Position numbers and translations under genes: made by a program. Shown in pieces: positions 1-64,000 of a DNA stretch of 64,000 nt (positions within the stretch are counted from its first letter, which is position 1; the number at the start of each line of letters is the position of its first letter). Where the stretch lies: contig OY761556.1 in the NCBI GenBank assembly GCA_963664705.1, forward strand, positions 4,960,001-5,024,000, in the 5' to 3' direction. This DNA is from Acidobacteriota bacterium (GTDB lineage: Bacteria > Acidobacteriota > UBA6911). The notes below the pieces were generated by a model. It searched no databases and was not told the DNA's origin. It worked only from the letters and a program-made list of their open reading frames with translations.

Positions 1-67
1 AACAACTTTTGTTTTGAGCGATCAGTTCTCTCGCCCCTTATAGGTACTACGTTTTTCCTGATCTTAT

Positions 68-122
68 TCCAGGGGTTCGCTGCGCTCACTCCTGTCCATT
101 TTCTGGCACGCCTTCGGCGCTT
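68..122. repeat. REP-like extragenic palindromic element
   Basis: CCAGGGGTTCGCTGCGCTCACTCCTG followed by the GNRA/UUCG-type mini-hairpin CGCCTTCGGCG, just downstream of prfC; resembles REP-type repeats; only one copy is seen here. Confidence 0.4.
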
Positions 123-186
123 GGCTTTCGTTGGCTTTATCGATTTGGGAGAAATACCAGGAATACCGCGGAACCCCGATCGATCA

Positions 187-1776
187 TCACGATGGCATTG
201 GAGAATGCGATAACGCTACTTTTTCCCGATATTTTTCTGCGAAGTGCTCCATGATAAAATCGCTGGAGAATAGGATAACCCGCCGGTCACAATCATCAAA
301 AGCAATCGCGGAATTGTAGGGCAGAATCTCAGTCAGCAGATCATCGCTGAGATCACTGTGGACCCACCTGAGGACAGTCCATGTCATTGTTTCAATTTCC
401 GAATCCGCGCCATATTCGCTTTTTAGCCGGTATTTAAGAACATCGAATTGCAGCAGTCCTACCGCACCCAAAAGTGTTTTGTTCTGATGCATTACCGAAT
501 TGAAGTGGAATGCCTGGATGATATTCTCCGAAAGCAGATGTTCCAGCCCTTTGCGGAAAGGCTTGTAATTGGAGGGGGTGGGATTGTTGATGAATCCGAA
601 GTATTCCGGGGCAAATCGTGGGATCTCATCGAAAACCACGGAAGGGTCGCTGCTCAGCGTATCGCCCACTTTGAGGTCTTGCCTGGAGACAAGCCCTACG
701 ATATCTCCCGGATACGCTTCGTCAACGATCTCACGGCTTTGACCAAAATGGGTGTGGGAATCCGAGAGGCGTATTTTTTTCCCCGTCCTGGACAGATAGG
801 CATGCATATCTCTGCTGAATTTTCCTGAACAGACACGCATGAAGGCGATCCGATCCCGATGCAGAGGGTTCATGTTGGTCTGCAACTTGAAAATAAAACC
901 GGAGAATATGGGATTTTCCATAGCCATCATGCCACGATTCGATTTTCTTGGGAGCGGCGGCGAAGAATACCGCACGAACCCTTCCAGAAGAAGCTCAACG
1001 CCAAAGTTGTTCACCGCGCTGCCGAAATATACAGGAACGGTTTCGCCATCAATAACGGATGCGGCATCAAAACTGCCATGCACATGATCGAGGATTTCAA
1101 TCTCCTCGATTGCCTGGCCGAATCCTTGTCCCCCCAACTCGCGCGCAAGTGCCGGATCGGAAGCATCGCGGACTGAAACTGGAGCCTTAAACGCGCCGCC
1201 GGCGACTCGCTCATAAAGATGAGCTTCCTTCTGAAGCCGGTCGTATACTCCTTTGAAGTCGCTCCCGCTGCCCAACGGCCAGTTGACGGGGTAGGCATGG
1301 ACCTTGAGAACGGTTTCCAGCTCGTCTATCAATTCCAGGGGGGCTTTCCCGGGACGATCCATCTTGTTCATAAACGCGAAGATGGGAATTCTCCGTTCCC
1401 TGCATATCTCGAAAAGCTTGCGCGTCTGGCTCTCAATTCCCTTGCCGGCATCAATGACCATCACGACACTGTCCACCGCCATCAGGACACGGTAGGTGTC
1501 TTCGGAAAAGTCCTTGTGGCCGGGAGTATCGAGCAAATTCATGCGCCAGCCGCGATAATCAAACTGCAGCAGGGTAGAGCTGACCGATATGCCGCGTTGT
1601 TTTTCGAGTTCCATCCAATCGGAAGCCGTTTCGCGTTGACGCTTTCGGGCGGTTACGGATCCGGCCAGCTGCAGAGCGCCACCGTAGAGCAGGAATTTCT
1701 CGGTTAGAGTTGTTTTCCCTGCATCGGGATGCGAAATAATCGCAAAAGTTCGCCTCTTATTTATCTCGTCGATCAT
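187..1776 (-). CDS. prfC: peptide chain release factor 3
   Basis: RRTFAIISHPDAGKTTLTEK, DTPGHKDFSEDTYR, NKMD and GAVGLLQFDV motifs; 529 aa. Confidence 0.98.
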   Translation of the reverse strand: MIDEINKRRTFAIISHPDAGKTTLTEKFLLYGGALQLAGSVTARKRQRETASDWMELEKQRGISVSSTLLQFDYRGWRMNLLDTPGHKDFSEDTYRVLMAVDSVVMVIDAGKGIESQTRKLFEICRERRIPIFAFMNKMDRPGKAPLELIDELETVLKVHAYPVNWPLGSGSDFKGVYDRLQKEAHLYERVAGGAFKAPVSVRDASDPALARELGGQGFGQAIEEIEILDHVHGSFDAASVIDGETVPVYFGSAVNNFGVELLLEGFVRYSSPPLPRKSNRGMMAMENPIFSGFIFKLQTNMNPLHRDRIAFMRVCSGKFSRDMHAYLSRTGKKIRLSDSHTHFGQSREIVDEAYPGDIVGLVSRQDLKVGDTLSSDPSVVFDEIPRFAPEYFGFINNPTPSNYKPFRKGLEHLLSENIIQAFHFNSVMHQNKTLLGAVGLLQFDVLKYRLKSEYGADSEIETMTWTVLRWVHSDLSDDLLTEILPYNSAIAFDDCDRRVILFSSDFIMEHFAEKYREKVALSHSPMPS

Positions 1777-2047
1777 TCTGAAGCCCAGGTAATCCCGGCC
1801 AAAGCACCGTCTGGCCGTGGCAGCCGATTTCGGCCTGCCTTAGCAAAAACCTCTATCGGACCATTATTTATTTGTACAGATTCAATATCTGTCAGAACCT
1901 CAAATCTGCGTGTCGTATATTAGCAGGCGGTGGCGAAAGTACAATGACCAGCCTGTCGTGTTTCATCCGGCATTTGCGACCAGGTTTTTGCCGGTATTGG
2001 ATGTCTCCCAATCGGACGACTGACGCGTGCAGGAAGACCATTCGGCT

Positions 2048-4057
2048 TCATTGCTTACGCACGTCGATCCGGTTGTCATAGAAGGTGCTTCCGTTCCCAC
2101 GATCTGTAAGCCGTTGGGAAGTGAGGGCGTTGACGGAGCGGTTTCCGGGCGTGAACTCCAGCCACCAGACTCCTTCCGCCACTGCCGTCCCAAGAGGGAT
2201 TCCCGGGTCTGTCTGAAGAATGAAAACCACTTCGCCCAGACCGTTGAAAGCCACAGCAGTGTCTCCATCGGAGAGTCCGCGTTTGGCTGCCTCCGCCGGA
2301 TTGATACTCAGCCGCATATTCCCTTGTTTTTGCCGCAAGTCGTTCCTCTCATAAAACGAGGAGTTGAGAGCGTAGACGCTTGGAGCGGCCATCAGCCAAA
2401 GAGGATAACGGCCCTCCTCTTCGTGAGTGCGGAGAAATCGTGGCAGCGGTTCCTCATCCGAGTCATTCAGGATCTCCAGTCGTCCGGACCGAGTGGCAAA
2501 GCTTTCGGGCGGCCAGATCGGGGCTTGCAGTTCGACTCCTTTGCCCTCCACCAGCGCGTCCGTGTCGATACCATCCCGCAACGGCGCGGGCGTTGAGAGA
2601 AGCAGATCGATAAGGTCATCCGCGGAATGCCGGAAGAAGGGATCGTCGAATCCGAACTCAGCGGCCAGCGCTGAAAAAACGTCCCAGTTGGCGCGGCTTT
2701 CTCCGACCGGCGGGATTGCTGCGGCGGCCCGCTGGATGCAGTACGAACCATAAGCCCGGTAGAGGTCGGCATGTTCCAACGAAGACGTCGCCGGAAGAAC
2801 AATGTCGGCGTAGCGGGTGCTGTCGGTGTCGAACCTTTCATGGACCACCGTGAAGAGATCTTCACGGGATAGTCCTTGCAGAACTGCATTTTGGTCTGGA
2901 GCGACTAATGCCGGATTTGCACTGTACACATAAAGCGCCATGATCCGTGGATTATCTATTTCGCGGAGGGCATGTCCCAGGCGATTCATGTTGATGATCC
3001 GCGTCGGAGTTGCCATAAAGTCTTCCCGGATGATTTTCGCCATCGCAAAAGCAGAGCCTGTGGATGTCGAACCGAACAGTCCGGCATGCCGCTTGCCATA
3101 ACCGCCGACGAAAGCGGGGAGGACGGCAATGGTCCGCACGGTCATGGCGCCATTTCCGTAACGGGATAGGCCGCTTCCAAGGCGGATCATCGGGGCTTTG
3201 GCCGCGGCGTACTCTCGAGCCATCCTGAGCAAGGTCGCAACCGGAATCCCAGTCAGCTCGCTTGTGCGCTCCGGTGTGTACCCGGGCAACACTTCCGCCG
3301 CGAGCGCTTCGTAGCCGATGGTTCGCTCCCGGAGGAAGACCCGATCGGATAATCCCTCTTTGTCCAGCAGGTGCATCAATCCCAGTGCAAGCGCACCGTC
3401 GCTCCCGGGCCGAACAGGAAAAAACTCGTCCGCGGATCTGGCGGTGGGAGTTGCATAGGTATCAATGACCCAAAGTCTGGCCCCGTTCTTGCGGGCCTGG
3501 TTCACCCGCTGCAAGTAATGGATGCTGGTTGCGGCCGCATTGATTCCCCAAAGAATGATCAAATCGCTGCCGGACAGCTCGTCCGGATGAGGAGCCGGCG
3601 TGTCGCCCAAAACGGCTTTCAGGCCTGCCTCCTTGGCGGGAGAACAGATTGTCCGGTCCAGCCGGGATGCACCCAGCCGGTGAAAAAACGCGTGACCGGC
3701 ATTCCGCTGCACCATACCCATTGTTCCTGCATACGAGTAGGGCAGGATCGATTCCGGACCGTGAGCGGTGATAATCGCGCGCCAGCGGTCGGCAATCAAC
3801 CGCAGGGCCTCTTCCCAAGTCGTTTCTCGGAACTGGCCGGTCCCCTTGGGGCCGGTTCGGATCAGCGGTTTCTGCAGTCGCCGAGGGGAATGGACGGTTC
3901 GCTCGTAGTGCGTCATTTTCGTGCAGAGCGTTCCGCGGGAATACGGATGCTCCGGATCACCAGCCACCCTGACGGCACGACCGTTCTCAACCGATACCAA
4001 AAGACCGCATGCATCGGGACAGTCATAAGGGCAGACGGACCGCTTAATTTCAGTCAT
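2048..4057 (-). CDS. cytoplasmic molybdopterin oxidoreductase (DMSO reductase superfamily)
   Basis: CPYDCPDAC...C Fe-S motif, ADIVLPAT, C-terminal molybdopterin dinucleotide-binding domain; no Tat signal. Confidence 0.9.
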   Translation of the reverse strand: MTEIKRSVCPYDCPDACGLLVSVENGRAVRVAGDPEHPYSRGTLCTKMTHYERTVHSPRRLQKPLIRTGPKGTGQFRETTWEEALRLIADRWRAIITAHGPESILPYSYAGTMGMVQRNAGHAFFHRLGASRLDRTICSPAKEAGLKAVLGDTPAPHPDELSGSDLIILWGINAAATSIHYLQRVNQARKNGARLWVIDTYATPTARSADEFFPVRPGSDGALALGLMHLLDKEGLSDRVFLRERTIGYEALAAEVLPGYTPERTSELTGIPVATLLRMAREYAAAKAPMIRLGSGLSRYGNGAMTVRTIAVLPAFVGGYGKRHAGLFGSTSTGSAFAMAKIIREDFMATPTRIINMNRLGHALREIDNPRIMALYVYSANPALVAPDQNAVLQGLSREDLFTVVHERFDTDSTRYADIVLPATSSLEHADLYRAYGSYCIQRAAAAIPPVGESRANWDVFSALAAEFGFDDPFFRHSADDLIDLLLSTPAPLRDGIDTDALVEGKGVELQAPIWPPESFATRSGRLEILNDSDEEPLPRFLRTHEEEGRYPLWLMAAPSVYALNSSFYERNDLRQKQGNMRLSINPAEAAKRGLSDGDTAVAFNGLGEVVFILQTDPGIPLGTAVAEGVWWLEFTPGNRSVNALTSQRLTDRGNGSTFYDNRIDVRKQ

Positions 4058-4369
4058 AATGCTCCTGCAGGAAAGCCGAATATGGCAATCCTTTCCGCTG
4101 GTTTTGGTTTATAGATGCTTAACGCATCCTGGCGCAAACACCGTGCCTGTCATTCTTCTCTTCACCTCAGCTATGCAGTACTTTCTGAAAGATAGACCAC
4201 ATGGCTTCCCAATTGCCATCGGAATCACCTCCTTTTTGTTTGATGTGCAGGGAATTTGCTTCCCGGTGTGCAGCATTCCAGACCGCAGGATTCATACACG
4301 GCCGATGACGCAATCGGGACAATTGCATACGGCCGCGAAAGAGCCCAAAGGGGTATAAGAAGCAAAATT

Positions 4370-5809
4370 CTATTCCCGAGCCAGCCGCGTTGGCGCAAGT
4401 TCGGTGTCCTGCTTCAAGAACCGCATCCCTGCCAACCAGAAGGCGCCCGCCACCAGGAACATTGCACCCACTGCCGAGAATGCGGTGGTCATGCCGTAGC
4501 GGTCGCTCAGGATGCCGATTATAACGGGCGAGATTACGTCACCCAGCAGATGAATGACAAAGATGTTCAAGGCAAATGCGGCCGAGCGGATGCTCGGAGG
4601 CGTCACATTCACCAGGATTGTGTTTGTCGGACCGGTGTTGAAAAACAGACAGAAGCTGGCCACAAACAACCAAATCCATATAGTCGGAAATGGCGCGTGC
4701 AGCGTCAGCAGCATAAACGGAAATCCGATCAGCATGGCAACGCCCGAGACCAGGAAGTAGGAGCCGGAGAAACGCGTCCGGAGTTTGTCGCCGACCAGGC
4801 CGCCCAGCAGGGTTGCGGCGAAGCCGGTGACAACTGTGATGGCGCCGAAGATCATTTTCACCGCGACCGGTGCGCCCATTTTTTGCTTGAGGTAGTAGGC
4901 CATCCAGAAGGAGATTCCGCCTATAGCAAAGGTCATCGCTGTCATTCCCAACGTGCAGAGGATATAAGACGGCGTGTGCAGCAGCACCCCATAATCGCGC
5001 CACTGGACCTTGTGCGTACGCATGCCTTTGCCCAAATCCGCCTGGCCGCGCGGCGGCTCCTTCATGAAAAAGCTCCAGATGCCGAGCAGCAATCCGGGCA
5101 CAACCACGACGTAGAACGCCCAGCGCCAACTCTCTGCGTGAATGCCGAGTGCCTGTTCGCCCCAAGCGCCGATGCCGGACCTCGCCACGGCATCGCCGAT
5201 GACGAAGCCCAGCGCGCCGGCCACCGGTATGGCCATGTAAAACCACGCCAGCGCCTGGCCACGCACTTTTACCGGATAAAAATCCGAGATCAGTGTCGGA
5301 GCCACGGGTCCATAGGCCGCTTCGCCGATACCGACGAAACAACGGGTCAGAAGCAGTGCGACAAAGCCGCCCGCCAGGCCCGACGCCCCAGTGGCCAGGC
5401 TCCACAGGATCACGCCCACGCCGACCAGCGCCCAACGCGACCAGCGGTCAGCCAATCGGCCGAAAATCGGCGCGCCGATCGTGTAGACCACCATGAATGC
5501 AGTGCCCAGCACACCAATAAGTGCCAGTTCAGGTTTAAAGCCCAGATGCCCCGCGCACCATTCCTGAAACTGCCGGAGCGCTGGTGAGAGCGCATCGGCG
5601 TTGCCTTTTGGGAAGAAGCTCGCCTGGATGAACTCGACGACGGCGGCCAGCACGTAGCGATCGATGTAGTTGAACATGTTGATCAACAGGAGCAGTATCA
5701 GCGCAGCTCTTGCGCCGGGGAATGGCGTTTTGCGGTCGGCGCCTGAGACTTCCGCCGTGTGTGGGAAAGCAGCCTCCGAATACTCCGCCCCTATATCGTC
5801 GCTCACCAT
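4370..5809 (-). CDS. MFS transporter (spinster-like)
   Basis: NMFNYIDRY, GRLADRWSR motif A, GIGEAAY; about 12 hydrophobic helices. Confidence 0.9.
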   Translation of the reverse strand: MVSDDIGAEYSEAAFPHTAEVSGADRKTPFPGARAALILLLLINMFNYIDRYVLAAVVEFIQASFFPKGNADALSPALRQFQEWCAGHLGFKPELALIGVLGTAFMVVYTIGAPIFGRLADRWSRWALVGVGVILWSLATGASGLAGGFVALLLTRCFVGIGEAAYGPVAPTLISDFYPVKVRGQALAWFYMAIPVAGALGFVIGDAVARSGIGAWGEQALGIHAESWRWAFYVVVVPGLLLGIWSFFMKEPPRGQADLGKGMRTHKVQWRDYGVLLHTPSYILCTLGMTAMTFAIGGISFWMAYYLKQKMGAPVAVKMIFGAITVVTGFAATLLGGLVGDKLRTRFSGSYFLVSGVAMLIGFPFMLLTLHAPFPTIWIWLFVASFCLFFNTGPTNTILVNVTPPSIRSAAFALNIFVIHLLGDVISPVIIGILSDRYGMTTAFSAVGAMFLVAGAFWLAGMRFLKQDTELAPTRLARE

Positions 5810-6160
5810 GCTCTCCTTTCAACAGGAAGAAGCCGCGCATCAAGGTTCATGTCCATCATGGGCCGGTTGTCGAATATGTCTCAACGGGAATCGAAACGCC
5901 ACAATCTGTTTTACACTAAGATGCTGCTTTAGTTAAGGGCAGCAACTCTGATGCCCCCTTATTTTCGTCGGGCGAGGGACGGATCAAGGTCCTCGGGGAA
6001 ATCATTTTCCAATACTATGGGGGATGACCCTGCCGGACGCTGTTGGCTTTTTAGCGATTTCCTTTGGTGCCGACACGCTTTATGATGAGTGATCAGAAAA
6101 GCAAAAAGCAACGCCCCAGATAATTTGGCCAACCATCACCAAGTCCATAAGGAGAAGAGA

Positions 6161-7108
6161 ATGCTGGTGGATAGAAGGAAGTTCTGCAGGAGCGTGGCCG
6201 CGCTCGGGCTTTTGCCCGGCATCGCATGCGGACAATCGCAGGAGAAGCAAAGTGTCGCGCCGCGAAGTAGCGAAGGGATACGGGCCCGCAGGATCACCGC
6301 AAGGGGGTTCACCTTCGATGCACTGGAGTGCGGATCCGGCGGCGAGCCGGTCCTGTTGCTGCACGGGTTTCCCGAAACCTCCCTGATGTGGTCCGGCCTG
6401 ATGCCGGTATTGGCGGCGAACGGTTACCATTGCCTTGCACCGGATCAGCGCGGGTACAGTCCCAGCGCACGCCCGACGCAAGTTGACGCTTACCGGTATG
6501 AAGAACTCGTCGCGGATACGCTTGCATTCGGCCGCACGCTCGGCAAACGCTTTCACCTGATCGGCCACGATTGGGGCGCGGTTGTGGGGTGGCTTACACT
6601 TGCAACGGATCCTTCGTCGATCGCCTCCTTTACCGCGATATCCATACCGCACTACACGGCCTGGTCGCGCTCGGTCTACGACGACGAAAAAATGGCAGGC
6701 TATCGTTCAATGCTCGAAACCTGGATGACGGAGGGCAAGGGAGAAGCTTCGTGGACACCGGAACTGCTGAGGCGCATCTGGAAAGTGAAGCCGGCGGACC
6801 AGGTCGAGAAACTCATCGCAAAGATGACGGAACCGGGAGCCATGACGGCGGCGCTGAACTGGTACCGTGCATCGCGAGGCCACAAACGCGTGCTCGAGGA
6901 TTTCACCATCCCGAAGGTGAATGTGCCCACGCTGCTCATCTTTGGCCGCACCGACATTGGACAACGCTCGGTGGCTGATTCGGCGGCCCTCATGACGGGC
7001 AGCTACCGCGTCGTCCAGCCCGACGGCGGTCACTTCATCGTCGATGAGCAGCCGAAGGTTGTAGCAGAGGAAACGCTCGCGCACTTACGAGCGCATCCCA
7101 TAAAATAG
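6161..7108 (+). CDS. alpha/beta hydrolase (epoxide hydrolase-like), probably Tat-exported
   Basis: LLHGFPE, GHDWG nucleophile elbow, GGHF; DRRKF signal; AAGGAG upstream of ATG 6161. Confidence 0.88.
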   Translation: MLVDRRKFCRSVAALGLLPGIACGQSQEKQSVAPRSSEGIRARRITARGFTFDALECGSGGEPVLLLHGFPETSLMWSGLMPVLAANGYHCLAPDQRGYSPSARPTQVDAYRYEELVADTLAFGRTLGKRFHLIGHDWGAVVGWLTLATDPSSIASFTAISIPHYTAWSRSVYDDEKMAGYRSMLETWMTEGKGEASWTPELLRRIWKVKPADQVEKLIAKMTEPGAMTAALNWYRASRGHKRVLEDFTIPKVNVPTLLIFGRTDIGQRSVADSAALMTGSYRVVQPDGGHFIVDEQPKVVAEETLAHLRAHPIK

Positions 7109-7275
7109 AATCCATCCATCGCGCCCTCAGAGAAAAATAACCAAAGGCTGCCTGCAATAACAGGGAGTCTATGGCTGCTCTAAAAGAAAGCATCGCCGCA
7201 GGCTTTACGCTTGCGGCTATGCTCAGTCCGGGTATCGCAAACAGCCGAATGACAAATTTCCAGGACAATAACTAT

Positions 7276-7320
7276 TTGACAATATGGTTGCTAGATACAA
7301 TACTTGCATTATGCAACTAT
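7276..7320 (+). promoter_or_regulatory. promoter region with probable MarR operator(s)
   Basis: TTGACA at 7276; inverted repeat ATACTTGCAT-T-ATGCAACTAT at 7300-7320, plus an upstream weaker TTGC-N5-ACAA copy. Confidence 0.6.
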
Positions 7321-7336
7321 ATTGAAAGGGGCAAAT

Positions 7337-7822
7337 GTGGAGGCCAAGACAATCGAGCAGTTCCGAGCAAAGCTTCGTGAGATAGAGCGAGCCGTTTGGA
7401 TGCAAACCAAAAGCGAGGCGCTCTGCTGTGGCGTCACCATGGCTCAGTGTCATGCGATCCTCGAGATCAGCTCCGCCGGAGAAGTGAATTTAAAAGACCT
7501 GGCGGCCCGATTGGGCCTCGACAACAGCACACTTAGCCGGACAGTCGAAAGCCTCGTACAAGATGGATTGGTCGAGAGAACTTCAAGTAAGGAAGACCGG
7601 CGAGCCACTGTCATCAAGTTAAGTGAAAAGGGGCGCGCCGCCCGCGACCGCATCAACAAAACCTGGAACCAGATCTGCCGGGACATGTTTCGGAATATTC
7701 CCCACGAAAAACACGAGCAGCTCATCGAATCAGTGGCAATTCTGTCGGACCTGCTGACCGGTTGTTGCCGCAACCAGTGTTCCCCGAACGGAAGCACGGC
7801 CAAGCGGAGGACCAATGTCTAA
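7337..7822 (+). CDS. MarR-family regulator with Cys-Cys motifs
   Basis: winged HTH (LAARLGLDNSTLSRTVESLV...DRR); LCCGVT and GCCRNQC motifs; GTG start after AAAGGGG. Confidence 0.88.
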   Translation: MEAKTIEQFRAKLREIERAVWMQTKSEALCCGVTMAQCHAILEISSAGEVNLKDLAARLGLDNSTLSRTVESLVQDGLVERTSSKEDRRATVIKLSEKGRAARDRINKTWNQICRDMFRNIPHEKHEQLIESVAILSDLLTGCCRNQCSPNGSTAKRRTNV

Positions 7823-8861
7823 CTCATGCTGCTGTTCAACTCCGCAAAGCTCAAACCTTGTCCCGCTGGCTGATTTTAAGGAGTGCGCCGGGAAAGCGGC
7901 CAAGGTTACCTCGAGACTAAACAGGCGGGATCGACTGGGGATGTTCAAGTTCCGCTGGGGTATACGCCGCATGAGCTATGTGGTTGCTCCAGGCTTGTAT
8001 CAAATAGGAAGTCCCAACGAACACTCCCCGGTTCTGGTCACGGCAAATTTCAAAATGACTTTTGATATGGTCCGAAGCCAGCTGGACGGCATCAGTGCAT
8101 GGATTCTTGTGCTGAACACGCGCGGAATCAATGTTTGGTGCGCAGCCGGCAAGAGTACGTTCGGAACAGACGAACTCGTTCAACAGATTGAGAAGACAAA
8201 CCTTAAATCAGTGGTAACGCACCGGGAGATCATTCTTCCGCAGCTTGGCGCTCCTGGAGTTGCCGCGCATGAAGTCAGAAAGCGCGCGGGATTCTCAGTA
8301 ATCTATGGACCTGTTTATGCCCGAGATATCCGTGCTTTTCTGGCCGCCGGAAACCGCGCCACACCTGAAATGCGCAGGGTTCGATTTCATCTGAGAGACC
8401 GGATTGGTCTAATCCCCATGGAATTGATACCGGCGCTGAAGTGGGTTCCGGTGCTCGTCGCCTTGATCCTGATCATGAGGCTGGCGGATGGATCCGGCTT
8501 CCATGACGGTTTGCAGCGGGATCTGCTTGCATATCTGGGGACCATCGGGATAGGAGCGGCGGCGGTCCAGGTAGTACTGCCCTGGATTCCAGGGCGATCG
8601 TTTGTTTTAAAAGGCTGGCTTATGGGAATCCTATGGGCTGTATCTGTTTCGCTCTGGTTGAAGCCGAACCCCTGGATAGCGGTCTCCAATATTCTGGTCC
8701 TCCCCGTAATCCCGGCATACCTGGCATTGAACTTCACTGGGTCCACGACATTCACGTCATTATCCGGCGTGCAGAAGGAGATTCGCCTGGCAACTCCGGT
8801 CATGTTGGCGTCGGCCTGGATTGGAATAGTCCTGAGAATCGGACTGAGGCTGTGGAGCTGA
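7815..8861 (+). CDS. hgcA: mercury methylation corrinoid protein HgcA
   Basis: cap-helix motif GINVWCAAGK, VLVTANFK, LPQLGAPG, C-terminal membrane helices with NFTGSTTFTSLSGV; ferredoxin gene immediately downstream. Confidence 0.97.
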   Translation: MSNSCCCSTPQSSNLVPLADFKECAGKAAKVTSRLNRRDRLGMFKFRWGIRRMSYVVAPGLYQIGSPNEHSPVLVTANFKMTFDMVRSQLDGISAWILVLNTRGINVWCAAGKSTFGTDELVQQIEKTNLKSVVTHREIILPQLGAPGVAAHEVRKRAGFSVIYGPVYARDIRAFLAAGNRATPEMRRVRFHLRDRIGLIPMELIPALKWVPVLVALILIMRLADGSGFHDGLQRDLLAYLGTIGIGAAAVQVVLPWIPGRSFVLKGWLMGILWAVSVSLWLKPNPWIAVSNILVLPVIPAYLALNFTGSTTFTSLSGVQKEIRLATPVMLASAWIGIVLRIGLRLWS

Positions 8862-8873
8862 AAGGAAAAACCT

Positions 8874-9164
8874 GTGAGCTTGATATATCTGAAAAATGTC
8901 TCGACCTTGAGAATGGATCCCTTCCGCTGCGGCGGTTGCGGAATGTGCGCGGCGGTATGCCCTCATGCGGTATTCCAGATTGAGAACCACAAAGCTCGAA
9001 TTGCAAACCCGGATTTCTGCATGGAGTGCGGTGCGTGCGCGAAAAACTGTGCCGCAAACGCCTTGACCGTTCGTGCTGGAGTAGGTTGCGCAGACGCGGT
9101 CATTCGCGGAAAACTCAGAGGAACGGAGCCCGTCTGCGGTTGTTCTCAGCAAGATTGTGGGTAA
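8874..9164 (+). CDS. hgcB: mercury methylation ferredoxin HgcB
   Basis: CGGCGMCAAVCPH and CMECGACAKNC motifs, GVGCA; directly after hgcA. Confidence 0.95.
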   Translation: MSLIYLKNVSTLRMDPFRCGGCGMCAAVCPHAVFQIENHKARIANPDFCMECGACAKNCAANALTVRAGVGCADAVIRGKLRGTEPVCGCSQQDCG

Positions 9165-9191
9165 GCCCATCAAAACCGGAAGGACAAAAAA

Positions 9192-10058
9192 ATGGAAACA
9201 GCTGAGCTGGATGTAAAAAAACTGGTTAAAGAAAGGTATGGACTGGCGGCCACCCAGGCGCAGTCCGGTAGTCGCAGCTGCTGCGGGCCCTCGCCCAGCT
9301 GCTGTGGCGACAGCAGCGGAGTAGACCCCATTGTAAAAGATCTCTACAGTCTGAACGAAATGGCCGAGCTTCCGGAAAAGGCTGTCCTGGCTTCGCTTGG
9401 ATGCGGCAATCCCACGGCTTTGGCGGAGCTGAGTCCCGGCGAGATTGTACTCGATCTTGGTTCAGGCGGCGGGATTGACGTCCTTCTTTCCGCAAAGCGT
9501 GTGGGAAAGGAAGGCAGAGCATACGGACTGGACATGACCGATGAGATGCTCTCATTGGCTCGCGAAAATCAGCTCAAAGCCGGTGTACAGAATGCTGAAT
9601 TTCTTAAGGGTGAGATCGAGAATATTCCCCTGCCGGACAACTCGGTAGACGTGATTATCTCCAATTGCGTCATAAATCTCTCCGCAGATAAGGATCGTGT
9701 GGTAAAGGAAGCATTCCGGGTTTTGAAGCCGGGCGGCCGGTTTGCCGTTTCAGATGTTGTAGTGCTTGGTGATGTTCCGGCGGATATCCGGAGGAGCGTC
9801 GAACTTTGGGCCGGTTGCGTTGCAGGAGCGCTGCATCAGCAGGAATACTGTTCCAAGCTCGATAGTGCCGGATTCGAGGAGGTGCGGATTGAACCGACGC
9901 GCATTTATCATGGGCAGGAGGTCAGGGATCTTCTTTCCGGAACCGACCTCGGTACAGAAGCGATAATCGCCCAAATAGATGGTAAGTTCGCCAGCGCTTT
10001 CATTCGCGCTCGAAAACCCGCATCTTCATGCTGCAGCACCGGTTGCTGTAAAGGATAA
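9192..10058 (+). CDS. arsM: arsenite S-adenosylmethionine methyltransferase
   Basis: SLGCGNP, LDLGSGGGID, SNCVINLS, WAGCVAGAL; Cys pairs at both termini. Confidence 0.95.
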   Translation: METAELDVKKLVKERYGLAATQAQSGSRSCCGPSPSCCGDSSGVDPIVKDLYSLNEMAELPEKAVLASLGCGNPTALAELSPGEIVLDLGSGGGIDVLLSAKRVGKEGRAYGLDMTDEMLSLARENQLKAGVQNAEFLKGEIENIPLPDNSVDVIISNCVINLSADKDRVVKEAFRVLKPGGRFAVSDVVVLGDVPADIRRSVELWAGCVAGALHQQEYCSKLDSAGFEEVRIEPTRIYHGQEVRDLLSGTDLGTEAIIAQIDGKFASAFIRARKPASSCCSTGCCKG

Positions 10059-10107
10059 TTGCAGAATTGCAGGCAGGTTCCTGTTATCGGGAACTTGCCT
10101 GAATTAT

Positions 10108-10794
10108 TCACTTCTCCTCAATAAATCTTCTATAGGCCGACAACAGCGACGCGCTATACTGCGTTTCTTCTTCCGGCAGAATTCGATGATAAATCCTGAC
10201 TGAATCAAGCAAGGCTTTGCCGCCTGATTCCTCAGCAGGGATGGACCGTTTAACGCATTGTTCGAAAATTTGCGTGAGCCCGGGTATTGTTACCTCCTCC
10301 CCTCCAATAACCACCGTTCCGCCAGGAACCGGGCGAGAACATGCACAGGCAGTTCCGGAATTGTGCTGCGCCTCAGGAAAAGTCTCGATGCTCAATAAGA
10401 CTTCATCAATCCGGGCCGATATTTGTTCTGCAACCGTCCAGACAGCCTCCTGATCCGGCTTCGATGCGCTGCGAGATGAACGGCTGCATCCGGTTGCTGC
10501 CGTGCCAAGTATTTCCGATACAATAAGCGCGGCGCTTACAGGGCCGCTATTCTGTTCCGTTCCATACCGGGCACACTGCCTGGGACAGCCGTCAATTGTG
10601 ATTGTCGGATGGTTTTTTGCAAAATTCTGTTCTCCTTCGTTGCCTGCAATGAACAAGGGCAGACAGATGGTCACAGTCTTGTCGGGCCGGAGCAACTCAA
10701 GAACTCTCCTTGTAGCCAGCCTGGCAATCGTGCCCTCTGCGATGGATTCGCCACTGCAGGAGACTATCCCAACTTTTGTTATTTCCGCGCTCAT
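10108..10794 (-). CDS. DGC-domain putative zinc-binding protein with C-terminal extension
   Basis: SCSG, TICL, IDGCPRQCA; extra domain after a CACS linker. Confidence 0.8.
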   Translation of the reverse strand: MSAEITKVGIVSCSGESIAEGTIARLATRRVLELLRPDKTVTICLPLFIAGNEGEQNFAKNHPTITIDGCPRQCARYGTEQNSGPVSAALIVSEILGTAATGCSRSSRSASKPDQEAVWTVAEQISARIDEVLLSIETFPEAQHNSGTACACSRPVPGGTVVIGGEEVTIPGLTQIFEQCVKRSIPAEESGGKALLDSVRIYHRILPEEETQYSASLLSAYRRFIEEK

Positions 10795-10796
10795 CT

Positions 10797-11234
10797 CTAC
10801 ACCGCCTTGTCCAACCGCATTGCCTCAGCAGCAACGGTTTTGGCAACATCCTTTGTTATTGCCCACCCTTCTTCGCTCAGGTCTGTTGCAGTTCCGGGTT
10901 TTGCGCCCCGATATTTCTTGAAGGCTTCCGAGACCTGAGCGGCACAGGCAACCTTACCGCCTGCCATCTCAACATTCTTTTTAGCGCATGCCTTTGGACA
11001 TCCGTCGATCGTAATACAGGGTTGTGTTTTGATCGCCGAAACAGCTTCTGCGTCTTTTATGACCAGCAAGCCCAGGCACAATGTGTCGGTTTGGCCGGGA
11101 GCTAATTCATCGGTTACCAGATACGTCGCTTCCCGGCTGATCAACCCGTGCACTTTCCCAATGCCGCTGCACGGTATTACAAGCACAGGCTTTTTGTTAA
11201 TCATCGGTTTCTCCACAGTTTGCTTCAATGTCAT
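10797..11234 (-). CDS. DGC-domain putative zinc-binding protein
   Basis: PCSG, TLCL, IDGCPKACA. Confidence 0.82.
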   Translation of the reverse strand: MTLKQTVEKPMINKKPVLVIPCSGIGKVHGLISREATYLVTDELAPGQTDTLCLGLLVIKDAEAVSAIKTQPCITIDGCPKACAKKNVEMAGGKVACAAQVSEAFKKYRGAKPGTATDLSEEGWAITKDVAKTVAAEAMRLDKAV

Positions 11235-11473
11235 TCCTCGTTGGCCGCGATCAGCTGTTTTATTTCATCCGTTGATGGGACTCTGCCGGCAACTTTGAGA
11301 ACACCATTGATGACCAGTCCTGGTGTCATAAGAATTTCAAATTTCAGAATGTCTTGAATTGCGGTTACCTTCTCGATTTCAGCATTCAAGCCAAGTTCCT
11401 TAACAGCTTTTTCCGCGTTTAATGCCAGCGTTTTGCATCTTGGGCACCCGGTCCCCAGTATCTGAATTTTCAA
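11231..11473 (-). CDS. small redox-active thioredoxin-like protein (MTH895/ArsE-like)
   Basis: KIQILGTGCPRC, TPGLVING; TTG start after AGGGAG. Confidence 0.88.
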   Translation of the reverse strand: MKIQILGTGCPRCKTLALNAEKAVKELGLNAEIEKVTAIQDILKFEILMTPGLVINGVLKVAGRVPSTDEIKQLIAANEE

Positions 11474-11493
11474 GCATCTCTCCCTTCTGCTGT

Positions 11494-11949
11494 TCAGTCG
11501 CACACTGTGCTGATTTCAGGCTCGAGAACCAATTCCGATTTGATTGAGTTCGCCACAAGGCTGTATTTAACAGCGCTGTCCAAAGCTCGCTGCAATCTCT
11601 TGAGAGTGTTATTGTGATTTGAGGCATCGGTCCGCAAAACAATACGTGGCCGCAGCAGGACCTGCGTGAATGTTTCAGTCCGATCGAGTTCAATCTGCTT
11701 TCTGCCCTCGGCATTGCATTGGTAGCTGACCAGATCCAGCTTGTATCTCTTAGCCGACCAGATGAACATCATCATCACGCACATGTTGACTGCGGCCACA
11801 AATGCATCCTCCGGTGTGAGCACTCCTTCGTGTCCATGAGCATCTGGAGGTGCGGAAAAATCCATTTCAGGGCCATTCCCCATTCGGATACGTCCCCAGT
11901 GTTCGCCTTTCCATTCCACCGTTGTGTTATAAACTGCGGTTTGTGACAT
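11494..11949 (-). CDS. OsmC-family protein
   Basis: FSAPP...TPEDAFVAAVNMC; the second conserved Cys position appears as KYSLVANS (Ser). Confidence 0.82.
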   Translation of the reverse strand: MSQTAVYNTTVEWKGEHWGRIRMGNGPEMDFSAPPDAHGHEGVLTPEDAFVAAVNMCVMMMFIWSAKRYKLDLVSYQCNAEGRKQIELDRTETFTQVLLRPRIVLRTDASNHNNTLKRLQRALDSAVKYSLVANSIKSELVLEPEISTVCD

Positions 11950-11974
11950 TGGTATTCCCCGAAACTGGTTTTGA

Positions 11975-12433
11975 TCAGGCCTGCAGCTCCGCCTCAGCCT
12001 GCTGCTTTGCAATTTTTGCGTATTCGCCGGCATCCAGGAGCTTGTTCATTTCGTGCTCAAGCTTTTCGACCTCCAGGATCGCCATCCAACCGCTGCCATA
12101 TGGATCTCCATTGATCAGTTCCGGCGATTCCTCGAGCGCCGGGTTGATTTCGACAACTTTCCCTTTCATTGGGGAAGGAAGACTTATATTTACCTTTACA
12201 GTCTCGATACTGGCGATTTCGTCACCGGCTTCCAGCCGACGGCCCAATTCCGGTAGATTTGCGAATGCAATATCTCCATTCCTTTGCTGGGCAAAGTCGG
12301 CTAAACCCAGGCGAGCCAAATCACCCTCCTGTTTGATCCACATGCCCGAATCGCTGTACTTCAATCCCGCAGGAAATTTAAATATGAATTTATCAACGGT
12401 GATACTGATGATGTCATTTGCATTACCCGGCAT
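11975..12433 (-). CDS. glycine cleavage H-like lipoyl carrier protein
   Basis: LGLADFAQ, IETVK (lipoyl-Lys), SPMKGKVVEIN, INGDPYGSGW; no gcvP/gcvT in the window. Confidence 0.9.
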   Translation of the reverse strand: MPGNANDIISITVDKFIFKFPAGLKYSDSGMWIKQEGDLARLGLADFAQQRNGDIAFANLPELGRRLEAGDEIASIETVKVNISLPSPMKGKVVEINPALEESPELINGDPYGSGWMAILEVEKLEHEMNKLLDAGEYAKIAKQQAEAELQA

Positions 12434-12471
12434 ATTCGCTACCTCGCTTCAAAAAACGGGATGTGGACTTC

Positions 12472-12957
12472 CTACTTGGCAATCTTCTGCTTCACCATCG
12501 AGTATCCCTTCTCGTCCCAAAGGATCAGCCCGCCCTCCAGAACCTTCACATTCTCACTTCTATATCCCAGTTGCCTGAATTCCAGTGCCATTTTTGCGCT
12601 GTCGGTTCCCTCTTCGCACAAGCAGTAGATCACTATCGGCTTGTCCATTGGCAATCCCATCATAGAAAGCTGTCTTTGAGCGGGATCGGCCATGGCATCG
12701 TAAGTAATGTTGATCGACGAAGGTATGTGCCACATTTCGTATCCCTCCGCCGATTGGGTATCCACAATGATGATGTCCGCCTTTTTCTTTAACAGCTGAA
12801 CAAGTACTTTGGCAGGCATCCTCGGAACCTCGGGATGGGCGAGCTTGGCTTTGGTTTCCGCCTTCTGAACGACGGCGCTCTTATTCTGGGAAAAAGAAAT
12901 CAGGCAACAACCGGCCATTATCAAAGCAAGCATTGCCGGTATCTTCCGGTTCTTCAT
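12472..12957 (-). CDS. exported rhodanese-domain protein
   Basis: signal peptide; HIPSSINI, IVIYCLCEEG, VLEGG..W. Confidence 0.85.
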   Translation of the reverse strand: MKNRKIPAMLALIMAGCCLISFSQNKSAVVQKAETKAKLAHPEVPRMPAKVLVQLLKKKADIIIVDTQSAEGYEMWHIPSSINITYDAMADPAQRQLSMMGLPMDKPIVIYCLCEEGTDSAKMALEFRQLGYRSENVKVLEGGLILWDEKGYSMVKQKIAK

Positions 12958-12974
12958 TTATTGGCTCCTTCGGG

Positions 12975-13472
12975 CTACTCAGATATCTTCTCTTTATACA
13001 TTGGATAGCCTTTTTCATCCCATTTCGTCAGGCCGCCTTCTAATACCTTCACATTCTTCCAGGCATGCCCCAGGCGTCTTAATTCCAATGCTTCCTCGGA
13101 ACTGTCCACTCCTTCCTCACATAGGCAATAGAGCACGACCAATTTTCCGACAGGTATCTTCTTCAGTTTTCTATCCCGGCTGGCACCACCATCCAACGAG
13201 TTATACGGGATGTTGATTGCGGATAGAATATGCCAGGAATCGAAGAAGTCTTTGGGATTAACGTCGATCAGCACGAGATCCGCTTTTTTCGCAAGCAGGT
13301 CCTTTAATTCATTAGCGGGTATCCGCTGCACCTCAGGGTGAAATATTTTCGGTTTTCCAGGATTCGGAGTAGTTCGCTCCTGTGCGGCGCAAATGCTTTC
13401 CTCAACACCAAAACAAATCGCAAAGAAAAGAAAAATCCTCAGAAATTGATAGTTGGTGAATACCCTCTTCAT
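12975..13472 (-). CDS. exported rhodanese-domain protein (paralog)
   Basis: AAAGGA upstream of ATG 13472; signal peptide; HILSAINI, VVLYCLCEEG, VLEGG..W. Confidence 0.85.
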   Translation of the reverse strand: MKRVFTNYQFLRIFLFFAICFGVEESICAAQERTTPNPGKPKIFHPEVQRIPANELKDLLAKKADLVLIDVNPKDFFDSWHILSAINIPYNSLDGGASRDRKLKKIPVGKLVVLYCLCEEGVDSSEEALELRRLGHAWKNVKVLEGGLTKWDEKGYPMYKEKISE

Positions 13473-13488
13473 GATTGCAATTTCCTTT

Positions 13489-14757
13489 CTATGGGCATTG
13501 GATAATTCCTTGAGCCCACAGACAGCCTCCGCAGGTTGGGAATGTACTCCCCATGCAATCCTGTTCATTTTCTGCAAAAAGCCCGCAACCGCCACAGTAG
13601 GTGCAGGGCGCAAAATCAAAGCTCTGGACGCGCTCACGAAATTGCAGATATTCCAACTCATTCCAAAGGGCCATAATTGGACGTTCGTTTACATTTCCGA
13701 CTGCATATTGCCGCGAGAATCGCTCGATGCCATCGACATGGTTTCTGTGACTATGAAGAAGAGGAAGGCAGGGACTGAGAGCTCCATCCCACCGGATGGC
13801 ACAGGCTCCGCTTTCGATGAACGGGCAGTAGTCATTGCCTTCACCAAAATGATTGCGAGCAAAGGTCAATCCGTGTCCGGCATGTAGGGATGAATAAAGT
13901 GAGCCCTTCGTCACTTCGTCTACATCGATTTTCGGAAGATCGAGCCTGTAAACGGAAGAGTGATAAAGCACGTTCCGCAGAGCTTTTGAATACAGGATTT
14001 CCTTCTCCATCTCTCCACTGTAAGGAATGACATTGGTTACCATCACAGTTCCAACTCCCAGTTTTTGGGCGAGCGGAAGCAGCAGAGGAAGATCATGAAA
14101 ATTCCTCTTCATTGCCACAAATACAATTCCAATCTCGGGTCTCACATGATATTTGGAGAAAGGAGAGGGTGACGGTGCGCGGACGAATATCCGTGTGTTA
14201 TGAAAGACCTTGAGGTTTTCGATCACATCAGGCAATAAAGCGCCCAAACGTATGTCGCCATAGGATTCTGGGTTTGCACCATCCAGAGATACCCACAGAC
14301 GGTCCAGCCCGGCTTCAATCAGTCCTTCAGACATCTGCTTTGTCAGCAATGTGCCATTGGTGATCAATTCCACCGTGGAACCTAGGGCCTTTGCCTTTGC
14401 AACCATCTCGATGATATCTGGATGAGAAAGCGGTTCGCCGAGCCCGCCGAAAAAGACGCTGGGTGGCGTGGGAGATTCCTTCAGCCCCTCCATTATCCTC
14501 GAAAAAGAGCCGTTGCTCATGGTGCCCATGGGCTCATTCCAGGCATTTCTCATGCAGGTTCGGCATTCAAGATTGCATCGGTTTGTCGGCTCTATATATA
14601 ACTTTTTCAGAAGTGTAACCGGCAAGCGAAGCCGTAATCCCTTGGCGGTTTCCTCCACGCACACATGTGCTCCAGCCATAAGCCCATACTTGCGTACGAA
14701 TTCCTCCGGGAATACCAGCTCTCCATTTTTGTTTACCAGGGCCAGATACCTATCCAT
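13489..14757 (-). CDS. radical SAM/SPASM protein with N-terminal AbrB-like domain
   Basis: CNLECRTC, GGLGEP, C-terminal CTYCGGC...C...CGGCLWAQGIIQCP; N-terminal VNKNGELVFP. Confidence 0.9.
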   Translation of the reverse strand: MDRYLALVNKNGELVFPEEFVRKYGLMAGAHVCVEETAKGLRLRLPVTLLKKLYIEPTNRCNLECRTCMRNAWNEPMGTMSNGSFSRIMEGLKESPTPPSVFFGGLGEPLSHPDIIEMVAKAKALGSTVELITNGTLLTKQMSEGLIEAGLDRLWVSLDGANPESYGDIRLGALLPDVIENLKVFHNTRIFVRAPSPSPFSKYHVRPEIGIVFVAMKRNFHDLPLLLPLAQKLGVGTVMVTNVIPYSGEMEKEILYSKALRNVLYHSSVYRLDLPKIDVDEVTKGSLYSSLHAGHGLTFARNHFGEGNDYCPFIESGACAIRWDGALSPCLPLLHSHRNHVDGIERFSRQYAVGNVNERPIMALWNELEYLQFRERVQSFDFAPCTYCGGCGLFAENEQDCMGSTFPTCGGCLWAQGIIQCP

Positions 14758-14777
14758 CTCGTTTCCCTGCTGAAAAT

Positions 14778-16055
14778 CTACGGACACCTTACTATGCCTT
14801 GAGCCCACAAACAGCCTCCGCAGGCCGGGATCGGACTTCCTATGCAATCTTCCTGGTTGGATTCAAACAACTCGCACCCGCCGCAAAGAATGCATGGAGA
14901 GAAATTGAATTCCTGGACGCGTCTGCGCAACGTGAGGTAGTCGGGCTTATTCCAAATATCCCATAGGCTCTGGGCCAGCACATTTCCAAATACGTGGCGC
15001 TTTAGTGAGCGTTCATATTTGTGCAGATACGCTTTGTGGTCGTGCAGGAGTGCAAGGCAGGGGCTTACATCGCCATCCCACCGGATTGCCAGAGATCCTC
15101 TCTCAACAAACGGGCAGGAATTATTTCGTTCTCCCAATCCGGCGCCTGAAATGCTCAAGTAATGATTACCCCGCATTGCATGATAAATGGCTTCCCTGGT
15201 TATCGGGCTGACATCCATTTTGGGGAAATCCAGCGAGCGCAATAACGGCGCCGACGTATAAATGGCATCTGAAATCGCTCGGGAATACAGGATTTCGTTT
15301 TCCATTTCAGGCAGGTAGGGAATTATATTTGTTACCAGAAACTGCAGGGAGCCCAGCTGATTCGCCAGGCTGAACATAGCGGGAAGATCCCCGATATTTC
15401 GCCTCATTGCCACAAAAACAACCCCCAACTGCGGTTTCAGAAACTGGTCAAAGCCGCCAAAATCCATCATGGGGGAATAACGGATACGCCGGAACTGCTG
15501 CAGATTGGAAATGACCTCCGGCAGCGCTGCTCCCAGTCGAACGTCTTTGTAGCTCTCGGGAGTCGCTCCATCGAGCGATACCCACAGCATGTCGAGTCCT
15601 GCTTCAATCAGCTGTTTGGACAGGTTTTGTGTCAACAGTGTTGCGTTTGTAATCAGTTCGACATAGGATCCGCTCGATTTCAGTTCTCTCACCATCTCCA
15701 CGATATGCGGGTGCGAAAGCGGTTCTCCGAGGCCTCCTAAAAAGACACTTGGCGGTGCCGGCAGGTTCTTGATGCCTTTGACGATATTGGAGAAGACGCT
15801 TGAAGGCATTTCCCCAAGCGGCTCATCCCAGCTGCGGCGTATGCAGGTAACACAATCCAGATTGCAGCGATTCGTGGGCTCTATATAGACGCGGGCCAGG
15901 TGGGTCACGGGACGCAGCAGGTGCATCCCGTTCGCGTTGTTTTCGAGGCGGACCCGTGTTCCCGGCTTCAGGTCATATCTCTTTACAAGTGCTTCCGGGA
16001 GTACCAGGCGTCCCGATTCATCCACGGTTGCGTCAAAGCCGTCCTCAATCTTCAA
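14778..16055 (-). CDS. radical SAM/SPASM protein with N-terminal AbrB-like domain
   Basis: CNLDCVTC, GGLGEP, CILCGGC...CGGCLWAQGIVRCP; N-terminal VDESGRLVLP...LKPG. Confidence 0.9.
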   Translation of the reverse strand: MKIEDGFDATVDESGRLVLPEALVKRYDLKPGTRVRLENNANGMHLLRPVTHLARVYIEPTNRCNLDCVTCIRRSWDEPLGEMPSSVFSNIVKGIKNLPAPPSVFLGGLGEPLSHPHIVEMVRELKSSGSYVELITNATLLTQNLSKQLIEAGLDMLWVSLDGATPESYKDVRLGAALPEVISNLQQFRRIRYSPMMDFGGFDQFLKPQLGVVFVAMRRNIGDLPAMFSLANQLGSLQFLVTNIIPYLPEMENEILYSRAISDAIYTSAPLLRSLDFPKMDVSPITREAIYHAMRGNHYLSISGAGLGERNNSCPFVERGSLAIRWDGDVSPCLALLHDHKAYLHKYERSLKRHVFGNVLAQSLWDIWNKPDYLTLRRRVQEFNFSPCILCGGCELFESNQEDCIGSPIPACGGCLWAQGIVRCP

Positions 16056-16067
16056 CTGCCACCCTCT

Positions 16068-16763
16068 TTAAAATCCCGTGAAACCGAAAATGCTTTTAAG
16101 CAATAGATACAGGCCCGCAGCAATAAACACATACGCGGTTGCCTTGCGCACCCACTTTTCGATTTGGGTTAGCCGGTCAAAAAACCTTCCAAGCGATTTC
16201 ATGCCGAATGCCATTACGATGGCAAAACCAATCACAGGCAGCGCCGTTCCCAGACCATAGACCGAAGGCATCAGGACCGCGGACTTGCCGTCTACTGCAA
16301 GAGGAATAAGGCTTCCAAAATACAGGGCGGCCGAGAGTGGGCAAAAAGTTAGGGCAAACACTATACCCAGCAATCCGGAACCCCAGAGCCCTAAGCGACC
16401 GGCCCGGTCTTGGACCGAAGAGCTGAAAACCGATGCGGAAAAGGATATCGGCAGCACTTCAAGCAGGACAATTCCCACAATGATCAGGAGCGGCCCGATT
16501 ACTTTGTGCATGTTTGTTTCGAGGAAGAATGAAACTTCCGGAAGCGAGAGCAGACTTGCCACGGCCAAAACCGCGATCACAATATAGACCAGCATTCTTC
16601 CTATCGAGTAAATGACTCCGCTCCAAAACACTTTTTGCGACGACCCCATGCTCCTGGCCACGAATGATATCGCTGCAACATTGGTGGCGAGCGGACACGG
16701 ACTGATTGACGTCAGAACTCCCAACCAAAATGCCGAAAATACGTTCAGGTACCAGCTTTCCAT
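16068..16763 (-). CDS. ArsG-like permease (CcdA/DsbD-type transmembrane protein)
   Basis: SISPCPLATN and LTFCP transmembrane Cys motifs; adjacent to an ArsF-like gene. Confidence 0.8.
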   Translation of the reverse strand: MESWYLNVFSAFWLGVLTSISPCPLATNVAAISFVARSMGSSQKVFWSGVIYSIGRMLVYIVIAVLAVASLLSLPEVSFFLETNMHKVIGPLLIIVGIVLLEVLPISFSASVFSSSVQDRAGRLGLWGSGLLGIVFALTFCPLSAALYFGSLIPLAVDGKSAVLMPSVYGLGTALPVIGFAIVMAFGMKSLGRFFDRLTQIEKWVRKATAYVFIAAGLYLLLKSIFGFTGF

Positions 16764-16772
16764 GGATATCCC

Positions 16773-17219
16773 CTACATGCCGGCCAGATAGCCGCGGACT
16801 TCCTTGCGAACATAATTGAGGAAAGCCTCTTTGTGGCCGGTCAGTTGCCATACCATCTTTAGATTCGTCCATTTGGTTTGTTTGCCGTTCACCATGCTCA
16901 CCAGAACGAGCGACTTGGAAACGAGCTTGTAATCCTGAATAAAATGCCGGTTCATGGGATCCTCATAATTGACAACCCTCATTTCCAGAGTTCCATTTTT
17001 CAGCTCATTCGGAAAGCCCTGTTCTATTGCCTCATGAGAGAACTGCTCTATTTTCACGCAGGTGCTGCACCGCGTATTGGTGTGGAAGTAATAGGCTATA
17101 ACCTTGTGCTGGCCGGTGTTTGTTTCAGGTTGCCGCGCTTCGGCAAACAATCCGGAGGCCAATAGCACAATTGTTGCAACCGAGAAAAGCAATAGAATCA
17201 GTCTTATGTTTCTGGTCAT
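16773..17219 (-). CDS. ArsF-like exported thioredoxin-fold protein
   Basis: signal peptide; YYFHTNTRCSTCVKIE. Confidence 0.8.
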   Translation of the reverse strand: MTRNIRLILLLFSVATIVLLASGLFAEARQPETNTGQHKVIAYYFHTNTRCSTCVKIEQFSHEAIEQGFPNELKNGTLEMRVVNYEDPMNRHFIQDYKLVSKSLVLVSMVNGKQTKWTNLKMVWQLTGHKEAFLNYVRKEVRGYLAGM

Positions 17220-17231
17220 GGTATTGCCTCA

Positions 17232-17657
17232 TCATTCCTGGCTTAAGTAAGTTCCCTCCGCCAACGAACCATCCATCAAGGCGGGATATTCCCGTTCTGG
17301 AGGATAGGGATCCAGTCTGCAGGCGCCATTCCGAACCGCTTCCTTCAGTCGAACCAGATCCTCTTTCATGACTTGGTCCTTGGGACAGCATTTGTCCAAC
17401 AGCTCAAAGAGAGCCTCTATTTGAGCTGTGCCTGGAGGCACAAGGGAATAGATGATCCGGCTTCCGCTCCGGCAATCTTCTACAAGTCCTGAATGCCTCA
17501 AGGCAGCGAGATGGCGGGACGCCATCGTTTGTGAAATCCTGAGTACCGCATGCAGTTCACATACACAGATGCTCCCCAATCTAAGCAGGTTGAGCAGTCG
17601 GAGCCTTGTCGGATCCGATACGGCCTTGAACAACTGGTCAAGCGGTTGTTGTCTCAT
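17232..17657 (-). CDS. arsR: ArsR/SmtB-family regulator
   Basis: [25 protein letters not shown]; additional CC motif. Confidence 0.9.
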   Translation of the reverse strand: MRQQPLDQLFKAVSDPTRLRLLNLLRLGSICVCELHAVLRISQTMASRHLAALRHSGLVEDCRSGSRIIYSLVPPGTAQIEALFELLDKCCPKDQVMKEDLVRLKEAVRNGACRLDPYPPEREYPALMDGSLAEGTYLSQE

Positions 17658-17668
17658 CGATCTATTCC

Positions 17669-17798
17669 TATATGCGCTTATGCGAATATAACGATATCCC
17701 TGCGGGAAGTACGATTACAAGAGCATTTTAATGTTTCTGGAGAACTCCCTTCGAAGTTCCCAATTCACCTTGACTGCATTCGTTAAACCGCATATACA
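17669..17798. promoter_or_regulatory. divergent promoters with two related ArsR operators
   Basis: ATGCG-N6-CGAAT (17672-17687) and ATTCG-N6-CGCAT (17778-17793); the second lies inside TTGACT-N17-TATACA. Confidence 0.6.
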
Positions 17799-17821
17799 CA
17801 TATTATCAACAGGGAGATGAA

Positions 17822-18253
17822 ATGAAGAATGCAGCTCGGTTTTTCAAAGCACTGTCGGACGAATCGCGGCTGAAAATGCTTTGGCTTCTGCTGAACCATC
17901 GGGAACTCTGTGTTTGCGATATCATGGCCGTTCTCGAGATTACGCAATCGAAAGCCTCCAGGCACCTCGCCGCCCTTCGGCATATCGGAATTGCCACGGA
18001 CCGGAGAGAAGGATTGTGGGCTTATTATTCGCTCCGCCCGGCGGACAATGATCTTGCGCAAGAACATCTGAAACTGCTCCGCAGAACCCTAGCAAAGCTG
18101 CCGGATGCGAAACCGCTTCTGGAAAAACTCGATTCATGGCTCAAGGCAAAAAGCGGCGGCGAAACCTGCATAAACACCAATGGAAACGTGACCTTGAAAA
18201 ACAAAGCCAAAAAGGGTTCCAACAGAGCCTCTCTCACAGGAGTATCTCGATGA
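17822..18253 (+). CDS. arsR: ArsR/SmtB-family regulator
   Basis: [17 protein letters not shown] As(III)-binding site, SRHLAALR. Confidence 0.92.
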
Positions 18254-19341
18254 GCAAACCATCAACCGCAGCGATCCACAGCGCCAAACACGCTGGAATA
18301 GCCAGTAAACTTTCATTTCTTGATCGATACCTGACGCTCTGGATTTTTCTCGCCATGGCCGTGGGAGTCGGCGCCGGATATCTGTTCCCTGACATCGTTC
18401 CCTTCCTGAACAGGTTTAACGCTGGAACCACCTCTGTACCGATCGCCGTTGGGCTAATCCTCATGATGTATCCCCCCCTGGCGAAAGTGCGCTATGAGGA
18501 AATGGGGCCGGTTTTCCGAAATTTCAAGGTGCTGGGGCTTTCGCTTGCACAGAACTGGATAGTCGGACCTATCCTGATGTTTGCTCTGGCCGTACTCTTC
18601 CTGCGCGACAAGCCGGAGTACATGGTCGGCCTGATCATGATCGGGCTGGCCCGCTGTATCGCCATGGTGATCGTGTGGAATGAATTGGCAAAGGGCGATA
18701 CCGAATATTGTGCGGGTCTGGTGGCCTTCAATTCCATATTCCAGGTGCTTCTCTATTCAGTTTACGCATATGTCTTCATAACGGTTCTTCCGACCTGGCT
18801 GGGATTGAAAGGTGTTGCGGTGAACATCACCATTGGTGAGATTGCCAAAAGCGTATTCATTTACCTTGGGATTCCATTCCTGGCAGGAGTGATCACACGC
18901 TTCTCCCTAATATCGGCGCAGGGCAAAGAGTGGTACCACTCGAAATTCATTCCCAAGATCAGCCCGATTACCCTTATCGCACTTTTGTTCACGATCATTG
19001 TCATGTTCTCCCTGAAGGGTGAAATGATCGTACAGCTTCCGTTCGACGTGATCCGCATCGCGATCCCGCTGCTCATATATTTTATCCTGATGTTCTTTGT
19101 ATCCTTCTTCATGAGCAAGAAGGTGGGAGCCACCTACGGCCAGTCTGCGACTTTGTCATTTACGGCTGCTTCCAATAATTTCGAGCTCGCCATTGCGGTT
19201 GCAGTCGCCACGTTCGGAATCCAGCACGGCGGCGCTTTTGCCGCGGTCATCGGTCCGCTTGTGGAAGTGCCGGCTCTCATCGCGCTTGTAAATGTCTCTC
19301 TCTGGCTCGGGCGCAAATACTACGGCATGAAAGAGGCCTAG
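18250..19341 (+). CDS. acr3: ACR3-family arsenite efflux transporter
   Basis: [37 protein letters not shown]; ATGA overlap with arsR. Confidence 0.96.
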
Positions 19342-19468
19342 GTTAAAGGTATGCGCTTTTGTGCGTAGCCAAATCGCCAAAGGAATCGCGCTTTCCATTG
19401 CGCAATCAGTTCAAACGATACAGCCATTGTCATAGGCAGTTTTCCAGGCGGAGAAGGATTATAGCGAG

Positions 19469-20767
19469 ATGAAAGAAAGAAATACGGATGCACCGGGGAT
19501 AACGACATTACCGGACCAACCCGCCGATCCATTGACCAAGGTTTATGTTGAACCAACCAACCGCTGCAACCTAAGCTGTGTTACCTGTATCCGTCACTCC
19601 TGGGATGAATCCTATGAGGATCTGGCGTGGCCAGCTTATGAAGCTCTGATTAACGGATTGGCCGATTTTCCTGAAGCCAAAACCATCGCCTTTGCCGGCT
19701 TCGGTGAACCCCTTCTACATCCGCGCTTTACCGAAATGGTCCGTCTTGCTCACGAAAAAGGATTACGCACGGAAATGACCAGCAATGCCATGCTTCTCAC
19801 CTCATCAATGGCAGAGCAACTGGTTGACGCCGGGCTGGATCAATTCACGGTCTCTATTGACGGAACCTCGAATGAATCTCACGGAACCGTCCGGCCAGGC
19901 GCCTCCCTGGAAGAAATCACAGACAATGTGCGCAGGCTATATTCGTGGAGCCAAAAGAAATGCATTGCTCAACTGGATATCGAACCGGCCCTTAAAGAAG
20001 AAATGCTCAAACACCTGCTGGATTCAGGCGGAACGCTTTATGGGCTTCTCGATATGATGAGTTACAAAGTTCCTATCGAAGGCGCTTTGGATCAGGCGCC
20101 TCCGGCCCCGCTCAAGATCGGGATCGAGTTTGTGGCAATGAAGAGCAACATTCACGAACTGCCGGCCCTTCAAAAGATCGCGAAGCATGTCCGGGCCTCT
20201 TTTATTCTTGTTTCGAACGTGCTGCCGTATACCCCCGAGCTTCAGGATGAGATCCTTTACAGCCTGGAAACAACCAGCTACGAGGGTGAGGGGGATGATC
20301 GTAATCCGCACTGGATTTTCCCAAAAATGGATCGTATTTGGGATAAGGTGAACTCTATATCAACCGCTCCCGGTCAGCAGCCAAGTCTCAGCTATCTGGA
20401 TATCAACTTGAATCAGCGAAATAACTACTGCCCCTTTATAAGACCGGGAAGCCTGGCGCTATCCTGTCATGGGAGCGTGAGCCCGTGTCCTCCATTGCTG
20501 CATTCGTATACCTGTTATGTAAGAGACTGGAAGAAATTCTTCCGTCATTGTGAATGGGGAAGTCTAAAGGAACGATCCCTGAAATCAATTTGGCAACAGC
20601 CTGATTATGCCGCCTTTAGGGATCGGGTTAGGCGATTCGATTTTGCTCCCTGTACGGATTGCGGTGGCTGTGAATACTCTGAAAAGAACGAGGAGGATTG
20701 CCAGGGCAATCCTTTCCCCGTCTGTGGCGATTGCCTGTGGGCCAGAGGCATTCTGCGCTGTGCGTAA
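19469..20767 (+). CDS. radical SAM/SPASM protein (third paralog, no AbrB domain)
   Basis: CNLSCVTC, AGFGEP, CTDCGGC...CGDCLWARGILRCA. Confidence 0.9.
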   Translation: MKERNTDAPGITTLPDQPADPLTKVYVEPTNRCNLSCVTCIRHSWDESYEDLAWPAYEALINGLADFPEAKTIAFAGFGEPLLHPRFTEMVRLAHEKGLRTEMTSNAMLLTSSMAEQLVDAGLDQFTVSIDGTSNESHGTVRPGASLEEITDNVRRLYSWSQKKCIAQLDIEPALKEEMLKHLLDSGGTLYGLLDMMSYKVPIEGALDQAPPAPLKIGIEFVAMKSNIHELPALQKIAKHVRASFILVSNVLPYTPELQDEILYSLETTSYEGEGDDRNPHWIFPKMDRIWDKVNSISTAPGQQPSLSYLDINLNQRNNYCPFIRPGSLALSCHGSVSPCPPLLHSYTCYVRDWKKFFRHCEWGSLKERSLKSIWQQPDYAAFRDRVRRFDFAPCTDCGGCEYSEKNEEDCQGNPFPVCGDCLWARGILRCA

Positions 20768-21023
20768 ATTATCCGAATCTGATCTACATGTTCTTCTTTG
20801 GCGGCTACTATCAGATTTGCTTTTCGGGCAACGCCGCATCATTGGCCAGGCACATTGAACTCGGGATCCGACTCCGCAGCGTTTAAAGCTATCGCCACGC
20901 TCATAGACGCATATGATTGCGTTGAAATGTTTCCGTGCTGGCACTGTTTTCCTGATGGTCAAAAACACGGCTCACCTCTATACTGGCGCTATCTATCAAA
21001 CAAACACCGAGGGAGGACAGTGC

Positions 21024-22313
21024 ATGTCGGACGTTGTTGCCGCGGAGTCTGATTTTTCCCTGCGTAAAATGAAAATTGCCGGTATCTGCCTGATGGGGCA
21101 GCTATTCTGCAGCAGCATGCTGATCATCGGCCCTATGTCGATGCTTATGCTGCCTATGATCGAACGGTTCGGATGGAGCAGGTCCCAGTTTTCTTTCTCG
21201 ACCGCTGCCGTCATGTGGGCCGGGGCATTGGCTGCGCCCATTTTAGGCCGTCTCATCGATCGCCGGGGCGTACGTCCGGTGGTTCTGACCGGCGCCTTCT
21301 TGGTAGGCATTATCGAACTGGCGCTTGGATTTCAGACGGCAAGCCTTTGGCTCTTTTATCTGCTTTTTGCACTGCTGGGAATTGTTGGTGCCATTGGGGC
21401 CGGCTACGGGAAGGTCATGGGTTCCCTGTTCATAAAACACCGGGGCAAAGCCATGGGCTTTGTAGCTGCCTTCTCTCCCCTCATCGCCTCCGTGTTTCCG
21501 CAGTACTCGAATCAGCTGCTTTTGGCATTCGGCTGGCGCGGTGTTTTCTGGGGATGGGGCGCCGTCACCCTCATCACCTGGATTATCCTCTACTTTTTTC
21601 TTGAGGAACCGAACAGTAGCCCCACTGCGGCAATGCCCGCAAATTCCGCGCAGCCGGTGCTGGAAGGCATGACCACCGCAGAGGCCCTGCGCAGCAGACC
21701 GCTCTGGATTATGATTGCGGCAGCTCTCGTTTCAGGAATTTTGGGCGGCGGCTGGGCTACGCATTCGTTCGCCTATCAACTTGGCCGAGGCTTCAGCCAG
21801 CAGACAGCAGTCAATGCCGTCAGCGTGTCCGTGCTCATCGCTATCGTGGGCCCTCTGCTCGGAGGCTGGCTGTTGGATAAAGTGCCGTCAGCAAGAATCC
21901 ATATTCCGTTTAGCCTTATGGCCGCATTGAGTGTCTATCTCCAGAGTATTATGTGGGCAAACTATGGAGGCACTCCCCTGTTATTTACGGCGGTCGCCTT
22001 GAGTGCCGTTTCTATGAATGCGACAATGCCGATGCTCGGCTACTTTTATACCCGTTTCTTTGGGCTGAAAGCTTATGGAGAGATTGCTGGAATCAATATG
22101 GCTGTTCTCTCGCTCGTTATGGGCTTTTCGGCGCCCCTGGTTGGCTTGATCTATGACCACACGGGATCCTACAGTCCGGCTTTGTACGGTATGATTGTGG
22201 GGTCGGTACTGGCCGGTTTATTGTATCTGTTTATCGGGCGTTATCGCTACACGACCGATTTCAAACTCATGGTCGAGCTGCAGAAAATGGAGCCGGAGAA
22301 AATACCGACATAA
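21024..22313 (+). CDS. MFS transporter
   Basis: GRLIDRRGVR motif A; about 12 TM; GGAGG upstream of ATG 21024. Confidence 0.88.
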   Translation: MSDVVAAESDFSLRKMKIAGICLMGQLFCSSMLIIGPMSMLMLPMIERFGWSRSQFSFSTAAVMWAGALAAPILGRLIDRRGVRPVVLTGAFLVGIIELALGFQTASLWLFYLLFALLGIVGAIGAGYGKVMGSLFIKHRGKAMGFVAAFSPLIASVFPQYSNQLLLAFGWRGVFWGWGAVTLITWIILYFFLEEPNSSPTAAMPANSAQPVLEGMTTAEALRSRPLWIMIAAALVSGILGGGWATHSFAYQLGRGFSQQTAVNAVSVSVLIAIVGPLLGGWLLDKVPSARIHIPFSLMAALSVYLQSIMWANYGGTPLLFTAVALSAVSMNATMPMLGYFYTRFFGLKAYGEIAGINMAVLSLVMGFSAPLVGLIYDHTGSYSPALYGMIVGSVLAGLLYLFIGRYRYTTDFKLMVELQKMEPEKIPT

Positions 22314-22879
22314 CGGCCCACCAGGCTTTAGCATAAAGGCACAGCATTTAAGCGGGCTACGCGGCATTTGGGGGATCCTTAAGCAGACGCGTTTTATGTA
22401 TCATCAGCACAATGGAGCTGACCACAAATACGCCTATCGCTGCCCTCCCATTGACAACCGCTAAATGGAGAAATTGGATCGCAACGCCCCGAACGAAGCC
22501 AATCCGCGGTCGACACATCTCAATTGGCACAATGTTCAGCGGGGCGTTGGGACCTTACTCAACGCAACATCGGATTCCACCTGGATGGCAGTATACGTAT
22601 GTATGATCATAGGAGTGGAGGATGACACATGGCTACGAACCTATTCCTTTTGGCACGATCGAGGTTCATTTGGCCCAGCTGTGTTTACGCATTGCCAGAC
22701 ACGCTCCATTGGCTTTGATAGAAGATTAATCCGGCAAATTCCTTCCACAGCAGCGGCGCCCCAGCTCATTATCCAGGTTGGAGTGGCTGTTGACGCGCAA
22801 TTCCCTATTCCCTATACTCGGCTCACTGCCGATAGGCGACTTGTCATCACAAACCTGGATCTGCGAAAGGAGGCACAAA

Positions 22880-24538
22880 TTGGCCGCAAGACTACGTTCC
22901 GCATTGTTCATGCTTATTCTCATGGCTGTTTGTTCCACGGCATATTCTGCCGAAAAAGTCAGGGTGTTGAACCCAACGCCACCGAACCACATGGTCGATC
23001 GCATACCGCTTGTCCCGAGGCTCAATTCCCTGGACGGAAAGACTATATTCCTGGTGGATATTGGCTGGGGAGGAGAGAATGCCGCCCCAAGCATTTATGA
23101 TGAAATGAAGGCATGGTTTGCCAAGAACATGCCGAGCGTAAAAATAGAAGTCAGAAAAATCAAAGGCTTCTATATGCAGGATCAGCCGGAACTCCTGAAA
23201 GAAATATCCGAAAAGGGAGACGCGGCAATGTTCGGAATAGCCGGTTGAGACAGCTGCACATCGGCCGTCGGCCGAAACTGCAAACAGCTGGAACAGCAAT
23301 ACAAAATTCCCACTGTCGGGGGCATTGCATCCAACATCATCAAGTATGCCCAGGGACACGACTTCGAATATACGAACGGTTCGCCCATTCGATATATCTC
23401 ATTTCCTTTTCCTGTAGCAGGGCAGCCTCAATCGGTTCATCACCGCTATATATTTGAAAGCAAGGATGTGGTGAGCGGAAAACCGATGATGCAGGCATTC
23501 GTCGATGCCCTGACCCTCCCGTTGACCAGCAGCGAAAAATACAAAGGACCGGCCCCGGATCCCAATCCGGCGGAATCCCGCTTTCTTGGACCCGACACGG
23601 AAGCAAACCTGCAGCGCCTGTTCAAAGACAATGACTGGACGGACTATCTTCCAATTGCCCTTCCGACCGAAGAGCGTGTGGCAGACATGCTGAAAGGCAC
23701 GTCTCATAAACCGACCGAAGTCATCAAAGTATTGGACTGGCCGGGAGGCAGGCGTGAAGTGACGGTGGAAAGGGTAGCAATTTGTGCGGTCATGGCCGGC
23801 GCCAAGCGGGAATATCTTCCGGTGATCCTCGCTCTGGCCAATCACATTCCTTTTGGAAACTCCACATCCTCCATGGCCAACATGATCCTGGTCAACGGAC
23901 CCATTCGCGATGAAATTGGCATGAATTACGGCCACAATGTCATGGGACCGCATAATGAAGCCAATGCAGTGATCGGCCGTGCGTACACACTAATGTCGAA
24001 GACAATCGGCGGTCTGCATAGCAAAAAAACGACCTGGAGCACCCTCGGAAGCTCTCTGCAATACAACAATGTATGCATCGCGGAGAACGAGGAGGCGCTG
24101 CCCGGAGGGTGGAAGCCCTTTCATGTGCAGGCGGGGTTCAAACCTGGCGAAAGTGTCATTACCGTGGCAACCGGCTGGTCCTACATTTCCAGCGTAACGG
24201 AAGCCAAGAGAGAATATCCCGTTCATATGTGGATGGGCGAGTATATGAAGGCTCTCACGATGGGATCGGCCACGGTCATTATGGATCCTTCCGTTGCCAG
24301 TCTTCTGAAGGATGCCTACGGTTTCCAGACCAAGGACCAGTTGGCCAAATGGTTTGCGGAAAACGTCGAAAAGACCGAGTTTGCTTCCGGACAGAAGGTA
24401 AAACCGTTCCGGGAAGCCTCCGTCAATGTGGTCGTTACCGGGGGCGGGGGCCAGACAACATGGTTCGTAACCGATTTCGGGATGAGCCGGAACATGGTTC
24501 TCGCGGGAGGAAGTACGCGCATCGACGACTGGCGCTAG
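22880..24538 (+). CDS. probable exported selenoprotein, UGSC-family (here U-D-S-C) fused to a C-terminal domain; 552 aa, Sec at residue 123
   Basis: AAGGAGG then TTG 22880; signal peptide; in-frame TGA at 23246-23248; 73 open codons then join ORF 23468-24538 in frame; hairpin right after the TGA. Confidence 0.85.
23249..23290 (+). promoter_or_regulatory. candidate bacterial SECIS hairpin
   Basis: CAGC-TGCA-ca-TCGGCC-gtc-GGCCGA-aac-TGCA-aaca-GCTG immediately 3' of the UGA; apical loop starts with G about 19 nt from the UGA. Confidence 0.65.
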
Positions 24539-24769
24539 TTTCTTGTAACAATTGAAATGCTGGTGATGATAGCCACTACCCAAAAGCAACTGGCATTTGA
24601 AGCCATGCCACGGAAGCTTATACGGAGAACACGGAAAAAGCCTCTCTTGATGTACTCCGCAAAAGCTTCCATGGCATGCCGGTTCTTAAGCACTTAATTC
24701 GTGTCTGGAAGCCCTTGAGGCTGCCAGAAGCAAACGAACCTTACAGGCTCAAACAAAGACTCTCCGGAT

Positions 24770-25531
24770 CTATCCCGCCGTTGTGCTCTCGACGAGCTCA
24801 CGATAAGCTTTTTTCTCAGCCTCCAGCCACTCTTCACGTCCCATGGCATACCCGAAGGGGACCCATTTCATTTCCTTCATGCTCTGCACGATCGTCGGTA
24901 TCCAGTTGAAAGGGATGGAAATTTGCACCAGTCCTTCCGGGTAGACCTTCCGTGCCTTCATGCCGAAATGTAGCCCGGTCATTGTGTAGTTGATCTTCCC
25001 CGTCTCGAAGGGATACACCAGAAGCCATGAACAGCCGAGTACGGACGTGAATTTCGGAGCCCAAATCTCTCCGGTGGAATACGATATCGCGCGCAGGACG
25101 ATTTCCGCCTGCGATGGTTTCCCAATCACATACAGCAGGTCCGGATCGAAGGCCAGCTTGTCCAGCCGCGAAAAGGCGACATAATTCACGAGTCCCGGCT
25201 TGAACAGGTAGAATTCCTTGAATAGCCGCCTGTTGGCCCGTGCATCCTGGAAGATCTCAAGCTTCTCACCAATCATTCCTGCTTCAGCATAGGCGGGCAT
25301 ATCCATCCAGCCCATAGGCAGCTTCCCCGTGCAGTTTTCGTTCTCCTTTGAGATGTAGAATGGTTCATCCCGTTCCTGCGCCTCACGGAACATCTCGCAA
25401 AGACCGAGCTGCTTGTCCAGCTGCGGGAGGCCCTCCGGCCTGCTATATAGAAATTTGATCCCGACGGGCTGACGTTCAAGGTTCAGCTTCTGGAAGATGG
25501 ACAGGTCCTGCGCCAGTGGTTTCAGCTCCAT
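24770..25531 (-). CDS. DUF169-family protein
   Basis: PVGIKF, LCEM, ENCTG, GCSW pattern; 253 aa. Confidence 0.75.
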   Translation of the reverse strand: MELKPLAQDLSIFQKLNLERQPVGIKFLYSRPEGLPQLDKQLGLCEMFREAQERDEPFYISKENENCTGKLPMGWMDMPAYAEAGMIGEKLEIFQDARANRRLFKEFYLFKPGLVNYVAFSRLDKLAFDPDLLYVIGKPSQAEIVLRAISYSTGEIWAPKFTSVLGCSWLLVYPFETGKINYTMTGLHFGMKARKVYPEGLVQISIPFNWIPTIVQSMKEMKWVPFGYAMGREEWLEAEKKAYRELVESTTAG

Positions 25532-25872
25532 ATTTCCTCCTCCGCAATTACAGAGATCTCATTGTGCTGCAAAAAGCAGAGACGCTACGCTAACAGATCT
25601 TACCCTATTTTGTTCGATGGCCTATCTAATGCGTCGTGGCCATAGTATTTGCAATGGGAGGGACTCCCAACCAATTGATTTCGAACAGCATGGCCGCTAG
25701 GCGTTAATCCTCCCTGGAATCTCACGTAGGATCGTGATTGAGGATTTTCGCCGGAAGAGGCGGCAACAATCAAACTCAAGATAAGTCTTCATGCTGAAAT
25801 CCTCCTGATAGCCGCGAAGCGGCAACTTTAGCCCCGGCAATTGTAAAAACTTTTAGATCAACCACAGCCAGT

Positions 25873-26505
25873 TTACGATTTGTCCAGTACCGCATTGAGA
25901 TAGAGCCGAAGCAAATCGGATGAGCCTTTGGGCGTAATCATCAGGTTTCCATACAAAATCTCGTGCAATGCCAATCCCTGGGCAAGCGAATAGAACCCGA
26001 TTCCTACACTCGACAAAGAAGTATCTGTGTTTAGATCGGCACCCCGATAGATCTCTTCAAATACCTGTTTGATACCGTCGTTGATCTGCTCATTCAGCGA
26101 TGCGAGATGTCTCCTCATCCGAGGATGTCTGAACACAAAAAGACTGAATTCCATCATAAGCATGCCCAGGCTTCTTGCTTCCGGCATGGTTTCAGTAAAC
26201 TGCTGCAGAAAGATCTGGATCTTCGACTTAGGGTCAGATTTCGAAAGAACTCTGTTCAAAGCATTGGATATGTGGCCTTCAATCTGCTGCCCGGCAACGG
26301 CCACAAACAATTCCTCTTTGTTTTTGAACCTCTTATAAAATGCACCGCGCGTGTAGCCCGCCGCAGATGCAATTTCCTCCAGTTTGGAAGCTTCAAATCC
26401 GTCACGAACGAAAATCCTGTGAGCCGAAGCCAATATTTTCTCGCGAGTCAATGCGGCTCGTTCCTTTTGGGTGCGAACTGGTCTTGCCGTGGTTTTGGTT
26501 TTCAT
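25873..26505 (-). CDS. TetR/AcrR-family regulator
   Basis: TREKILASA...IASAAGYTRGAFYKRFKNKEELF. Confidence 0.93.
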   Translation of the reverse strand: MKTKTTARPVRTQKERAALTREKILASAHRIFVRDGFEASKLEEIASAAGYTRGAFYKRFKNKEELFVAVAGQQIEGHISNALNRVLSKSDPKSKIQIFLQQFTETMPEARSLGMLMMEFSLFVFRHPRMRRHLASLNEQINDGIKQVFEEIYRGADLNTDTSLSSVGIGFYSLAQGLALHEILYGNLMITPKGSSDLLRLYLNAVLDKS

Positions 26506-26533
26506 GGAGTCATTATCCTAAAAAACTTTCCCT

Positions 26534-26596
26534 TTGACAAGATAGATACACGCATGTATCTTTGTACCCCACATTAGATACGCATGTGTATCTAAT
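26534..26596. promoter_or_regulatory. efflux operon promoter with two TetR operators
   Basis: TTGACA at 26534; AGATAC-N6-GTATCT at 26544-26561 and ATTAGATAC-N6-GTATCTAAT at 26573-26596. Confidence 0.8.
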
Positions 26597-26623
26597 ACGT
26601 ATCGCGGCTGGAATGGAGGGAAA

Positions 26624-28009
26624 ATGCTCTATCGAGGTTTTAGCGGTGGGCGGCGGTTAAGCTTCATCGCCCTATTCTTTTTAGGTCTACCTATTGTTTT
26701 GGCCCGCCCCGTATCGGTCGTCCAGGCGCAAGCGCCTGAACCAGATCAGACCGTTTCTTTGAGTCTGGCCAAAGCCAAAGAGCTGGCGCTAAAAAATAAT
26801 CTCCAAGCCGTCATCGCCAAGGAGGGTATTGCACAAGCAAAAGGACAGAAGGGGATAAGCCTTTCTGCTCTTTTGCCCAGCATTGGAGCAGCTGCCTATC
26901 AAAGCAGCCTGACATCCAACTTGGCTGCATCCGGATTGCCGGTCGAGTCATTTGGATTTCCGGCATTTATCGGCCCATTCAACCGCTTTGACGCGCGTTT
27001 CCAGATGGTTCAGAGTGTCTTTAATCTCGGCGCAATCCGACGCTATCAGGCCGCCGACTATAGCCTTGAATTGGCAAGGCAAAGGCAGCGTTTGGCTGCG
27101 CAGCAGATCACTGCAGCAACCGTCATATCCTATCTGACAACACTGGAAGCTGAACAGGCAGTTCATGCGGCCAAGGCTAATGTGCAGCTTGCCGAAACGC
27201 TCCTCTCTTTGGCTATCCATCAAAAGGAGACGGGGGTAGCCGCCGGTATTGACGTCGCCCGGGCCGAAACCCGTCTCGCCAATCAGCGTGTTCAACTTGC
27301 ACAAGTACAAAGTGCTCTCGATACCGCACGGCTGGATCTTCTTCGAATTGTAAATGGTGTCAGTGGCGAATCCTTATCGGGCCTGCCGGTCTTGGGCGAC
27401 CAGATGACTTTAACTCCCGAACCGAGTCGCGATGCGGATAAAACCGTACAACAGGCGCTTATCGATCGAGTCGAGGTTTCGATAGCGGAACAGGAATTGA
27501 AAATTGCAGAGGTTCAACGAAAGGCTGCGAAATCGGATCTATTCCCTTCCATCTCAGTATTCGGCGATTACGGAAGCAGCGGACTCAAGCCCACTGAGGC
27601 TAATTACCCTACCCGCAGCATTGGCGTTCGACTTGATATACCAGTCTTTAGCGGTGGCCGTACTCAGGCTGAAATTCAAATCGCATCCAGCCGAATGCGT
27701 GAATCGGAAGCTCAGCTTAAGGACATTCGTGCCGCCGTAGAAAGGGATGTTCGACAGTCCCTGCTAGAGGTCAAAACCCGCGCCGAGCAGGTGCGTTCGG
27801 CAGAATTGGCGGTTTCGCTTGCAAATCGGGAACTGGTGCTTGCACAGGACCGGTTTAATAACGGTGTTGCAGACAATGTGGAAGTCGTTACCGCGCAAAC
27901 TGCTCTCGAGAATGCACGGAGATCCCTGGTTTCAAGTCTATATCAATTCAACCTTGCAAGGCTGAACTTGGCTTCTGCATTGGGACACGTGGAAGATTTT
28001 CGGCTGTAG
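26624..28009 (+). CDS. TolC-family outer membrane efflux protein
   Basis: signal peptide; two outer membrane efflux protein repeats (LLPSI, LFPSI, PVFSGG). Confidence 0.9.
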   Translation: MLYRGFSGGRRLSFIALFFLGLPIVLARPVSVVQAQAPEPDQTVSLSLAKAKELALKNNLQAVIAKEGIAQAKGQKGISLSALLPSIGAAAYQSSLTSNLAASGLPVESFGFPAFIGPFNRFDARFQMVQSVFNLGAIRRYQAADYSLELARQRQRLAAQQITAATVISYLTTLEAEQAVHAAKANVQLAETLLSLAIHQKETGVAAGIDVARAETRLANQRVQLAQVQSALDTARLDLLRIVNGVSGESLSGLPVLGDQMTLTPEPSRDADKTVQQALIDRVEVSIAEQELKIAEVQRKAAKSDLFPSISVFGDYGSSGLKPTEANYPTRSIGVRLDIPVFSGGRTQAEIQIASSRMRESEAQLKDIRAAVERDVRQSLLEVKTRAEQVRSAELAVSLANRELVLAQDRFNNGVADNVEVVTAQTALENARRSLVSSLYQFNLARLNLASALGHVEDFRL

Positions 28010-28039
28010 CCGAATCAGAAAGGTCAGGCGGAGTGCGAC

Positions 28040-29332
28040 ATGAATCAAGAAACTAATTCCAATATGAAATCGCCGGCATCCTCGAATTCAGGCAAATGGA
28101 CCAGACGATTGGTGCTTCCGGTGGCAATAGTAGCCCTTGCAGTGGGTACATGGTACTACGTTCACTCTCGTACTTTTGAATCTACCGATAACGCTTTCAT
28201 TGACGGCGGTATTGTCCAGGTCAGCCCAAGAGTTTCCGGGCAGGTTGTGCGCGTGTATGTCACCGATAACCAGCGGGTAACAGCCGGCGATCTGCTGATC
28301 GAAATTGATCAGAGAGACTATGCGTTGAGAGTAGCTGAAGCTAAAGCCCAATTGGCCAATGCCGAGGCACGCTTTTCCAGCGCTCAAACTGGTGTTGGCT
28401 TGACTGCGGATATTACCGGTGCCGGGCTGAGCCAGGCCAGGGCTGCGTACGATGCCGCCGGCAACCAAACCGAAGCGCTGTTAGATAATCTCAATCAGCA
28501 GGATGCGGATATCCAGGCGGCGGCCGCGACTTTGCGCCAGACCGAAGCTGGAAAACTCGCTGCGGAAGCGGTTGCACAGCGGGCACGAGCCGACGCCTTT
28601 CGGTATCGAAATCTCTTTGCGAAGGATGAAGTCTCCAAACAGGCATTGGATCGAAGCGAAGCCGAGGCAAAGACATCCGAAGCATCCCTTGAAGCTGCTA
28701 CGCATGCAGTGGTCAGCGCACAGGCCAGGCTTGAGCAGTCCAGAGCCGCGCGAGCCTCCTCACAGTCGCTATTTAAGCAATCGGAAAACCTGGTGAAACA
28801 GGCTTCAGGCAAACTCCAGGAAGCACGCGCAAGCTCATCGCAGGTGCGCATCCGCCAGGCCGAGGTGAAGTCAGCTCAAGCGCAAATAGCACAGCTTGCA
28901 TCAATGATCCAGCAGGCGGAATTAAGTCTCTCCTATACCAAGGTATATGCAACCGAAGCTGGTGTCATTACGCGCAAATCAATAGAGCCCGGCAACTATG
29001 TTCAGGTAGGGCAATCCTTGATGGCGATTGTCACGGACCGGTTGTGGGTAATTGCCAATTTCAAGGAAACCCAGCTCACATACATGCAACCCGGACAGTC
29101 TGTAGACATCCATGTCGACGCTTATCCGCAGCATTCAATCAAAGGCAAGGTGGATAGCATCCAGAGCGGTACCGGAGCCCGATTCAGCCTGCTGCCTGCT
29201 GAAAACGCCACCGGGAATTATGTAAAGGTCATACAACGGATGCCGGTCAAAATCACATTTATTGATCAGCCTCCGACTGAAATCCGTCTTGGGCCGGGAA
29301 TGTCTGTTATCCCGACGGTGAGGGTGCGATGA
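28040..29332 (+). CDS. HlyD/EmrA-family membrane fusion protein
   Basis: STDNAFIDG, ANFKETQL, FSLLPAENATGNYVKVIQR. Confidence 0.93.
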   Translation: MNQETNSNMKSPASSNSGKWTRRLVLPVAIVALAVGTWYYVHSRTFESTDNAFIDGGIVQVSPRVSGQVVRVYVTDNQRVTAGDLLIEIDQRDYALRVAEAKAQLANAEARFSSAQTGVGLTADITGAGLSQARAAYDAAGNQTEALLDNLNQQDADIQAAAATLRQTEAGKLAAEAVAQRARADAFRYRNLFAKDEVSKQALDRSEAEAKTSEASLEAATHAVVSAQARLEQSRAARASSQSLFKQSENLVKQASGKLQEARASSSQVRIRQAEVKSAQAQIAQLASMIQQAELSLSYTKVYATEAGVITRKSIEPGNYVQVGQSLMAIVTDRLWVIANFKETQLTYMQPGQSVDIHVDAYPQHSIKGKVDSIQSGTGARFSLLPAENATGNYVKVIQRMPVKITFIDQPPTEIRLGPGMSVIPTVRVR

Positions 29333-30897
29333 GTGATACAAATTGGGACAATGAATGGCGCCCAAGTGTAAACCCATGGATCATCGCGGTATCGGTGATG
29401 CTGGCCACTTTTTTGGAGGCGCTGGATACAACGGTTGTCTCGGTTGCGCTTCCAAACATGGCCGGCGGCCTGGCCTCCACGAATGAGGAAGCCACCTGGG
29501 TTTTGACGAGCTATCTGGTGGCTAACGCAATTGTTTTGCCCGCAAGCAGCTGGTTTTCTCTGCGCTTTGGGCGAAAACGATTTCTACTGATCTGCACGGT
29601 GCTGTTTACGATCGGCTCCTTCCTTTGCGGCATTGCTCCTTCCATGCCAATCTTGATTATAGCTCGCCTGATGCAGGGAGCGGGTGGCGGAGCATTGCTG
29701 CCTCTTTCGCAAGCTATCCTGCTGGAAAGCTTCCCGCGAGAAAAGCATGGGATGGCGATGGCTGCCTTTGGAGTAGGAGTAATCGTGGCTCCTGTCATAG
29801 GCCCCGTCCTCGGCGGATGGCTGACCGACAACTATTCCTGGCGTTGGATGTTCTTTATCAACCTTCCCGTCGGAGCCCTTGCTCTATACATGATGTCTCG
29901 TTTTGTGGAGGATCCGCCTTACATAAAAAACGCTAAGCCTGGAAATATTGACGCCATCGGATTTTCGCTTTTGACAATCTGGCTGGCTACCTTTCAGATT
30001 GTCCTGGATAAAGGGCAGCAGGAAGACTGGTTTTCCAGCACCTGGATATCCTGGTTTACGCTCATTTCTGTTGCCGGGATGATCGCTTTGGTTATCCGGG
30101 AGATGAAATGTCCGGAACCTATAGTGGACTTGAGTGTCTTCAAGGATCTTAATTTCGCTATCTCGAATCTATTGTCGGCAGTAATTATGGCTGTAATGTA
30201 CAGCGCCATCGCCATGGTGCCCCTTTTTGTCCAGACCCTTCTCGGCTATACATCGCTTTCCTCCGGAATCGCCACTGCACCGAGAGGCCTGGGTGCCATG
30301 CTTGCAATGCCGGCTGTCGGCAAATTGATGTCGCATGTTGAAGGAAAGTGGTTGGTTATGGTGGGCGTGGTTTTAACCATTGTCTCCACATTCATGTTTG
30401 GCGGCATCAATCTCGATGTGGCGATGATTAGTTTGGTGTTACCCAATGTTCTACAAGGTTTTGGAATGGGGTTTGTGATGGTTCCGTTAATGGCTATGTC
30501 AGTGGGTACTCTTCCACAGGCAAAGATCGGAAATGCCAGCGGAATTTTCAACCTGAGCCGCAATCTGGCCGGAAGCATAGGAATTTCAATATCCACGACG
30601 GCGCTGGCGAGGTTATCCCAGGTAAACCAGGCAGAAATGGTAAGTCACTTGTCTCCGTATGAACCGGCCTTTCGGGAAAGACTTGGAGCCATGCAGGCCG
30701 GGCTGGCTTCCGTTACTGGTGCTCCACAGGCGCAAACTCAGGCTTATGCGGTACTCAATGGCATTCTGCTCCAGCAATCGACCCTGAAGGCCTTCATCGA
30801 CGTTTTCTCGTGGACTGCACTAATAACGGTGATCTGTATACCCGGGACGCTGTTGCTGAAAAAGTCGATCGCCAAGGAGAATATTTCGTTTCACTGA
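29329..30897 (+). CDS. DHA2-family MFS efflux permease (EmrB-like)
   Basis: LDTTVVSVALP, WVLTSYL, GPVLGG, WRWMFFINLPVG. Confidence 0.93.
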   Translation: MSDTNWDNEWRPSVNPWIIAVSVMLATFLEALDTTVVSVALPNMAGGLASTNEEATWVLTSYLVANAIVLPASSWFSLRFGRKRFLLICTVLFTIGSFLCGIAPSMPILIIARLMQGAGGGALLPLSQAILLESFPREKHGMAMAAFGVGVIVAPVIGPVLGGWLTDNYSWRWMFFINLPVGALALYMMSRFVEDPPYIKNAKPGNIDAIGFSLLTIWLATFQIVLDKGQQEDWFSSTWISWFTLISVAGMIALVIREMKCPEPIVDLSVFKDLNFAISNLLSAVIMAVMYSAIAMVPLFVQTLLGYTSLSSGIATAPRGLGAMLAMPAVGKLMSHVEGKWLVMVGVVLTIVSTFMFGGINLDVAMISLVLPNVLQGFGMGFVMVPLMAMSVGTLPQAKIGNASGIFNLSRNLAGSIGISISTTALARLSQVNQAEMVSHLSPYEPAFRERLGAMQAGLASVTGAPQAQTQAYAVLNGILLQQSTLKAFIDVFSWTALITVICIPGTLLLKKSIAKENISFH

Positions 30898-30920
30898 ACT
30901 AATCTGGCTCAGCATAACAT

Positions 30921-31030
30921 TCACTTCCTTTGCAGTATTGGATAGAGCACTCCCTCTTCGACGCGCAGAACCTTGCTGGACAAACCATGGATTCTTTGGG
31001 AGATGGCATAGCCGTCAGCGTGCTGAAGCG
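30921..31030 (-). pseudogene. PadR-family regulator fragment
   Basis: GYAISQRI...LRVEEGVLYPILQR matches the PadR core; both termini are missing. Confidence 0.6.
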
Positions 31031-31121
31031 CAGAACAATTAACTAAACGGTATCGAACGGCGTATAGACTTCGCCCAGGCTCGACCGCATGATCGCAAGC
31101 GTTGCGGCTTTCATACCCCAT

Positions 31122-32108
31122 TTAACGTGCTGGAAAATTCTTCCGTTCGATGGTCCACCTCTCATCCGTGCACAGGCCGCATCGGTCTCCGACAAAGCGG
31201 GCAGCGGCCTTGGCATCACCGCGCAATTGCCAGTTCAGCCAGTCCACCGCCACCTGCGCAGCAGCACCACCATTGGGCTCGTGATAGGTGCCCCCATGAC
31301 CTACAGGCAGGTTAGCCACCGCGACGGGAACATGGTCGATCAACTGGAAGTCTTCCATGCCATTTTTGTAGGCAACGTCGGTCGGCCCACCCAGTATGTA
31401 GAGAACGGGCGTGTGATAGGTCTTCACGGTCGACTTGGGCACCTTGAGGCCGGGCATAGTGGCGCGCTCACCGTCATAGGTGCCCGTGTTCTGCATGATC
31501 AAGGTCTTCACGCGCGGGTCCCCGGCGACCAGAGCCGCCTGCAGGCCTCCGCAACTGAAGCCCGAGACGGCCACCTGCCGCGGATCAATGCGCCCGAAAT
31601 ACGGGCTGCCCTGACGGGTGTTCTCGTTCAGCGCCCAGTCGATGGCTTTGGTGAGATCCGATGTTTCGGTGCGCGGGAAAGGCTTTTGCTCGGCGGCAGC
31701 TGCGTGTGCGCCCGGGCCGCTGAGTATGCGACCCGAGGCAATCACCAGATAACCGTGGGACGCCAGCTCGAGCAGATGAAAGCGGGTGCTGGCCGCATCA
31801 TCCGAACAGCCGCCGTTTCCCCACGCGACCACTCCCAGCTTTAGCGAACCCATCGCCGCCAAGTTGGCCGGTCGATACACCACATGCCGTGAGAGCGCGG
31901 GAATCTCCTCCTTCATCGCCGGGTAGGCGCCGGTTCCCGGGGTGTCTGGACTGTTGTTCTGCCCCGCTCCCGGCGGGCCCATCGCTGCCCGATTGGCCCC
32001 ATCGACACGGGGCGCAGGTGGCTGCTGGGAAGTGACTGTCTGCGCGCCGAGCAGAGCGCCAGTCAGGACCATGACGGTTATCACACGGTTTGCTGCGCGA
32101 ATGATCAT
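31122..32108 (-). CDS. secreted alpha/beta hydrolase
   Basis: signal peptide; WGNGGC, LASHGYLV, GFSCGG nucleophile, GHGGT. Confidence 0.82.
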   Translation of the reverse strand: MIIRAANRVITVMVLTGALLGAQTVTSQQPPAPRVDGANRAAMGPPGAGQNNSPDTPGTGAYPAMKEEIPALSRHVVYRPANLAAMGSLKLGVVAWGNGGCSDDAASTRFHLLELASHGYLVIASGRILSGPGAHAAAAEQKPFPRTETSDLTKAIDWALNENTRQGSPYFGRIDPRQVAVSGFSCGGLQAALVAGDPRVKTLIMQNTGTYDGERATMPGLKVPKSTVKTYHTPVLYILGGPTDVAYKNGMEDFQLIDHVPVAVANLPVGHGGTYHEPNGGAAAQVAVDWLNWQLRGDAKAAARFVGDRCGLCTDERWTIERKNFPAR

Positions 32109-32497
32109 TGATAGCCCCCAATGTGTATTGCCGCCCGGATTGCAAGGCGGATATTTCCACCATATTTGATGATAGGAAGAATCAACATATTTTCAGAAGC
32201 CTAATCGCCTCTTCCTGGGCCGCTTCTGGACCTTTGAGCGGCTTTACCCCCCGATTGTACTCTGCTCGTTAAAAAGCCCACCTATGGAAATTGCATCTGG
32301 CGAAATCCAGCCGGCCCCTCCCTCCTGGCTGTATATGATTTACAAATGCCCGGGTCTTTCTGGGTCATTCCGAGTTTCACAACAAAATTTGACCTTCTTG
32401 CATCCATTTGGGAACTGTAAAGACCAATATCTCCCGGGGAGTCGCAAAGATGAGGGTTTGCTTTCCGATTGCAGGAATTCCAACTGAGGGTGCAGTC

Positions 32498-32860
32498 ATG
32501 CAGGATGAATTTGACAGGAATTTGCGGCTTCTGTTTGAGGAACAGAGTCGAAAACTGCCTGAAGAGCCATTTCTCAGCAAAATGCTCCTAACAATAAGGA
32601 GTCAGCAATCACAGCGAACTTTTATCAAGCAGATGCTTATTCCCTTGCTGGGATTTGCTATTTGCGCTCTTCTGTCCCCCCTTCTTATCAGGAGTTCCCT
32701 GCTGTTATCCAACTATCTGAACACGATGATTGATGCCGCAGGAGGTTTAATGGATAAACCCACCGCAATATGGACCGGACTCTTATCCTGCATACTTCTG
32801 CTCTGGCTTTTGAAACGAAGGCTGTTTCTGCTTTTGTACAGAGTATCCATGCTTATTTGA
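32498..32860 (+). CDS. hypothetical membrane protein (anti-sigma-like), preceded by an ECF sigma C-terminal remnant
   Basis: GAGGG upstream of ATG 32498; two TM helices; upstream in-frame LGTVKTNISRG resembles sigma region 4. Confidence 0.55.
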   Translation: MQDEFDRNLRLLFEEQSRKLPEEPFLSKMLLTIRSQQSQRTFIKQMLIPLLGFAICALLSPLLIRSSLLLSNYLNTMIDAAGGLMDKPTAIWTGLLSCILLLWLLKRRLFLLLYRVSMLI

Positions 32861-33100
32861 GACTGAGAATGACGAACCATTAAGCCTCCCCGCAACCAAC
32901 CCTATTACAAAACCGAATCAATACTGGCCTGAAGTCATTGGTATCCTGAACCGCGCGGGTGACGCCCCCCCCCTCCTGTGAATTTGTATTGCTAACATGA
33001 CATTGACGTGCTAATTATACATAGAATTGTTATCACGACACTGGTTGTTATAAACAACAATTCAACATTAATCTGTATGTTCACACGGAGGGGGCAGAGG

Positions 33101-33310
33101 ATGAAGCTGAGTGCGCGTAATGTCCTCAGATGCAAAGTGAAGAAAGTCAACCCGGGGGCCGTAAATACCGAGGTCATACTGGAATTTTCAAATTCAGCCG
33201 AGATAGTTTCGATAATAACGAAAGAATCTGCGGAAAATTTGGGCTTGGCTCCGGGCAAAGATGCCTATGCCGTCGTAAAAGCCTCCAATGTCATGATTGC
33301 GGTAGACTAG
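33101..33310 (+). CDS. molybdate/tungstate-binding Mop (TOBE) protein
   Basis: MKLSARN...GAVNTEV...SIITKES...VKASNVMI; 69 aa. Confidence 0.92.
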   Translation: MKLSARNVLRCKVKKVNPGAVNTEVILEFSNSAEIVSIITKESAENLGLAPGKDAYAVVKASNVMIAVD

Positions 33311-33476
33311 AAAAGATGATTACCGCCGATCCGGCCTGTGGCTGAAATGCCAAGTGCCCCGCTTTATTTTTGCAGGGCCGTCCTCAGCATCGCCCTACCG
33401 TATACAGTACAGGTTCTTTCCCTTAAGCCGCCTGGGGGGTTTAATGCAATCCTTGTTTCTCAGTGGGAGTAGCGCA

Positions 33477-36400
33477 ATGTCACGTTCAGTTGTTCGATCT
33501 ATTATGATTGCCTTTGCTCTTGGGCTAATAGCTTTGGTGCAAATAGAGCCCGCCTTCGCCCAGGCCGCTCGAGGAAATATAAGCGGCGAGGTGCTCGATC
33601 CATCCGGTTCAGTTATTCCCAATGTCGAGGTCAAGCTGGTCGAGGTCCGCACCAACCAGGAGCATGCGGGAAAAACTGACAATGCGGGGTTTTACACGAT
33701 CTTGAATTTAGTGCCCGGCTCCTACAGTCTGATTATAGAAACGGCCGGCTTCAAAAAGTTCACCAATGAAGGAATAGTACTTGCCACGGGCGAGAAGCTC
33801 CGCGTGGATGCAAAGTTGGCTGTTGGCCCTGTCAGCGAAACAGTCTTGGTTGCAGCAGATGCTCCTTTGCTGAGAACCGAGGACGGAAGTCTCGGTCAAG
33901 TCATCCCCAACCGCACGATAATCGAGTTGCCTCTGAACGGTAGAAACTTTCTGGGTTTGGTGGGTCTGGCTGCGGGAGTTGCAAATCCGCCCAATTCCTT
34001 AACGCCGCGAATCAACGGGGGCCGACCCAGAGTAAACGAATATCTATATGATGGAATTTCAGTGCTGCTGCCTGAGCCTGGCCAAGTCGCTTTATACCCG
34101 ATCATAGAAGCAATCCAGGAATTCAAGCTGGAGACGAACAGCCCATCGGCCGAGTTCGGGAGGTTTAATGGCGGGATTGTGAACCTGACCACAAAATCAG
34201 GAACCAATCAATTCCATGGCTCTGCATTTGAATTCTTCAGGAATGAAGTATTGAATGCTCGAAATCTGTTTGCTCCCGCGACTGCAGTCAACCCTGATAA
34301 ACCGGTATTTCGCCGCAACCAGTTTGGAGGCGTTTTGGGCGGCCCAATCGTCGGCGACAGGACCTTCTTTTTCGTCGATTATCAGGGAACCCGTCAATTG
34401 ATTAACCGTGTTCGGACGTCAACCGTGCCAACGCTGCTGCAGCGGCGGGGAATCTTCACTGAGAAAATCAGCGGGGTTGTTCCGACTATCTACGATCCCG
34501 CAACGACAGCCCCGAAGCCGGGCGGAGGCTTTACGCGAACTCCCTTTAAGGACAATACATTGACTTATATGGACTCCGTGGCGGTCCAGTTGTTGAATCG
34601 CTTTCCACTGCCGACTTCAAGTGGAACGGCAAACAATTATGTGAGAAGTGGCAATGAACCGGACAACCTTGATCAATTCGACCTTCGAATCGACCAGGCA
34701 TTCTCAACCCAGGATCATCTCTTTGGGCGATACTCCTATTCGATGGATAAGTCGAACCCCGTAACTCCTCTTCCTGAAGGCAGCGGGAACCTGACTTCAG
34801 GTTTCACAGGAAACAACAGCACGCTGGGGCAGTCCTTCGCCGCCGGCTTTATGCATTCCTTCAGTACGAGGACGGCAAACGAGTTGAGAATCGGATACAC
34901 GAGGCGTGCGGTTACCCAGGCCGGGACAGAACTCGATTCGCCTCCATCTCAGTCTATTTCGCTCCCGGGTCTTCCCGGTAATGCAGCTTTTTCAAACATC
35001 CTTCCAACATTCACGATCAACGGCATTCAGCAACTGGGATCTCCTTCCAGTGCCTCATTGGAATCCCGCACAGATGTCACCGAGATCATTGATATGCTCT
35101 CATTCTGGCGCGGAAGGCACACGATCAAGGCGGGCCTGGATTTTCGATGGGAGAGATTGGATATCATTCAGCCTCCGCAACCTACGGGAGTCTTCAACTT
35201 CAGCACTCTCTTCACAGACCTTCCCGGGGTTTCAGGTACTGGCAACGCGCTGGCCAGTTTCCTTTTGGGCCAGGTGAATACCTTCTCCATCGACCTGCAA
35301 CAGAAAGTCATCCGTCCCAGGGCTCACATCCAGGAGTACTTCATTCAGGACGACTGGAAAGCCACCCGCAATTTGACGGTCAACGCGGGCCTGCGCTATA
35401 CCCTGAATTTCCCTTCCACGGAAGTGGATAATCAAGGCGCCGTATTCAACCTTTCGACTCAACAGCTGGACTACCTCGGCCAGAACAGCTTTCCTGAATC
35501 CGCCAGAAAGCTCCATAAAGCCAACTTCGGCCCACGGCTCGGATTGGCCTATCGCATCGGCGACAAGACAGTCGTGCGGTCAGGCTATGCGCTGGTCTGG
35601 ATTGAACAGTCCGGCATCACGACTCCTTTTACCAATCCGCAGTTTCCGTACATTCAGACTGCCACAAACCGAACCTTGGACAATGTCAACCCGGCTTTTG
35701 TTTTAGCCAAGGGACCCAGCGTTCCGCCGGCTTCTCTCACACCCGATGCCGCCTTGGGGCAGGGAGCATTCACGGTTGATCGCAGCTTGGGTTCGGGTTA
35801 TGTGCAGCAATGGAACCTGACAATCGAGCGGGAAATCGCAAATAATCTTGTTTTCGGGATAGCTTATTCGGGCAACAAAATAACCCACATCGGAATCCCG
35901 GATACCAATATCAATCAGCTCACCATGGACCAGCTCAAACAGGGAAACGCGCTGCTGGTGAATGTTGCGAATCCTTACTATGGCCAAATCCCACGGCAAT
36001 CATCGCTGGGGAATCCGACGATATCCACGGCTCAGTTGCAAAAACCATATCCTAGGTTTACGACGGTCAGCTTCTTCCGAAACAATGTGGGCAATTCCAA
36101 CTACAACTCGATGCAGGTAAAGCTCGAGCGGCGCGCGGCAAAAGGGCTCGCTTTTCTCGTCAGCTACACTCGCTCAAAACTGCTGGATGATGCATCCTCC
36201 GTGTTCAGCAACACAATCTTCACAGGACCGGTAGCCAATTATCCGGTAGCTGACAGCTACAACCGGCACCTCGAGAGAGATGTCTCCACCGGCGACATTC
36301 CGAATGTCTTCTCCACAAGCGTAACCTACGACCTGCCATTGGGTCCCGGATACAGCCTCGCAAAGGCAGGGCTGGCGGGGAAACTGGTCGGCGGGTGGAA

Positions 36401-36827
36401 GATAAACACGATTATTTCTGTTCAATCAGGCATACCGTTGGCTCTTACCCAGGCCACGAATAACAATGCTTTTGCAGGCTTCGGCGTTCAACGCCCGAAC
36501 CTGGTCGGGAATCCGGTTCTGAATGACCCGGGCACGGCAATGTGGTTTAACACGGCTGCATTTCAGGCAGCGTCGCAGTTCACGATTGGAACCGCTTCAA
36601 GAAATCCGGTTCGCGGGCCGGGAGTTCGCAATATGGATCTGTCGTTGATCAAGATGACGAGATTGCAGGAAAAACTGAATATGGAGTTTCGCGCTGAGTT
36701 CTTCAACTTCACCAACACACCGCCACTGGGCGCTCCGGCTGTTGTGCTTGGCAATGCGGGATTTGGAACAATCACTTCCGCGGGTGATCCCCGAGTAGTC
36801 CAATTCGGTATGAAGCTTACGTTCTAG
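33477..36827 (+). CDS. TonB-dependent receptor (acidobacterial type, carboxypeptidase-regulatory-like N-terminal domain)
   Basis: LPLNGRNF, SAEFGR, TKSGTNQFHG, QDDWK, FRAEFFN, terminal Phe. Confidence 0.92.
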   Translation: MSRSVVRSIMIAFALGLIALVQIEPAFAQAARGNISGEVLDPSGSVIPNVEVKLVEVRTNQEHAGKTDNAGFYTILNLVPGSYSLIIETAGFKKFTNEGIVLATGEKLRVDAKLAVGPVSETVLVAADAPLLRTEDGSLGQVIPNRTIIELPLNGRNFLGLVGLAAGVANPPNSLTPRINGGRPRVNEYLYDGISVLLPEPGQVALYPIIEAIQEFKLETNSPSAEFGRFNGGIVNLTTKSGTNQFHGSAFEFFRNEVLNARNLFAPATAVNPDKPVFRRNQFGGVLGGPIVGDRTFFFVDYQGTRQLINRVRTSTVPTLLQRRGIFTEKISGVVPTIYDPATTAPKPGGGFTRTPFKDNTLTYMDSVAVQLLNRFPLPTSSGTANNYVRSGNEPDNLDQFDLRIDQAFSTQDHLFGRYSYSMDKSNPVTPLPEGSGNLTSGFTGNNSTLGQSFAAGFMHSFSTRTANELRIGYTRRAVTQAGTELDSPPSQSISLPGLPGNAAFSNILPTFTINGIQQLGSPSSASLESRTDVTEIIDMLSFWRGRHTIKAGLDFRWERLDIIQPPQPTGVFNFSTLFTDLPGVSGTGNALASFLLGQVNTFSIDLQQKVIRPRAHIQEYFIQDDWKATRNLTVNAGLRYTLNFPSTEVDNQGAVFNLSTQQLDYLGQNSFPESARKLHKANFGPRLGLAYRIGDKTVVRSGYALVWIEQSGITTPFTNPQFPYIQTATNRTLDNVNPAFVLAKGPSVPPASLTPDAALGQGAFTVDRSLGSGYVQQWNLTIEREIANNLVFGIAYSGNKITHIGIPDTNINQLTMDQLKQGNALLVNVANPYYGQIPRQSSLGNPTISTAQLQKPYPRFTTVSFFRNNVGNSNYNSMQVKLERRAAKGLAFLVSYTRSKLLDDASSVFSNTIFTGPVANYPVADSYNRHLERDVSTGDIPNVFSTSVTYDLPLGPGYSLAKAGLAGKLVGGWKINTIISVQSGIPLALTQATNNNAFAGFGVQRPNLVGNPVLNDPGTAMWFNTAAFQAASQFTIGTASRNPVRGPGVRNMDLSLIKMTRLQEKLNMEFRAEFFNFTNTPPLGAPAVVLGNAGFGTITSAGDPRVVQFGMKLTF

Positions 36828-36847
36828 GCAGGAAGTAAATAGAGCCT

Positions 36848-36882
36848 CTGTACCGGTGGTTTCGCATACCGCCGGTACAGAT
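36848..36882. terminator. hairpin between convergent genes
   Basis: CTGTACCGGTGG...CCGCCGGTACAG inverted repeat; no clear U-tract. Confidence 0.55.
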
Positions 36883-37002
36883 ACAGCCGATCTCACCAAA
36901 GCCTATTTCCGATTTGGCATTAATGGCTGAAGCGAGCCATCTCACTCCCGCTTGGTACCCTTTGCATCACAGATCATGAAACCAGCGTCATGAGAAAGAA
37001 CC

Positions 37003-38103
37003 TTATCGCCGTCTATTGGCAAAATGCCTTGAATCGCCCCATTCGCCGTAGGCAATCGTGTCTCCCGCCATAGCTATGCGGGATTCAAGGCACATTTTAC
37101 ATGCGTCGGCTTCTTCATCCAGGCATGGCTTATTTTCATACAGCAGATAATCTCTGCGATATTTCGTTGGCGTCAGATTGGGCATTATGACATTGGCACC
37201 CACCCGTAGCGCCTTTTCCCTTCCTATCGGATCGAGGGTTTGCATGGCCGTGGTTGCCGCAATGTTTATATCCTTCATCATGACGCGAAGGATCGCAATC
37301 ATCCTCAGCGACAACTGAAATCTCTCTGTTCCGGAGAGGAGCTCATTTCGATATTGATATAGCGGCGTGCCCTGGTGCTCGATATAGGGCCCCATCCCGA
37401 CCATATCCACATCCAGATCACGAAAGAAAATCAGATCATCTGCAAGATCGGATATTTTCTGAAAAGGCAAACCGATCATCACTCCAGTGCCCACCTGGTA
37501 ACCGACTTTCTTCAGCGCCGCTAGTGCATCCAGTCGTGATTGGTATCTATGGTTATCGTCGGAGGGATGAAGCCTGCGATACAGCTCCGGATTCGAGACT
37601 TCAATCCGCAAAAGATATCTGTGGGCGCCGGCATCCAGCCAGCGCTGATACGTCTCAAGCGTCTGCTCTCCCAACGAAAGCGTAACGTGCAGCTCATTCC
37701 GAACCATTCGCTGAATGGATCGGATCAGATTCTCGATTCGGGAAATGAATCCAGGGTCCTTGCGTTCGCCTGATTGTATGACAATGGAAGCAAAGCCGTT
37801 CTCCGAGGCATACCTTGCTGCCTGCAGGACTTCCTCATCTGTCATTTCATACCGCGCATTGTCCGGATTCCCGGCGCGGATACCGCAATAAAAACAGTTC
37901 TTTGCGCAATAGCTGGAATATTCAATGAGCCCGCAAAAAAAGACTTTATTGCCTACATAGCGCGCCTTGGTCTCCGAGGCTCTCTGGTAGATTGGGAAGG
38001 CATGATCCTCTCCGGCAGAAAGCAACATAACAATATCTTCTTTGGTAAGAAGATCCTTCTCAAGAATGTCCTTTATTTCCTTAAGCATGGGGAATTGTCG
38101 CAT
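37003..38103 (-). CDS. hydE: HydE-family radical SAM protein
   Basis: GLIEYSSYCAKNCFYCG, RYLLRIE, VGTGVMIGLP, GANVIMPN, YLLYENKPC; start may be 38088. Confidence 0.85.
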   Translation of the reverse strand: MRQFPMLKEIKDILEKDLLTKEDIVMLLSAGEDHAFPIYQRASETKARYVGNKVFFCGLIEYSSYCAKNCFYCGIRAGNPDNARYEMTDEEVLQAARYASENGFASIVIQSGERKDPGFISRIENLIRSIQRMVRNELHVTLSLGEQTLETYQRWLDAGAHRYLLRIEVSNPELYRRLHPSDDNHRYQSRLDALAALKKVGYQVGTGVMIGLPFQKISDLADDLIFFRDLDVDMVGMGPYIEHQGTPLYQYRNELLSGTERFQLSLRMIAILRVMMKDINIAATTAMQTLDPIGREKALRVGANVIMPNLTPTKYRRDYLLYENKPCLDEEADACKMCLESRIAMAGDTIAYGEWGDSRHFANRRR

Positions 38104-38175
38104 GGAAGTGAGTTCGCGTGAAGAGCGGCCGGCAGGAAACTTCAAACTGGATTGACCTGGCGGACCGCGTAAAGG

Positions 38176-38358
38176 CTATGAACGCTTGTCGAATCGAAAG
38201 CGCTCCTTCCGTTCAATCTGCACGACCTTTGAGTCGTGTACTGTAATTTCGACAGACCCATATCGAAGACCCTTTATGGCCTGCAGTATTTTCCGTTCCA
38301 CATTTCGATCGGACTCACCGGGAATCAGCGCCTCCATACGAGTTATTTCATCGGGCAT
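38176..38358 (-). CDS. YezD/DUF2292-family small protein
   Basis: LRYGSVEITVHDSKVVQIERKERFR; this family typically lies beside sulfur-assimilation genes. Confidence 0.88.
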   Translation of the reverse strand: MPDEITRMEALIPGESDRNVERKILQAIKGLRYGSVEITVHDSKVVQIERKERFRFDKRS

Positions 38359-38467
38359 TTTTGCCTCCTATCTGTGATTCGCAAAACTGCAGGCCCAGAC
38401 AGAATGGGAAATCACCTATCTGCCTAGACCCCATATGTATCGAAGAAAACGCTAAGCTCGGTTTACG

Positions 38468-39763
38468 CTATTCCTGAGATACCCGCAGTGCCTGATGGAA
38501 ATCCTCGCGAATGTCCTCAATGTCCTCGATCCCCACGGAAACGCGGATATACTCCGGGGTGACACCGGTTTCGATCTGCTCTTTGTCGGTCAACTGTGAA
38601 TGTGTGGTCGAGGCAGGGTGAATCACGAGAGTTTTGGCATCTCCCACATTGGCCAGGTGGCTTGCCAGGGTGACATTATTAATAAATTTGACACCGGCTT
38701 GCTGTCCGCCACGAATCCCAAATCCCAGAATTGCGCCTGGACCTTGAGGCAGATAATGCTGAGCCAGCGAGTGATGTTTATGGTTTTCAAGACCGGGATA
38801 ATTGACCCAAACAACCGACGGCTGCTTCTGAAGCCATTGCGCTAATGCAAGCGCGTTCTGAGCATGGCGCTCCATTCGCAGAGGCAAGGTCTCGAGTCCA
38901 AGCAGGAAGAGAAATGCGGCAAAAGGACTCATGCAGCTGCCCGTATCGCGAAGCCAGTTAGTTCGAGCGTGAATGATGTAAGCAAGATTTCCAAGAGGCT
39001 TGAGTGCTTCGGTGAAAATGGCACCGTGATAAGCCTCATTCGGCTGGGTAAATTCAGGCCATTTCCTGGGATTGTTCTCCCAGAAGAACTTGCCACTATC
39101 CACGATAGCCCCTCCAATGTGGACACCATGGCCGCCGATAAACTTTGTGGTCGAATAGACGACAATATCGATGCCGTGCTCAATGGGACGAAGCAAGGCC
39201 GGAGTAACCGTGTTGTCCAGAACCACCGGAAGGCCGTGCTTATGCGCAATATCTGAAATCTTTTTAAAATCAGGCACGTCATTTTTCGGATTACCAATGG
39301 ACTCCAGATAGACAAGCCGCGTTTGGTCATCAACAAGTTTGGAGATTTGTTCCGGATGGTCCGGGTCAAAAAAGCGAACCTCAATACCAAGCTTCTTCAA
39401 AGTCTGGGTGAAAAGTGTCCATGTGCCTCCATATAGGCTTGTGGATGAAATATAGTTCTGGCCTGAATGGGTGATCGTCAAGATCGCGGCAGTAATCGCC
39501 GCCTGCCCACTGGAAAAAGCCAATGCCCCGATGCCTCCCTCAAGCGCCGCTAGTCTTTTTTCAAGAACGTCGTTGGTCGGATTCATGAGTCGTGAATAGA
39601 TATTGCCGAACTCACGTAATGCAAATAAATTCGCCGCATGATCCGTGTCTTTGAAAACATAGCTGCTGGTTGCATATATAGGCACGGCACGGGCTGTAGT
39701 CGTGGGATCGGGCTCTTGTCCCGCATGCAACGCGAGGGTACTCAGTCGATAATTAGCGCTCAT
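38468..39763 (-). CDS. metY: O-acetylhomoserine aminocarboxypropyltransferase / cysteine synthase
   Basis: [23 protein letters not shown] (PLP Lys), [15 protein letters not shown]. Confidence 0.93.
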
Positions 39764-39827
39764 TATTCGTCCCCTTTCAGTTCGTCTGATTTGAACTTTT
39801 GATAGATAGCTGCTGCGAATTCTCAAT

Positions 39828-39866
39828 AAAAAACAAAAAGCCCGTCGAATTTGTCTCGAAGGGCTT
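39828..39866 (-). terminator. intrinsic terminator (attenuator) in the metY leader
   Basis: minus strand AAGCCCtTCGA-gacaaat-TCGAcGGGCTT-TTTGTTTTTT, between the leader ORF and the metY start. Confidence 0.85.
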
Positions 39867-39897
39867 CGTCCGGCTTTGGGATTATTGAATTCCCTGA

Positions 39898-40005
39898 TTA
39901 TGGGAAAGTGCTGCTATGCGCCCCTCCGCAATATCCTGCCGGCGTTGCCGTTTGGTGTGATAGACAACAACAGGTCAGAGTTATTTGGAAAATTGCCTTC
40001 TGCAT
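39898..40005 (-). CDS. Cys-rich leader peptide L2, [35 protein letters not shown]
   Basis: AAAGGG upstream of ATG; TGT-TGT-TGT; terminator about 31 nt after the stop. Confidence 0.75.
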
Positions 40006-40182
40006 CAGGATCAACCCTTTCAACAGCAATACTTTGCTACGATTGTCGCCAGCGCTCCGGCCGCAATGCGATTCAGTCACTAAGGTGCGTTCAAAACGGT
40101 TTATGTGATTATGTTATCGATGGAGGAGGTTTGGCCGACCGGCGAATTTTATTGGAATAGCGCTGCTTGGTCCACGCCGCTA

Positions 40183-40251
40183 TTACGCCGTCGGCGTGCT
40201 ACAACAGCAGGGAAAAATCAAAGGCAGTTCTTCTAAGCATCCCAAATTCAT
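40183..40251 (-). CDS. Cys-rich leader peptide L1, MNLGCLEELPLIFPCCCSTPTA (probably leaderless)
   Basis: TGC-TGT-TGT; ATG lies 6 nt after the -10 box of TTGACA-N17-TATTTT. Confidence 0.7.
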   Translation of the reverse strand: MNLGCLEELPLIFPCCCSTPTA

Positions 40252-40257
40252 GCATAC

Positions 40258-40291
40258 AAAATACGTACATATATCTACTTTGTCAATAGAT
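40258..40291 (-). promoter_or_regulatory. sigma70-type promoter overlapped by a putative Rrf2 operator
   Basis: TTGACA (40286-40281)-N17-TATTTT; ATCTAC-N7-ATAGAT at 40273-40291. Confidence 0.72.
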
Positions 40292-40365
40292 TTTATATAT
40301 TATATTAAAAGACCAGGAATCGCGGCTTTTGGGTAACTTCTTTTCAGAGGAAAGTCGGAGTGCGT

Positions 40366-40827
40366 CTAAATTTGATACATCAATACGCTTTTTCTTTCCT
40401 GCGCGGCCCGATCGGACCGGGCCAGCGCTTCGGCCAACGTTGTCCCGTCCAGAATATTTGAAATGGCATCACGAACATCTTTCATAACAATTCGTATCGC
40501 ACAGCTATGCTCATCCCGACATTCGGGGCATCTGGAATAGGCACTTTGGCTCACGCAGGGAACCGGGGCTAGCGGACCGTCAATTGTCCGCACAATCTGC
40601 CCTATTGTTATTTCCTCCGGTGATCTATTCAGGTAATAGCCTCCGCCCTTCCCTATTTTGCTTTCCAAGATTCCTTGATTCTTCAACTCGCGTAAGATCT
40701 GCTCCAGAAATTTTTTGGGAATGTTTTCTCTTTCGGCCAGTTCAGAAATCAGGACAAGCTTCTTGCTTGATTCACGGGCTAAAGCCAAAACAGCCAAAAG
40801 TCCATACTTCGCTTTCATTGACAACAT
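40366..40827 (-). CDS. Rrf2-family regulator (CymR/IscR-like)
   Basis: KAKYGL, IPKKFLEQIL, GKGGGY, DGPLAPVPC...CPEC...C. Confidence 0.93.
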   Translation of the reverse strand: MLSMKAKYGLLAVLALARESSKKLVLISELAERENIPKKFLEQILRELKNQGILESKIGKGGGYYLNRSPEEITIGQIVRTIDGPLAPVPCVSQSAYSRCPECRDEHSCAIRIVMKDVRDAISNILDGTTLAEALARSDRAAQERKSVLMYQI

Positions 40828-40909
40828 ATATCCCTCATTCTGGATAGGAAAAGTAGATCATTATAAAAGCACATCCCAGCCAAACCATCAATGGCCGTCA
40901 AAATTACTC

Positions 40910-40941
40910 TTGACAACTTATAATCTATTATTTATATAGAT
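40910..40941 (+). promoter_or_regulatory. promoter overlapped by a putative Rrf2 operator
   Basis: TTGACA at 40910-40915; perfect ATCTAT-N7-ATAGAT at 40923-40941 over the -10 region. Confidence 0.72.
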
Positions 40942-41059
40942 ATTGTATTTATTTTGTGATTCTTCAGATTAAACCAGAAATCTGGGCTGAGAGAATCTCC
41001 TCTTGATTGTGCCGACCGACCGGAATCCCGGAAGTCCGCAATTGACAGGGATAGATCCC

Positions 41060-41164
41060 ATGAAGTTATTGCGGCGCATTGAAATGTCACAAACTCTGCT
41101 GTACTTGAATTCCTCATCATATCTTCCTTGTTTAATACCCTGTTGTCGCTGTCCCCAGTTCTAG
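41060..41164 (+). CDS. Cys-rich leader peptide L3, MKLLRRIEMSQTLLYLNSSSYLPCLIPCCRCPQF
   Basis: AGGGA upstream of ATG; four TGT codons within 8 codons near the 3' end; 133 nt upstream of the tlpA-like gene. Confidence 0.65.
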   Translation: MKLLRRIEMSQTLLYLNSSSYLPCLIPCCRCPQF

Positions 41165-41297
41165 ATCCCAATTTTGCGCTGAGCCTCGAGCATTCAAATA
41201 GCTGGCATCCCCAATAAGTAAATTCATCAGGACCCAAATTGGAGCCTGAAAATAAAAGATTCGTTTTGTTCTCAAAACAAAGAGAGGAAGTGTCATT

Positions 41298-42518
41298 GTG
41301 AAGAAAATGTTGATGGTCCTATCGGTTTTATATTTGTTTTCCAGCCTGTCATGGGCGCAGTCTCTGACAGGTGTGTGGGATGCAACGATCAATTTCAACG
41401 GAACCATCATACCGTTCAAGCTTGAATTAGCGGGAGAAGGTTCAAAGGTCACAGGATCGTTTCTCAATGGAACCGAACGTAATACCTCGACAAGTGGCAA
41501 GTTCGAGCAGGAATCTCTGCTGCTTCGGTTCGACGACTACGGAGCGATTCTGGATGCAACGCTGAATGATACCGTCCTGGAAGGACAGTACGGTCCTTTT
41601 CAAAAAAAATTCTATTCGATTCAAGCCAGGAAGCATGCGGACTTCGCTGCGCCAAATTCCGAAGCGCCTGCGATTGGAGGCCTTTGGGAAATAGCCGGCA
41701 TCTCTGGCGCATTTGATGAAAATGCATGGCACTTAATAGTGCGCCAGTCGAATTCCTCCGTGTCTGCTGTCATTGTCCGCGCGGAGGGCGATACCGGTGA
41801 AATTGCCGGTATCTATAAAGATGGGAAGTTTACTCTTGGCCATTTCTCCGGAGCGAGGCCATCCCTTCTTGTTCTTACTCCAAAAAACGATGGGACCTTA
41901 TCTGTGCGGCTTTCTGATTTGCTTGGAAGCAGGCAATTCACAGCCTTCCGAGCGAACGAGGCGCAAGCCAGGAATTGGCCCAACTCCATCTATCCGACAC
42001 AGCCGGTACTCAATGGAAAACCCGAGTCTTTTCAGTTCCGCTTCCCGGACCTGAGCGGACGACTCATTTCCAGCTCGGATCCTCGTTTTCGTAAAAAGGT
42101 GCTCCTTGTAAATGTCTCCGGAAGCTGGAGTCCCAATTGCCATGACCAGGCACCTTTTCTTACTGATCTATACCGACGGTTTCGAAACCAGGGCTTTGAA
42201 ATCGTATCTCTGACATTTGAGGAAGCGGATCAACTTAAAGATGCATCCCGCCTGCGTGCGTTTGTCAAAAAGTTTGGAATCGAATATCCGGTGCTAATTG
42301 CAGGTGCTCCAGAAGAACGAACCGCAAAGTTACAAGCGCAGGCATCCGGCTCATCCTGGCCAACAACGCTCCTGATCGGCCGCGATGGCTTAATCCGTTC
42401 AATTCAAACCGGCTTTCCCAGCCCTGCCAGTGGCGATTTTTATGAGAAGGCAAAGGGCCAGGTCACAGCGCAGGTAGAACAGCTTCTTGCCGAAGGATCT
42501 GAATTGACCAGGAAATAG
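41298..42518 (+). CDS. exported TlpA/redoxin-family protein with SxxC active site
   Basis: signal peptide; FRFPDLSG...VNVSGSWSPNCHDQAP; WPTTLLIGRDG. Confidence 0.82.
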   Translation: MKKMLMVLSVLYLFSSLSWAQSLTGVWDATINFNGTIIPFKLELAGEGSKVTGSFLNGTERNTSTSGKFEQESLLLRFDDYGAILDATLNDTVLEGQYGPFQKKFYSIQARKHADFAAPNSEAPAIGGLWEIAGISGAFDENAWHLIVRQSNSSVSAVIVRAEGDTGEIAGIYKDGKFTLGHFSGARPSLLVLTPKNDGTLSVRLSDLLGSRQFTAFRANEAQARNWPNSIYPTQPVLNGKPESFQFRFPDLSGRLISSSDPRFRKKVLLVNVSGSWSPNCHDQAPFLTDLYRRFRNQGFEIVSLTFEEADQLKDASRLRAFVKKFGIEYPVLIAGAPEERTAKLQAQASGSSWPTTLLIGRDGLIRSIQTGFPSPASGDFYEKAKGQVTAQVEQLLAEGSELTRK

Positions 42519-42531
42519 GCTGTCAGAACGA

Positions 42532-42608
42532 GGCGCCGTACCCAAAATGGAAAGGGGAGGGTCTGCAAAACCTTAATTTTAGCGGTTCGACTCCGCTCGG
42601 CGCCTCCA
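42532..42608 (+). tRNA. tRNA-Cys(GCA)
   Basis: acceptor stem GGCGCCG/CGGCGCC, anticodon arm AGGGT-CTGCAAA-ACCTT, T arm AGCGG-TTCGACT-CCGCT, U73 discriminator, encoded CCA. Confidence 0.92.
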
Positions 42609-42627
42609 TGCTTTGAAATGAGGACAT

Positions 42628-43050
42628 ATGAAAGTAATACTATCTTTACTGTTGCTCTGTCTATTTAGCGCCTCCTGCGCTCCCAAGCGAATTCAAACCG
42701 GCAAAGTGATCGGTCCATACGCGCCAGCAATCAAAGCCGGAAAAACGCTATATATTTCCGGACAGATTGCTCTTAAACCCGGGACAACGGATTTGGTAAA
42801 CACCAACTTTGAGACAGAAGTAGTCCAGGTGCTGGAGAACCTTGTCGCCTTATTGAGGACAGCAGGGTACAAAACCTCCGACCTTGTCCAATGTACTATC
42901 TACCTTAAAGATATAAATGACTATGCAGAAGTGAATCGGATATACGGCAGCTATTTTGAAAAGGGGCGCACACCAACGCGAACCACCATCGCCGTTTCCA
43001 ATTTGCCGCGCAACGCTCGAATTGAAATTTCAGCAATCGCCTATAAATAA
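42628..43050 (+). CDS. RidA/YjgF-family protein with a lipoprotein-like signal peptide
   Basis: IGPY, LYISGQI, VLENL, PTRTT, LPRNARIEI; N-terminus MKVILSLLLLCLFSASC. Confidence 0.88.
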   Translation: MKVILSLLLLCLFSASCAPKRIQTGKVIGPYAPAIKAGKTLYISGQIALKPGTTDLVNTNFETEVVQVLENLVALLRTAGYKTSDLVQCTIYLKDINDYAEVNRIYGSYFEKGRTPTRTTIAVSNLPRNARIEISAIAYK

Positions 43051-43066
43051 AGTGGGAGAATACGTA

Positions 43067-43414
43067 ATGGCAAGCAATCCGTTACAGACTCAGGAATCGT
43101 ATCCCAGACCCATCAAAATTATTATGGTTGGGGGCCATAAGCGGAGTATGCGCAGACTGGCGGACCGCTGCCGGCAAGAAGGATGGCGAGTGGAAAATCA
43201 CTCTGGAGAAACCTATGGCCGCTGTGGTGAAGAGCTCCGATCTCAAATCGGGCGTTCCGATATTGTGGCAATAACAACGAGAGTGAATAGTCACGGTGGC
43301 ATGTTTATAGCCAAAGCCCTGGCACGCCGCCTTGGTCGAACATTTATAGTCATTCGCCGCGATAATTTTGAGGAACTCAAAGCGGCCGTGGTCGATACCG
43401 AGCGCAGATCTTAG
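43067..43414 (+). CDS. DUF2325-like protein
   Basis: IIMVGG...SDIVAITTRVNSH...AK; GGGAG upstream. Confidence 0.7.
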   Translation: MASNPLQTQESYPRPIKIIMVGGHKRSMRRLADRCRQEGWRVENHSGETYGRCGEELRSQIGRSDIVAITTRVNSHGGMFIAKALARRLGRTFIVIRRDNFEELKAAVVDTERRS

Positions 43415-43464
43415 TCTCAAACACGCGCCGGCTGAAGACCAAACCGCCGTCCGTCAGCGGTTCG

Positions 43465-44157
43465 TTATGCGGTAAGTGCGGCTTTTGTTTGGCGCTCAAT
43501 AAGCGCGCGACGAAGGCGAAGAACGCTGTAAGAGCCAAAAAGTACCACATACATTATTATATTCACGATAACCGTGCCGGAACCGGCAGCAGCAGCCGGA
43601 GCCAAAAACAGGGCCAGATGAACAAAAATGAGAAGGAAGAACAGGTAGGCCAGAGTCTGCACTCGTTTCCAGCGCGCCGGCTCCATTAACCTGCGCACAG
43701 CCCCAAACGAAGTCCCCGTAAGAACGGCAAGTATCAAAGCAGTCACAAACGAAACAGTAATTGAGAGCGCTTTATTTTTATCCAGCCTGCCTTCGCCGGC
43801 CAGAAGCAGCGGGATATAGGTATTCGCATATACAATAATGTGACCAACCGCAAGAAGGGATCCGATTATGGCAAGTTGGCGACGCAAGGGATATAGAACA
43901 GTGCGCGGCCGCGAGCCTTTGGGGAAGACACCCGCAAACATCACCAGGGCAAATAATGATAATGCAATCGCACACCGCTGGATGATAATCATCAGCCAGG
44001 AAAACCTAAAAATGGAATCGTCCACATAGTTCGCAAAGAGATATAGTCCGGTCAGGAAAATCGTCAGCACATAAAACCAAGCCGGCCGCTTCTTAAGGTG
44101 TTTGTGCAGAATAAAAACCATGGCAGTTGTTATAAGCAATGTAAGCGCAAATGTCAT
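43465..44157 (-). CDS. ferric reductase-like/MsrQ-like membrane protein
   Basis: RRQLAI, GH, TS, WKRVQTLAY, VH; about 6 TM; AAAGGAGG upstream of ATG 44157. Confidence 0.78.
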   Translation of the reverse strand: MTFALTLLITTAMVFILHKHLKKRPAWFYVLTIFLTGLYLFANYVDDSIFRFSWLMIIIQRCAIALSLFALVMFAGVFPKGSRPRTVLYPLRRQLAIIGSLLAVGHIIVYANTYIPLLLAGEGRLDKNKALSITVSFVTALILAVLTGTSFGAVRRLMEPARWKRVQTLAYLFFLLIFVHLALFLAPAAAAGSGTVIVNIIMYVVLFGSYSVLRLRRALIERQTKAALTA

Positions 44158-44168
44158 GCAACCTCCTT

Positions 44169-45488
44169 TTACGCACCGGCAGCAGCAGCGCTTGGAGCAG
44201 CCAGTCTGCTCAAGGCACCCAGCAGCCTCGTAATCTCGCCAGGCGTGTTGTAAAAATGCGTCGATACACGCAGTCCTGATACGCCACCCTGATTTGTGGA
44301 ACGGATAATGACCTGTTCTTGCTTTTGCAGCGCCCTGACAAGCTGATCCGGCGGGAGGTTTCCGATACTGAATGTAGTAATCCCGGCACCAAATTGTGGA
44401 TCCTCGGAAGTCCACAGCCGGGTCGCTGGAATCTTCTTTAATCCCCGGCGCAGTTGTGCAGATAACTGCTGCGCCCGCGCTGCAATGCGCTCCTTACCGA
44501 TCATTAGCTGAAGATCTACCGCCGCACTGATGCCACAAAGTGCGGGTATGTTCAGTTGCCCGCTTTTTTCAAATCGAGCCGCGCCTGCTTTTGTTTTTGC
44601 CATAACTCTGTCCTGACCGTTATTCGGATCGTAGTAGCCGAAAAGCGGTTCCACTCTGTCCTGCAGTTCTCTCTTAATGTAGGTAAAACCCGTTCCCGTT
44701 CCCGCAAGCAGCCATTTCTGACCGGGGCTGGCATAATGGTCGACCCCGCTCAAATGAAAATCGAGAGGCACAACTCCGGTCGATTGCGCTCCATCCACGG
44801 AAATCAGAATTCCCTTGCTGTGAGCTAGTTCAGCTAACTCTTTTATCGGCATCAATAACCCGGTTACATACGTGACATGGCTTATAACAATCAACCTGGT
44901 TTTTGATGTGATCTTCTTTTCATACGCAGCGAGGATTTCATCGATCGAATTTGGCAGCGCCGGTTCCTCCGCTCGTATGATTCGTATACCCTTCTGCTTT
45001 TCCAGCGCCTGGTATGCCTCAACAGGTCCAAAGTGTTCCCATGCACCGATAACAACCTCGTCTCCGGGCTGCCAGTGGAGTCCCTTGGCAAAGATATTCA
45101 TTCCTTCCGTCGTGCTGTGTGTTAGGGCGATTTCATCCGCATCCGCTCCCGTGAATTCGGCAATGCGTTTGCGTACGCCTGAGAGTTCCTCTTGTCTGAA
45201 GCTGTTGGTCGGGTCCGCGGCGAGTTCTTCATCATACCGTCTGTGCACTGCCAATACGGTATTGGGCGCAGGTCCCAGCGTTCCATTGTTCAGGAAAACA
45301 AGTTTGCTGTAGAGGCTGAATCCCTCGCGTATCTTCTCCCAATAAGCCTCATCGGGCCTATCAACCGATACTTTTGTCTCGTGCACCGGTTCCGGCGAGG
45401 AAATGGTTTGGGCAACCGCGCTGCCTGCAATCGCAGCGGCGGTGCCGGTAAGAAACAAGCGTCTGGAAAGCTGATATTCAGATCTCAT
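44169..45488 (-). CDS. Tat-exported class V PLP enzyme (C-S lyase / isopenicillin-N-epimerase-like)
   Basis: SRRLFL Tat motif; FLNNGTLG, STTEG, DGAQSTG, PGQKWL, RVSTHFYN. Confidence 0.85.
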   Translation of the reverse strand: MRSEYQLSRRLFLTGTAAAIAGSAVAQTISSPEPVHETKVSVDRPDEAYWEKIREGFSLYSKLVFLNNGTLGPAPNTVLAVHRRYDEELAADPTNSFRQEELSGVRKRIAEFTGADADEIALTHSTTEGMNIFAKGLHWQPGDEVVIGAWEHFGPVEAYQALEKQKGIRIIRAEEPALPNSIDEILAAYEKKITSKTRLIVISHVTYVTGLLMPIKELAELAHSKGILISVDGAQSTGVVPLDFHLSGVDHYASPGQKWLLAGTGTGFTYIKRELQDRVEPLFGYYDPNNGQDRVMAKTKAGAARFEKSGQLNIPALCGISAAVDLQLMIGKERIAARAQQLSAQLRRGLKKIPATRLWTSEDPQFGAGITTFSIGNLPPDQLVRALQKQEQVIIRSTNQGGVSGLRVSTHFYNTPGEITRLLGALSRLAAPSAAAAGA

Positions 45489-45513
45489 AATGACCTTTAG
45501 AAAGGGAAAAGGC

Positions 45514-46068
45514 TCAAGGTAAAAACACTTTTATGTACTTATCCACATCGGTATCGGCGAATGACTTGACGAGCACAGCAGATGGCTCAGTCCTGCCATT
45601 CAGTTTCCGATCAGACGACCATTGCTGAGTATCGATAACCTCGATTGCCTCTCCAGGGCATGTGGTTGCACATGCTGGCAATTTGTTTTTGGCAAGACGA
45701 TCAATACACAGATGGCATTTCTGCATTTTCCCGTTTTTGCCGTACTTCGGAATTTCATATGGGCATGCCTTCAGGCAACTCCGGCAACCGATGCATTTGG
45801 CGGCGTCCACCGTGACAATTCCGTTCTCTGCATGTTTTGTTATTGCACCTGCCGGACAGATCCCGGCGCAAGCCGGCTTCGCACAATGCAGACAGGAATG
45901 CGGCAGCGAAATATTGATGACCCGCGTCGGAGTTTCCTCCCAATGGACCAGGACTTTGCGCCACATCACACCGGCTTCCACGGAATTTGCAGCCTTGCAG
46001 GCCACTTCGCAGGCGGAGCATTGTACGCAACGTCCCAAATGAAGCCGAAAACCTAATTGTTTCGCCAT
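45514..46068 (-). CDS. 4Fe-4S dicluster subunit (DmsB/PsrB-like)
   Basis: CVQCSACEVAC, CLHCAKPAC, CIGCRSC, KCHLC, PACATTCP. Confidence 0.92.
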   Translation of the reverse strand: MAKQLGFRLHLGRCVQCSACEVACKAANSVEAGVMWRKVLVHWEETPTRVINISLPHSCLHCAKPACAGICPAGAITKHAENGIVTVDAAKCIGCRSCLKACPYEIPKYGKNGKMQKCHLCIDRLAKNKLPACATTCPGEAIEVIDTQQWSSDRKLNGRTEPSAVLVKSFADTDVDKYIKVFLP

Positions 46069-46102
46069 GTCTTATCCTTTCACCCGTCAAAACATTGCTT
46101 CT

Positions 46103-48538
46103 TCACACCTGCTGCAGTGGCTGTTTCCGCACCTGGACCAGCGTCTGGCTCGACATGGCGGTCACAATCGGATCAAATGCCCTGGCGCTTGTGTCATACA
46201 TGGAGTTTGTATTCGCACCGCCATTGAGTACTGAAAGGTTAGGCTTACCCAGCGCGTCACATCCCTCCCACCATCCGTGCAGTGCCATCACGGTATCTCT
46301 GCGGATGCCAGGATTAACATCCGCTTTCAGGCGAATGGTGCCATGCGGCGACTCGACAACCACCCAGTCCCCATGTCTTATGCCGCGAGCCTGCGCCGTT
46401 TCGGGATGTATCTGCAGGGTTGGATCGGGCGCCACTTCCCGCAGGTGTGGAAGATTGCGCAACCATGAAGCGTTATAAACTTTGGACGTATGGAAATCGG
46501 AAAAAAGCAGAGGGTACTTGTTCAGCAGTTCCGGCGTAGCGGTCAGACTTTCGGGCGGTTCGCGCCATTCCGGCAGCGGGTTGAACCCGGCTTCTTCAAA
46601 TGTCGTGTTATAGATCGCCACCTTTTGCTGCGGCAGATAGGGCGCCTTGGAAAACCTGGAACTGCGCGCAGAAAAAGCCTGCTCGTATTTTTCGTAGACC
46701 GGCTGCCGGGCATTTTGACGAACTATCCCCTCGGGCTTCCTGAGCAGCTCTTCCAGGGTAATGCCATGCCCTTTCAGTTCCTCACGCTTCCACTCTTCAA
46801 CGCTGCCATGCCAGAAATGCTTGCCGTACCCCATCCGCGCTCCCAGCTCAATCCAGAACTCGTAATCGGACTTGGATTCACCTATTGGCTCAATAACCCT
46901 ACGGCGCGGCATGATCCAATTACCGCGCCCTTCGAATGGATGATCCACCTCGTACATGGTGGAAATTGGAATGACGATATCCGCATAATTCATGTCTGCG
47001 GTGCGAGCCACATCGAGGACTACATAGAAATCCACCTTCTTTAGCGCTTCCAAAACGGTCCTCGTGCCACGAGTGCTCGTTACAGGCTGCGTGCCGGGCG
47101 CGATAATTGTGCGAATCGGATAAGGTTTGCCTGTGAGCACGCTTTCGAAAATCCGGTAATATGCGGAAGTGGGACTATTGCTTGTCTGAAAGGGGAGCGG
47201 AAACTCAGGGGCAACAAGTCTGTTGACCTGTTCCTGAGTATACACGAGGCTGTCCCGAGACTCACCCGGGCCCGGTCTCCCACTCTGCTTGGACTTTGGA
47301 GCCGGAGCGCCGGGACCGCCGAGTCCTGCAAAGCGGCGAGGCCCATCGGGAGATCCGGAATTGCCGGACCTCCCGATTCCGGGACTTCCAAGCCCTTCCA
47401 TTCCTCCGGGACCAGCACTTAGGAGATTTCCACCTCGACGATCCAGATTTCCGGTTATTGCAATCAGAATCGCGACAGATCGCACGGCATCATTGCAGCT
47501 CGGAGAGTGTTCAAAACCGTTGCCGGTCTCAATGCAGGCGTGCTTGGTTGTGGCAAAGAGCCGGGCAACTTCGCGCGTCTGCGCTGCCGGCACGCCGGAA
47601 ATCCTCTCCGCCCACTCCGGTGTATATTTCTGAACGTGCGGAACAAGTCGGTCAAACCCATAGGTCCACTTTCCGACGAACTCTCTGTCGTAAAGTTTTT
47701 CGGTGATCACAACATTCAGCAGAGCCAGAGCGAACGCCGCATCGGTTCCCGGGCGAATAGGAACCCAGATATCCGCAAGAGCCGCATCCGGCTCCATAGT
47801 TGGTTTGACTGCAATGATCTTTACACCGCGCGCCTTCGCTGCCAACAATTCACGAACTCCCCCCTTGGCGCTCCCTGCGTAGATTGGCTGCTTCGCCCAG
47901 ATGATCAACAACCTGGTATTCTGAATATCAGCGGTTGGCGAACTCCCAAGCGTATACTGAAAAGAAAAGCCCTTTTGCATGGCGCAAATTCCGCTGTGCG
48001 CATAATTTGGGCTGCCGTGCGCGGCGAGAAATCGTCGAAAATAGGAGCTATACGATCGCGCAGCCGGGGAGAGTATCGCAAGCGACTCCGGCCCAAATTG
48101 CTCCTTCTGTTCCTTCAGTTTTGATGCAATCGTATCGAGCGCTTCATTCCAGGTGATACGCTTGAACTTGCCTTCGCCCCGTTCTCCAACCCTCTTCAGC
48201 GGATAACGCAATCGCTGGGGTGAGTAGACCCACTGCGGTGCAGCATGCGCCTTCCCGCAATTTTTGCCCCGATTCAGCGGAGCATCCTTCAGCGGTTCAA
48301 TCCCAACAAAACGTCCATTGCGCACAACAGCGTTGATGCCGCATCCCTGGCTGGGGCCGCACATCGCACACATGGTCGGGACAAGCTTTTCCGCTGCTGC
48401 GGAAACCAAAGGCGTTGTCTCGGCCGCATGAAGCAGTGCCAACGGTTCAACTGTGCTCCAGAGGGCCGATTGAACACATATCGCGCCTGCCGCTCTCAAA
48501 ACCTCGCGCCGGGTTATTTCACTATCCTTAGATTTCAT
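46103..48538 (-). CDS. Tat-exported molybdopterin oxidoreductase catalytic subunit
   Basis: TRREVL Tat motif; CAMCGPSQGC...C; SGICAM (probable Cys Mo ligand); PIRPGTDAA; C-terminal MGD domain. Confidence 0.9.
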   Translation of the reverse strand: MKSKDSEITRREVLRAAGAICVQSALWSTVEPLALLHAAETTPLVSAAAEKLVPTMCAMCGPSQGCGINAVVRNGRFVGIEPLKDAPLNRGKNCGKAHAAPQWVYSPQRLRYPLKRVGERGEGKFKRITWNEALDTIASKLKEQKEQFGPESLAILSPAARSYSSYFRRFLAAHGSPNYAHSGICAMQKGFSFQYTLGSSPTADIQNTRLLIIWAKQPIYAGSAKGGVRELLAAKARGVKIIAVKPTMEPDAALADIWVPIRPGTDAAFALALLNVVITEKLYDREFVGKWTYGFDRLVPHVQKYTPEWAERISGVPAAQTREVARLFATTKHACIETGNGFEHSPSCNDAVRSVAILIAITGNLDRRGGNLLSAGPGGMEGLGSPGIGRSGNSGSPDGPRRFAGLGGPGAPAPKSKQSGRPGPGESRDSLVYTQEQVNRLVAPEFPLPFQTSNSPTSAYYRIFESVLTGKPYPIRTIIAPGTQPVTSTRGTRTVLEALKKVDFYVVLDVARTADMNYADIVIPISTMYEVDHPFEGRGNWIMPRRRVIEPIGESKSDYEFWIELGARMGYGKHFWHGSVEEWKREELKGHGITLEELLRKPEGIVRQNARQPVYEKYEQAFSARSSRFSKAPYLPQQKVAIYNTTFEEAGFNPLPEWREPPESLTATPELLNKYPLLFSDFHTSKVYNASWLRNLPHLREVAPDPTLQIHPETAQARGIRHGDWVVVESPHGTIRLKADVNPGIRRDTVMALHGWWEGCDALGKPNLSVLNGGANTNSMYDTSARAFDPIVTAMSSQTLVQVRKQPLQQV

Positions 48539-48622
48539 TTTCGAATTTCCTCTGTAGCGACGCACGGATTTTTCGGATCATCTCCAATGGAGATGATCCG
48601 GGGACATTTCAGAATTCGTCTC

Positions 48623-51600
48623 TTAGAAACTGAGCCGCGCTCCCAACTGAATCTGGCGGGGATTATTGGTTGTCCCACTGATCTTGCCGAAGTTAGAGCT
48701 GGCGCGATCAACATTCGGTTGTGAGAAAATCGGTGTGTTCGTGAAGTTGAAGAACTCGGCGCGGAATTGAGCCTTCACTCGCTCATGGAGGGTCACCGTC
48801 TTGAAGAGGGAGACATCCAGATTAACCTTGCCATGCGTGCGCAGGTCGGCATAAGTACGCGTTCCGTTGCCGAAGGCGTATGCAGCCACGGTGGTGAACG
48901 CATTGGGATTGATCCATCCGTCATACCGTTGAGACGGGCTGCCAGAGGTAGTCAGTGGAACTCCCGCAACAAGATTGGCCCGCTGATAACCGGTGGTATT
49001 GTTTCGGTTGGTCTGTATAACCTCCAATGGATATCCAGACTGCGTCGAGCCAACGATGTTCAGCGACCATCCGCCGGCCAGCAGATCGAGTGCATTGGAG
49101 CTGCTCGCCCAGCGCTTGCCGCGTCCAAAAGGTAAATCGTAGGAGATTGAAGTGCTGATCCGATGCGGCTGATCCTGGGTGGAACGGCTCCATTCATCCG
49201 CAGGATTATAGGCATTCTGCGGTCCGTTCGTTGTTGAATTGACTTGCCGGTTGCCTTGCACCCAGGCAAGTCCGACGATGTTGTCGTAGTTTTGAGACAG
49301 AGTGTAGGAGGCAAGCAATGCCAGTCCGCTCTTGAATCGTTTCTGTCCCCGGAGATAAAAGGCAAGGTAACGTGAACTGGCCGTATCTGAAGCAGACAGA
49401 TTCACGCGAAGATACTGGGGGTACGGCAACAACAACTGATAGTATGGAATATTTGCCTGTCCCAGCGACGAGCTGCGCGGGACAATGCCATAGAATGGAT
49501 TAGACACCTGGCGATCCAAAACCGCTGAGCCTAGAGAGAAGTAGGAAGGGTCAAGCTGGTTGATGTTGCGATTATCCTGTGTCAGATGCAGCGAGTGCGA
49601 ACCGATGAGACCGGCGGCAAATACCATCCCGCCAAAAGCTTCCCGCTGGAAATCGAGTGAATACTGCTGCACATAACCGCCGGACCGCGTTTTAGGATCC
49701 AGGATATTGATATTTTGTCCCCATGCAGCTGTCTGGGATTTGTCCGCCGGTTGAATTAAGCCGTTCGGATATGGATTAGCCAGGGTTGTGACTCCATCGG
49801 GCAAGCCTTTGATGGCGCCTTCAGCGCTTACAGACGTAACCGCGGTGGTGCCTGCGGGCGCCATCGCTGCTATCTCGAGAGACCATGGGGCCCAGAAAAT
49901 GCCGTAGCCTCCGCGAAGGGCTGTCTTGTCGTTAAAGGCATACGCGAAACCGAAGCGAGGCCCCGGTTTGAGTGTATGGGGATTGGAAGTACGTGTTGGA
50001 TTGTTGTTCTCTCCCGCAAACTGCAAGACACCGCGGACCTGGCGTCCGAGCGCGTTGCTGACCGAAGCACTGATCGGGTTTATCGCATTACTGTCCAAAC
50101 CTACATATATATTGTTATGGTCTTCCGACACACCCGTTTCATGCTCGAAACGCAACCCTAAATTCAGGGTCAGTTTTGGGGTAATGCGAAAATCATCCTG
50201 CACAAAGAACCCATAATAATTGACGGAATCGATAACACGCTTGGATGCAGTATACGGGCCGCTATCGGGAAGTCCGAGCAGGAGGCTTGCCAGCCCGCTG
50301 CCGGTATTCGCGTCATTCGTATTGTATGGGTCGGCGTTGGTAAACAGCGTGGAGAAACCCAGGTTCAGAGCTCCGCCGCCAGGAATGCCGCTGATGCCCA
50401 GAACACGGAAGTCGAATCCCCCTTTCAGGCTATGCCTCCCAAAGAGCTTTGATATCGAGGCATTGAAATTGCGCGTGTAATAAACCGCTTCCGAGGTGTT
50501 GCCGCCGCCGAAACCGGTGTAACCGGCAACCGTAATGCCGGGAAATGCGGGCCGGGCCAAACTGCTTGCCAGCGCCTGCGGAAATCCAAGTTGAGTGATG
50601 TCATACCCTTGATTTTTCGCCGGGTATGACAAATCCCAGAGACGGTTGTATCCCCAACGGATGGCGATGACCGTCGATGGGTTGGGCGTGAGCTGCGCAT
50701 TCGCGGAGGTGGCATCGACCTTCCGTTCCGTGCTGGAACCGCGCGTGGCGATGCGGGTAATCGGATTGTCTGCAGTGCTCCAGGGATATGTGTGGTTTTC
50801 CTGCGTCCCTTGATAAACATACGACGCGGCGGCTTTAAGCCAGGGGGTGAACTGGTGATCGAGTTTTCCGGTATATTGCGCACCATGGTGCGGAGTGCCC
50901 GCGAGTCCAACGTAATTGGGAGTAGAGGAATTGTTGTACCCCTTCCGGGTTGCATTTTCATCCGGATAAATGTTGGCTAGCCTTTGTCCGAGCGCACTGA
51001 TGCGATTGGTGGGAATAGTATTGTTGGGAAATGGGTCACGCATAACCTTCCCGGTCACAGGATCGAGGCGCGTGGTCAGCGGATCGTAAATGATATGTAG
51101 CGTGCCATTCGCATTAAACGTCTGCGAAAAATTACCAGCCCGCTCCAACGCAGTCGGTACAAGATCGGCAACGCTTCCGGAATTTCCTTTTGTATAGCGC
51201 TCCGTAGAGAAGAAGAAAAAGGTCCGATTATGGCCATCGTAAATCTTTGGGATAAGAACCGGGCCGCCAAACGATCCGGCATAAGTGCGCTCATCCGTGT
51301 TCGGCTTTGCCGTTCCATTGCGGTTATTTTCAAACCGGTTGGCCGCCCAGCCGGTTTCGCGATCGTAAAAGACAAGACTTCCGTGCACCCTGTTTTCGCC
51401 GGAACGCAACGAGACATTATATGTACCGCCGCCCGTGCGCCCCACTTCAGCATCATAGGTATTGGCCTGCACTTTCAGATCCTGCGTCGTTTCTGGCGAT
51501 GGAAGAATCAAAACGCGATTGGTGAGATCGGCAAACGAAATGCCGTCGACCAGGAAGTTGTTTCGACGCACGGGACCGCCTGCGATCGATACCTGCGAGG

Positions 51601-52132
51601 TGCTATAGTGGTCATGCATTCGGATGGATTGTTCCCCGCCGGTCCACACAACAGTTGCGGCGAGTCTCGCGGTTAAATAGATATTGCGTCCCAGGTTGGG
51701 CAGATCCACGATTTTTTGATTGTCCAACAGCTGACCGATTGAAGCGTCCGCAATCTGAATCTGCTGCGTTTCCGAGCTCACCGTAACTACTTCGCTGATC
51801 TCGCCAATGTCCAACACCAGATCCAGTGTTACGTTCGCCTGGGTAGAAACAATCACGCCGCGGCGTTCCAGGTGTTTGAAACCCGAGGCCTCAACACTAA
51901 CCGTATAGGTAGCGGGGATAACCGCCGAAAAAACATACTCTCCCTGTTCATTGGTGGCTGTGGTACGGCGTACCTGGGTATTCTCATTAACCAGAGTTAT
52001 CTTGGCTCCTTCCGCTACAGCTCCTGCCGGATCCACCACTCTGCCTCTCAACGATCCTTGAAATGACTGAGACCAGGCAAATGTTGATAATAGGAAAAAT
52101 GAAATTATGATCCTTACAAAGATGCTTCTCAT
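48623..52132 (-). CDS. TonB-dependent receptor (acidobacterial type)
   Basis: LPNLGRN, YDAEVGR, QDDFR, FRAEFFN, terminal Phe; AAAGGGGA upstream of ATG 52132. Confidence 0.92.
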   Translation of the reverse strand: MRSIFVRIIISFFLLSTFAWSQSFQGSLRGRVVDPAGAVAEGAKITLVNENTQVRRTTATNEQGEYVFSAVIPATYTVSVEASGFKHLERRGVIVSTQANVTLDLVLDIGEISEVVTVSSETQQIQIADASIGQLLDNQKIVDLPNLGRNIYLTARLAATVVWTGGEQSIRMHDHYSTSQVSIAGGPVRRNNFLVDGISFADLTNRVLILPSPETTQDLKVQANTYDAEVGRTGGGTYNVSLRSGENRVHGSLVFYDRETGWAANRFENNRNGTAKPNTDERTYAGSFGGPVLIPKIYDGHNRTFFFFSTERYTKGNSGSVADLVPTALERAGNFSQTFNANGTLHIIYDPLTTRLDPVTGKVMRDPFPNNTIPTNRISALGQRLANIYPDENATRKGYNNSSTPNYVGLAGTPHHGAQYTGKLDHQFTPWLKAAASYVYQGTQENHTYPWSTADNPITRIATRGSSTERKVDATSANAQLTPNPSTVIAIRWGYNRLWDLSYPAKNQGYDITQLGFPQALASSLARPAFPGITVAGYTGFGGGNTSEAVYYTRNFNASISKLFGRHSLKGGFDFRVLGISGIPGGGALNLGFSTLFTNADPYNTNDANTGSGLASLLLGLPDSGPYTASKRVIDSVNYYGFFVQDDFRITPKLTLNLGLRFEHETGVSEDHNNIYVGLDSNAINPISASVSNALGRQVRGVLQFAGENNNPTRTSNPHTLKPGPRFGFAYAFNDKTALRGGYGIFWAPWSLEIAAMAPAGTTAVTSVSAEGAIKGLPDGVTTLANPYPNGLIQPADKSQTAAWGQNINILDPKTRSGGYVQQYSLDFQREAFGGMVFAAGLIGSHSLHLTQDNRNINQLDPSYFSLGSAVLDRQVSNPFYGIVPRSSSLGQANIPYYQLLLPYPQYLRVNLSASDTASSRYLAFYLRGQKRFKSGLALLASYTLSQNYDNIVGLAWVQGNRQVNSTTNGPQNAYNPADEWSRSTQDQPHRISTSISYDLPFGRGKRWASSSNALDLLAGGWSLNIVGSTQSGYPLEVIQTNRNNTTGYQRANLVAGVPLTTSGSPSQRYDGWINPNAFTTVAAYAFGNGTRTYADLRTHGKVNLDVSLFKTVTLHERVKAQFRAEFFNFTNTPIFSQPNVDRASSNFGKISGTTNNPRQIQLGARLSF

Positions 52133-52323
52133 GCTTAATCCCCTTTGCGCGAAATGCTCGTGTCCGCTTTTCAGGACAGGAGTGATCGATAACCCGGCCC
52201 GCAATCATTCATGGAGAGACAATCTTGAATGAAGGACCGGCACCAATCACAAACTGCCGTCGGCGCGAATTTTGATGTTTTGTTCCAAACGCATGCGAAA
52301 AACGAATGTGGAATCGCTTAGGA

Positions 52324-52407
52324 TCAACAACAACAGCGCTGGGATTTCAAATCTTTGGGGAACTGAAAGAAGAATTGGTGAGTCTTGTAAATTCTGAGGG
52401 TTCTCAT
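52324..52407 (-). CDS. Cys-rich leader peptide L4, MRTLRIYKTHQFFFQFPKDLKSQRCCC
   Basis: ends TGT-TGT-TGT-TGA; lies between the predicted promoter and the TBDR start, same strand. Confidence 0.72.
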   Translation of the reverse strand: MRTLRIYKTHQFFFQFPKDLKSQRCCC

Positions 52408-52518
52408 GTCAATCGTCCGTGATTGCTGACTTCCGGAGTTCCGGTCAGCCCGCGGATTTATTCACAGCAAGCTCCTGGGACCAGATATCTGGTTAATCCC
52501 CAACAGAACTAATATAAT

Positions 52519-52556
52519 TTCTATGGATATAATATACATTTATCGGAGGCTTTCAA
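52519..52556 (-). promoter_or_regulatory. probable promoter with a degenerate Rrf2 operator
   Basis: TTGAAA-N16-TATTAT on the minus strand; TTCTAT-N7-ATATAC at 52519-52537 (9 of 12 matches). Confidence 0.45.
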
Positions 52557-52769
52557 GAAAAATATTCATAAAAATGTGGCTAAAACGAAAAAGGAAATAG
52601 AAAGACAGGTTTGAGCGGCAGTTCCAGGGCGCAGTTTGCAATAAGGTTGCAGGCTAGAAACCAGTACATCAGGACATTCATGATTCCAAGCGCGATCCAT
52701 CCTGCCGCCGGCGCATAATGCGCAAGCCGACATAGCTGAGTGCTATTTCCGGTAGATCGGATTACTGGC

Positions 52770-52792
52770 GGAAAGGGCTGTTTTCAACAGCC
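52770..52792 (-). terminator. probable terminator of the aminopeptidase gene
   Basis: GGCTGTT-gaa-AACAGCC followed by CTTT on the minus strand. Confidence 0.45.
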
Positions 52793-52838
52793 ATCCACAA
52801 ACGCAAAATGCCAGACTCGGGGCGGCACAGCCATGGAC

Positions 52839-55460
52839 TTATCTTTCAGGTGAATCCGCCAGCGACTGAAGCCACCTCTTCAGGTTGCTCTGTTGCTGGT
52901 TGCGGAATTCGATGCACCCGTTGATGCGGTCGGCCGAGTGCTTCACGGCCTGGTCCGCCGAAGCAACCGGATGTGTGGCGAAGAATTGCTGCACGTCGTC
53001 GCGCGCCTGCTCTGAGCAGAAACTCCCCGTTGAATACACCAGGGCGCTTCCTATCTCCGGTGTGAGCAGGGCGTGGATGGAATCCCAATGCTCCTTGACG
53101 AACTTCCACGCCTGGTCGCGCGTTGACGGCGCGCTCAGCTCGAGTGCGAACTGAATAGCCGCATCCTGATTCCGCACCTTGCCTGAAATGGCATATTCCA
53201 TCGCACGGTTTGCCAACTGCCGATCCTCGAAAGACGCGAGCAGGCTCAGCGCCGTATCCTGCAGTTCCGGGGAGTTCGATGTCTCGTAGACATGCTGCAT
53301 CGTGTCGAACAATTCCGCATCGCCGTTCCGAGCTGCCACAGAAAGCGCGGTCTGACCAAGCGTGGGGTCAACCGACGCCTGATTTTCCAGGTATTTCCGT
53401 GCCATCTCTCTTGCCTGGGCAAGCACATCAGGATCCTTGCCGTAATATCCAAGTATGCGGAACAGGGTCGCGCGCAGCTCGCGCTTATTCGGCGGATCCT
53501 GCGGCGTGGGTGCGCCAAGCCTTTCATACTCAGGCCGGAAGTTCTTCGTCAGCCACGCCGAGATGTCTTGACGCTCCTGGCTACTATTGGCCAGCCGCTG
53601 ATATATCGCATCCACATTGGCGAGGGCTGAGGAAATGACCTCAGCATTCTGGTCAGCCTTGACTGCCTTTACAAGGGCAAGATAGTCGCCAACGGACGCC
53701 TTGTTCGCACGAAGCTGCGCCCACTGGTCGCCCACCAGAGCTATGCGCTCAACCGGCTCGAGACCGGTTTCGACATTCTTCAAAACTTCGGCATAGATTT
53801 CAGCCGGATATGCGCTGCGATAAAAACCGCGCCCGCCGGCGTTGCTAAAGAACAGTGAACCCGCCGGTACTGCTACGCTCGTCGTGTCCGGCCCGACCAG
53901 CGTGCAATCCTGTCCCGCGTTGCTTTTGAAACAAACGGGGATGGTCCATTTCTGTGACGAATCCGGCTTGATGCCGGAACTCAGGAAAAACCGATGTTGC
54001 GAAAGGTCCACCCTGCGGCCCGCCCGTTTGCCGAAACTGATGATGGGCTCGCCCGGCTGCGCTATCAGGCTGTCCATGATCCTGTCTATTGGCTTGTGGC
54101 TGACTGAAGTCTGTACGTTCCAGAAATCCTCAGCGGTCGCGTTGGAATACTGGTGGGCATCGAGATACTTGTGTACGCCCTGGCGGAATGTCTCCTTGCC
54201 CAAATAGTTCTCCACCATGTTCAGAACTGCGCCGGCCTTGCCATAGGAAATCCCGTCGAACATTTGCTCGATTTGCTCCCGCGTATCGGCATGTGCGCGG
54301 ATGGCCCTTGTCGTTGCCTGCGCATCCAGGTTGAGTATGTTTTGTAATCGCGCGGCTTCACGCTGGTCAATGTTCCACTCGGGATGCATAGCCGCCAGGG
54401 GCTTGGTCTCCATCCACGTGGCAAAGCCCTCGTTGAGCCAAACGTTGTCCCACCACTGCATTGTGACAAGGTCTCCAAACCACTGGTGCGCCATCTCGTG
54501 CGCAATCGCCTCGGAGACATTGATTTTCGAGTCCACGGAGGCAGTCTTCGGGTCGATCAGTAATAAGGCTTCGCGATAGGTAATAGCTCCGAAGTTCTCC
54601 ATTGCACCGGCTTCGAAATCCGGAATGCCTATCAAATCGAGCTTGGGCAGTGGGTAACGGATGCCGAAATAATCATTGTAGTAGTGGAGCACATGCCTGG
54701 TCACATCGAGCCCGTAGTGCGTCAAATCCAGTTTTTCGGGCGTGGCGCACACGCCAATCTTCACGCCATCCTGCTCGCCATGCGTGCATTGGAAATCGCC
54801 CACAAGAAATGCCAGCAGGTAAGTGGACATTTTGGGCGTGGTCTCAAATTTCACGCTGTGCTTGTCCGCACCCGGGCCCGGCGTATCGCTTGCCGCGGGC
54901 ATGTTGGAAATTGCGGTATCTCCCTTATCGATCACAAGAGTCACGCTGAAGGTGGCTTTGAATGCCGGTTCATCGAAGCTGGGAAAGGCGCGCCGCGCGT
55001 CCGTCGACTCAAACTGCGTGACTGCATAGTTGTGTCTGGACGTTTTCGATACGTAGAAACCGCGCAGCTCATTGTTCAGGATGCCGCTGTAACATATCGA
55101 AAGCCTGACAGTGCCCGCGGGGATTTTTTCTGGAACCGTGAACGTCGCCTGCTCCTTCTCCTTGTCAGTGGAAACCACGCCGATCTGCTGCTTGCCGCCT
55201 GCGCTGATTGTGACCGACTGGTACTCGATTTCCAACGAGTTCACAGTAATCGACTTTGCCGATTCCTTCAGATCCACATCGATATGTTCCACGCCTTTAA
55301 ATTTCGCTGCTCTCAGGTCAGGCGTGAGCTCAAGCGAATAGTGCTTCGGCCTGACTGTCTGAGGAAGGCGTTCTGCATCGGAGCGCGCAGCCGGCAGCAG
55401 GAAGAGGAGGGCGATTGCGGCCACAGCCCTGCGTGAAACGAATGAAAGCGCTATCATCAT
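52839..55460 (-). CDS. M1-family aminopeptidase, secreted
   Basis: GAMEN, HEMAHQWFG...WLNEG, SYGKAG; ERAP1-like C-terminal domain. Confidence 0.95.
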   Translation of the reverse strand: MMIALSFVSRRAVAAIALLFLLPAARSDAERLPQTVRPKHYSLELTPDLRAAKFKGVEHIDVDLKESAKSITVNSLEIEYQSVTISAGGKQQIGVVSTDKEKEQATFTVPEKIPAGTVRLSICYSGILNNELRGFYVSKTSRHNYAVTQFESTDARRAFPSFDEPAFKATFSVTLVIDKGDTAISNMPAASDTPGPGADKHSVKFETTPKMSTYLLAFLVGDFQCTHGEQDGVKIGVCATPEKLDLTHYGLDVTRHVLHYYNDYFGIRYPLPKLDLIGIPDFEAGAMENFGAITYREALLLIDPKTASVDSKINVSEAIAHEMAHQWFGDLVTMQWWDNVWLNEGFATWMETKPLAAMHPEWNIDQREAARLQNILNLDAQATTRAIRAHADTREQIEQMFDGISYGKAGAVLNMVENYLGKETFRQGVHKYLDAHQYSNATAEDFWNVQTSVSHKPIDRIMDSLIAQPGEPIISFGKRAGRRVDLSQHRFFLSSGIKPDSSQKWTIPVCFKSNAGQDCTLVGPDTTSVAVPAGSLFFSNAGGRGFYRSAYPAEIYAEVLKNVETGLEPVERIALVGDQWAQLRANKASVGDYLALVKAVKADQNAEVISSALANVDAIYQRLANSSQERQDISAWLTKNFRPEYERLGAPTPQDPPNKRELRATLFRILGYYGKDPDVLAQAREMARKYLENQASVDPTLGQTALSVAARNGDAELFDTMQHVYETSNSPELQDTALSLLASFEDRQLANRAMEYAISGKVRNQDAAIQFALELSAPSTRDQAWKFVKEHWDSIHALLTPEIGSALVYSTGSFCSEQARDDVQQFFATHPVASADQAVKHSADRINGCIEFRNQQQSNLKRWLQSLADSPER

Positions 55461-55666
55461 CGGGACCTCGTCGGAGCAATCGTGTTTTCGAGCTGCACTG
55501 CGAACGGAGCCGAGTCAATCGGTCCGGGACACTCACATCTTGCATACAAATGCTTAACACGGGAATTAACCTGGCGCTGTACCCGGAACTCTACCGGGGC
55601 GGTTTCGGAGGCGGATATGGAGCAGGTCCAACCCCGTTTAATCTTCGCAGATTGGCCCCTTTAACC

Positions 55667-56200
55667 TCATTTCAATTTGTGTAGATCCAGCGTTTGGATT
55701 TCAAGCGCATGATGCTTGTGCCAATTTAGTATAACTCTCGATGCGAGAAGCCCTAGTATTCCAGAAATGAGGAGCAGCACGAGAAATGCCGGAATGCCAA
55801 CACCAAAAATGAAAACTGTCCCCAAGACAAAAAGAAGGCCAGGCACACCGCTTCCCACCGATATGTGGTGCATTGAAATGCCGGGGTGGTACGTAACCGC
55901 ATCGTGCACTGATTTATACATGTGAGTTCCTCCTTTCCAGAGCTGCAGTGCAGCTTGAGGATTCTTTCGAAATCTGAAGAAGAGGCGCATCGAACAGACG
56001 ACCTGTCGCCAGTACCAGAGCCTGGCTCCAAAGATCCCGTAGCTGGGGACAATGACGACACTGAAAATTTCCGATAAATCGCCGGAGACGTTATCGCGAA
56101 CCTGCTCAGGGAGGAGGCATAGAAGAAGCCGTTCCGCTGCTACCGGTGGCCTTGCGGCCAAATCTTTCTGCGTCCTGGCATTGTGAGTTCTCTCGCTCAT
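55667..56200 (-). CDS. PadR-associated membrane protein (permease-prefix-like N-terminus)
   Basis: PPVAAERLL...GDLSE...ARLWYWRQV; ATGA overlap with padR. Confidence 0.72.
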   Translation of the reverse strand: MSERTHNARTQKDLAARPPVAAERLLLCLLPEQVRDNVSGDLSEIFSVVIVPSYGIFGARLWYWRQVVCSMRLFFRFRKNPQAALQLWKGGTHMYKSVHDAVTYHPGISMHHISVGSGVPGLLFVLGTVFIFGVGIPAFLVLLLISGILGLLASRVILNWHKHHALEIQTLDLHKLK

Positions 56201-56529
56201 GGTTCGCCCAGTACTGGATCCAATCCAGCCCACATATTGGCTAGTATCTCCCGGGATCGCTTCAATGCCAGCGATCCTTGAGCCGTGATCTTGAAAAAGC
56301 GCTTTGCCCTTCCACCCCGCTCCGGTGTCGGGTCGCCTACCTTTGAGGTGATGTAGCGTTTTGCCTCCAAACGATCCAGCGTCGCATAGACAGCGCCGAG
56401 CATGACCGGTCTTCCGGTACGTTTTTCAATTTCTTCCCATATGGTCACGCCGTAGGCATTCCTGGCCAGGCGCAGCACCGCTAACAGGACTATTTGTTCG
56501 AATTCACCAAGATACTCGCCCTTTGCCAT
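56197..56529 (-). CDS. PadR-family regulator
   Basis: LGEFEQIVLLA, AYGVTI, GAVYATLDRLE, ERGGRAKR. Confidence 0.93.
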   Translation of the reverse strand: MAKGEYLGEFEQIVLLAVLRLARNAYGVTIWEEIEKRTGRPVMLGAVYATLDRLEAKRYITSKVGDPTPERGGRAKRFFKITAQGSLALKRSREILANMWAGLDPVLGEP

Positions 56530-56790
56530 AATCCATCCTTATCTTCTACATTATTGAGGATATATACTAAAAGTCAATGGCCTTTATTATCGGTCGAACA
56601 TGATTGCCTCTCTATGGTGAGACCCGTCTTTGTAAAATGTTACAAAGAGACGGAAGGTTCAGGAAATATTGCCGCGTGTCCTTGTCATAGGGCCCGAGCC
56701 CTAATCAAATCGCTACCACAGGATAATTACAGGTCCGGGAGGATACTCTCTTAGATGTAATATATGGATTATTACTTCAGGAGCGTGCAC

Positions 56791-57228
56791 ATGACGGATC
56801 GATCATTCGTTGAAGATAATCACATTTCGTCTGCGCGTATGCGCACTTTATCATTGAGTTTGACCGAGGAGCAATTGCGCCTGCCGATTGGAAATATGTG
56901 GACAGTCTACTCTGTTTTTGCGCACATTGCCTTCTGGGATTTACGGGTAATGCAGATCCTTGAGAAAACCAAACAAAAAGGAGAACTAGTAGCGCCGGAG
57001 ATTGATGTAGCGGCAAATGACATACTAAATACCCTTTTTCTGGCCATCCCACCTCGCCTTGCTTCCCAAATCGCTTTTCAAACGGCGGAAGCTCTTGATG
57101 GAATGCTTGATATTTTTCCTGAAGATTTGCTTGAACAGGTTCATTCGCGTCAAAAACGTTGGGTATTTCGAGCATTGCACCGCAATGCACATCTGGACCG
57201 TATCGAAACAGCACTGAAAGCCAGGTAG
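56791..57228 (+). CDS. DinB/maleylpyruvate-isomerase-like protein
   Basis: WTV...AHIAFWD and HRNAHL metal-binding pattern; AGGAG upstream. Confidence 0.7.
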   Translation: MTDRSFVEDNHISSARMRTLSLSLTEEQLRLPIGNMWTVYSVFAHIAFWDLRVMQILEKTKQKGELVAPEIDVAANDILNTLFLAIPPRLASQIAFQTAEALDGMLDIFPEDLLEQVHSRQKRWVFRALHRNAHLDRIETALKAR

Positions 57229-57341
57229 CAAATGGCAAATTTGACGATTGTCCCCTCGGGGACCACATCAGTCAGAGTGAGGTCACAAAGATCATTGACC
57301 AATACCAGTCTCTTGCACCGCGCGCTGCAGACGAACTTGCT

Positions 57342-57851
57342 TCATTTCTTCTTCTCGGTTTTTGCGGCGTCGTTCTCGTAGATCGTTACATTAATTCCCG
57401 TAAGTCTTCCAACTACAGCTCCTGCTAAACCAAGTGGAAGCATAAAGATCGCTGCACCCTCCGACCGCTTCATTCCTGTATCCGAACTACCGGCAAATGC
57501 CACGCCGCTGGCTCCAATGCCTGCGCCCACGCCGGCACCGATCCCCAAACCAATCAAGGCCGCCCTACCCCCAGAGCGTCGGCTGATTCGTAGGATTTCT
57601 TCCCTGCTGATATTCATGCTTTTATCGGATTTGATCCGCAGCAGGATCCCGCTTGCATTGGCTTCAACAAACTCGCCTTTGAGCTTTTGCCCCGTTTGGA
57701 GTTGCACGTCGATCTTCTGATGCGTACGGATGCGGCTGACTTGATCCCAGGCTAAGTCCTGGTTTTGGATTGCGGTTGACCTTTGCGCCTGAGCCCACAA
57801 ACCCTGCGCCAATCCAATCAGAAGAACAATCATAACTATTTTGCTTCTCAT
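57342..57851 (-). CDS. hypothetical exported/membrane protein
   Basis: signal peptide, LSm-like beta region and a glycine-zipper-like segment. Confidence 0.65.
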   Translation of the reverse strand: MRSKIVMIVLLIGLAQGLWAQAQRSTAIQNQDLAWDQVSRIRTHQKIDVQLQTGQKLKGEFVEANASGILLRIKSDKSMNISREEILRISRRSGGRAALIGLGIGAGVGAGIGASGVAFAGSSDTGMKRSEGAAIFMLPLGLAGAVVGRLTGINVTIYENDAAKTEKKK

Positions 57852-58099
57852 GGTGTTTTCTCCGTCGATACTTGATACCTGGTAACCTTCTACTCATCCC
57901 ATCTGTTAATGCGACAGTTGTTGCTACAATGGCTCATTTTCCGTTCTCATCATCTACTTAGGTAGTTTGGTTGAGCACGATTACTCGAAGCTTAAAGGGA
58001 AATTTTGCGGCACATGGCAGGTTCGATCCGATTCTGGAAGGTGGAGGATCCACGGATAGTAACTTGATTGCCGGGTCATAGGATGAGGGATGAATAATA

Positions 58100-58330
58100 A
58101 TTTTCGAGCCCGGCCGATCCGGCGATTTCTGGTGGCAGGCGGCGAACTGTTTTAGTGCAAGAATGTAAGCGGTTTCGGTACTCTGAGCATAGTTACGATG
58201 CTGGAGTTCCTCCAGCATCATTTTTCGTAAATGGGTCCTAGAGATCTCCTTTCTCTGTGACCCAACACTATCTCAGCCCGGCGGCAAGCACGCGGAGCGT
58301 CCGCCGCGCTAGCGGCTTCGTTCAAACGGC
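58100..58330 (-). mobile_element. remnant of a tyrosine integrase (N-terminal SAM-like domain) and its upstream end
   Basis: AAGGAG, then AGG-THLRKMMLEELQHRNYAQST...FA...SPDRPG; the start codon appears mutated and there is no catalytic domain. Confidence 0.7.
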
Positions 58331-58346
58331 GATCGGGGAAGCTTCG

Positions 58347-59231
58347 TTAATACGCAGGTTCGCCTTGTATTGACTGGACTAGTTTGAGGGTGTTCGACAC
58401 CTGCTCCCTAGTCCCCCTGAAAACAATCCATACTCCGCCTTCCGCACCGCTGACCCCTCCTGCACTCGACTGAAAGGCCGTTGCCCCGGTCAATATCTTG
58501 ATGGCCTCCAGCTCCGTCACGATTTCTCCCGTGACGAGCCACATGGAGGGAATTGTTGAACCGGGAAACGGCGACGACCCGCTGCCTGAGGGAAGGTCCA
58601 GTGATTCCACCGGCTCACGCATCTTCAATGTGGTATCCACGAGGTCCCCCGCAACCAGCTTCTCAAGTCCCACAGGGATGACGAGGTGCACCTTACGCGC
58701 GATAATGTATGGCATGGTGATTCCGGTTGTGCCCCCGGAAGTATCAAGGATATTGATTGCCGCCATTTTGTTCCTGTAGTCCAGGGCGTTCGCCCCCTTC
58801 ATGACGACATCCCCTGCTGTCAGCCGCTTCACCGCATCGGCAAGCGGTATATCGACAACCTTGCCCTTCTCTAGAATCAGGTGGTTCATCGGTTTCGCCT
58901 GAGATAGTCTTTTGGTTGCCTTCTCGGGCTCGATCCTTCCTGTCACAAACGCTGCATGATCGATTTTTTGTCCGGTGATCTCCTCTGCCACGTAAGCATT
59001 GGTTGTTCCTTTGATGACGATAACCATGCCGTGTGTGAGGGCGTTCTTGACAATAGGCATCTGGGCTACCGCTTTGGCTATCAGTCTCTTCGATTCTGCG
59101 ACGGTCAGGATCGCTCCGCTCTGGACAATCTTCGCCTGTTCCTCCGCCATTAGCACTCCAACAAAAATGCCCAGAAAGAGCAGAACCGCTATAAGCGCAA
59201 AATGTCTTTTCCCTGCCTTTGGATTGACCAT
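58347..59231 (-). CDS. conserved hypothetical protein, exported
   Basis: 294-aa ORF; LTVAESKRLIAKA, GTTNAY, KGANALD, PVGLEK. Confidence 0.75.
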   Translation of the reverse strand: MVNPKAGKRHFALIAVLLFLGIFVGVLMAEEQAKIVQSGAILTVAESKRLIAKAVAQMPIVKNALTHGMVIVIKGTTNAYVAEEITGQKIDHAAFVTGRIEPEKATKRLSQAKPMNHLILEKGKVVDIPLADAVKRLTAGDVVMKGANALDYRNKMAAINILDTSGGTTGITMPYIIARKVHLVIPVGLEKLVAGDLVDTTLKMREPVESLDLPSGSGSSPFPGSTIPSMWLVTGEIVTELEAIKILTGATAFQSSAGGVSGAEGGVWIVFRGTREQVSNTLKLVQSIQGEPAY

Positions 59232-59563
59232 GATTTTTTCCCAGTTATTTGACTGCTGCCTAACCAGACTTATCCCATTCTTACGGGATCTCGTTCAGCG
59301 TTCAACCTTCGATATTGCCGAGCGCATTTCAGTGCAGTTTGGCGGAAGTTGCGCTTTATTACAATGCCATCAGGATTTAGATTTGCAGGAAGGAACGATA
59401 ACGGCCGCAGGGGAGAAGGCATCATTGCGGCGAGAACCAGTATGACCGGGAACAACTGACATTATTGGCGCTATCTCCCGCAATGCATCACGGGAGTTGC
59501 CCATAATCGATATCACAATGCAGCAGCAACACACAGTGAATACGTCGGTGTCTTCCCCAATTG

Positions 59564-60559
59564 TTACCACCACCCATGTGCTTGTTCGTGCTGAGGTTTC
59601 GCAAGCAACCAACCAAGCACGATTCCGCCCAGCAAATACGGCAGTGCCACAGCTAGGAACTCCCACACTGGTAGTTGTAAGAACGTCTTTGCGTAAGACA
59701 GCCCTCGCCCCTGGAGAAATGGAATGCCCATCAAGGGAATTGGAAATAGGATCGCGCCGGTCAACGCAATCGGTAAACGATAACGAATGACGCGACGAAC
59801 GGCCAGGAGAGCGGGCAAGTAGAGGATCGAAGACACTGCCGCGAAGAACAAGATCGAGAATGCGGCCCAACTCAATGCAGAAAACAGATTCGTGCTTTCA
59901 CCCCGCAGTAGCACGATCAAAATGTCAGCCCCAGCAAAGACTGTGCAGCCTGTCAGAATCTGGATGCACCTAACACGAAATATCGGTTGCGTTTCAACCG
60001 GTGGGTTCCAAATGACCGCAGCGGCAAGCGCGCTTCCCAAACCGACGCACGCGGTCAAGAAGCTCAGCACCAAGGGGTACCCATACCAAGGCAAGTGCGT
60101 CGTATCATTCCTGATGATCGCCCAGCCGAAAAAAGTGAGGACCATGATGAGTCCAATACTCATACAGTTGAAAAACGCCTGCGTGTAGCTCAGGTTGAGC
60201 CTCATGAACAGCAAGACTGCGACACTCGTCACAGCGGTCGCCAAGAAGGCGATCATCGGTGCTGGTCCAATTCTCGTTGACAAGTCAATGGTGATTGCCA
60301 ATGCACCACCAGCAGAGCCAAGCAGGAGCACCGAAAGCAATCTTCGCATAGACAACCTCCTGATCAAGCAGTATCCCACCAGACATACAACTGCAAAGTA
60401 ACCACGGCACAGCGCCACCAAGCGCCTGCCATGATGAGAGCCCGCCTCAAACACTTCATACTGCAGGTCAGCTACTGTCGGTTCAACTAAGGCTTGGATT
60501 GTGAACGGGTCGAGATTTCGCCTGGCAACTCGGTAGAGCCAATTCCCGGGCAACGTCAT
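59564..60559 (-). CDS. PadR-associated multi-pass membrane protein
   Basis: PG..L...LVEPTVADLQYE N-terminal domain followed by about 8 TM; ATGA overlap with padR. Confidence 0.72.
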   Translation of the reverse strand: MTLPGNWLYRVARRNLDPFTIQALVEPTVADLQYEVFEAGSHHGRRLVALCRGYFAVVCLVGYCLIRRLSMRRLLSVLLLGSAGGALAITIDLSTRIGPAPMIAFLATAVTSVAVLLFMRLNLSYTQAFFNCMSIGLIMVLTFFGWAIIRNDTTHLPWYGYPLVLSFLTACVGLGSALAAAVIWNPPVETQPIFRVRCIQILTGCTVFAGADILIVLLRGESTNLFSALSWAAFSILFFAAVSSILYLPALLAVRRVIRYRLPIALTGAILFPIPLMGIPFLQGRGLSYAKTFLQLPVWEFLAVALPYLLGGIVLGWLLAKPQHEQAHGWW

Positions 60560-60864
60560 GATCCCACCTCCCACGCCAGTTCTTTCACAAGAACCGTCCA
60601 TGCCTTCAGCACCCGCATGCCCAAAGCAGTCGGTCGATAAATTCGACGTGGCAGTCCTATGGCCCCGGGCGGCCGGAGTTCCTGTTCTGATTCGATGAAG
60701 CCCTTCTGCTCCAGCCGTCCCAAGGTAACGTAAACGGTGCCACGTTTCAGTTGCCCGCCGGATGCCTCAACGAGCTGAAGGCCGAACATCGAACCCGAGG
60801 ACACCAATAATTGGAGGATCAGCCGTTCTTTGGCCGGCAGTGTTGGAGCAGATTTGGATTTCAT
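60556..60864 (-). CDS. PadR-family regulator
   Basis: FGLQLV, LKRGTVYVTLGRLEQKG, PRRIY. Confidence 0.9.
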   Translation of the reverse strand: MKSKSAPTLPAKERLILQLLVSSGSMFGLQLVEASGGQLKRGTVYVTLGRLEQKGFIESEQELRPPGAIGLPRRIYRPTALGMRVLKAWTVLVKELAWEVGS

Positions 60865-60871
60865 GAGAAAT

Positions 60872-60890
60872 ATCTTACTATATGTAAGAT
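60872..60890. promoter_or_regulatory. probable PadR operator
   Basis: perfect palindrome ATCTTAC-tatat-GTAAGAT, 7 nt upstream of padR. Confidence 0.65.
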
Positions 60891-61350
60891 CGATGTCAAC
60901 TGGCCATTGATGATTATGTCCTGCAAAATGCTACAGGGCGAAATGATTGAACTCTCGATGCCGATTTCTATTAAGTACGCACAAATAGTCTTCCGTGACA
61001 GGATAGGATCTTGCCGGGAAGGAGTACACCGGTGGCGGGCACGCTTCTCAGAATCCGACTTCCAAGAGGTCGATCGGATTATCGAGCCTATGCTTTTATA
61101 ACATTGTGCTAATTTGCTGGATACTGATGGCGAAGAGTTGCTGAGCTGCCTTCGGTTGCAGGCTCTAGGTAACTAACAGGATCGCGTATCAGCGCGGCGC
61201 TGTCAACAGCTGACACAGAACCAACGAGAGTTTTGGCAAGATTCTTTTTGTCAGTCACCGAAATACAAATAGGAAACACTGTTTGATTTTGTAATGGCAG
61301 AATATAATCCGATCCGCGGCAAGAATTAAGTTGTTTTTCAGGGGATTGTC

Positions 61351-61950
61351 ATGAGCGAAATCGAGGAGCAGATTCAGGAAGCAGTCGAAAACGGGAAAGA
61401 ATCCAGGTTTAACGCCTTTATTGCTCTTTTCGTGGCCGTTATGGCTACATTCATGGCGTTGTGCAATGTTAAGGACGGCAACGTGGTGCAAGCAATGCAG
61501 CAAGCACAGGCCAAGTCTATCGATCAATGGTCCTATTATCAGGCTAAGGGCACGAAAGAGCACATAGCCGAGAACACAGCCGAGCTCTTACAGGCTCAGC
61601 TTGATATAGCCAACGGTTTAAAAACCCAGCAGATGGAAATGCTTGAATCGAAGATATACAAGCAGAAAGCACTTGTAAAAAAATATGAAGAGGAAAAAAA
61701 CCAGATCAGGAAGGAAGCTGAACAGGCATCCAGAGACTATGACGCACTCAATGTCCACGATGATCAATTTGATCTTGCTGAAGCTTGCCTCAGCACGGCC
61801 ATAGCTTTGGCGGGGATCACAGTTCTAACCAAAAAGCGCTGGCTCTTTGCCCTGGCGGGAGGCTTAGGAGCATTGGGTTTTCTTTTTGGCCTTGCAGGGT
61901 TTCTTCATTGGCAATTGCATTCGGATTTGATGTCTAAATTGCTGGGTTGA
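61351..61950 (+). CDS. DUF4337-like membrane protein
   Basis: DQWSYYQAK, coiled-coil, flanking TM helices. Confidence 0.75.
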   Translation: MSEIEEQIQEAVENGKESRFNAFIALFVAVMATFMALCNVKDGNVVQAMQQAQAKSIDQWSYYQAKGTKEHIAENTAELLQAQLDIANGLKTQQMEMLESKIYKQKALVKKYEEEKNQIRKEAEQASRDYDALNVHDDQFDLAEACLSTAIALAGITVLTKKRWLFALAGGLGALGFLFGLAGFLHWQLHSDLMSKLLG

Positions 61951-62326
61951 AGCATTCGCCGACAGATCCGCAGGTAAGAAAATTTACTAATCCATGAAGA
62001 GTTCCTCCGGATTAATGGGAGTTATTGCTATTTCACGGGCCTGATACCAATTGGCGCAATTTACCACAATGGGACTTCGCAGGATCATCCCCAAATGGCA
62101 CTTTCCCGGCTAGCGTAATTAGTCTATCTGGATCAAATCCTTATTCCTCGAAAAACTAATCTTTTGGTGTAAGAAACTTCTGTCTGGGAGGACTATCTTT
62201 TGTGTTTTGAAATAAGGACAGGTCGCGCAGTTGCTGGTGACGGCGCTATCGATTAAATGAGTACGTAGGAAAATGGAATAGCCGATTGGTGGATTGCTCA
62301 TCGCCGTCACTTCATTTGGGGGAGCC

Positions 62327-62851
62327 TTGAAACCCGGTGATAAGGAAAGACGCACCAAATATGAAGACATTCTGCAGCGTTATCAGTCTGCGTTGCTACG
62401 ATTGGCATGGTCCTATGCGCGCGATTCGGCTGAAGACCTATTCCAGGAGATTGCGATGGCCTTGTGGACGGCGCTGCCTCAATTCCGAGGGGATAGTTCT
62501 GAACGAACCTGGGCCTACCGGGTGGCGCATAATACGGCAATAAGCTTCATGTCGAGTTATAGGCGGCACGAAATTCGCGAGCAAACGTGCGGAGACTTGC
62601 CGGACTTTGTCGCCCATGCAAATCCTGAAGTCCTTGCAATTGACCGCGAGCGGCGGGATCGCCTTTGGACGTCCATTCAGCAATTGCCCCTCAATGAACG
62701 GCAACTCATGACCTTGTATCTGGAAGGCTTTACCGCTTCCGAAATCGAGGCAATCACTGGGATTAGCGCGGGAGCGGTGGCAACGCGATTGACGCGTCTG
62801 CGAAAAAAGCTGACTGCGCAAGTTTGCGGAGAGAAGGAGGAACTGCAGTGA
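62327..62851 (+). CDS. ECF RNA polymerase sigma factor
   Basis: AEDLFQEI, WAYRVAHN, EIEAITGIS...RLTRLR; start uncertain. Confidence 0.9.
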   Translation: MKPGDKERRTKYEDILQRYQSALLRLAWSYARDSAEDLFQEIAMALWTALPQFRGDSSERTWAYRVAHNTAISFMSSYRRHEIREQTCGDLPDFVAHANPEVLAIDRERRDRLWTSIQQLPLNERQLMTLYLEGFTASEIEAITGISAGAVATRLTRLRKKLTAQVCGEKEELQ

Positions 62852-63447
62852 GTGATCTTCGCGATAGAGAACATGAAGACAAATTAAGACGTTATTGGCA
62901 GGAGAACACCATAAATGTTCGGGGTATACGCAATGACCAGGCGCTGGCGCTTGAACTTGCGTCGAGAGTGACTCAGTTCGACCGAAAAATTTTCTGGAGG
63001 AATTTTCGTGAATACGCTGCTGGTCTGGTGCTTTTGATCGGGGCAGGCTACATGGCCTTCAGAGGCAACAAGCCTGCGCTTGGGATGGTTCTCGGCGTCA
63101 CCTTCGTTATGGCGTACTTATACTGGCAGCACCGAAAAGTGAAGCAGCTTGATCCGTCGACGAATATCCTGGTTTATGAAAAGGCGCTGGTGGAACGCTT
63201 CGATAGTCAGATTTGCCTTCTGAGCCGTGTAAGATATTGGTACCTATTACCTTTGTATATTCCGTGCATATGGATGACTATGGAGTCACACTTTAAATTG
63301 GGCGCAATAATTTCCTTAGTAATCGTCACCATAGCATTTGTGTTCATCGGATGGCTGAACGAAAAATTAGCCGTCGCATATTTGAAAGAGGCCCGCTCAA
63401 GGGTTCAGGCAATGATCGAAGAGCAGGAAAGCGCTGGAAATACATAG
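62848..63447 (+). CDS. probable membrane anti-sigma factor
   Basis: GTGA overlap with the sigma gene; AAGGAGG; 4 TM. Confidence 0.7.
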   Translation: MSDLRDREHEDKLRRYWQENTINVRGIRNDQALALELASRVTQFDRKIFWRNFREYAAGLVLLIGAGYMAFRGNKPALGMVLGVTFVMAYLYWQHRKVKQLDPSTNILVYEKALVERFDSQICLLSRVRYWYLLPLYIPCIWMTMESHFKLGAIISLVIVTIAFVFIGWLNEKLAVAYLKEARSRVQAMIEEQESAGNT

Positions 63448-63712
63448 TGGACAGAACTGCCGCTTATCAACTTAAAAGTCCTGATTCAATGACATATGGT
63501 GAATTGTCGGGCATGGTCCCAAGAAACGGGAAGCGTCATATCGGCGGCAAAAACCTGATTTGAGGCCGGGCTTAACGATTTGGCGCAATTGACTCGAATC
63601 CGACTTTTGGGGACCTTGAAGTATAATTAGCAAATATTCCAGCCGATTGTGTGATCTGGATACAGCCTCAAATGCAGTTGATTCAGTAAAGTCATTGTTG
63701 AACCGGAGACAA

Positions 63713-64000
63713 ATGAAACCCGCATTAAGAGTAATTGCATCTTTCATTGTGGGATTGGCTATAGGCTGGGCGTATTTCTCGTTGATACATCCCGCAATAG
63801 GGGGGATGGAAGGCGGCAAAGCTGCTTTAGAAAGAGGAGATGCTATTGGACTATTCTTCATGGGAAGCCCTATCATTTGTTTTCTAGTCATTATAGCTAC
63901 CACATTGATGCGCCCTCAATCCGTAATAGAGATATTTCGCCTCGCGTTCATCAGCGCTTTGTTTTGCCTTCTGCCGATTCCATTTATAAATTACTTCGCT
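63713..64000 (+). CDS. hypothetical membrane protein, 3'-partial (not in the ORF track)
   Basis: GGAG then ATG 63713, MKPALRVIASFIVGLAIGW...; open to the window end. Confidence 0.6.
   Translation, partial: MKPALRVIASFIVGLAIGWAYFSLIHPAIGGMEGGKAALERGDAIGLFFMGSPIICFLVIIATTLMRPQSVIEIFRLAFISALFCLLPIPFINYFA

Follow-up and report, generated by a model that had tools for sequence, protein, structure and literature searches.

Polycysteine leader peptides as probable cysteine sensors of a sulfur gene island in an Acidobacteriota genome

Four short Cys-rich open reading frames, L1 to L4, precede the operons of a predicted sulfur-scavenging island in the window, that is, the whole stretch of 64,000 nucleotides that was analysed. 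They are best explained as leader peptides that sense Cys-tRNA, joined by Rrf2 repression at metY and tlpA only, and this explanation is considered probable. When charged Cys-tRNA is scarce, ribosomes would stall on the leader Cys codons and the sulfur-scavenging operon would stay on, with the predicted Rrf2 repressor as an additional promoter-level control at metY and tlpA. The initial annotation had proposed such a two-layer control for the entire island; the Cys leaders were supported by the in-frame runs of L1 and L3 and by the sulfur-poor products, whereas the Rrf2 layer found support at two promoters but not at the third. Directly readable from the sequence are the reading frames, their conservation, the L2 terminator, the L1 hairpin with its C-rich tract, two strong operators and the sulfur-poor products.

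Reading frames, Cys codons and conservation

Re-reading of the sequence located the four Cys-rich ORFs of the initial annotation exactly as listed in Table 1, in frame and each oriented like the operon that follows it. The run codons had been described as almost all TGT, and 11 of the 12 are; the TGT share is 28% among Cys codons of called genes (P = 8e-6 for the run bias) and 38% among intergenic TGY (P = 2e-4). Because all three tRNA-Cys genes are GCA, TGT is decoded by wobble, which might sharpen the pause at the Cys run. Short ORFs with CCC numbered 19 of 13,043 on the sense strand versus 5 of 8,270 antisense, and ATG ORFs of 8-40 aa with CCC, CCxC or CxCC were found in 12 of 2,492 sense upstream regions. 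All four ORFs are presumably translated, L1 from a leaderless mRNA, as predicted from the position of its ATG, 6 nt downstream of the -10 box. L2 to L4 sit 120-250 nt inside the predicted transcripts, and their Shine-Dalgarno sequences are weak or absent. The promoters were identified by consensus match only, with 2 found between 39700 and 41400 versus 3.2 expected.

In-frame conservation of the Cys run with drift of the other residues was found for L1 and L3; L2 has one analogue, and the outcome for L4 was mixed. The leaders are patchy in distribution across the genus loci. A DNA search with positions 39750-41350 in 41 genomes returned two short matches and nothing more, and the contigs of a second sample were identical wherever they overlapped, with no variants. 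In 29 genomes of the genus, a search with the Rrf2 protein gave no hit at E<=1e-30, so the island could not be aligned as a whole.

Table 1. Features of the island, with positions in the window
Feature	Position	Strand	Remarks
hydE-like radical SAM gene	37003..38088	-	sulfur-rich; operon membership uncertain
yezD-like small protein (DUF2292)	38176..38358	-	
metY, O-acetylhomoserine sulfhydrylase	38468..39763	-	TIGR01326 above cut-off; 1 Cys, 3 internal Met
Intrinsic terminator hairpin and U tract	39828..39866	-	-14.6 kcal/mol; metY start 65 nt on
Candidate antiterminator	39863..39948	-	arms 39948-39938 and 39874-39863
L2	40005-39898	-	35-aa ORF; CCC = TGT x3
C-rich, G-poor tract, candidate Rho loading site	40074..40133	-	C/G skew +0.44
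Conserved hairpin	40134..40195	-	begins 5 nt past last L1 Cys codon; z -2.0 here
L1	40251-40183	-	22-aa ORF; CCC = TGC TGT TGT; peptide MNLGCLEELPLIFPCCCSTPTA
Sigma-70 promoter, predicted	40258..40286	-	TTGACA-17-TATTTT
Predicted Rrf2 operator, over -35 box of metY promoter	40272..40292	.	17.9 bits, genome rank 2
Rrf2-family regulator	40366..40827	-	TIGR00738 above cut-off
Predicted Rrf2 operator, over tlpA promoter	40922..40942	.	18.5 bits, genome rank 1; 94 nt upstream of divergent rrf2 gene
Structured 5' UTR	40954..41060	+	common to L3, L4 and two leaders of genome G013
L3	41060-41164	+	34-aa ORF; end C-L-I-P-C-C-R-C-P-Q-F, i.e. ...LPCLIPCCRCPQF
TlpA-like protein	41298..42518	+	SxxC replaces CxxC
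tRNA-Cys(GCA)	42532..42608	+	third, most divergent copy in genome
Rid-family hydrolase	42628..43050	+	profile search
DUF2325 protein	42956..43414	+	true start probably later
Ferric-reductase-like membrane protein	43465..44157	-	profile search
Class-V PLP enzyme (desulfurase/lyase-like)	44169..45488	-	profile search
Fe-S subunit	45514..46068	-	profile search
Molybdopterin oxidoreductase	46103..48538	-	best model PhsA, under cut-off
TonB-dependent-receptor-type (TBDR) barrel	48623..52132	-	0 Cys, 4 internal Met in 1,169 aa
L4	52407-52324	-	27-aa ORF; end QRCCC-stop
Structured 5' UTR, paralog of that of L3	52404..52512	-	
Best Rrf2-like site near TBDR promoter	52518..52538	.	6.1 bits, rank 1,098
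Predicted promoter, TBDR operon	52529..52556	-	

RNA elements of the individual leaders

The four leaders are not of one design, and their RNA outputs differ. The L1 family comprises nine copies in six genomes of two genera, with the start codon 29-34 nt downstream of a TTGAC hexamer. The spacing from start codon to run takes five values (48, 51, 54, 57 and 63 nt), every one a multiple of three. Downstream genes are cysK (five copies), cysG-cysH-cysD-cysN, metY, ferredoxin and DUF2325, and an L1-type leader lies upstream of the G013 homolog of the DUF2325 gene in Table 1. In the present genome, L1-type leaders also precede cysK and cysG-cysH-cysD-cysN, and a scan reaching 520 nt from each of 5,280 genes found no further leaderless CCC ORF, L1 itself falling just outside this range. 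A strict L1 pattern gave 7 matches in 4 of 137 genomes of the class and none in the reversed control. Looser leaderless patterns matched mostly by chance (selA starts, out-of-frame runs), and the scan with the L1 motif across species contained no true-looking leader among the 120 loci listed, the matches being GC-rich chance. The R1 model returned 24 hits, namely 6 training rows, 1 member known already, 2 new members and 15 hits judged to be noise. Within the 0.3-1.5 kb examined, leaders were found at 4 of 30 cysK loci of the genus, at 1 of 30 sulfite-reductase loci and at 1 of 30 metY loci, the present one.

As judged from the aligned copies, the L1-family hairpin is conserved, and Rfam holds no such family. 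Covariation is weak, seen in 2 of its 9 pairs, a level also reached by 19 of 500 shuffles. The hairpin folds with a ribosome on Cys1-2 and not with a ribosome on Cys3. Behind all eight L1 hairpins tested the C/G skew is positive, the background being -0.005 +/- 0.21. A C-rich, G-poor tract is present together with a rho gene, of which the genome has two; the tract is clear for the L1 family and modest for L3 and L4, where skews of +0.23 and +0.20 do not exceed the upper part of the background range. If a ribosome stalled on entering the run, the hairpin would form, leaving less single-stranded RNA open to Rho, and a passing ribosome would melt it and expose the C-rich stretch, comparable to mgtL and corL.

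The intrinsic terminator behind L2 had been overlooked by a simple terminator scan. Near-identical terminator arms occur in genome G009 behind the leader before its sulfite reductase, the one analogue found for L2. Upstream pairing of the terminator 5' arm is 0.36-0.38 with a stalled ribosome versus 0.31 with a ribosome at the stop codon, a weak effect, and 0.77-0.89 versus 0.43 in the G009 analogue. In all five leaders of family f65 the arm pairs upstream more when the ribosome is stalled than when it is at the stop. The terminator prevails in every full-length fold of the L2 region. A stalled ribosome would leave the candidate antiterminator free, and a ribosome at the stop codon would melt it so that the terminator forms. 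L1 and L2 may act in series on metY.

No terminator was found behind L3 or L4, and Rho-dependent termination is likely for both as well. Their shared 5' UTR matched no Rfam model, and possible resemblances to T-box, SAM and Moco riboswitches were without Rfam support; the R2 model of this UTR matched nothing in 137 genomes beyond the 4 rows it was trained on. Outside the genus, a Cys leader precedes tlpA homologs at 20 of 28 loci versus a background of 7 in 5,280 genes, the count coming mainly from two families of relatives, in which 15 of 15 and 5 of 6 loci have a leader, with 0 of 7 loci in the other four families. Of these 20 leaders, 18 have an exact TTGAC and two contain spaced Cys only, without CCC; TGT accounts for 54 of the 76 Cys codons. 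The skew is positive behind 15 of 15 leaders of family f48, and Cys leaders of other families precede cysD, a sulfatase maturase, a sulfatase and tRNA-Cys. Selenocysteine in the TlpA-like protein was ruled out, as homologs read WCPNC, and a metagenome scan with TlpA gave no match.

L4 is the least supported of the four leaders. Its ATG overlaps a second -35-like hexamer, that of a TTGACA-17-TACAAG match, from which transcription would begin inside L4. The closest ortholog, the TBDR leader of G013, has only CC, overlapping the start codon. Among farther TBDR homologs a CCC leader was found in 2 of 8.

Rrf2 operators and sulfur-poor products

The regulator resembles CymR, the Rrf2-family cysteine regulator of Bacillota, in its Rrf2 fold and in the adjoining sulfur genes. 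CymR is also its best named equivalog, but the score against the NCBIfam CymR model is 89.8 bits, below the cut-off of 195, and the protein differs by a conserved C91/C100/C103/C109 cluster. The shape of the predicted operator may resemble the CymR box. The 6.9 Mb genome was scanned with a matrix derived from Rrf2 promoters at other loci. One palindrome had been suggested for all three promoters; the claim held for tlpA and metY, which carry the two top-ranked sites, but the best site at the TBDR promoter is, by its score and rank, indistinguishable from noise. CTAY-N7-RTAG-type sites precede 32 of 80 Rrf2 homologs versus 8.1 in shuffles. Some Rrf2 homologs are 75-86% identical to the regulator. 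A third exact palindrome lies at genome position 4927609, between LysR-type and binding-protein genes, and may belong to the LysR-type regulator.

The gene identities proposed earlier for the downstream operons were borne out by profile searches, which found MetY, DUF2292/YezD, HydE, Rrf2, TlpA-like, Rid, DUF2325, the TBDR-type barrel, molybdopterin oxidoreductase, the Fe-S subunit and the class-V PLP enzyme. The genes directly downstream of the leaders encode proteins that are among the poorest in Cys and Met in the genome, the Cys+Met percentile among 2,770 proteins being 0.1 for TBDR, 0.5 for TlpA and 1.0 for MetY. TBDR is the most sulfur-poor of 16 paralogs, and TlpA homologs average 0.8% Cys+Met with a leader versus 1.7% without. 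The sulfur-poor composition of the controlled proteins lends independent support to the Cys-leader reading.

Alternative explanations and known systems

The same Cys-tRNA sensor could act on translation, with the RNA of L1, L3 and L4 masking the downstream ribosome-binding site as long as no ribosome stalls in the leader, as demonstrated for mycobacterial Ms5788A; this is considered unlikely. Translational control of this type has been described for leaderless polycysteine ORFs (bioRxiv 10.1101/834739), several L1 copies have a CCUCC-like stretch downstream of the hairpin, and accessibility of the L4 site rises slightly with a ribosome, from 0.47 to 0.63. However, equilibrium folding of 28 leaders gave no consistent switch in ribosome-binding-site accessibility between stalled and stop states, the next ORF after L1 is L2 and not a protein gene, and no covariation of the C-rich stretch behind L1 with a downstream site was seen by eye. 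Slightly less likely again is that only L1 and L2 work, L3 and L4 being decayed or incidental and their operons controlled by the Rrf2 operator and the shared structured UTR. Neither L3 nor L4 is leaderless, their initiation signals are weak and no terminator follows them; the G013 TBDR leader keeps the UTR with its Cys run nearly gone, and 6 of the 8 farther TBDR homologs are without a CCC leader. Yet in the G013 tlpA leader the UTR is retained together with a Cys run that is even longer, CCCC-stop, and the frequency of leaders at tlpA homologs and the extremely low sulfur content of TlpA and TBDR also speak for functional leaders. Moreover, the TBDR promoter lacks a credible operator, so sulfur sensing there must come from something else.

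It is improbable that the peptides themselves act, whether by metal binding or thiol sensing as nascent chains, as in Bordetella CruR, or as radical-SAM substrates. The positions of L4 before a TBDR, of L3 before a thioredoxin-fold gene, of L1 and L2 before an operon with a radical-SAM gene and of one f48 leader upstream of a radical-SAM/SPASM gene would fit such a role, and CruR is a Cys-motif uORF upstream of a TonB-dependent transporter (PMC12360218). On the other hand, only the Cys run is kept at the protein level, later residues in the L1 family track the RNA hairpin, and the position of the stop codon varies; the peptides of L4 and of the G013 leader end in their cysteines, leaders of the same kind precede cysK, cysD and tRNA-Cys, and the TGT bias is a signal at the codon level. 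Least probable is that the TGT runs reflect chance or structural RNA and are not decoded as codons. TGY runs do arise by chance, loose pattern scans matched mostly out-of-frame or coding DNA, and the L1 run is almost invariant in nucleotides; against this, the frame is held across five different spacings, third positions vary between T and C, the background rate is low, and the in-frame run is the sole feature common to unrelated RNA architectures.

Under the preferred reading of Cys-tRNA-sensing leaders, a phylum-wide cysteine ribulon of Acidobacteriota can be put forward tentatively. One TGT-biased Cys sensor would feed three kinds of output, namely an intrinsic terminator, a Rho site of a new type gated by a hairpin, and long structured leaders; the island would hold two serial sensors before metY and a spare tRNA-Cys in a feedback loop with its own sensor, and the TlpA family and the sulfur-free TBDR/molybdoenzyme would be marked as organosulfur scavengers. 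As annotation, the leaders link a widespread, unstudied TlpA-like family, DUF2325, the TBDR and the molybdoenzyme to sulfur starvation, a link backed by the sulfur-poor sequences. A literature search found polycysteine leaders published for Actinobacteria and none for Acidobacteria. In the literature found, experimental proof of cysteine attenuation is confined to mycobacteria and the translational route; the present leaders carry predicted cysteine attenuation into another phylum and hint at transcriptional outputs.

The closest known system is the mycobacterial 'Cys ribulon' (Ms5788A), which consists of polycysteine leaderless short ORFs (bioRxiv 10.1101/834739). Both have several consecutive-Cys short ORFs per genome, placed at the 5' end of sulfur-related operons, and L1 and most homologous leaders are predicted to be leaderless as in mycobacteria, whereas L2 to L4 are not. 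The phylum also differs, Acidobacteria not being mentioned in the available text of that preprint, and the Shine-Dalgarno site hidden by Ms5788A has no counterpart switch in the folded leaders. The actinobacterial cys and cbs leader peptides predicted by Seliverstov et al. in 2005 (PMC1262725) have Cys runs near the stop, no intrinsic terminator and pyrimidine tracts proposed as Rho sites, and L3 and L4 fit them most closely; the accessible part of that study reports no conserved hairpin, whereas in the L1 family such a hairpin follows the run at a constant distance of 5 nt. Among Rho attenuators under uORF control (mgtL, corL, tnaC and cruR; review PMC12360218), the leader refolds as the ribosome moves through the uORF, so that a Rho site becomes exposed or hidden, as in the model for L1; their signals are Mg2+, tryptophan or copper, and no cysteine case was found in the review as available. 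L2 resembles trpL and hisL, as far as these are described in the available text of 10.1101/834739, in its control codons, an ORF running through the antiterminator arm and a subsequent hairpin with a U-tract, but differs in that its control codons are Cys codons, a second leader precedes it and the candidate antiterminator touches only the base of the terminator.

Cysteine-run ORFs and their relatives

The initial annotation had placed four short ORFs with runs of cysteine codons upstream of operons. All four are present with the translations described, the downstream genes have the identities it gave them, and the run codons are nearly all TGT as claimed (11 of 12). Among the 5,280 genes called by a simple purpose-written gene caller, TGT makes up 28% of the Cys codons, and its share of intergenic TGY is 38%; against these backgrounds the bias of the runs has P values of 8e-6 and 2e-4, respectively. 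All three tRNA-Cys genes of the genome carry the anticodon GCA and TGT therefore requires wobble, which could sharpen cysteine sensing.

Locations of leaders, predicted operators and associated features
Feature	Location	Strand
L1, before metY-yezD-hydE	window 40251-40183	-
L2, before metY-yezD-hydE	window 40005-39898	-
L3, before the tlpA operon	window 41060-41164	+
L4, before the TBDR operon	window 52407-52324	-
Shared structured 5' UTR, two hairpins with compensating arm changes	window 40954-41060, 52404-52512; G013:C61 57442-57589, 53454-53594	
Rrf2 gene	window 40366-40827	-
metY promoter palindrome	window 40272-40292	
tlpA promoter palindrome	window 40922-40942	
TBDR promoter site	window 52518-52538	
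Third strong palindrome	G000:C1 4927608-4927628	
Neighbouring TBDR, outside the feature	window 33477-36827	
Third, divergent tRNA-Cys	window 42532-42608	
rho genes	G000:C1 643143-644378, 3893937-3895178	

The L1 family comprises nine copies in six genomes of two genera, gathered by searching cysK loci, by a pattern anchored on the promoter and with a covariance model; elsewhere in the window's genome the leader stands upstream of cysK and upstream of the cysG-cysH-cysD-cysN operon. Each copy has an in-frame start codon 29-34 nt after a TTGAC hexamer, at the expected point of transcription initiation, and one has an additional out-of-frame ATG 5 nt before it. Five different start-to-run distances occur, each divisible by three, while residues and stop position vary, so the expectation that Cys runs stay in frame as other residues drift holds for this family. 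Across 137 class genomes, a strict pattern matched 7 times, in 4 of them, and its reversed control gave no match. A loose leaderless test within 520 nt of the 5,280 genes was passed by seven, with CCC only before cysK and cysG. The leader is patchy: in the regions examined it precedes 4 of 30 genus cysK loci and, among 30 metY loci, the window's own only. A complete sulfate-assimilation operon stands behind an L1-type leader at G000:C1 735000-750000 (L216), where the divergent sulfite reductase has no Cys leader; the one in genome G009 has one. On the opposite strand upstream of the cysK leader in locus L012 (G002:C209) lies a sequence that we take to resemble a SAM-I riboswitch.

Conservation of the run before the gene of L3 was likewise confirmed, with a short Cys ORF at 20 of 28 tlpA-homolog loci outside the genus and a leader ending CCCC-stop in the related genome G013. 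TlpA homologs occur in 27 of 401 phylum genomes, and the leaders are confined to two families (15/15 and 5/6 loci; 0/7 elsewhere), where further Cys leaders precede cysD, sulfatase maturase, sulfatase and tRNA-Cys. Exact TTGAC precedes 18 of the 20, 54 of their 76 Cys codons are TGT, and two lack a full CCC; the five copies in family f65 have terminators with alternative upstream pairing. The 5' regions of L3 and L4 are paralogous, and their two small hairpins recur in two G013 leaders, changes in the arms preserving pairing. This structured UTR is undescribed: an Rfam scan gave no match, and a model search of 137 genomes found no additional copy.

Several arrangements around these loci were also observed. 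The L3 operon contains the third, divergent tRNA-Cys, and in genome G350 (L389 1271-1344) a Cys leader and terminator immediately precede a tRNA-Cys gene, which suggests feedback on tRNA supply. Loci L372 and L376 (G434, G490) have predicted leaderless Cys ORFs back-to-back, one upstream of tlpA and the divergent second upstream of small secreted proteins that match no NCBIfam model. In the metagenome locus L283, an Rrf2 gene is divergent from a seven-Cys short ORF followed by a secreted-protein gene, the layout of rrf2/L3. The window TlpA has SxxC (42126-42140; L214), the G013 ortholog is Cys-free (WNPNS) and the 28 farther homologs have WCPNC; this genus seems to be losing the redox site.

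Predicted Rrf2 operators

The neighbouring regulator belongs to the Rrf2 family, scoring far under the CymR cut-off. In an unbiased count over 77 Rrf2-homolog upstream regions, the dyad CTAT-N7-ATAG ranked joint first; a relaxed form, devised with the window's palindrome already known, occurs in 32 of 80 such regions vs 8.1 in 200 shuffles. An operator matrix was built from 26 sites at Rrf2-homolog promoters, none from the window's genome. In a scan of 6.9 Mb it ranked the tlpA palindrome first and the metY palindrome second, but the TBDR site 1,098th, so that of three promoters proposed to carry the same palindrome, two do. Because the predicted operators overlap promoters, the Rrf2 protein probably acts as a repressor. 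A third strong palindrome, scoring 14.8 bits under this matrix, is flanked by a LysR-type gene and, divergent from it, a gene for a binding protein.

Proposed attenuation and competing explanations

The reading we adopt is Cys-tRNA-sensing attenuation at the four leaders, with Rrf2 repression as an added layer at two promoters. The output would be an intrinsic terminator at L2 and Rho termination at L1, L3 and L4. We consider the sensing step highly probable at L1 and L3, likely at L2 and somewhat favoured at L4; Rho as output is close to a toss-up. The genome has two full-length rho genes. The L1 hairpin begins 5 nt past the last Cys codon in all copies (z -1.65 to -3.5 in the eight folded), with thin covariation (2 of 9 pairs); in folding it forms while a ribosome occupies the first Cys codons but is lost once the ribosome advances. 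Skew is positive in the C-rich tract 3' of it in 8 of 8 copies, which are kin (mean +0.30; background -0.005 +/- 0.21). A hairpin and U tract 3' of L2 (-14.6 kcal/mol) escaped a simple terminator scan; every full-length fold of L2 favours this terminator. Upstream pairing of its 5' arm is 0.36-0.38 with a stalled ribosome vs 0.31 at the stop. Near-identical arms end a predicted leaderless nine-Cys ORF upstream of the G009 sulfite reductase, with pairing of 0.77-0.89 vs 0.43; such a leader occurs at only 1 of 30 sulfite-reductase loci in the region examined.

The leaders might instead act through translational output, but folding of 28 leaders gave no consistent Shine-Dalgarno switch. That the runs arose by chance is addressed by CCC short ORFs in upstream regions, at 19/13,043 in sense vs 5/8,270 in antisense; 12 of 2,492 sense regions contain an ORF that starts with ATG, is 8-40 aa long and carries CCC, CCxC or CxCC. 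L3 and L4 might also be decayed. For L4 the proposed conservation stood in part: a predicted leaderless CCC ORF precedes 2 of 8 farther TBDR homologs, whereas the 72%-identical G013 ortholog of its TBDR locus has CC only, at the start codon. A second promoter-like match overlaps the L4 ATG.

A further rival has a metal or thiol sensed at the peptide level. Independent support for the cysteine-leader reading comes from the composition of the controlled proteins; sulfur sparing is described as a mark of proteins produced under sulfur starvation (PMC8557817). Among 2,770 proteins, the Cys+Met percentile is 0.1 for the TBDR, the lowest of 16 paralogs, 0.5 for TlpA and 1.0 for MetY, which is below its paralog. 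Among TlpA homologs, those behind a leader have half the sulfur of those without. HydE is sulfur-rich and may lie outside the controlled operon. The neighbouring TBDR is also sulfur-poor, with 0 Cys (1.8 percentile), and no TGY run precedes it.

Relation to known cysteine leaders

Polycysteine leaders are reported as demonstrated in mycobacteria (10.1101/834739) and were predicted in Actinobacteria, with Rho output possible (PMC1262725); uORF-gated Rho termination has been reviewed (PMC12360218). Predicted attenuators in Acidobacteria are described as almost without assigned functions (PMC2965389). A full-text literature search, with most subscription papers outside its coverage, returned no cysteine leader report for Acidobacteria. 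The Cys-leader system of the window is a real feature and a variant of a published kind of cysteine leader.

Follow-up and report, generated by a model that had tools for sequence, protein, structure and literature searches.

Results

Two cysteine-rich frames precede metY

The window, by which we mean the whole 64,000-nucleotide stretch analysed here (contig OY761556.1 of an Acidobacteriota bacterium, positions 4,960,001 to 5,024,000), carries on its minus strand an intact gene for a metY-type O-acetylhomoserine/O-acetylserine sulfhydrylase (39763-38468; 431 aa; TIGR01326 above cut-off), preceded by two short open reading frames, L1 and L2, each with three consecutive Cys codons. L1 (40251-40183, minus strand; 22 codons from an ATG at 40251; Cys-Cys-Cys at 40209-40201) is probably leaderless and begins 6 nt behind a sigma-70-type promoter (40286-40258, minus strand) made up of TTGACA (40286-40281), 17 nt and TATTTT (40263-40258). 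L2 (40005-39898, minus strand; 35 codons from an ATG at 40005; Cys-Cys-Cys at 39972-39964) has the sequence AAAGGG 9 nt upstream (40020-40015) and is followed by an intrinsic terminator with a U-tract (39866-39828, minus strand; -13.3 kcal/mol). A sequence check found these four elements, and every other one listed in the initial annotation, in place on the minus strand; absent from that annotation were a cysK remnant at 40076-40032, an outer helix of the L1 hairpin and a palindrome over the -35 element.

When the 602-nt intergenic region was shuffled in blocks of two bases, one ATG-started short ORF with three consecutive Cys arose in 33 of 20000 shuffles and two such ORFs in 0 of 20000. Genome-wide, 145 short ORFs lie at L1-like spacing behind a TTGACA; eight of them have two consecutive Cys and three have three, and all three of the latter precede sulfur genes. 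The promoter by itself was not above chance (2 found vs 3.1 expected), and a simple terminator scan did not pick up the terminator at 39866-39828. The riboswitch alternative that the initial annotation had allowed for finds no match in Rfam: the leader hit no family, giving just two weak unrelated matches (E up to 5), and L1 and L2 of five related loci likewise gave no match, SAM-I occurring elsewhere in those loci; the genome's single SAM-I match is also located away from the leader. The stretch was present unaltered in one contig in sequencing runs X2 and X3 (one sample, possibly the source). A low-depth contig in X5, in which position 40012 at the start of L2 is fused to the central part of a transporter gene located at a distance of 1.45 Mb, is most likely a chimera and was rejected.

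Besides this metY, a second one and two cysK genes are intact in the genome. Three consecutive Cys in a short upstream ORF were seen neither at any of 29 other metY-type loci nor at the genome's second metY, and two consecutive Cys at a few, so the ordinary metY copies of the genus are without such a leader. In G015 (L023) a short ORF with Cys-Cys-x-Cys ends 59 nt before metY, and in G006 (L048) an apparent remnant of a metY start precedes an Rrf2-like gene and cysK. Near the leader of the window, a tRNA-Cys gene (42532-42608, plus strand), one of three in the genome, lies 2.3 kb away, and a HydE-type radical SAM gene (37003-38145, minus strand) follows metY on the same strand.

A cysK remnant between L1 and L2

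On translation, window positions 40076-40032 (minus strand) yield 15 residues, 12 of which are identical to residues 20-34 of CysK from the related genome G002; the cysK start codon, its ribosome site and the remaining gene are missing from the window. A DNA search of 101 genomes matched G002 twice, once at an L1 homologue before an intact cysK and once at a site inside cysK. The order in G002 is L1-cysK-L2-terminator, with a Cys-rich frame of its own after cysK, and the DNA 3' of its cysK stop aligns with window positions 40035-39741 (score 144, against a shuffle maximum of 95.5; n=500). In G009 the order is L1-cysK-cysE-L2-terminator, followed by DUF2061 and sulfate-reduction genes. Moreover, a metagenome pattern scan that specified promoter, ATG and L1 core only, with the TTGACA spacing as part of the pattern, recovered 18 loci (about 12 distinct leaders), and a cysK start came next in 18/18. 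Five of the 18 contigs end before the L2 position; L2 is present in 10 of the 13 loci that extend past cysK(-cysE), the exceptions being L240, L243 and L244. Four loci representing two distinct ones (L231/L235 and L234/L238) have the complete order promoter-L1-cysK(-cysE)-L2-terminator-metY.

A tree of 29 metY proteins, which left out loci under 68% identity, grouped the window metY with the L231 and L234 copies at a support of 100/99. Its synonymous distance to these sister copies is about 2 and dN/dS is 0.02-0.04; that the grouping persists at such a distance implies that the leaders have been retained over a long time. The intact serial layout in relatives further implies that the order of the two Cys leaders is old and that their adjacency in the window is a deletion scar: L1 and L2 touch here because the cysK between them collapsed. 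Hence, the two frames in front of metY are most likely the result of deleting the cysK that separates them in relatives. The initial annotation had taken them for two serial cysteine sensors that would sharpen the response of metY. Its notion of two leader types in series is borne out, in relatives too, whereas that of a tandem purpose-built to sharpen metY control is not, since the frames adjoin through the collapse of cysK. Elsewhere, operon decay is recurrent: cysK has internal deletions in L232 and L233, cysE is a remnant in L231 and G007 (L092), and L2 is reduced or frameshifted in L243 and L232, some of these cases being possibly assembly errors.

L1 belongs to a conserved family of leaders

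L1-type copies precede cysK in 4 of 29 cysK loci, and one also stands before the sirohaem/sulfate-assimilation operon of the window's own genome (G000). A model built on L1 matched 5/51 family genomes and 5/137 class genomes, all from one genus, and detected a copy in G013 although this was outside its training set. Besides the window leader, G000 has two further L1-type leaders, one before cysK-cysE (L069 3601-3705) and the one before the sirohaem/sulfate-assimilation operon (L090, C1:747457), together a small Cys regulon without a protein, and a SAM-I riboswitch follows cysE. The G013 copy (L217) stands before a DUF2325-like gene that has a molybdopterin oxidoreductase nearby, and window positions 42956-48565, 3-8 kb from the leader, hold genes like those of this DUF2325/molybdopterin neighbourhood together with a class-V aminotransferase. 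A pattern scan of genome contigs returned at least 119 loci, of which none among the matches listed had cysK or metY nearby; these were dismissed as chance matches.

L1 has the hallmarks of a polycysteine leader, that is, a short ORF with at least two consecutive Cys codons at the head of a cysteine/sulfur operon, and its copies share the conserved motif Cys-Cys-Cys-Ser-x-Pro. The TTGACA of 19 L1 copies is found 29-34 nt ahead of the ATG, a spacing that was preset by the pattern for the metagenome copies; the distance from the -10 element to the ATG is 6 nt in the window and 7-10 nt in genome copies, and no ribosome site was seen. From this spacing and the lack of a visible ribosome site we infer leaderless translation. 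The initial description of L1 as a leaderless Cys ORF is supported: L1 belongs to a conserved Cys-leader family and is probably leaderless.

The hairpin after L1 had been described as one of arms AATAGCG (40184) and CGCTATT (40162) on the minus strand without a U-tract. The missing U-tract holds for 17/17 copies, though the named arms are just the inner part of a longer conserved hairpin (40195-40134, minus strand; 62 nt with the outer helix), which is closed by GCCGAC/GUCGGC in all 17 aligned copies. The stability of these hairpins ranges from -23 to -37 kcal/mol, that of the window (-23.9 kcal/mol) being the second weakest of 17. Pairing was found in 87% of alignment cells, a value equalled by 1-2/500 shuffles and inflated by kinship of the copies. 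A C/U-rich tract follows on the 3' side (40133-40122, minus strand), which may be an anti-Shine-Dalgarno sequence for the lost cysK or the start of a Rho loading site. The tract pairs with the cysK ribosome site of its own locus over at least 5 bases in 9/14 loci; pairing was no better with own sites than with those of other loci, and covariation gave p = 0.16. In stalled-ribosome folding, the unpaired value of the cysK site rose just slightly, from 0.35 to 0.43, and was higher in 8/15 comparisons, two pairs of which are duplicates.

The L2 terminator and inner hairpin covary, and L2 is a predicted switch

Thirteen L2 copies were aligned, eight from within the cysK operon and five heading other operons behind a TTGACA promoter of their own; operons headed by L2 include sulfite-reductase-type genes, and copies occur in two other genera. 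The L2 model matched 5/51 family genomes, adding two new genera, and among 150 phylum genomes it matched the genome of the window alone. Weak matches in G003, G006, G014 and G018, and a second one in the genome of the window, are not L2, and G009 alone was genuine. The leaders with their own promoter are those of L230 (783-987, minus strand), L233 (473-674, minus strand), L242 (3686-3848, plus strand), L250 and L251; three lie back to back with L1, and downstream is a sulfite-reductase-type gene, a metY-like gene or cysD.

L2 combines several features of a classical attenuator, namely a short ORF with a ribosome site and a run of cognate codons, followed by a terminator before the regulated gene. 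In its terminator and in an inner hairpin located near the stop codon (39933-39899, minus strand), 90% of cells are paired and 8 pairs have changed on both sides (0/500 shuffles for pairing and for score), pair counts that are inflated by kinship of the copies. The earlier call of L2 as a frame with a Shine-Dalgarno sequence and an intrinsic terminator is therefore upheld, and extends to a conserved family in which the terminator covaries.

The putative antiterminator had been placed in GAGGGGC (39926-39920), and this proved to be the wrong strand: the sequence lies in the G-rich 5' arm of the covarying inner hairpin. It can pair fully with the terminator arm (7/7) in the window only, and over 2-6/7 bases in 12 relatives; family-wide this pairing is at shuffle level (355/500), and it lies 6 kcal/mol above the best fold. 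Instead, an L2 strand located 8-12 nt after the last Cys cluster repeats the 3' arm of the terminator, which makes it able to pair with the 5' arm. In the window, the family position of this strand is 39955-39938 (minus strand) with a predicted partner at 39874-39862. Of ten possible pairs, 8-9 can form in 10 copies, 7 in L229, 6 in G002 and 6 in the window; overall 81% are paired, against 21-51% when the strand is slid (11/500 shuffles; one compensatory pair).

Nascent folds with the ribosome at the Cys codons gave an arm capture probability of at least 0.85 in 10/13 copies and 0.47 in the window, as compared with 0-0.62 across copies with the ribosome at the stop. Blocking the terminator of the window costs 11.2 kcal/mol with the ribosome at the stop and 7.0 kcal/mol with the ribosome at the Cys run, a predicted shift of 4.2 kcal/mol; shifts of at least 4 kcal/mol were obtained in 7/13 copies and smaller ones in 6/13. 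In equilibrium folding the terminator wins in 13/13 copies under every condition, so the switch would have to be kinetic, which is how classical attenuators operate. The window L2 is among the most altered copies, with one Cys cluster instead of two, 28/39 conserved positions kept and a helix from 39949-39938 that invades just 3 bases of the terminator arm; the terminator itself retains 20/22 conserved positions. On these folding models, L2 likely still switches in the window, though in weakened form.

A candidate Rrf2 operator over the promoter

Upstream of the promoter lies a gene for an Rrf2-family regulator (40827-40366, minus strand; 153 aa; TIGR00738 above cut-off). The protein scores below the cut-offs for CymR (89.8 vs 195 bits) and IscR (78.4 vs 207.55 bits) and is assigned to the superfamily only. 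No close orthologue was found in 29 genus genomes, the best proteins reaching 39-44% identity in 8/29; none was found in the 18 metagenome loci either, and viral contigs gave no Rrf2 gene. The palindrome ATCTA-N9-TAGAT occurs at four genome sites, and since about four are expected by chance the count itself is uninformative. As to placement, one site covers the -35 of the L1 promoter (40273-40291), and a second is found at a distance of 100 nt upstream of the Rrf2 gene (40923-40941); a third (L257, ~5110-5128) overlaps the TTGACA in front of an operon that includes a NifB-like radical SAM gene and a YedE-family transporter, and the fourth is inside a coding region. Going by palindrome and placement, the motif looks like a candidate operator of the neighbouring Rrf2 protein.

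Discussion

How the metY leader may work

The reading that we prefer, and hold with about even confidence, is that of a collapsed operon in which L2 and its terminator are a working cysteine-sensing attenuator of metY and L1 is probably an orphan that once controlled the lost cysK. It builds on what was observed: a remnant of cysK survives, relatives have the layout intact, the metY copies are sisters, and leaders and terminator are conserved. From this we infer the switching. When Cys-tRNA is scarce, the ribosome would stall on the three Cys codons of L2, whereupon the strand 8-25 nt past these codons would pair with bases before and in the 5' arm of the emerging terminator, and RNA polymerase would continue into metY; with sufficient cysteine, the ribosome would reach the L2 stop, this pairing would be removed and the terminator would form. 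More tentatively, in intact operons L1 may gate cysK, with the C/U tract past the hairpin hiding the cysK ribosome site, a site that is gone in the window. At the promoter, an Rrf2 repressor is predicted to act as a further layer of control.

The mode of action of L1, through Rho or by hiding a ribosome site, decides whether L1 still matters in the window. With the same deletion history, L1 could be of the Rho type: its translation would open the hairpin and expose a C-rich site, a stall would hide it, and metY would need two stalls in series. We regard this, in essence the model of the initial annotation, as possible but tentative. The absence of a U-tract from every copy agrees with it, as do the poorly conserved stretch of 60-155 nt that separates the hairpin from the cysK start, the two genes of the genome that score above the rho cut-off (G000 C1:643143 and C1:3893937), the presence of L1 at the head of operons other than cysK, and the intact frame, Cys run and helix of the window L1. 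The 50 nt 3' of the window hairpin have a composition of C17:G4, a C excess that is strongest in the window and falls in the top 0.7% of genome windows; the excess is, however, modest in five other copies, where 5-10% of genome windows reach it. Further, the fit of the C/U tract to the cysK ribosome site in 9/14 loci speaks for the other mode, and the L1 core (31/35 kept) is conserved no better than the dead cysK remnant (22/24), so that no selection on L1 after the loss of cysK is evident. We are doubtful of, and put at well under an even chance, the arrangement in which two unlike ribosomal Cys sensors, the one at the 5' end leaderless and of the Rho type, the other intercistronic and of the terminator type, act in series under an Rrf2 operator and were fused by the loss of cysK.

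The switch in L2 could also have decayed, leaving the terminator as a fixed damper and a second metY copy kept low, at a level set by leak-through and the Rrf2 repressor. Weakening of the antiterminator and inner hairpin, loss of one Cys cluster, the spare metY and cysK genes in the genome, and the truncation of cysK or cysE in L232, L233, L231 and G007 and of L2 in L243 are what such decay would leave behind. We nevertheless consider it unlikely, because metY is intact and under a dN/dS of 0.02-0.04, the terminator is conserved, and L2 has kept its start, frame and Cys run along with the predicted 4.2 kcal/mol shift. It is very improbable that L1 and L2 are functional small Cys-rich peptides, binding metal or sulfur, with hairpins that just end or protect small RNAs: the conservation of Cys-Cys-Cys-Ser-x-Pro among L1 copies would suit a peptide, but its bases double as the closing helix of the hairpin, the N-termini, lengths (22-37 codons) and stop positions vary freely, and the frames without exception share the strand of the sulfur-assimilation genes that immediately follow them.

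Two families of Cys leaders not described before, both lineage-restricted, emerge from the analysis, together with an operon type that uses both. In such operons, how severe a cysteine shortage must be to elicit a response could differ between the early genes (cysK, cysE) and the late ones (metY or sulfate reduction). The copies range from intact through partly deleted to collapsed and show how tandem attenuators can arise through gene loss, which calls for caution with other 'tandem leader' assignments. Should both L1 and L2 be active, the window would hold a natural, sharper two-step amino-acid switch born from a deletion.

Comparison with known systems

What is new here is the occurrence of two different Cys-leader types, one of them intercistronic, within one operon; each of the parts is of a known kind. 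Classical leader-peptide transcription attenuators include those of trp and his. Our search of the openly accessible literature returned no report of these leaders or of two Cys leaders per operon, and the accessible portions of PMC4833913, PMC2965389 and PMC13236596 contain nothing specific to them. As far as the accessible text of the respective source describes it, L1 resembles the mycobacterial polycysteine leaderless sORF attenuators (Ms5788A, 'Cys ribulon'; bioRxiv 10.1101/834739) in being a short ORF at the predicted transcript start with a Cys run and without a terminator, and in heading several cysteine/sulfur operons per genome, three in G000. It differs in belonging to another lineage, the likeness being one of description, and in that its Cys run lies ~200 nt before the next ribosome site, past a 62-nt hairpin, with a terminator-type leader next. 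The predicted Cys leader peptides of actinobacterial cys operons, which are without terminators and for which a pyrimidine tract was proposed as a Rho site (PMC1262725), share the Cys run, the lack of a terminator and the pyrimidine tract with L1; its hairpin, however, is conserved and covarying, whereas those leaders are reported, in the text available from that source, without conserved hairpins.

L2 in turn is akin to classical leader-peptide transcription attenuators such as leuL (PMC5314783) and to uORFC-8-2, a predicted Cys attenuator with a terminator before cysS in Rhodobacterales (PMC8632094), in its regulatory codon run, a predicted antiterminator strand that overlaps the ORF and a U-tailed terminator. 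Judged against the available descriptions of these systems, it departs from them by standing between cistrons, where it follows cysK or cysE, in addition to operon heads, by usually having two Cys clusters, and by its targets, metY or sulfate-reduction genes. The operon type of the window as a whole recalls the pyr operon of Bacillus subtilis, where three attenuation regions lie upstream of pyrR, pyrP and pyrB (PMC7430163), as both have attenuators in series, some of them between genes; in pyr, as the accessible part of that source describes it, the PyrR protein is the sensor and the three attenuators are alike, whereas here two unlike sensors would be read by the ribosome.

Follow-up and report, generated by a model that had tools for sequence, protein, structure and literature searches.

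A third tRNA-Cys gene behind a cysteine-codon leader in an acidobacterial operon: a candidate spare tRNA under cysteine sensing

The 64,000-nt stretch of DNA analysed here (the window; positions refer to it unless stated otherwise) belongs to a 6.9-Mb acidobacterial genome, G000, and contains a single tRNA gene, a tRNA-Cys(GCA) that we call Cys3 to distinguish it from the other two copies of the genome, Cys1 and Cys2. Our main reading, which we derive from the sequence and give a probability of roughly 0.65, is that Cys3 is an intact third tRNA-Cys, likely cotranscribed from a promoter in front of the leader ORF L3, with induction likely upon shortage of charged tRNA-Cys. Across Acidobacteriota, the best reading is a spare tRNA-Cys under a ribosome-read cysteine sensor that was recruited more than once.

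Sequence and genomic context of the third tRNA-Cys gene

ARAGORN predicted tRNA-Cys(gca) at positions 42532-42608 of the plus strand (77 nt including the encoded CCA), and Rfam RF00005 scored it with 53.1 bits (cut-off, 29). The gene is separated by 13 nt from the stop codon of a tlpA-like gene (end at 42518) and by 19 nt from the ATG of ridA (42628). Both predictions and the gene coordinates agree with an earlier note on this DNA, which had reported a complete tRNA-Cys(GCA) between these two genes. Cys3 shows a cloverleaf with the invariant bases and a CCA end, and it carries the GCA anticodon and the U73 discriminator, the identity elements of tRNA-Cys. We confirmed the A-rich D-loop, the wobble pair in the anticodon stem (G28-U42), and the 6-nt variable loop (AAUUUU) listed in that note, but the wobble is not distinctive, since the housekeeping copy Cys2 has G27-U43, one pair away, in the same stem. 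The stretch is present as one contig piece with zero letter differences in the sequencing runs X2 and X3, possibly the source sample; a further run, X5, covers the leader and the 5' part of tlpA, not Cys3.

The gene upstream of Cys3 (41298-42518, plus strand) encodes a TlpA-like exported thioredoxin-fold protein of 406 aa with Pfam AhpC-TSA/Redoxin matches. It scores below the NCBIfam TlpA/ResA cut-offs, and its active-site motif is SxxC (NxxS in the ortholog of genome G013, see below), not the CxxC present in 118 of the 120 homologs listed. We do not regard it as a TlpA/ResA thiol-disulfide oxidoreductase of the CxxC type. Cys3 is followed by ridA, coding for a Rid-family imine deaminase (42628-43050, plus strand; PF01042, TIGR00004 above cut-off) with an N-terminal lipoprotein-like signal as judged by eye, and by a gene for a DUF2325 protein (43067-43414, plus strand; PF10087), the last one before a convergent gene. 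Divergent from this operon lie the gene of an Rrf2-family regulator (40366-40827, minus strand; PF02082), whose best equivalog is CymR with a score far under the cut-off, and metY/cysD, encoding an O-acetylhomoserine/O-acetylserine sulfhydrylase (38468-39763, minus strand; TIGR01326 above cut-off).

Between Cys3 and the nearest copy of the genus there are about seven substitutions, plus three indels in loops. The acceptor stem, T stem, anticodon loop, U73, and CCA are all the same, while the wobble is shifted and the G15:C48 pair is replaced by A15:U48, a compensated pair. None of the about seven substitutions breaks a stem pair or an invariant base. In a neutral-decay simulation, which ignored indels and took a relative rather than an ancestor as reference, the probability that seven randomly placed substitutions leave every pair and every invariant base untouched was about 0.001. 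We take this as a sign of selection for a functional tRNA, and maturation and charging of Cys3 are predicted.

Three tRNA-Cys genes were detected by ARAGORN in G000; two of them are housekeeping copies, so Cys3 is not the sole tRNA-Cys. Cys1 and Cys2 occupy loci that are common across the genus, and both have promoter-like sites. The 41 full-length tRNA-Cys copies inspected in other genomes of the genus have standard sequences, and for 36 of them a promoter-like site (TTGCRC-17-TACAAT-like) lies within 90 nt. This pattern was drawn after viewing the genus copies, which makes the high scores of Cys1 and Cys2 circular in part. Over the 200 nt upstream of Cys3, the promoter score reached at most 0.3 (random median, 1.5), and inside tlpA no σ70-like site was found on the plus strand (maximum promoter score ≤4.5). 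The earlier note had seen no room for a promoter of its own and had named a sole tRNA-Cys constitutively transcribed from a promoter inside tlpA as the refuting case; we found neither a sole copy nor an internal promoter-like site.

The Cys3 sequence was found in none of the 29 other genomes of the genus (best 86%), i.e., it is present in one of 30, and its changes are A/U-rich. Both features would fit a tRNA-Cys copy that arrived by duplication, transfer, or old integration and has been drifting since, unlinked to the leader. The neighboring ridA could be read in the same way, with named close homologs from Ignavibacteria and Bacteroidetes and only generic Rid matches, no close one, in 380 other genomes of the phylum. 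Duplicated 3' halves of tRNA-Cys do exist in other genomes. But the stems, invariant bases, and CCA of Cys3 are intact and its 15:48 pair is compensated. Furthermore, a genome-wide search of G000 returned three tRNA-Cys matches and neither an att duplicate nor a duplicated tRNA 3' half, and no integrase is encoded among the examined neighbors, which argues against the integration-site relic considered in the earlier note. With the recurrence of the same pairing around unrelated tRNA sequences described below, a drifting passenger appears quite improbable.

The D-loop and variable loop of Cys3 are unlike those of both housekeeping copies, and the second of two CysRS enzymes of G000 is fused to a PALP (cysteine-synthase-like) domain. 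This would be in line with a specialised tRNA-Cys outside the standard route: it could be a dedicated substrate for the cysteine synthase-CysRS fusion, it could signal stress by being poorly charged, or it could donate cysteine in non-ribosomal transfer. We give this idea hardly any credence, because the acceptor stem, U73, and the anticodon loop are the same as in the housekeeping copies. Neither SepRS nor SepCysS exceeded its cut-off in G000 (best 27.6 and 36.6 bits vs. 381 and 365), and we rejected a tRNA of the SepRS/SepCysS indirect pathway.

The leader L3, a candidate operator, and the nature of the switch

Upstream of the operon lies a candidate promoter with the elements TTGACA and TATATA spaced by 17 nt (40910-40938, plus strand). 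It was read from the sequence and is absent from the output of the consensus scan because its -10 element lacks the last T. A palindromic box, ATCTAT-N7-ATAGAT (40923-40941), overlaps this promoter and represents a candidate operator, either for the adjoining Rrf2 regulator or for a LysR protein. A genome pattern scan revealed a second exact box at 40273-40291 that overlaps the TTGACA of the metY promoter. Overall, the exact motif ATCTAY-N7-RTAGAT occurs three times in the 6.9 Mb, with a chance expectation of about one match genome-wide (hand estimate). The third site, at G000:4927609, precedes a sulfur-gene cluster, which adjoins a LysR gene (G000:4927702) and whose gene labels were read by eye. 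All three boxes overlap TTGACA promoters of sulfur genes.

The 5' untranslated stretch of the operon (40950-41059, plus strand) has two motifs in common with the stretch before another leader, L1, as alignment showed; nhmmer likewise picked out L1 and L3 alone, its next best match having an E value of 0.49. L3 itself (41060-41164, plus strand), taken from the ORF scan, comprises 34 codons with Cys at positions 24, 28, 29, and 31. With four Cys in eight codons (…CLIPCCRCPQF*), it is a short ORF with clustered cognate codons and a predicted cysteine sensor. Both this ORF and the palindrome had been placed upstream of Cys3 in the earlier note, and both are indeed there. ORF and terminator scans also gave leader L2 (39831-40005, minus strand; 36 codons, CCC), which is followed by an intrinsic terminator before metY, and L1 (52324-52407, minus strand; 27 codons ending in CCC), which precedes a TonB-receptor-like gene and has no intrinsic terminator. 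Another Cys-rich leader of G000 is located ahead of cysK and, like L1, is without a clear terminator. L1, L2, and the cysK leader are all among the short ORFs that a loose scan of the genome returned (see below).

No intrinsic terminator follows L3, and the terminator with competing antiterminator that defines a classical attenuator is missing. The L3 region folds no better than shuffled sequences (z 0.23). The duplex between leader and RBS (-10.9 kcal/mol) is equalled by 53% of the shuffles, and RBS accessibility with a modelled ribosome is nearly flat (0.19 free vs. 0.17-0.36 stalled). With a duplex at chance level and barely altered accessibility, translational attenuation of the mycobacterial type, i.e., by RBS occlusion, found no support for L3. 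The claim of a cysteine-attenuated operon was therefore not borne out by the terminator search and the folding tests. The C-over-G skew near L3 ranks only in the top 6-21% of windows, the best value being the top 6% among windows of 80 nt. From the two rho genes of G000 and the unstructured, mildly C-rich leader RNA we infer Rho-dependent read-through. Since an intrinsic terminator is missing, Rho-dependent termination or polarity after blocked tlpA translation would be the likeliest off-switch, and the L3 switch is probably Rho-dependent.

A leader without terminator and without a supported RNA switch could also mean that sulfur control is exerted by a DNA-binding repressor alone, that L3 is a decayed or chance ORF, and that Cys3 is simply induced together with the operon, without any tRNA-sensing loop. 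The exact operator-like box across the operon promoter is consistent with such a scheme, as are the 28 Cys-cluster short ORFs returned by a loose scan of G000, most of which are not located at sulfur genes. Nevertheless, we consider it unlikely. Both G013 and Vicinamibacterales have leaders at the equivalent position ahead of tlpA, the latter together with terminators. Moreover, a clear terminator is lacking for L1 and the cysK leader as well, yet L1 shares its 5' motifs with L3.

Recurrence of a leader with an extra tRNA-Cys in Acidobacteriota

We collected tlpA-family loci by alignment-based contig scans, which are biased to the WCPNCHD motif; a scan with the single protein gave none. Among 137 genomes of the class, only G013, from the same genus as G000, encodes another full-length tlpA. 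A leader ending in CCCC lies upstream of this ortholog, and a hairpin takes the place of the tRNA. At one of 160 tlpA-family loci, a tRNA-Cys is located downstream on the same strand: in the Vicinamibacterales record L114, Cys leaders, a terminator, tlpA, and a DsbD-N gene are followed 12 nt later by tRNA-Cys. At two near-identical loci of the 160, the opposite strand carries a tRNA-Cys, and at 147 no Cys-cluster ORF was found in up to 600 nt upstream. As to synteny in relatives, which the earlier note had proposed to inspect, the tRNA is not conserved at the tlpA locus, but the pairing of a leader with an extra tRNA recurs in other Acidobacteriota.

The extra tRNA-Cys type of L114 is present in 14 of 401 Vicinamibacterales genomes, 13 of which also have a standard copy. 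One match in a tRNA array was set aside, leaving 13 extra copies for the leader counts. Within 2.7 kb upstream, a Cys leader was found for nine of the 13 and a leader with terminator for seven (one and none, respectively, on the opposite strand). Within 1.47 kb, the numbers were 6/13 and 4/13 for the extra copies, compared to 2/12 and 0/12 for housekeeping copies. The layout varies. The tRNA comes straight after the terminator of the leader in G505, G751, G817, and G587, and after tlpA, with or without dsbD-N, in G137, G763, and G852. In G573 it is located 10 nt after sbp and before cysT-cysW-cysA; elsewhere it lies ahead of a cysteine synthase-JAB-ThiF cluster (G759), a cysteine dioxygenase-like gene (G712), or a sulfatase gene (G826). 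Genomes listed twice (G167 = G505, G352 = G587, G140 = G013) were counted once.

A second acidobacterial family, f48, has a second tRNA-Cys type with the same D-arm signature in 20 of 23 genomes, which had been chosen for at least two loose tRNA matches. Among the 15 of these extra copies that were fetched, a polycysteine leader is present for 13 and a leader with terminator for 12 (opposite strand: two and none). The order leader, terminator, 1-Cys peroxiredoxin, tRNA is found in twelve, the tRNA of G426 directly follows the terminator, and two copies are without leader. A third tRNA type with this layout occurs in G156, where the leader ends in seven Cys and a tRNA-Cys of standard type is located 7 nt after a DUF1684 gene. 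Relatives inside f48 and inside Vicinamibacterales are not independent. Terminator switching under equilibrium folding was seen for only two of 14 foreign leaders, full-length equilibrium folds being a weak test of cotranscriptional switching.

The scripted leader test also fired at eight of the 41 housekeeping copies of the genus; the seven inspected are out-of-frame Cys runs inside cydB, and we rejected these apparent leaders. A search for extra tRNA-Cys types in 80 of the 107 non-genus genomes of the class gave one real atypical copy, in G122. Extra copies in G461, G340, and G476 turned out to be standard or tRNA-array copies, and that of G179 is a separate type without a convincing leader.

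Cys3 is 79-86% identical to the genus copies and only 55-68% identical to the shared auxiliary tRNA-Cys type, which indicates a separate recruitment into the same layout. The D-arm signature TGGCGAAGTGG..AACG (G12:C23) of the auxiliary type of Vicinamibacterales and f48 is not present in Cys3. The variant tRNA-Cys of G122, a genome of the same family, has A15 and the AGGGU stem like Cys3, and Cys3 may therefore derive from an older third lineage; no Cys leader is visible near the G122 gene. That the same pairing was recruited repeatedly with unrelated tRNA sequences argues for selection. Thus, the link between an auxiliary tRNA-Cys and cysteine sensing proposed in the earlier note gained support, both from the two other tRNA-Cys genes of G000 and from the leader pairing found elsewhere.

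The earlier note had alternatively suggested an mRNA processing site. Wedged between two genes with spacers of 13 and 19 nt, and with similar wedges in G573 and G137, Cys3 could indeed mainly serve the processing or stability of the RNA, setting tlpA apart from ridA-DUF2325. However, the position of the tRNA in relatives varies between first, middle, and last, and nothing co-oriented follows it in G763, where the next gene is convergent. Furthermore, the tRNA is invariably the Cys isoacceptor, whereas a cleavage signal could be provided by any tRNA. Both the variable position and the constant isoacceptor argue against a mere processing site, which we regard as very unlikely.

A proposed tRNA-supply loop and its relation to known systems

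In our preferred model of a spare tRNA-Cys under cysteine sensing, a repressor at the palindromic box would gate the operon promoter. At low Cys-tRNA, the ribosome translating L3 would stall at the Cys codons and let transcription continue into tlpA; the off-switch would most likely be termination by Rho on the C-rich leader RNA, or else polarity once tlpA translation is blocked. The usual tRNA nucleases would cut Cys3 from the transcript, and one of the two CysRS enzymes would charge it. The enlarged tRNA-Cys pool could then capture scarce cysteine for translation and would also shut the sensing leaders again, so that tRNA supply would be under negative feedback. In its general form, this would be a tRNA-supply homeostat: the ribosome on Cys codons would gauge charged tRNA-Cys and turn on a spare gene for the same tRNA. 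Such a device would have been built at least three times in Acidobacteriota (the shared auxiliary type, the G156 type, and the genus-derived Cys3), here together with an exported thioredoxin-fold protein minus a catalytic cysteine. We rate the chances of this general form as about even. The relatives offer cleaner examples than the window, whose switch is only proposed, but the window adds an independent origin.

If a tRNA gene were controlled by a sensor of its own charging, the loop would be closed directly, and bacteria would be shown to tune one isoacceptor on demand. This bears on why some genomes retain divergent 'redundant' tRNAs, and on how scarce cysteine is rationed between translation and redox or Fe-S chemistry. 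Because near-complete genomes of f48 contain the clean form (leader, terminator, peroxiredoxin, tRNA), the idea is testable.

Classical leader-peptide transcription attenuators, such as trpL, hisL, and the pheST leader, control amino acid synthesis enzymes, transporters, and synthetases. They have a cluster of cognate codons in a short ORF in common with the leaders described here, and L2 and most of the foreign examples also combine leader and terminator. L3 differs from them in having no terminator. In the mycobacterial 'Cys ribulon', polycysteine short-ORF attenuators precede several sulfur-linked operons and are read via Cys-tRNA availability (Canestrari et al., bioRxiv 10.1101/834739). 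As for L3, a short ORF with a Cys run is located upstream, and an intrinsic terminator is not needed there either. In contrast, the leaderless ORFs of mycobacteria work through pairing with the RBS, a mechanism unsupported for L3, and the accessible part of that report names no tRNA gene as a target (10.1101/834739).

The uORFC-8-2 motif before cysS of Rhodobacterales is likewise a predicted Cys-codon leader over a component of Cys-tRNA supply (PMC8632094). According to the available text of that study, its target is the synthetase and an intrinsic terminator is present, whereas the predicted target of L3 includes the tRNA itself. The stress-induced trn operon of Anabaena PCC 7120, with 26 genes under TrcR, resembles our case in that spare tRNA genes are silent until needed (PMC10272220). 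As far as described in the accessible part of that paper, however, it depends on a protein repressor and general translational stress, not on a codon-matched sensor for one isoacceptor. Almost none of the predicted acidobacterial attenuators has an assigned function in the available part of their survey (PMC2965389). In the main texts covered, mostly outside subscription journals, we found no published leader-controlled tRNA-Cys gene. Taken together, Cys-codon leaders and inducible spare tRNAs are already known, and the predicted leader control of a tRNA-Cys gene would be the new part.

Cysteine depletion and possible linkage of the TlpA-like genes

Active-site cysteines have been lost from the TlpA-like proteins of this genus, in both the window protein (41298-42518) and that of the genus-mate G013 (locus L021). 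The former carries an SxxC motif and only one cysteine in the entire protein; the latter has NxxS and no cysteine at all. A CxxC motif is present in 118 of the 120 listed homologues, and its replacement by SxxC in the window protein corresponds to a single base change, read in one sample. Both Cys-depleted tlpA genes are preceded by Cys leaders. The loss could reflect cysteine sparing or an altered function.

The closest homologue of the window tlpA (P0002, 66%) and a ridA homologue (P0126, 71%) have entries with one common source, both giving 3,424 nt as the longest contig. These matching entries hint at a linkage of tlpA and ridA outside the source organism as well. Two serial Cys leaders, each followed by a hairpin and a T-rich tract, precede tlpA in G137, a member of the Vicinamibacterales (L114:2630-3010).

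Putative control elements and sulfur-related loci of the source genome

The untranslated stretches 5' of the window leaders L3 (40950-41059) and L1 (52408-52517) have two motifs in common, one of them a short palindrome, which do not occur anywhere else in the source genome. These motifs possibly represent a second control element. The third exact copy of the palindromic box (ATCTAY-N7-RTAGAT) is located at C1:4927609, flanked on one side by a LysR gene and on the other by a cluster resembling sulfur-transport and cysteine-desulfurase genes. Since the spacing of the box is compatible with Rrf2-type and LysR-type regulators alike, either family remains a candidate regulator.

Downstream of metY and on the same strand, the window encodes a DUF2292 small protein (38176-38358) and a HydE-like radical SAM protein (37003-38145). 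Elsewhere on the contig, a Cys-rich leader (…GCCCSL…) at C1:3199576 precedes a cysK-cysE-like operon; no clear terminator was seen after this leader.

CysRS, tRNA-Sec and tRNA-Cys genes

The source genome harbors two CysRS genes, one plain and one in which full CysRS is fused to a PALP (cysteine-synthase-like) domain, giving a 786-aa protein (L353:1045-3405; C1 about 3.906 Mb). It also contains two full tRNA-Sec genes (C1:3078215 and C1:6559014), one adjoining selA/selB/selD-like genes, as labeled by eye, and the other a transposase-like ORF.

Among the relatives, G241 (L319) has, within the 300 nt upstream of the tRNA, a promoter and a terminator that match those of the leader-controlled tRNA-Cys copy of G426; no Cys leader lies between them, its place being taken by a purine-rich stretch. 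The second tRNA-Cys (L357:3768-3842) of G122, which belongs to the same family as the source, is preceded by a terminator-like hairpin and followed, 2.4 kb downstream, by a hexapeptide acetyltransferase gene of cysE-like appearance. Like the window copy, this tRNA has A15 and an AGGGU anticodon stem.
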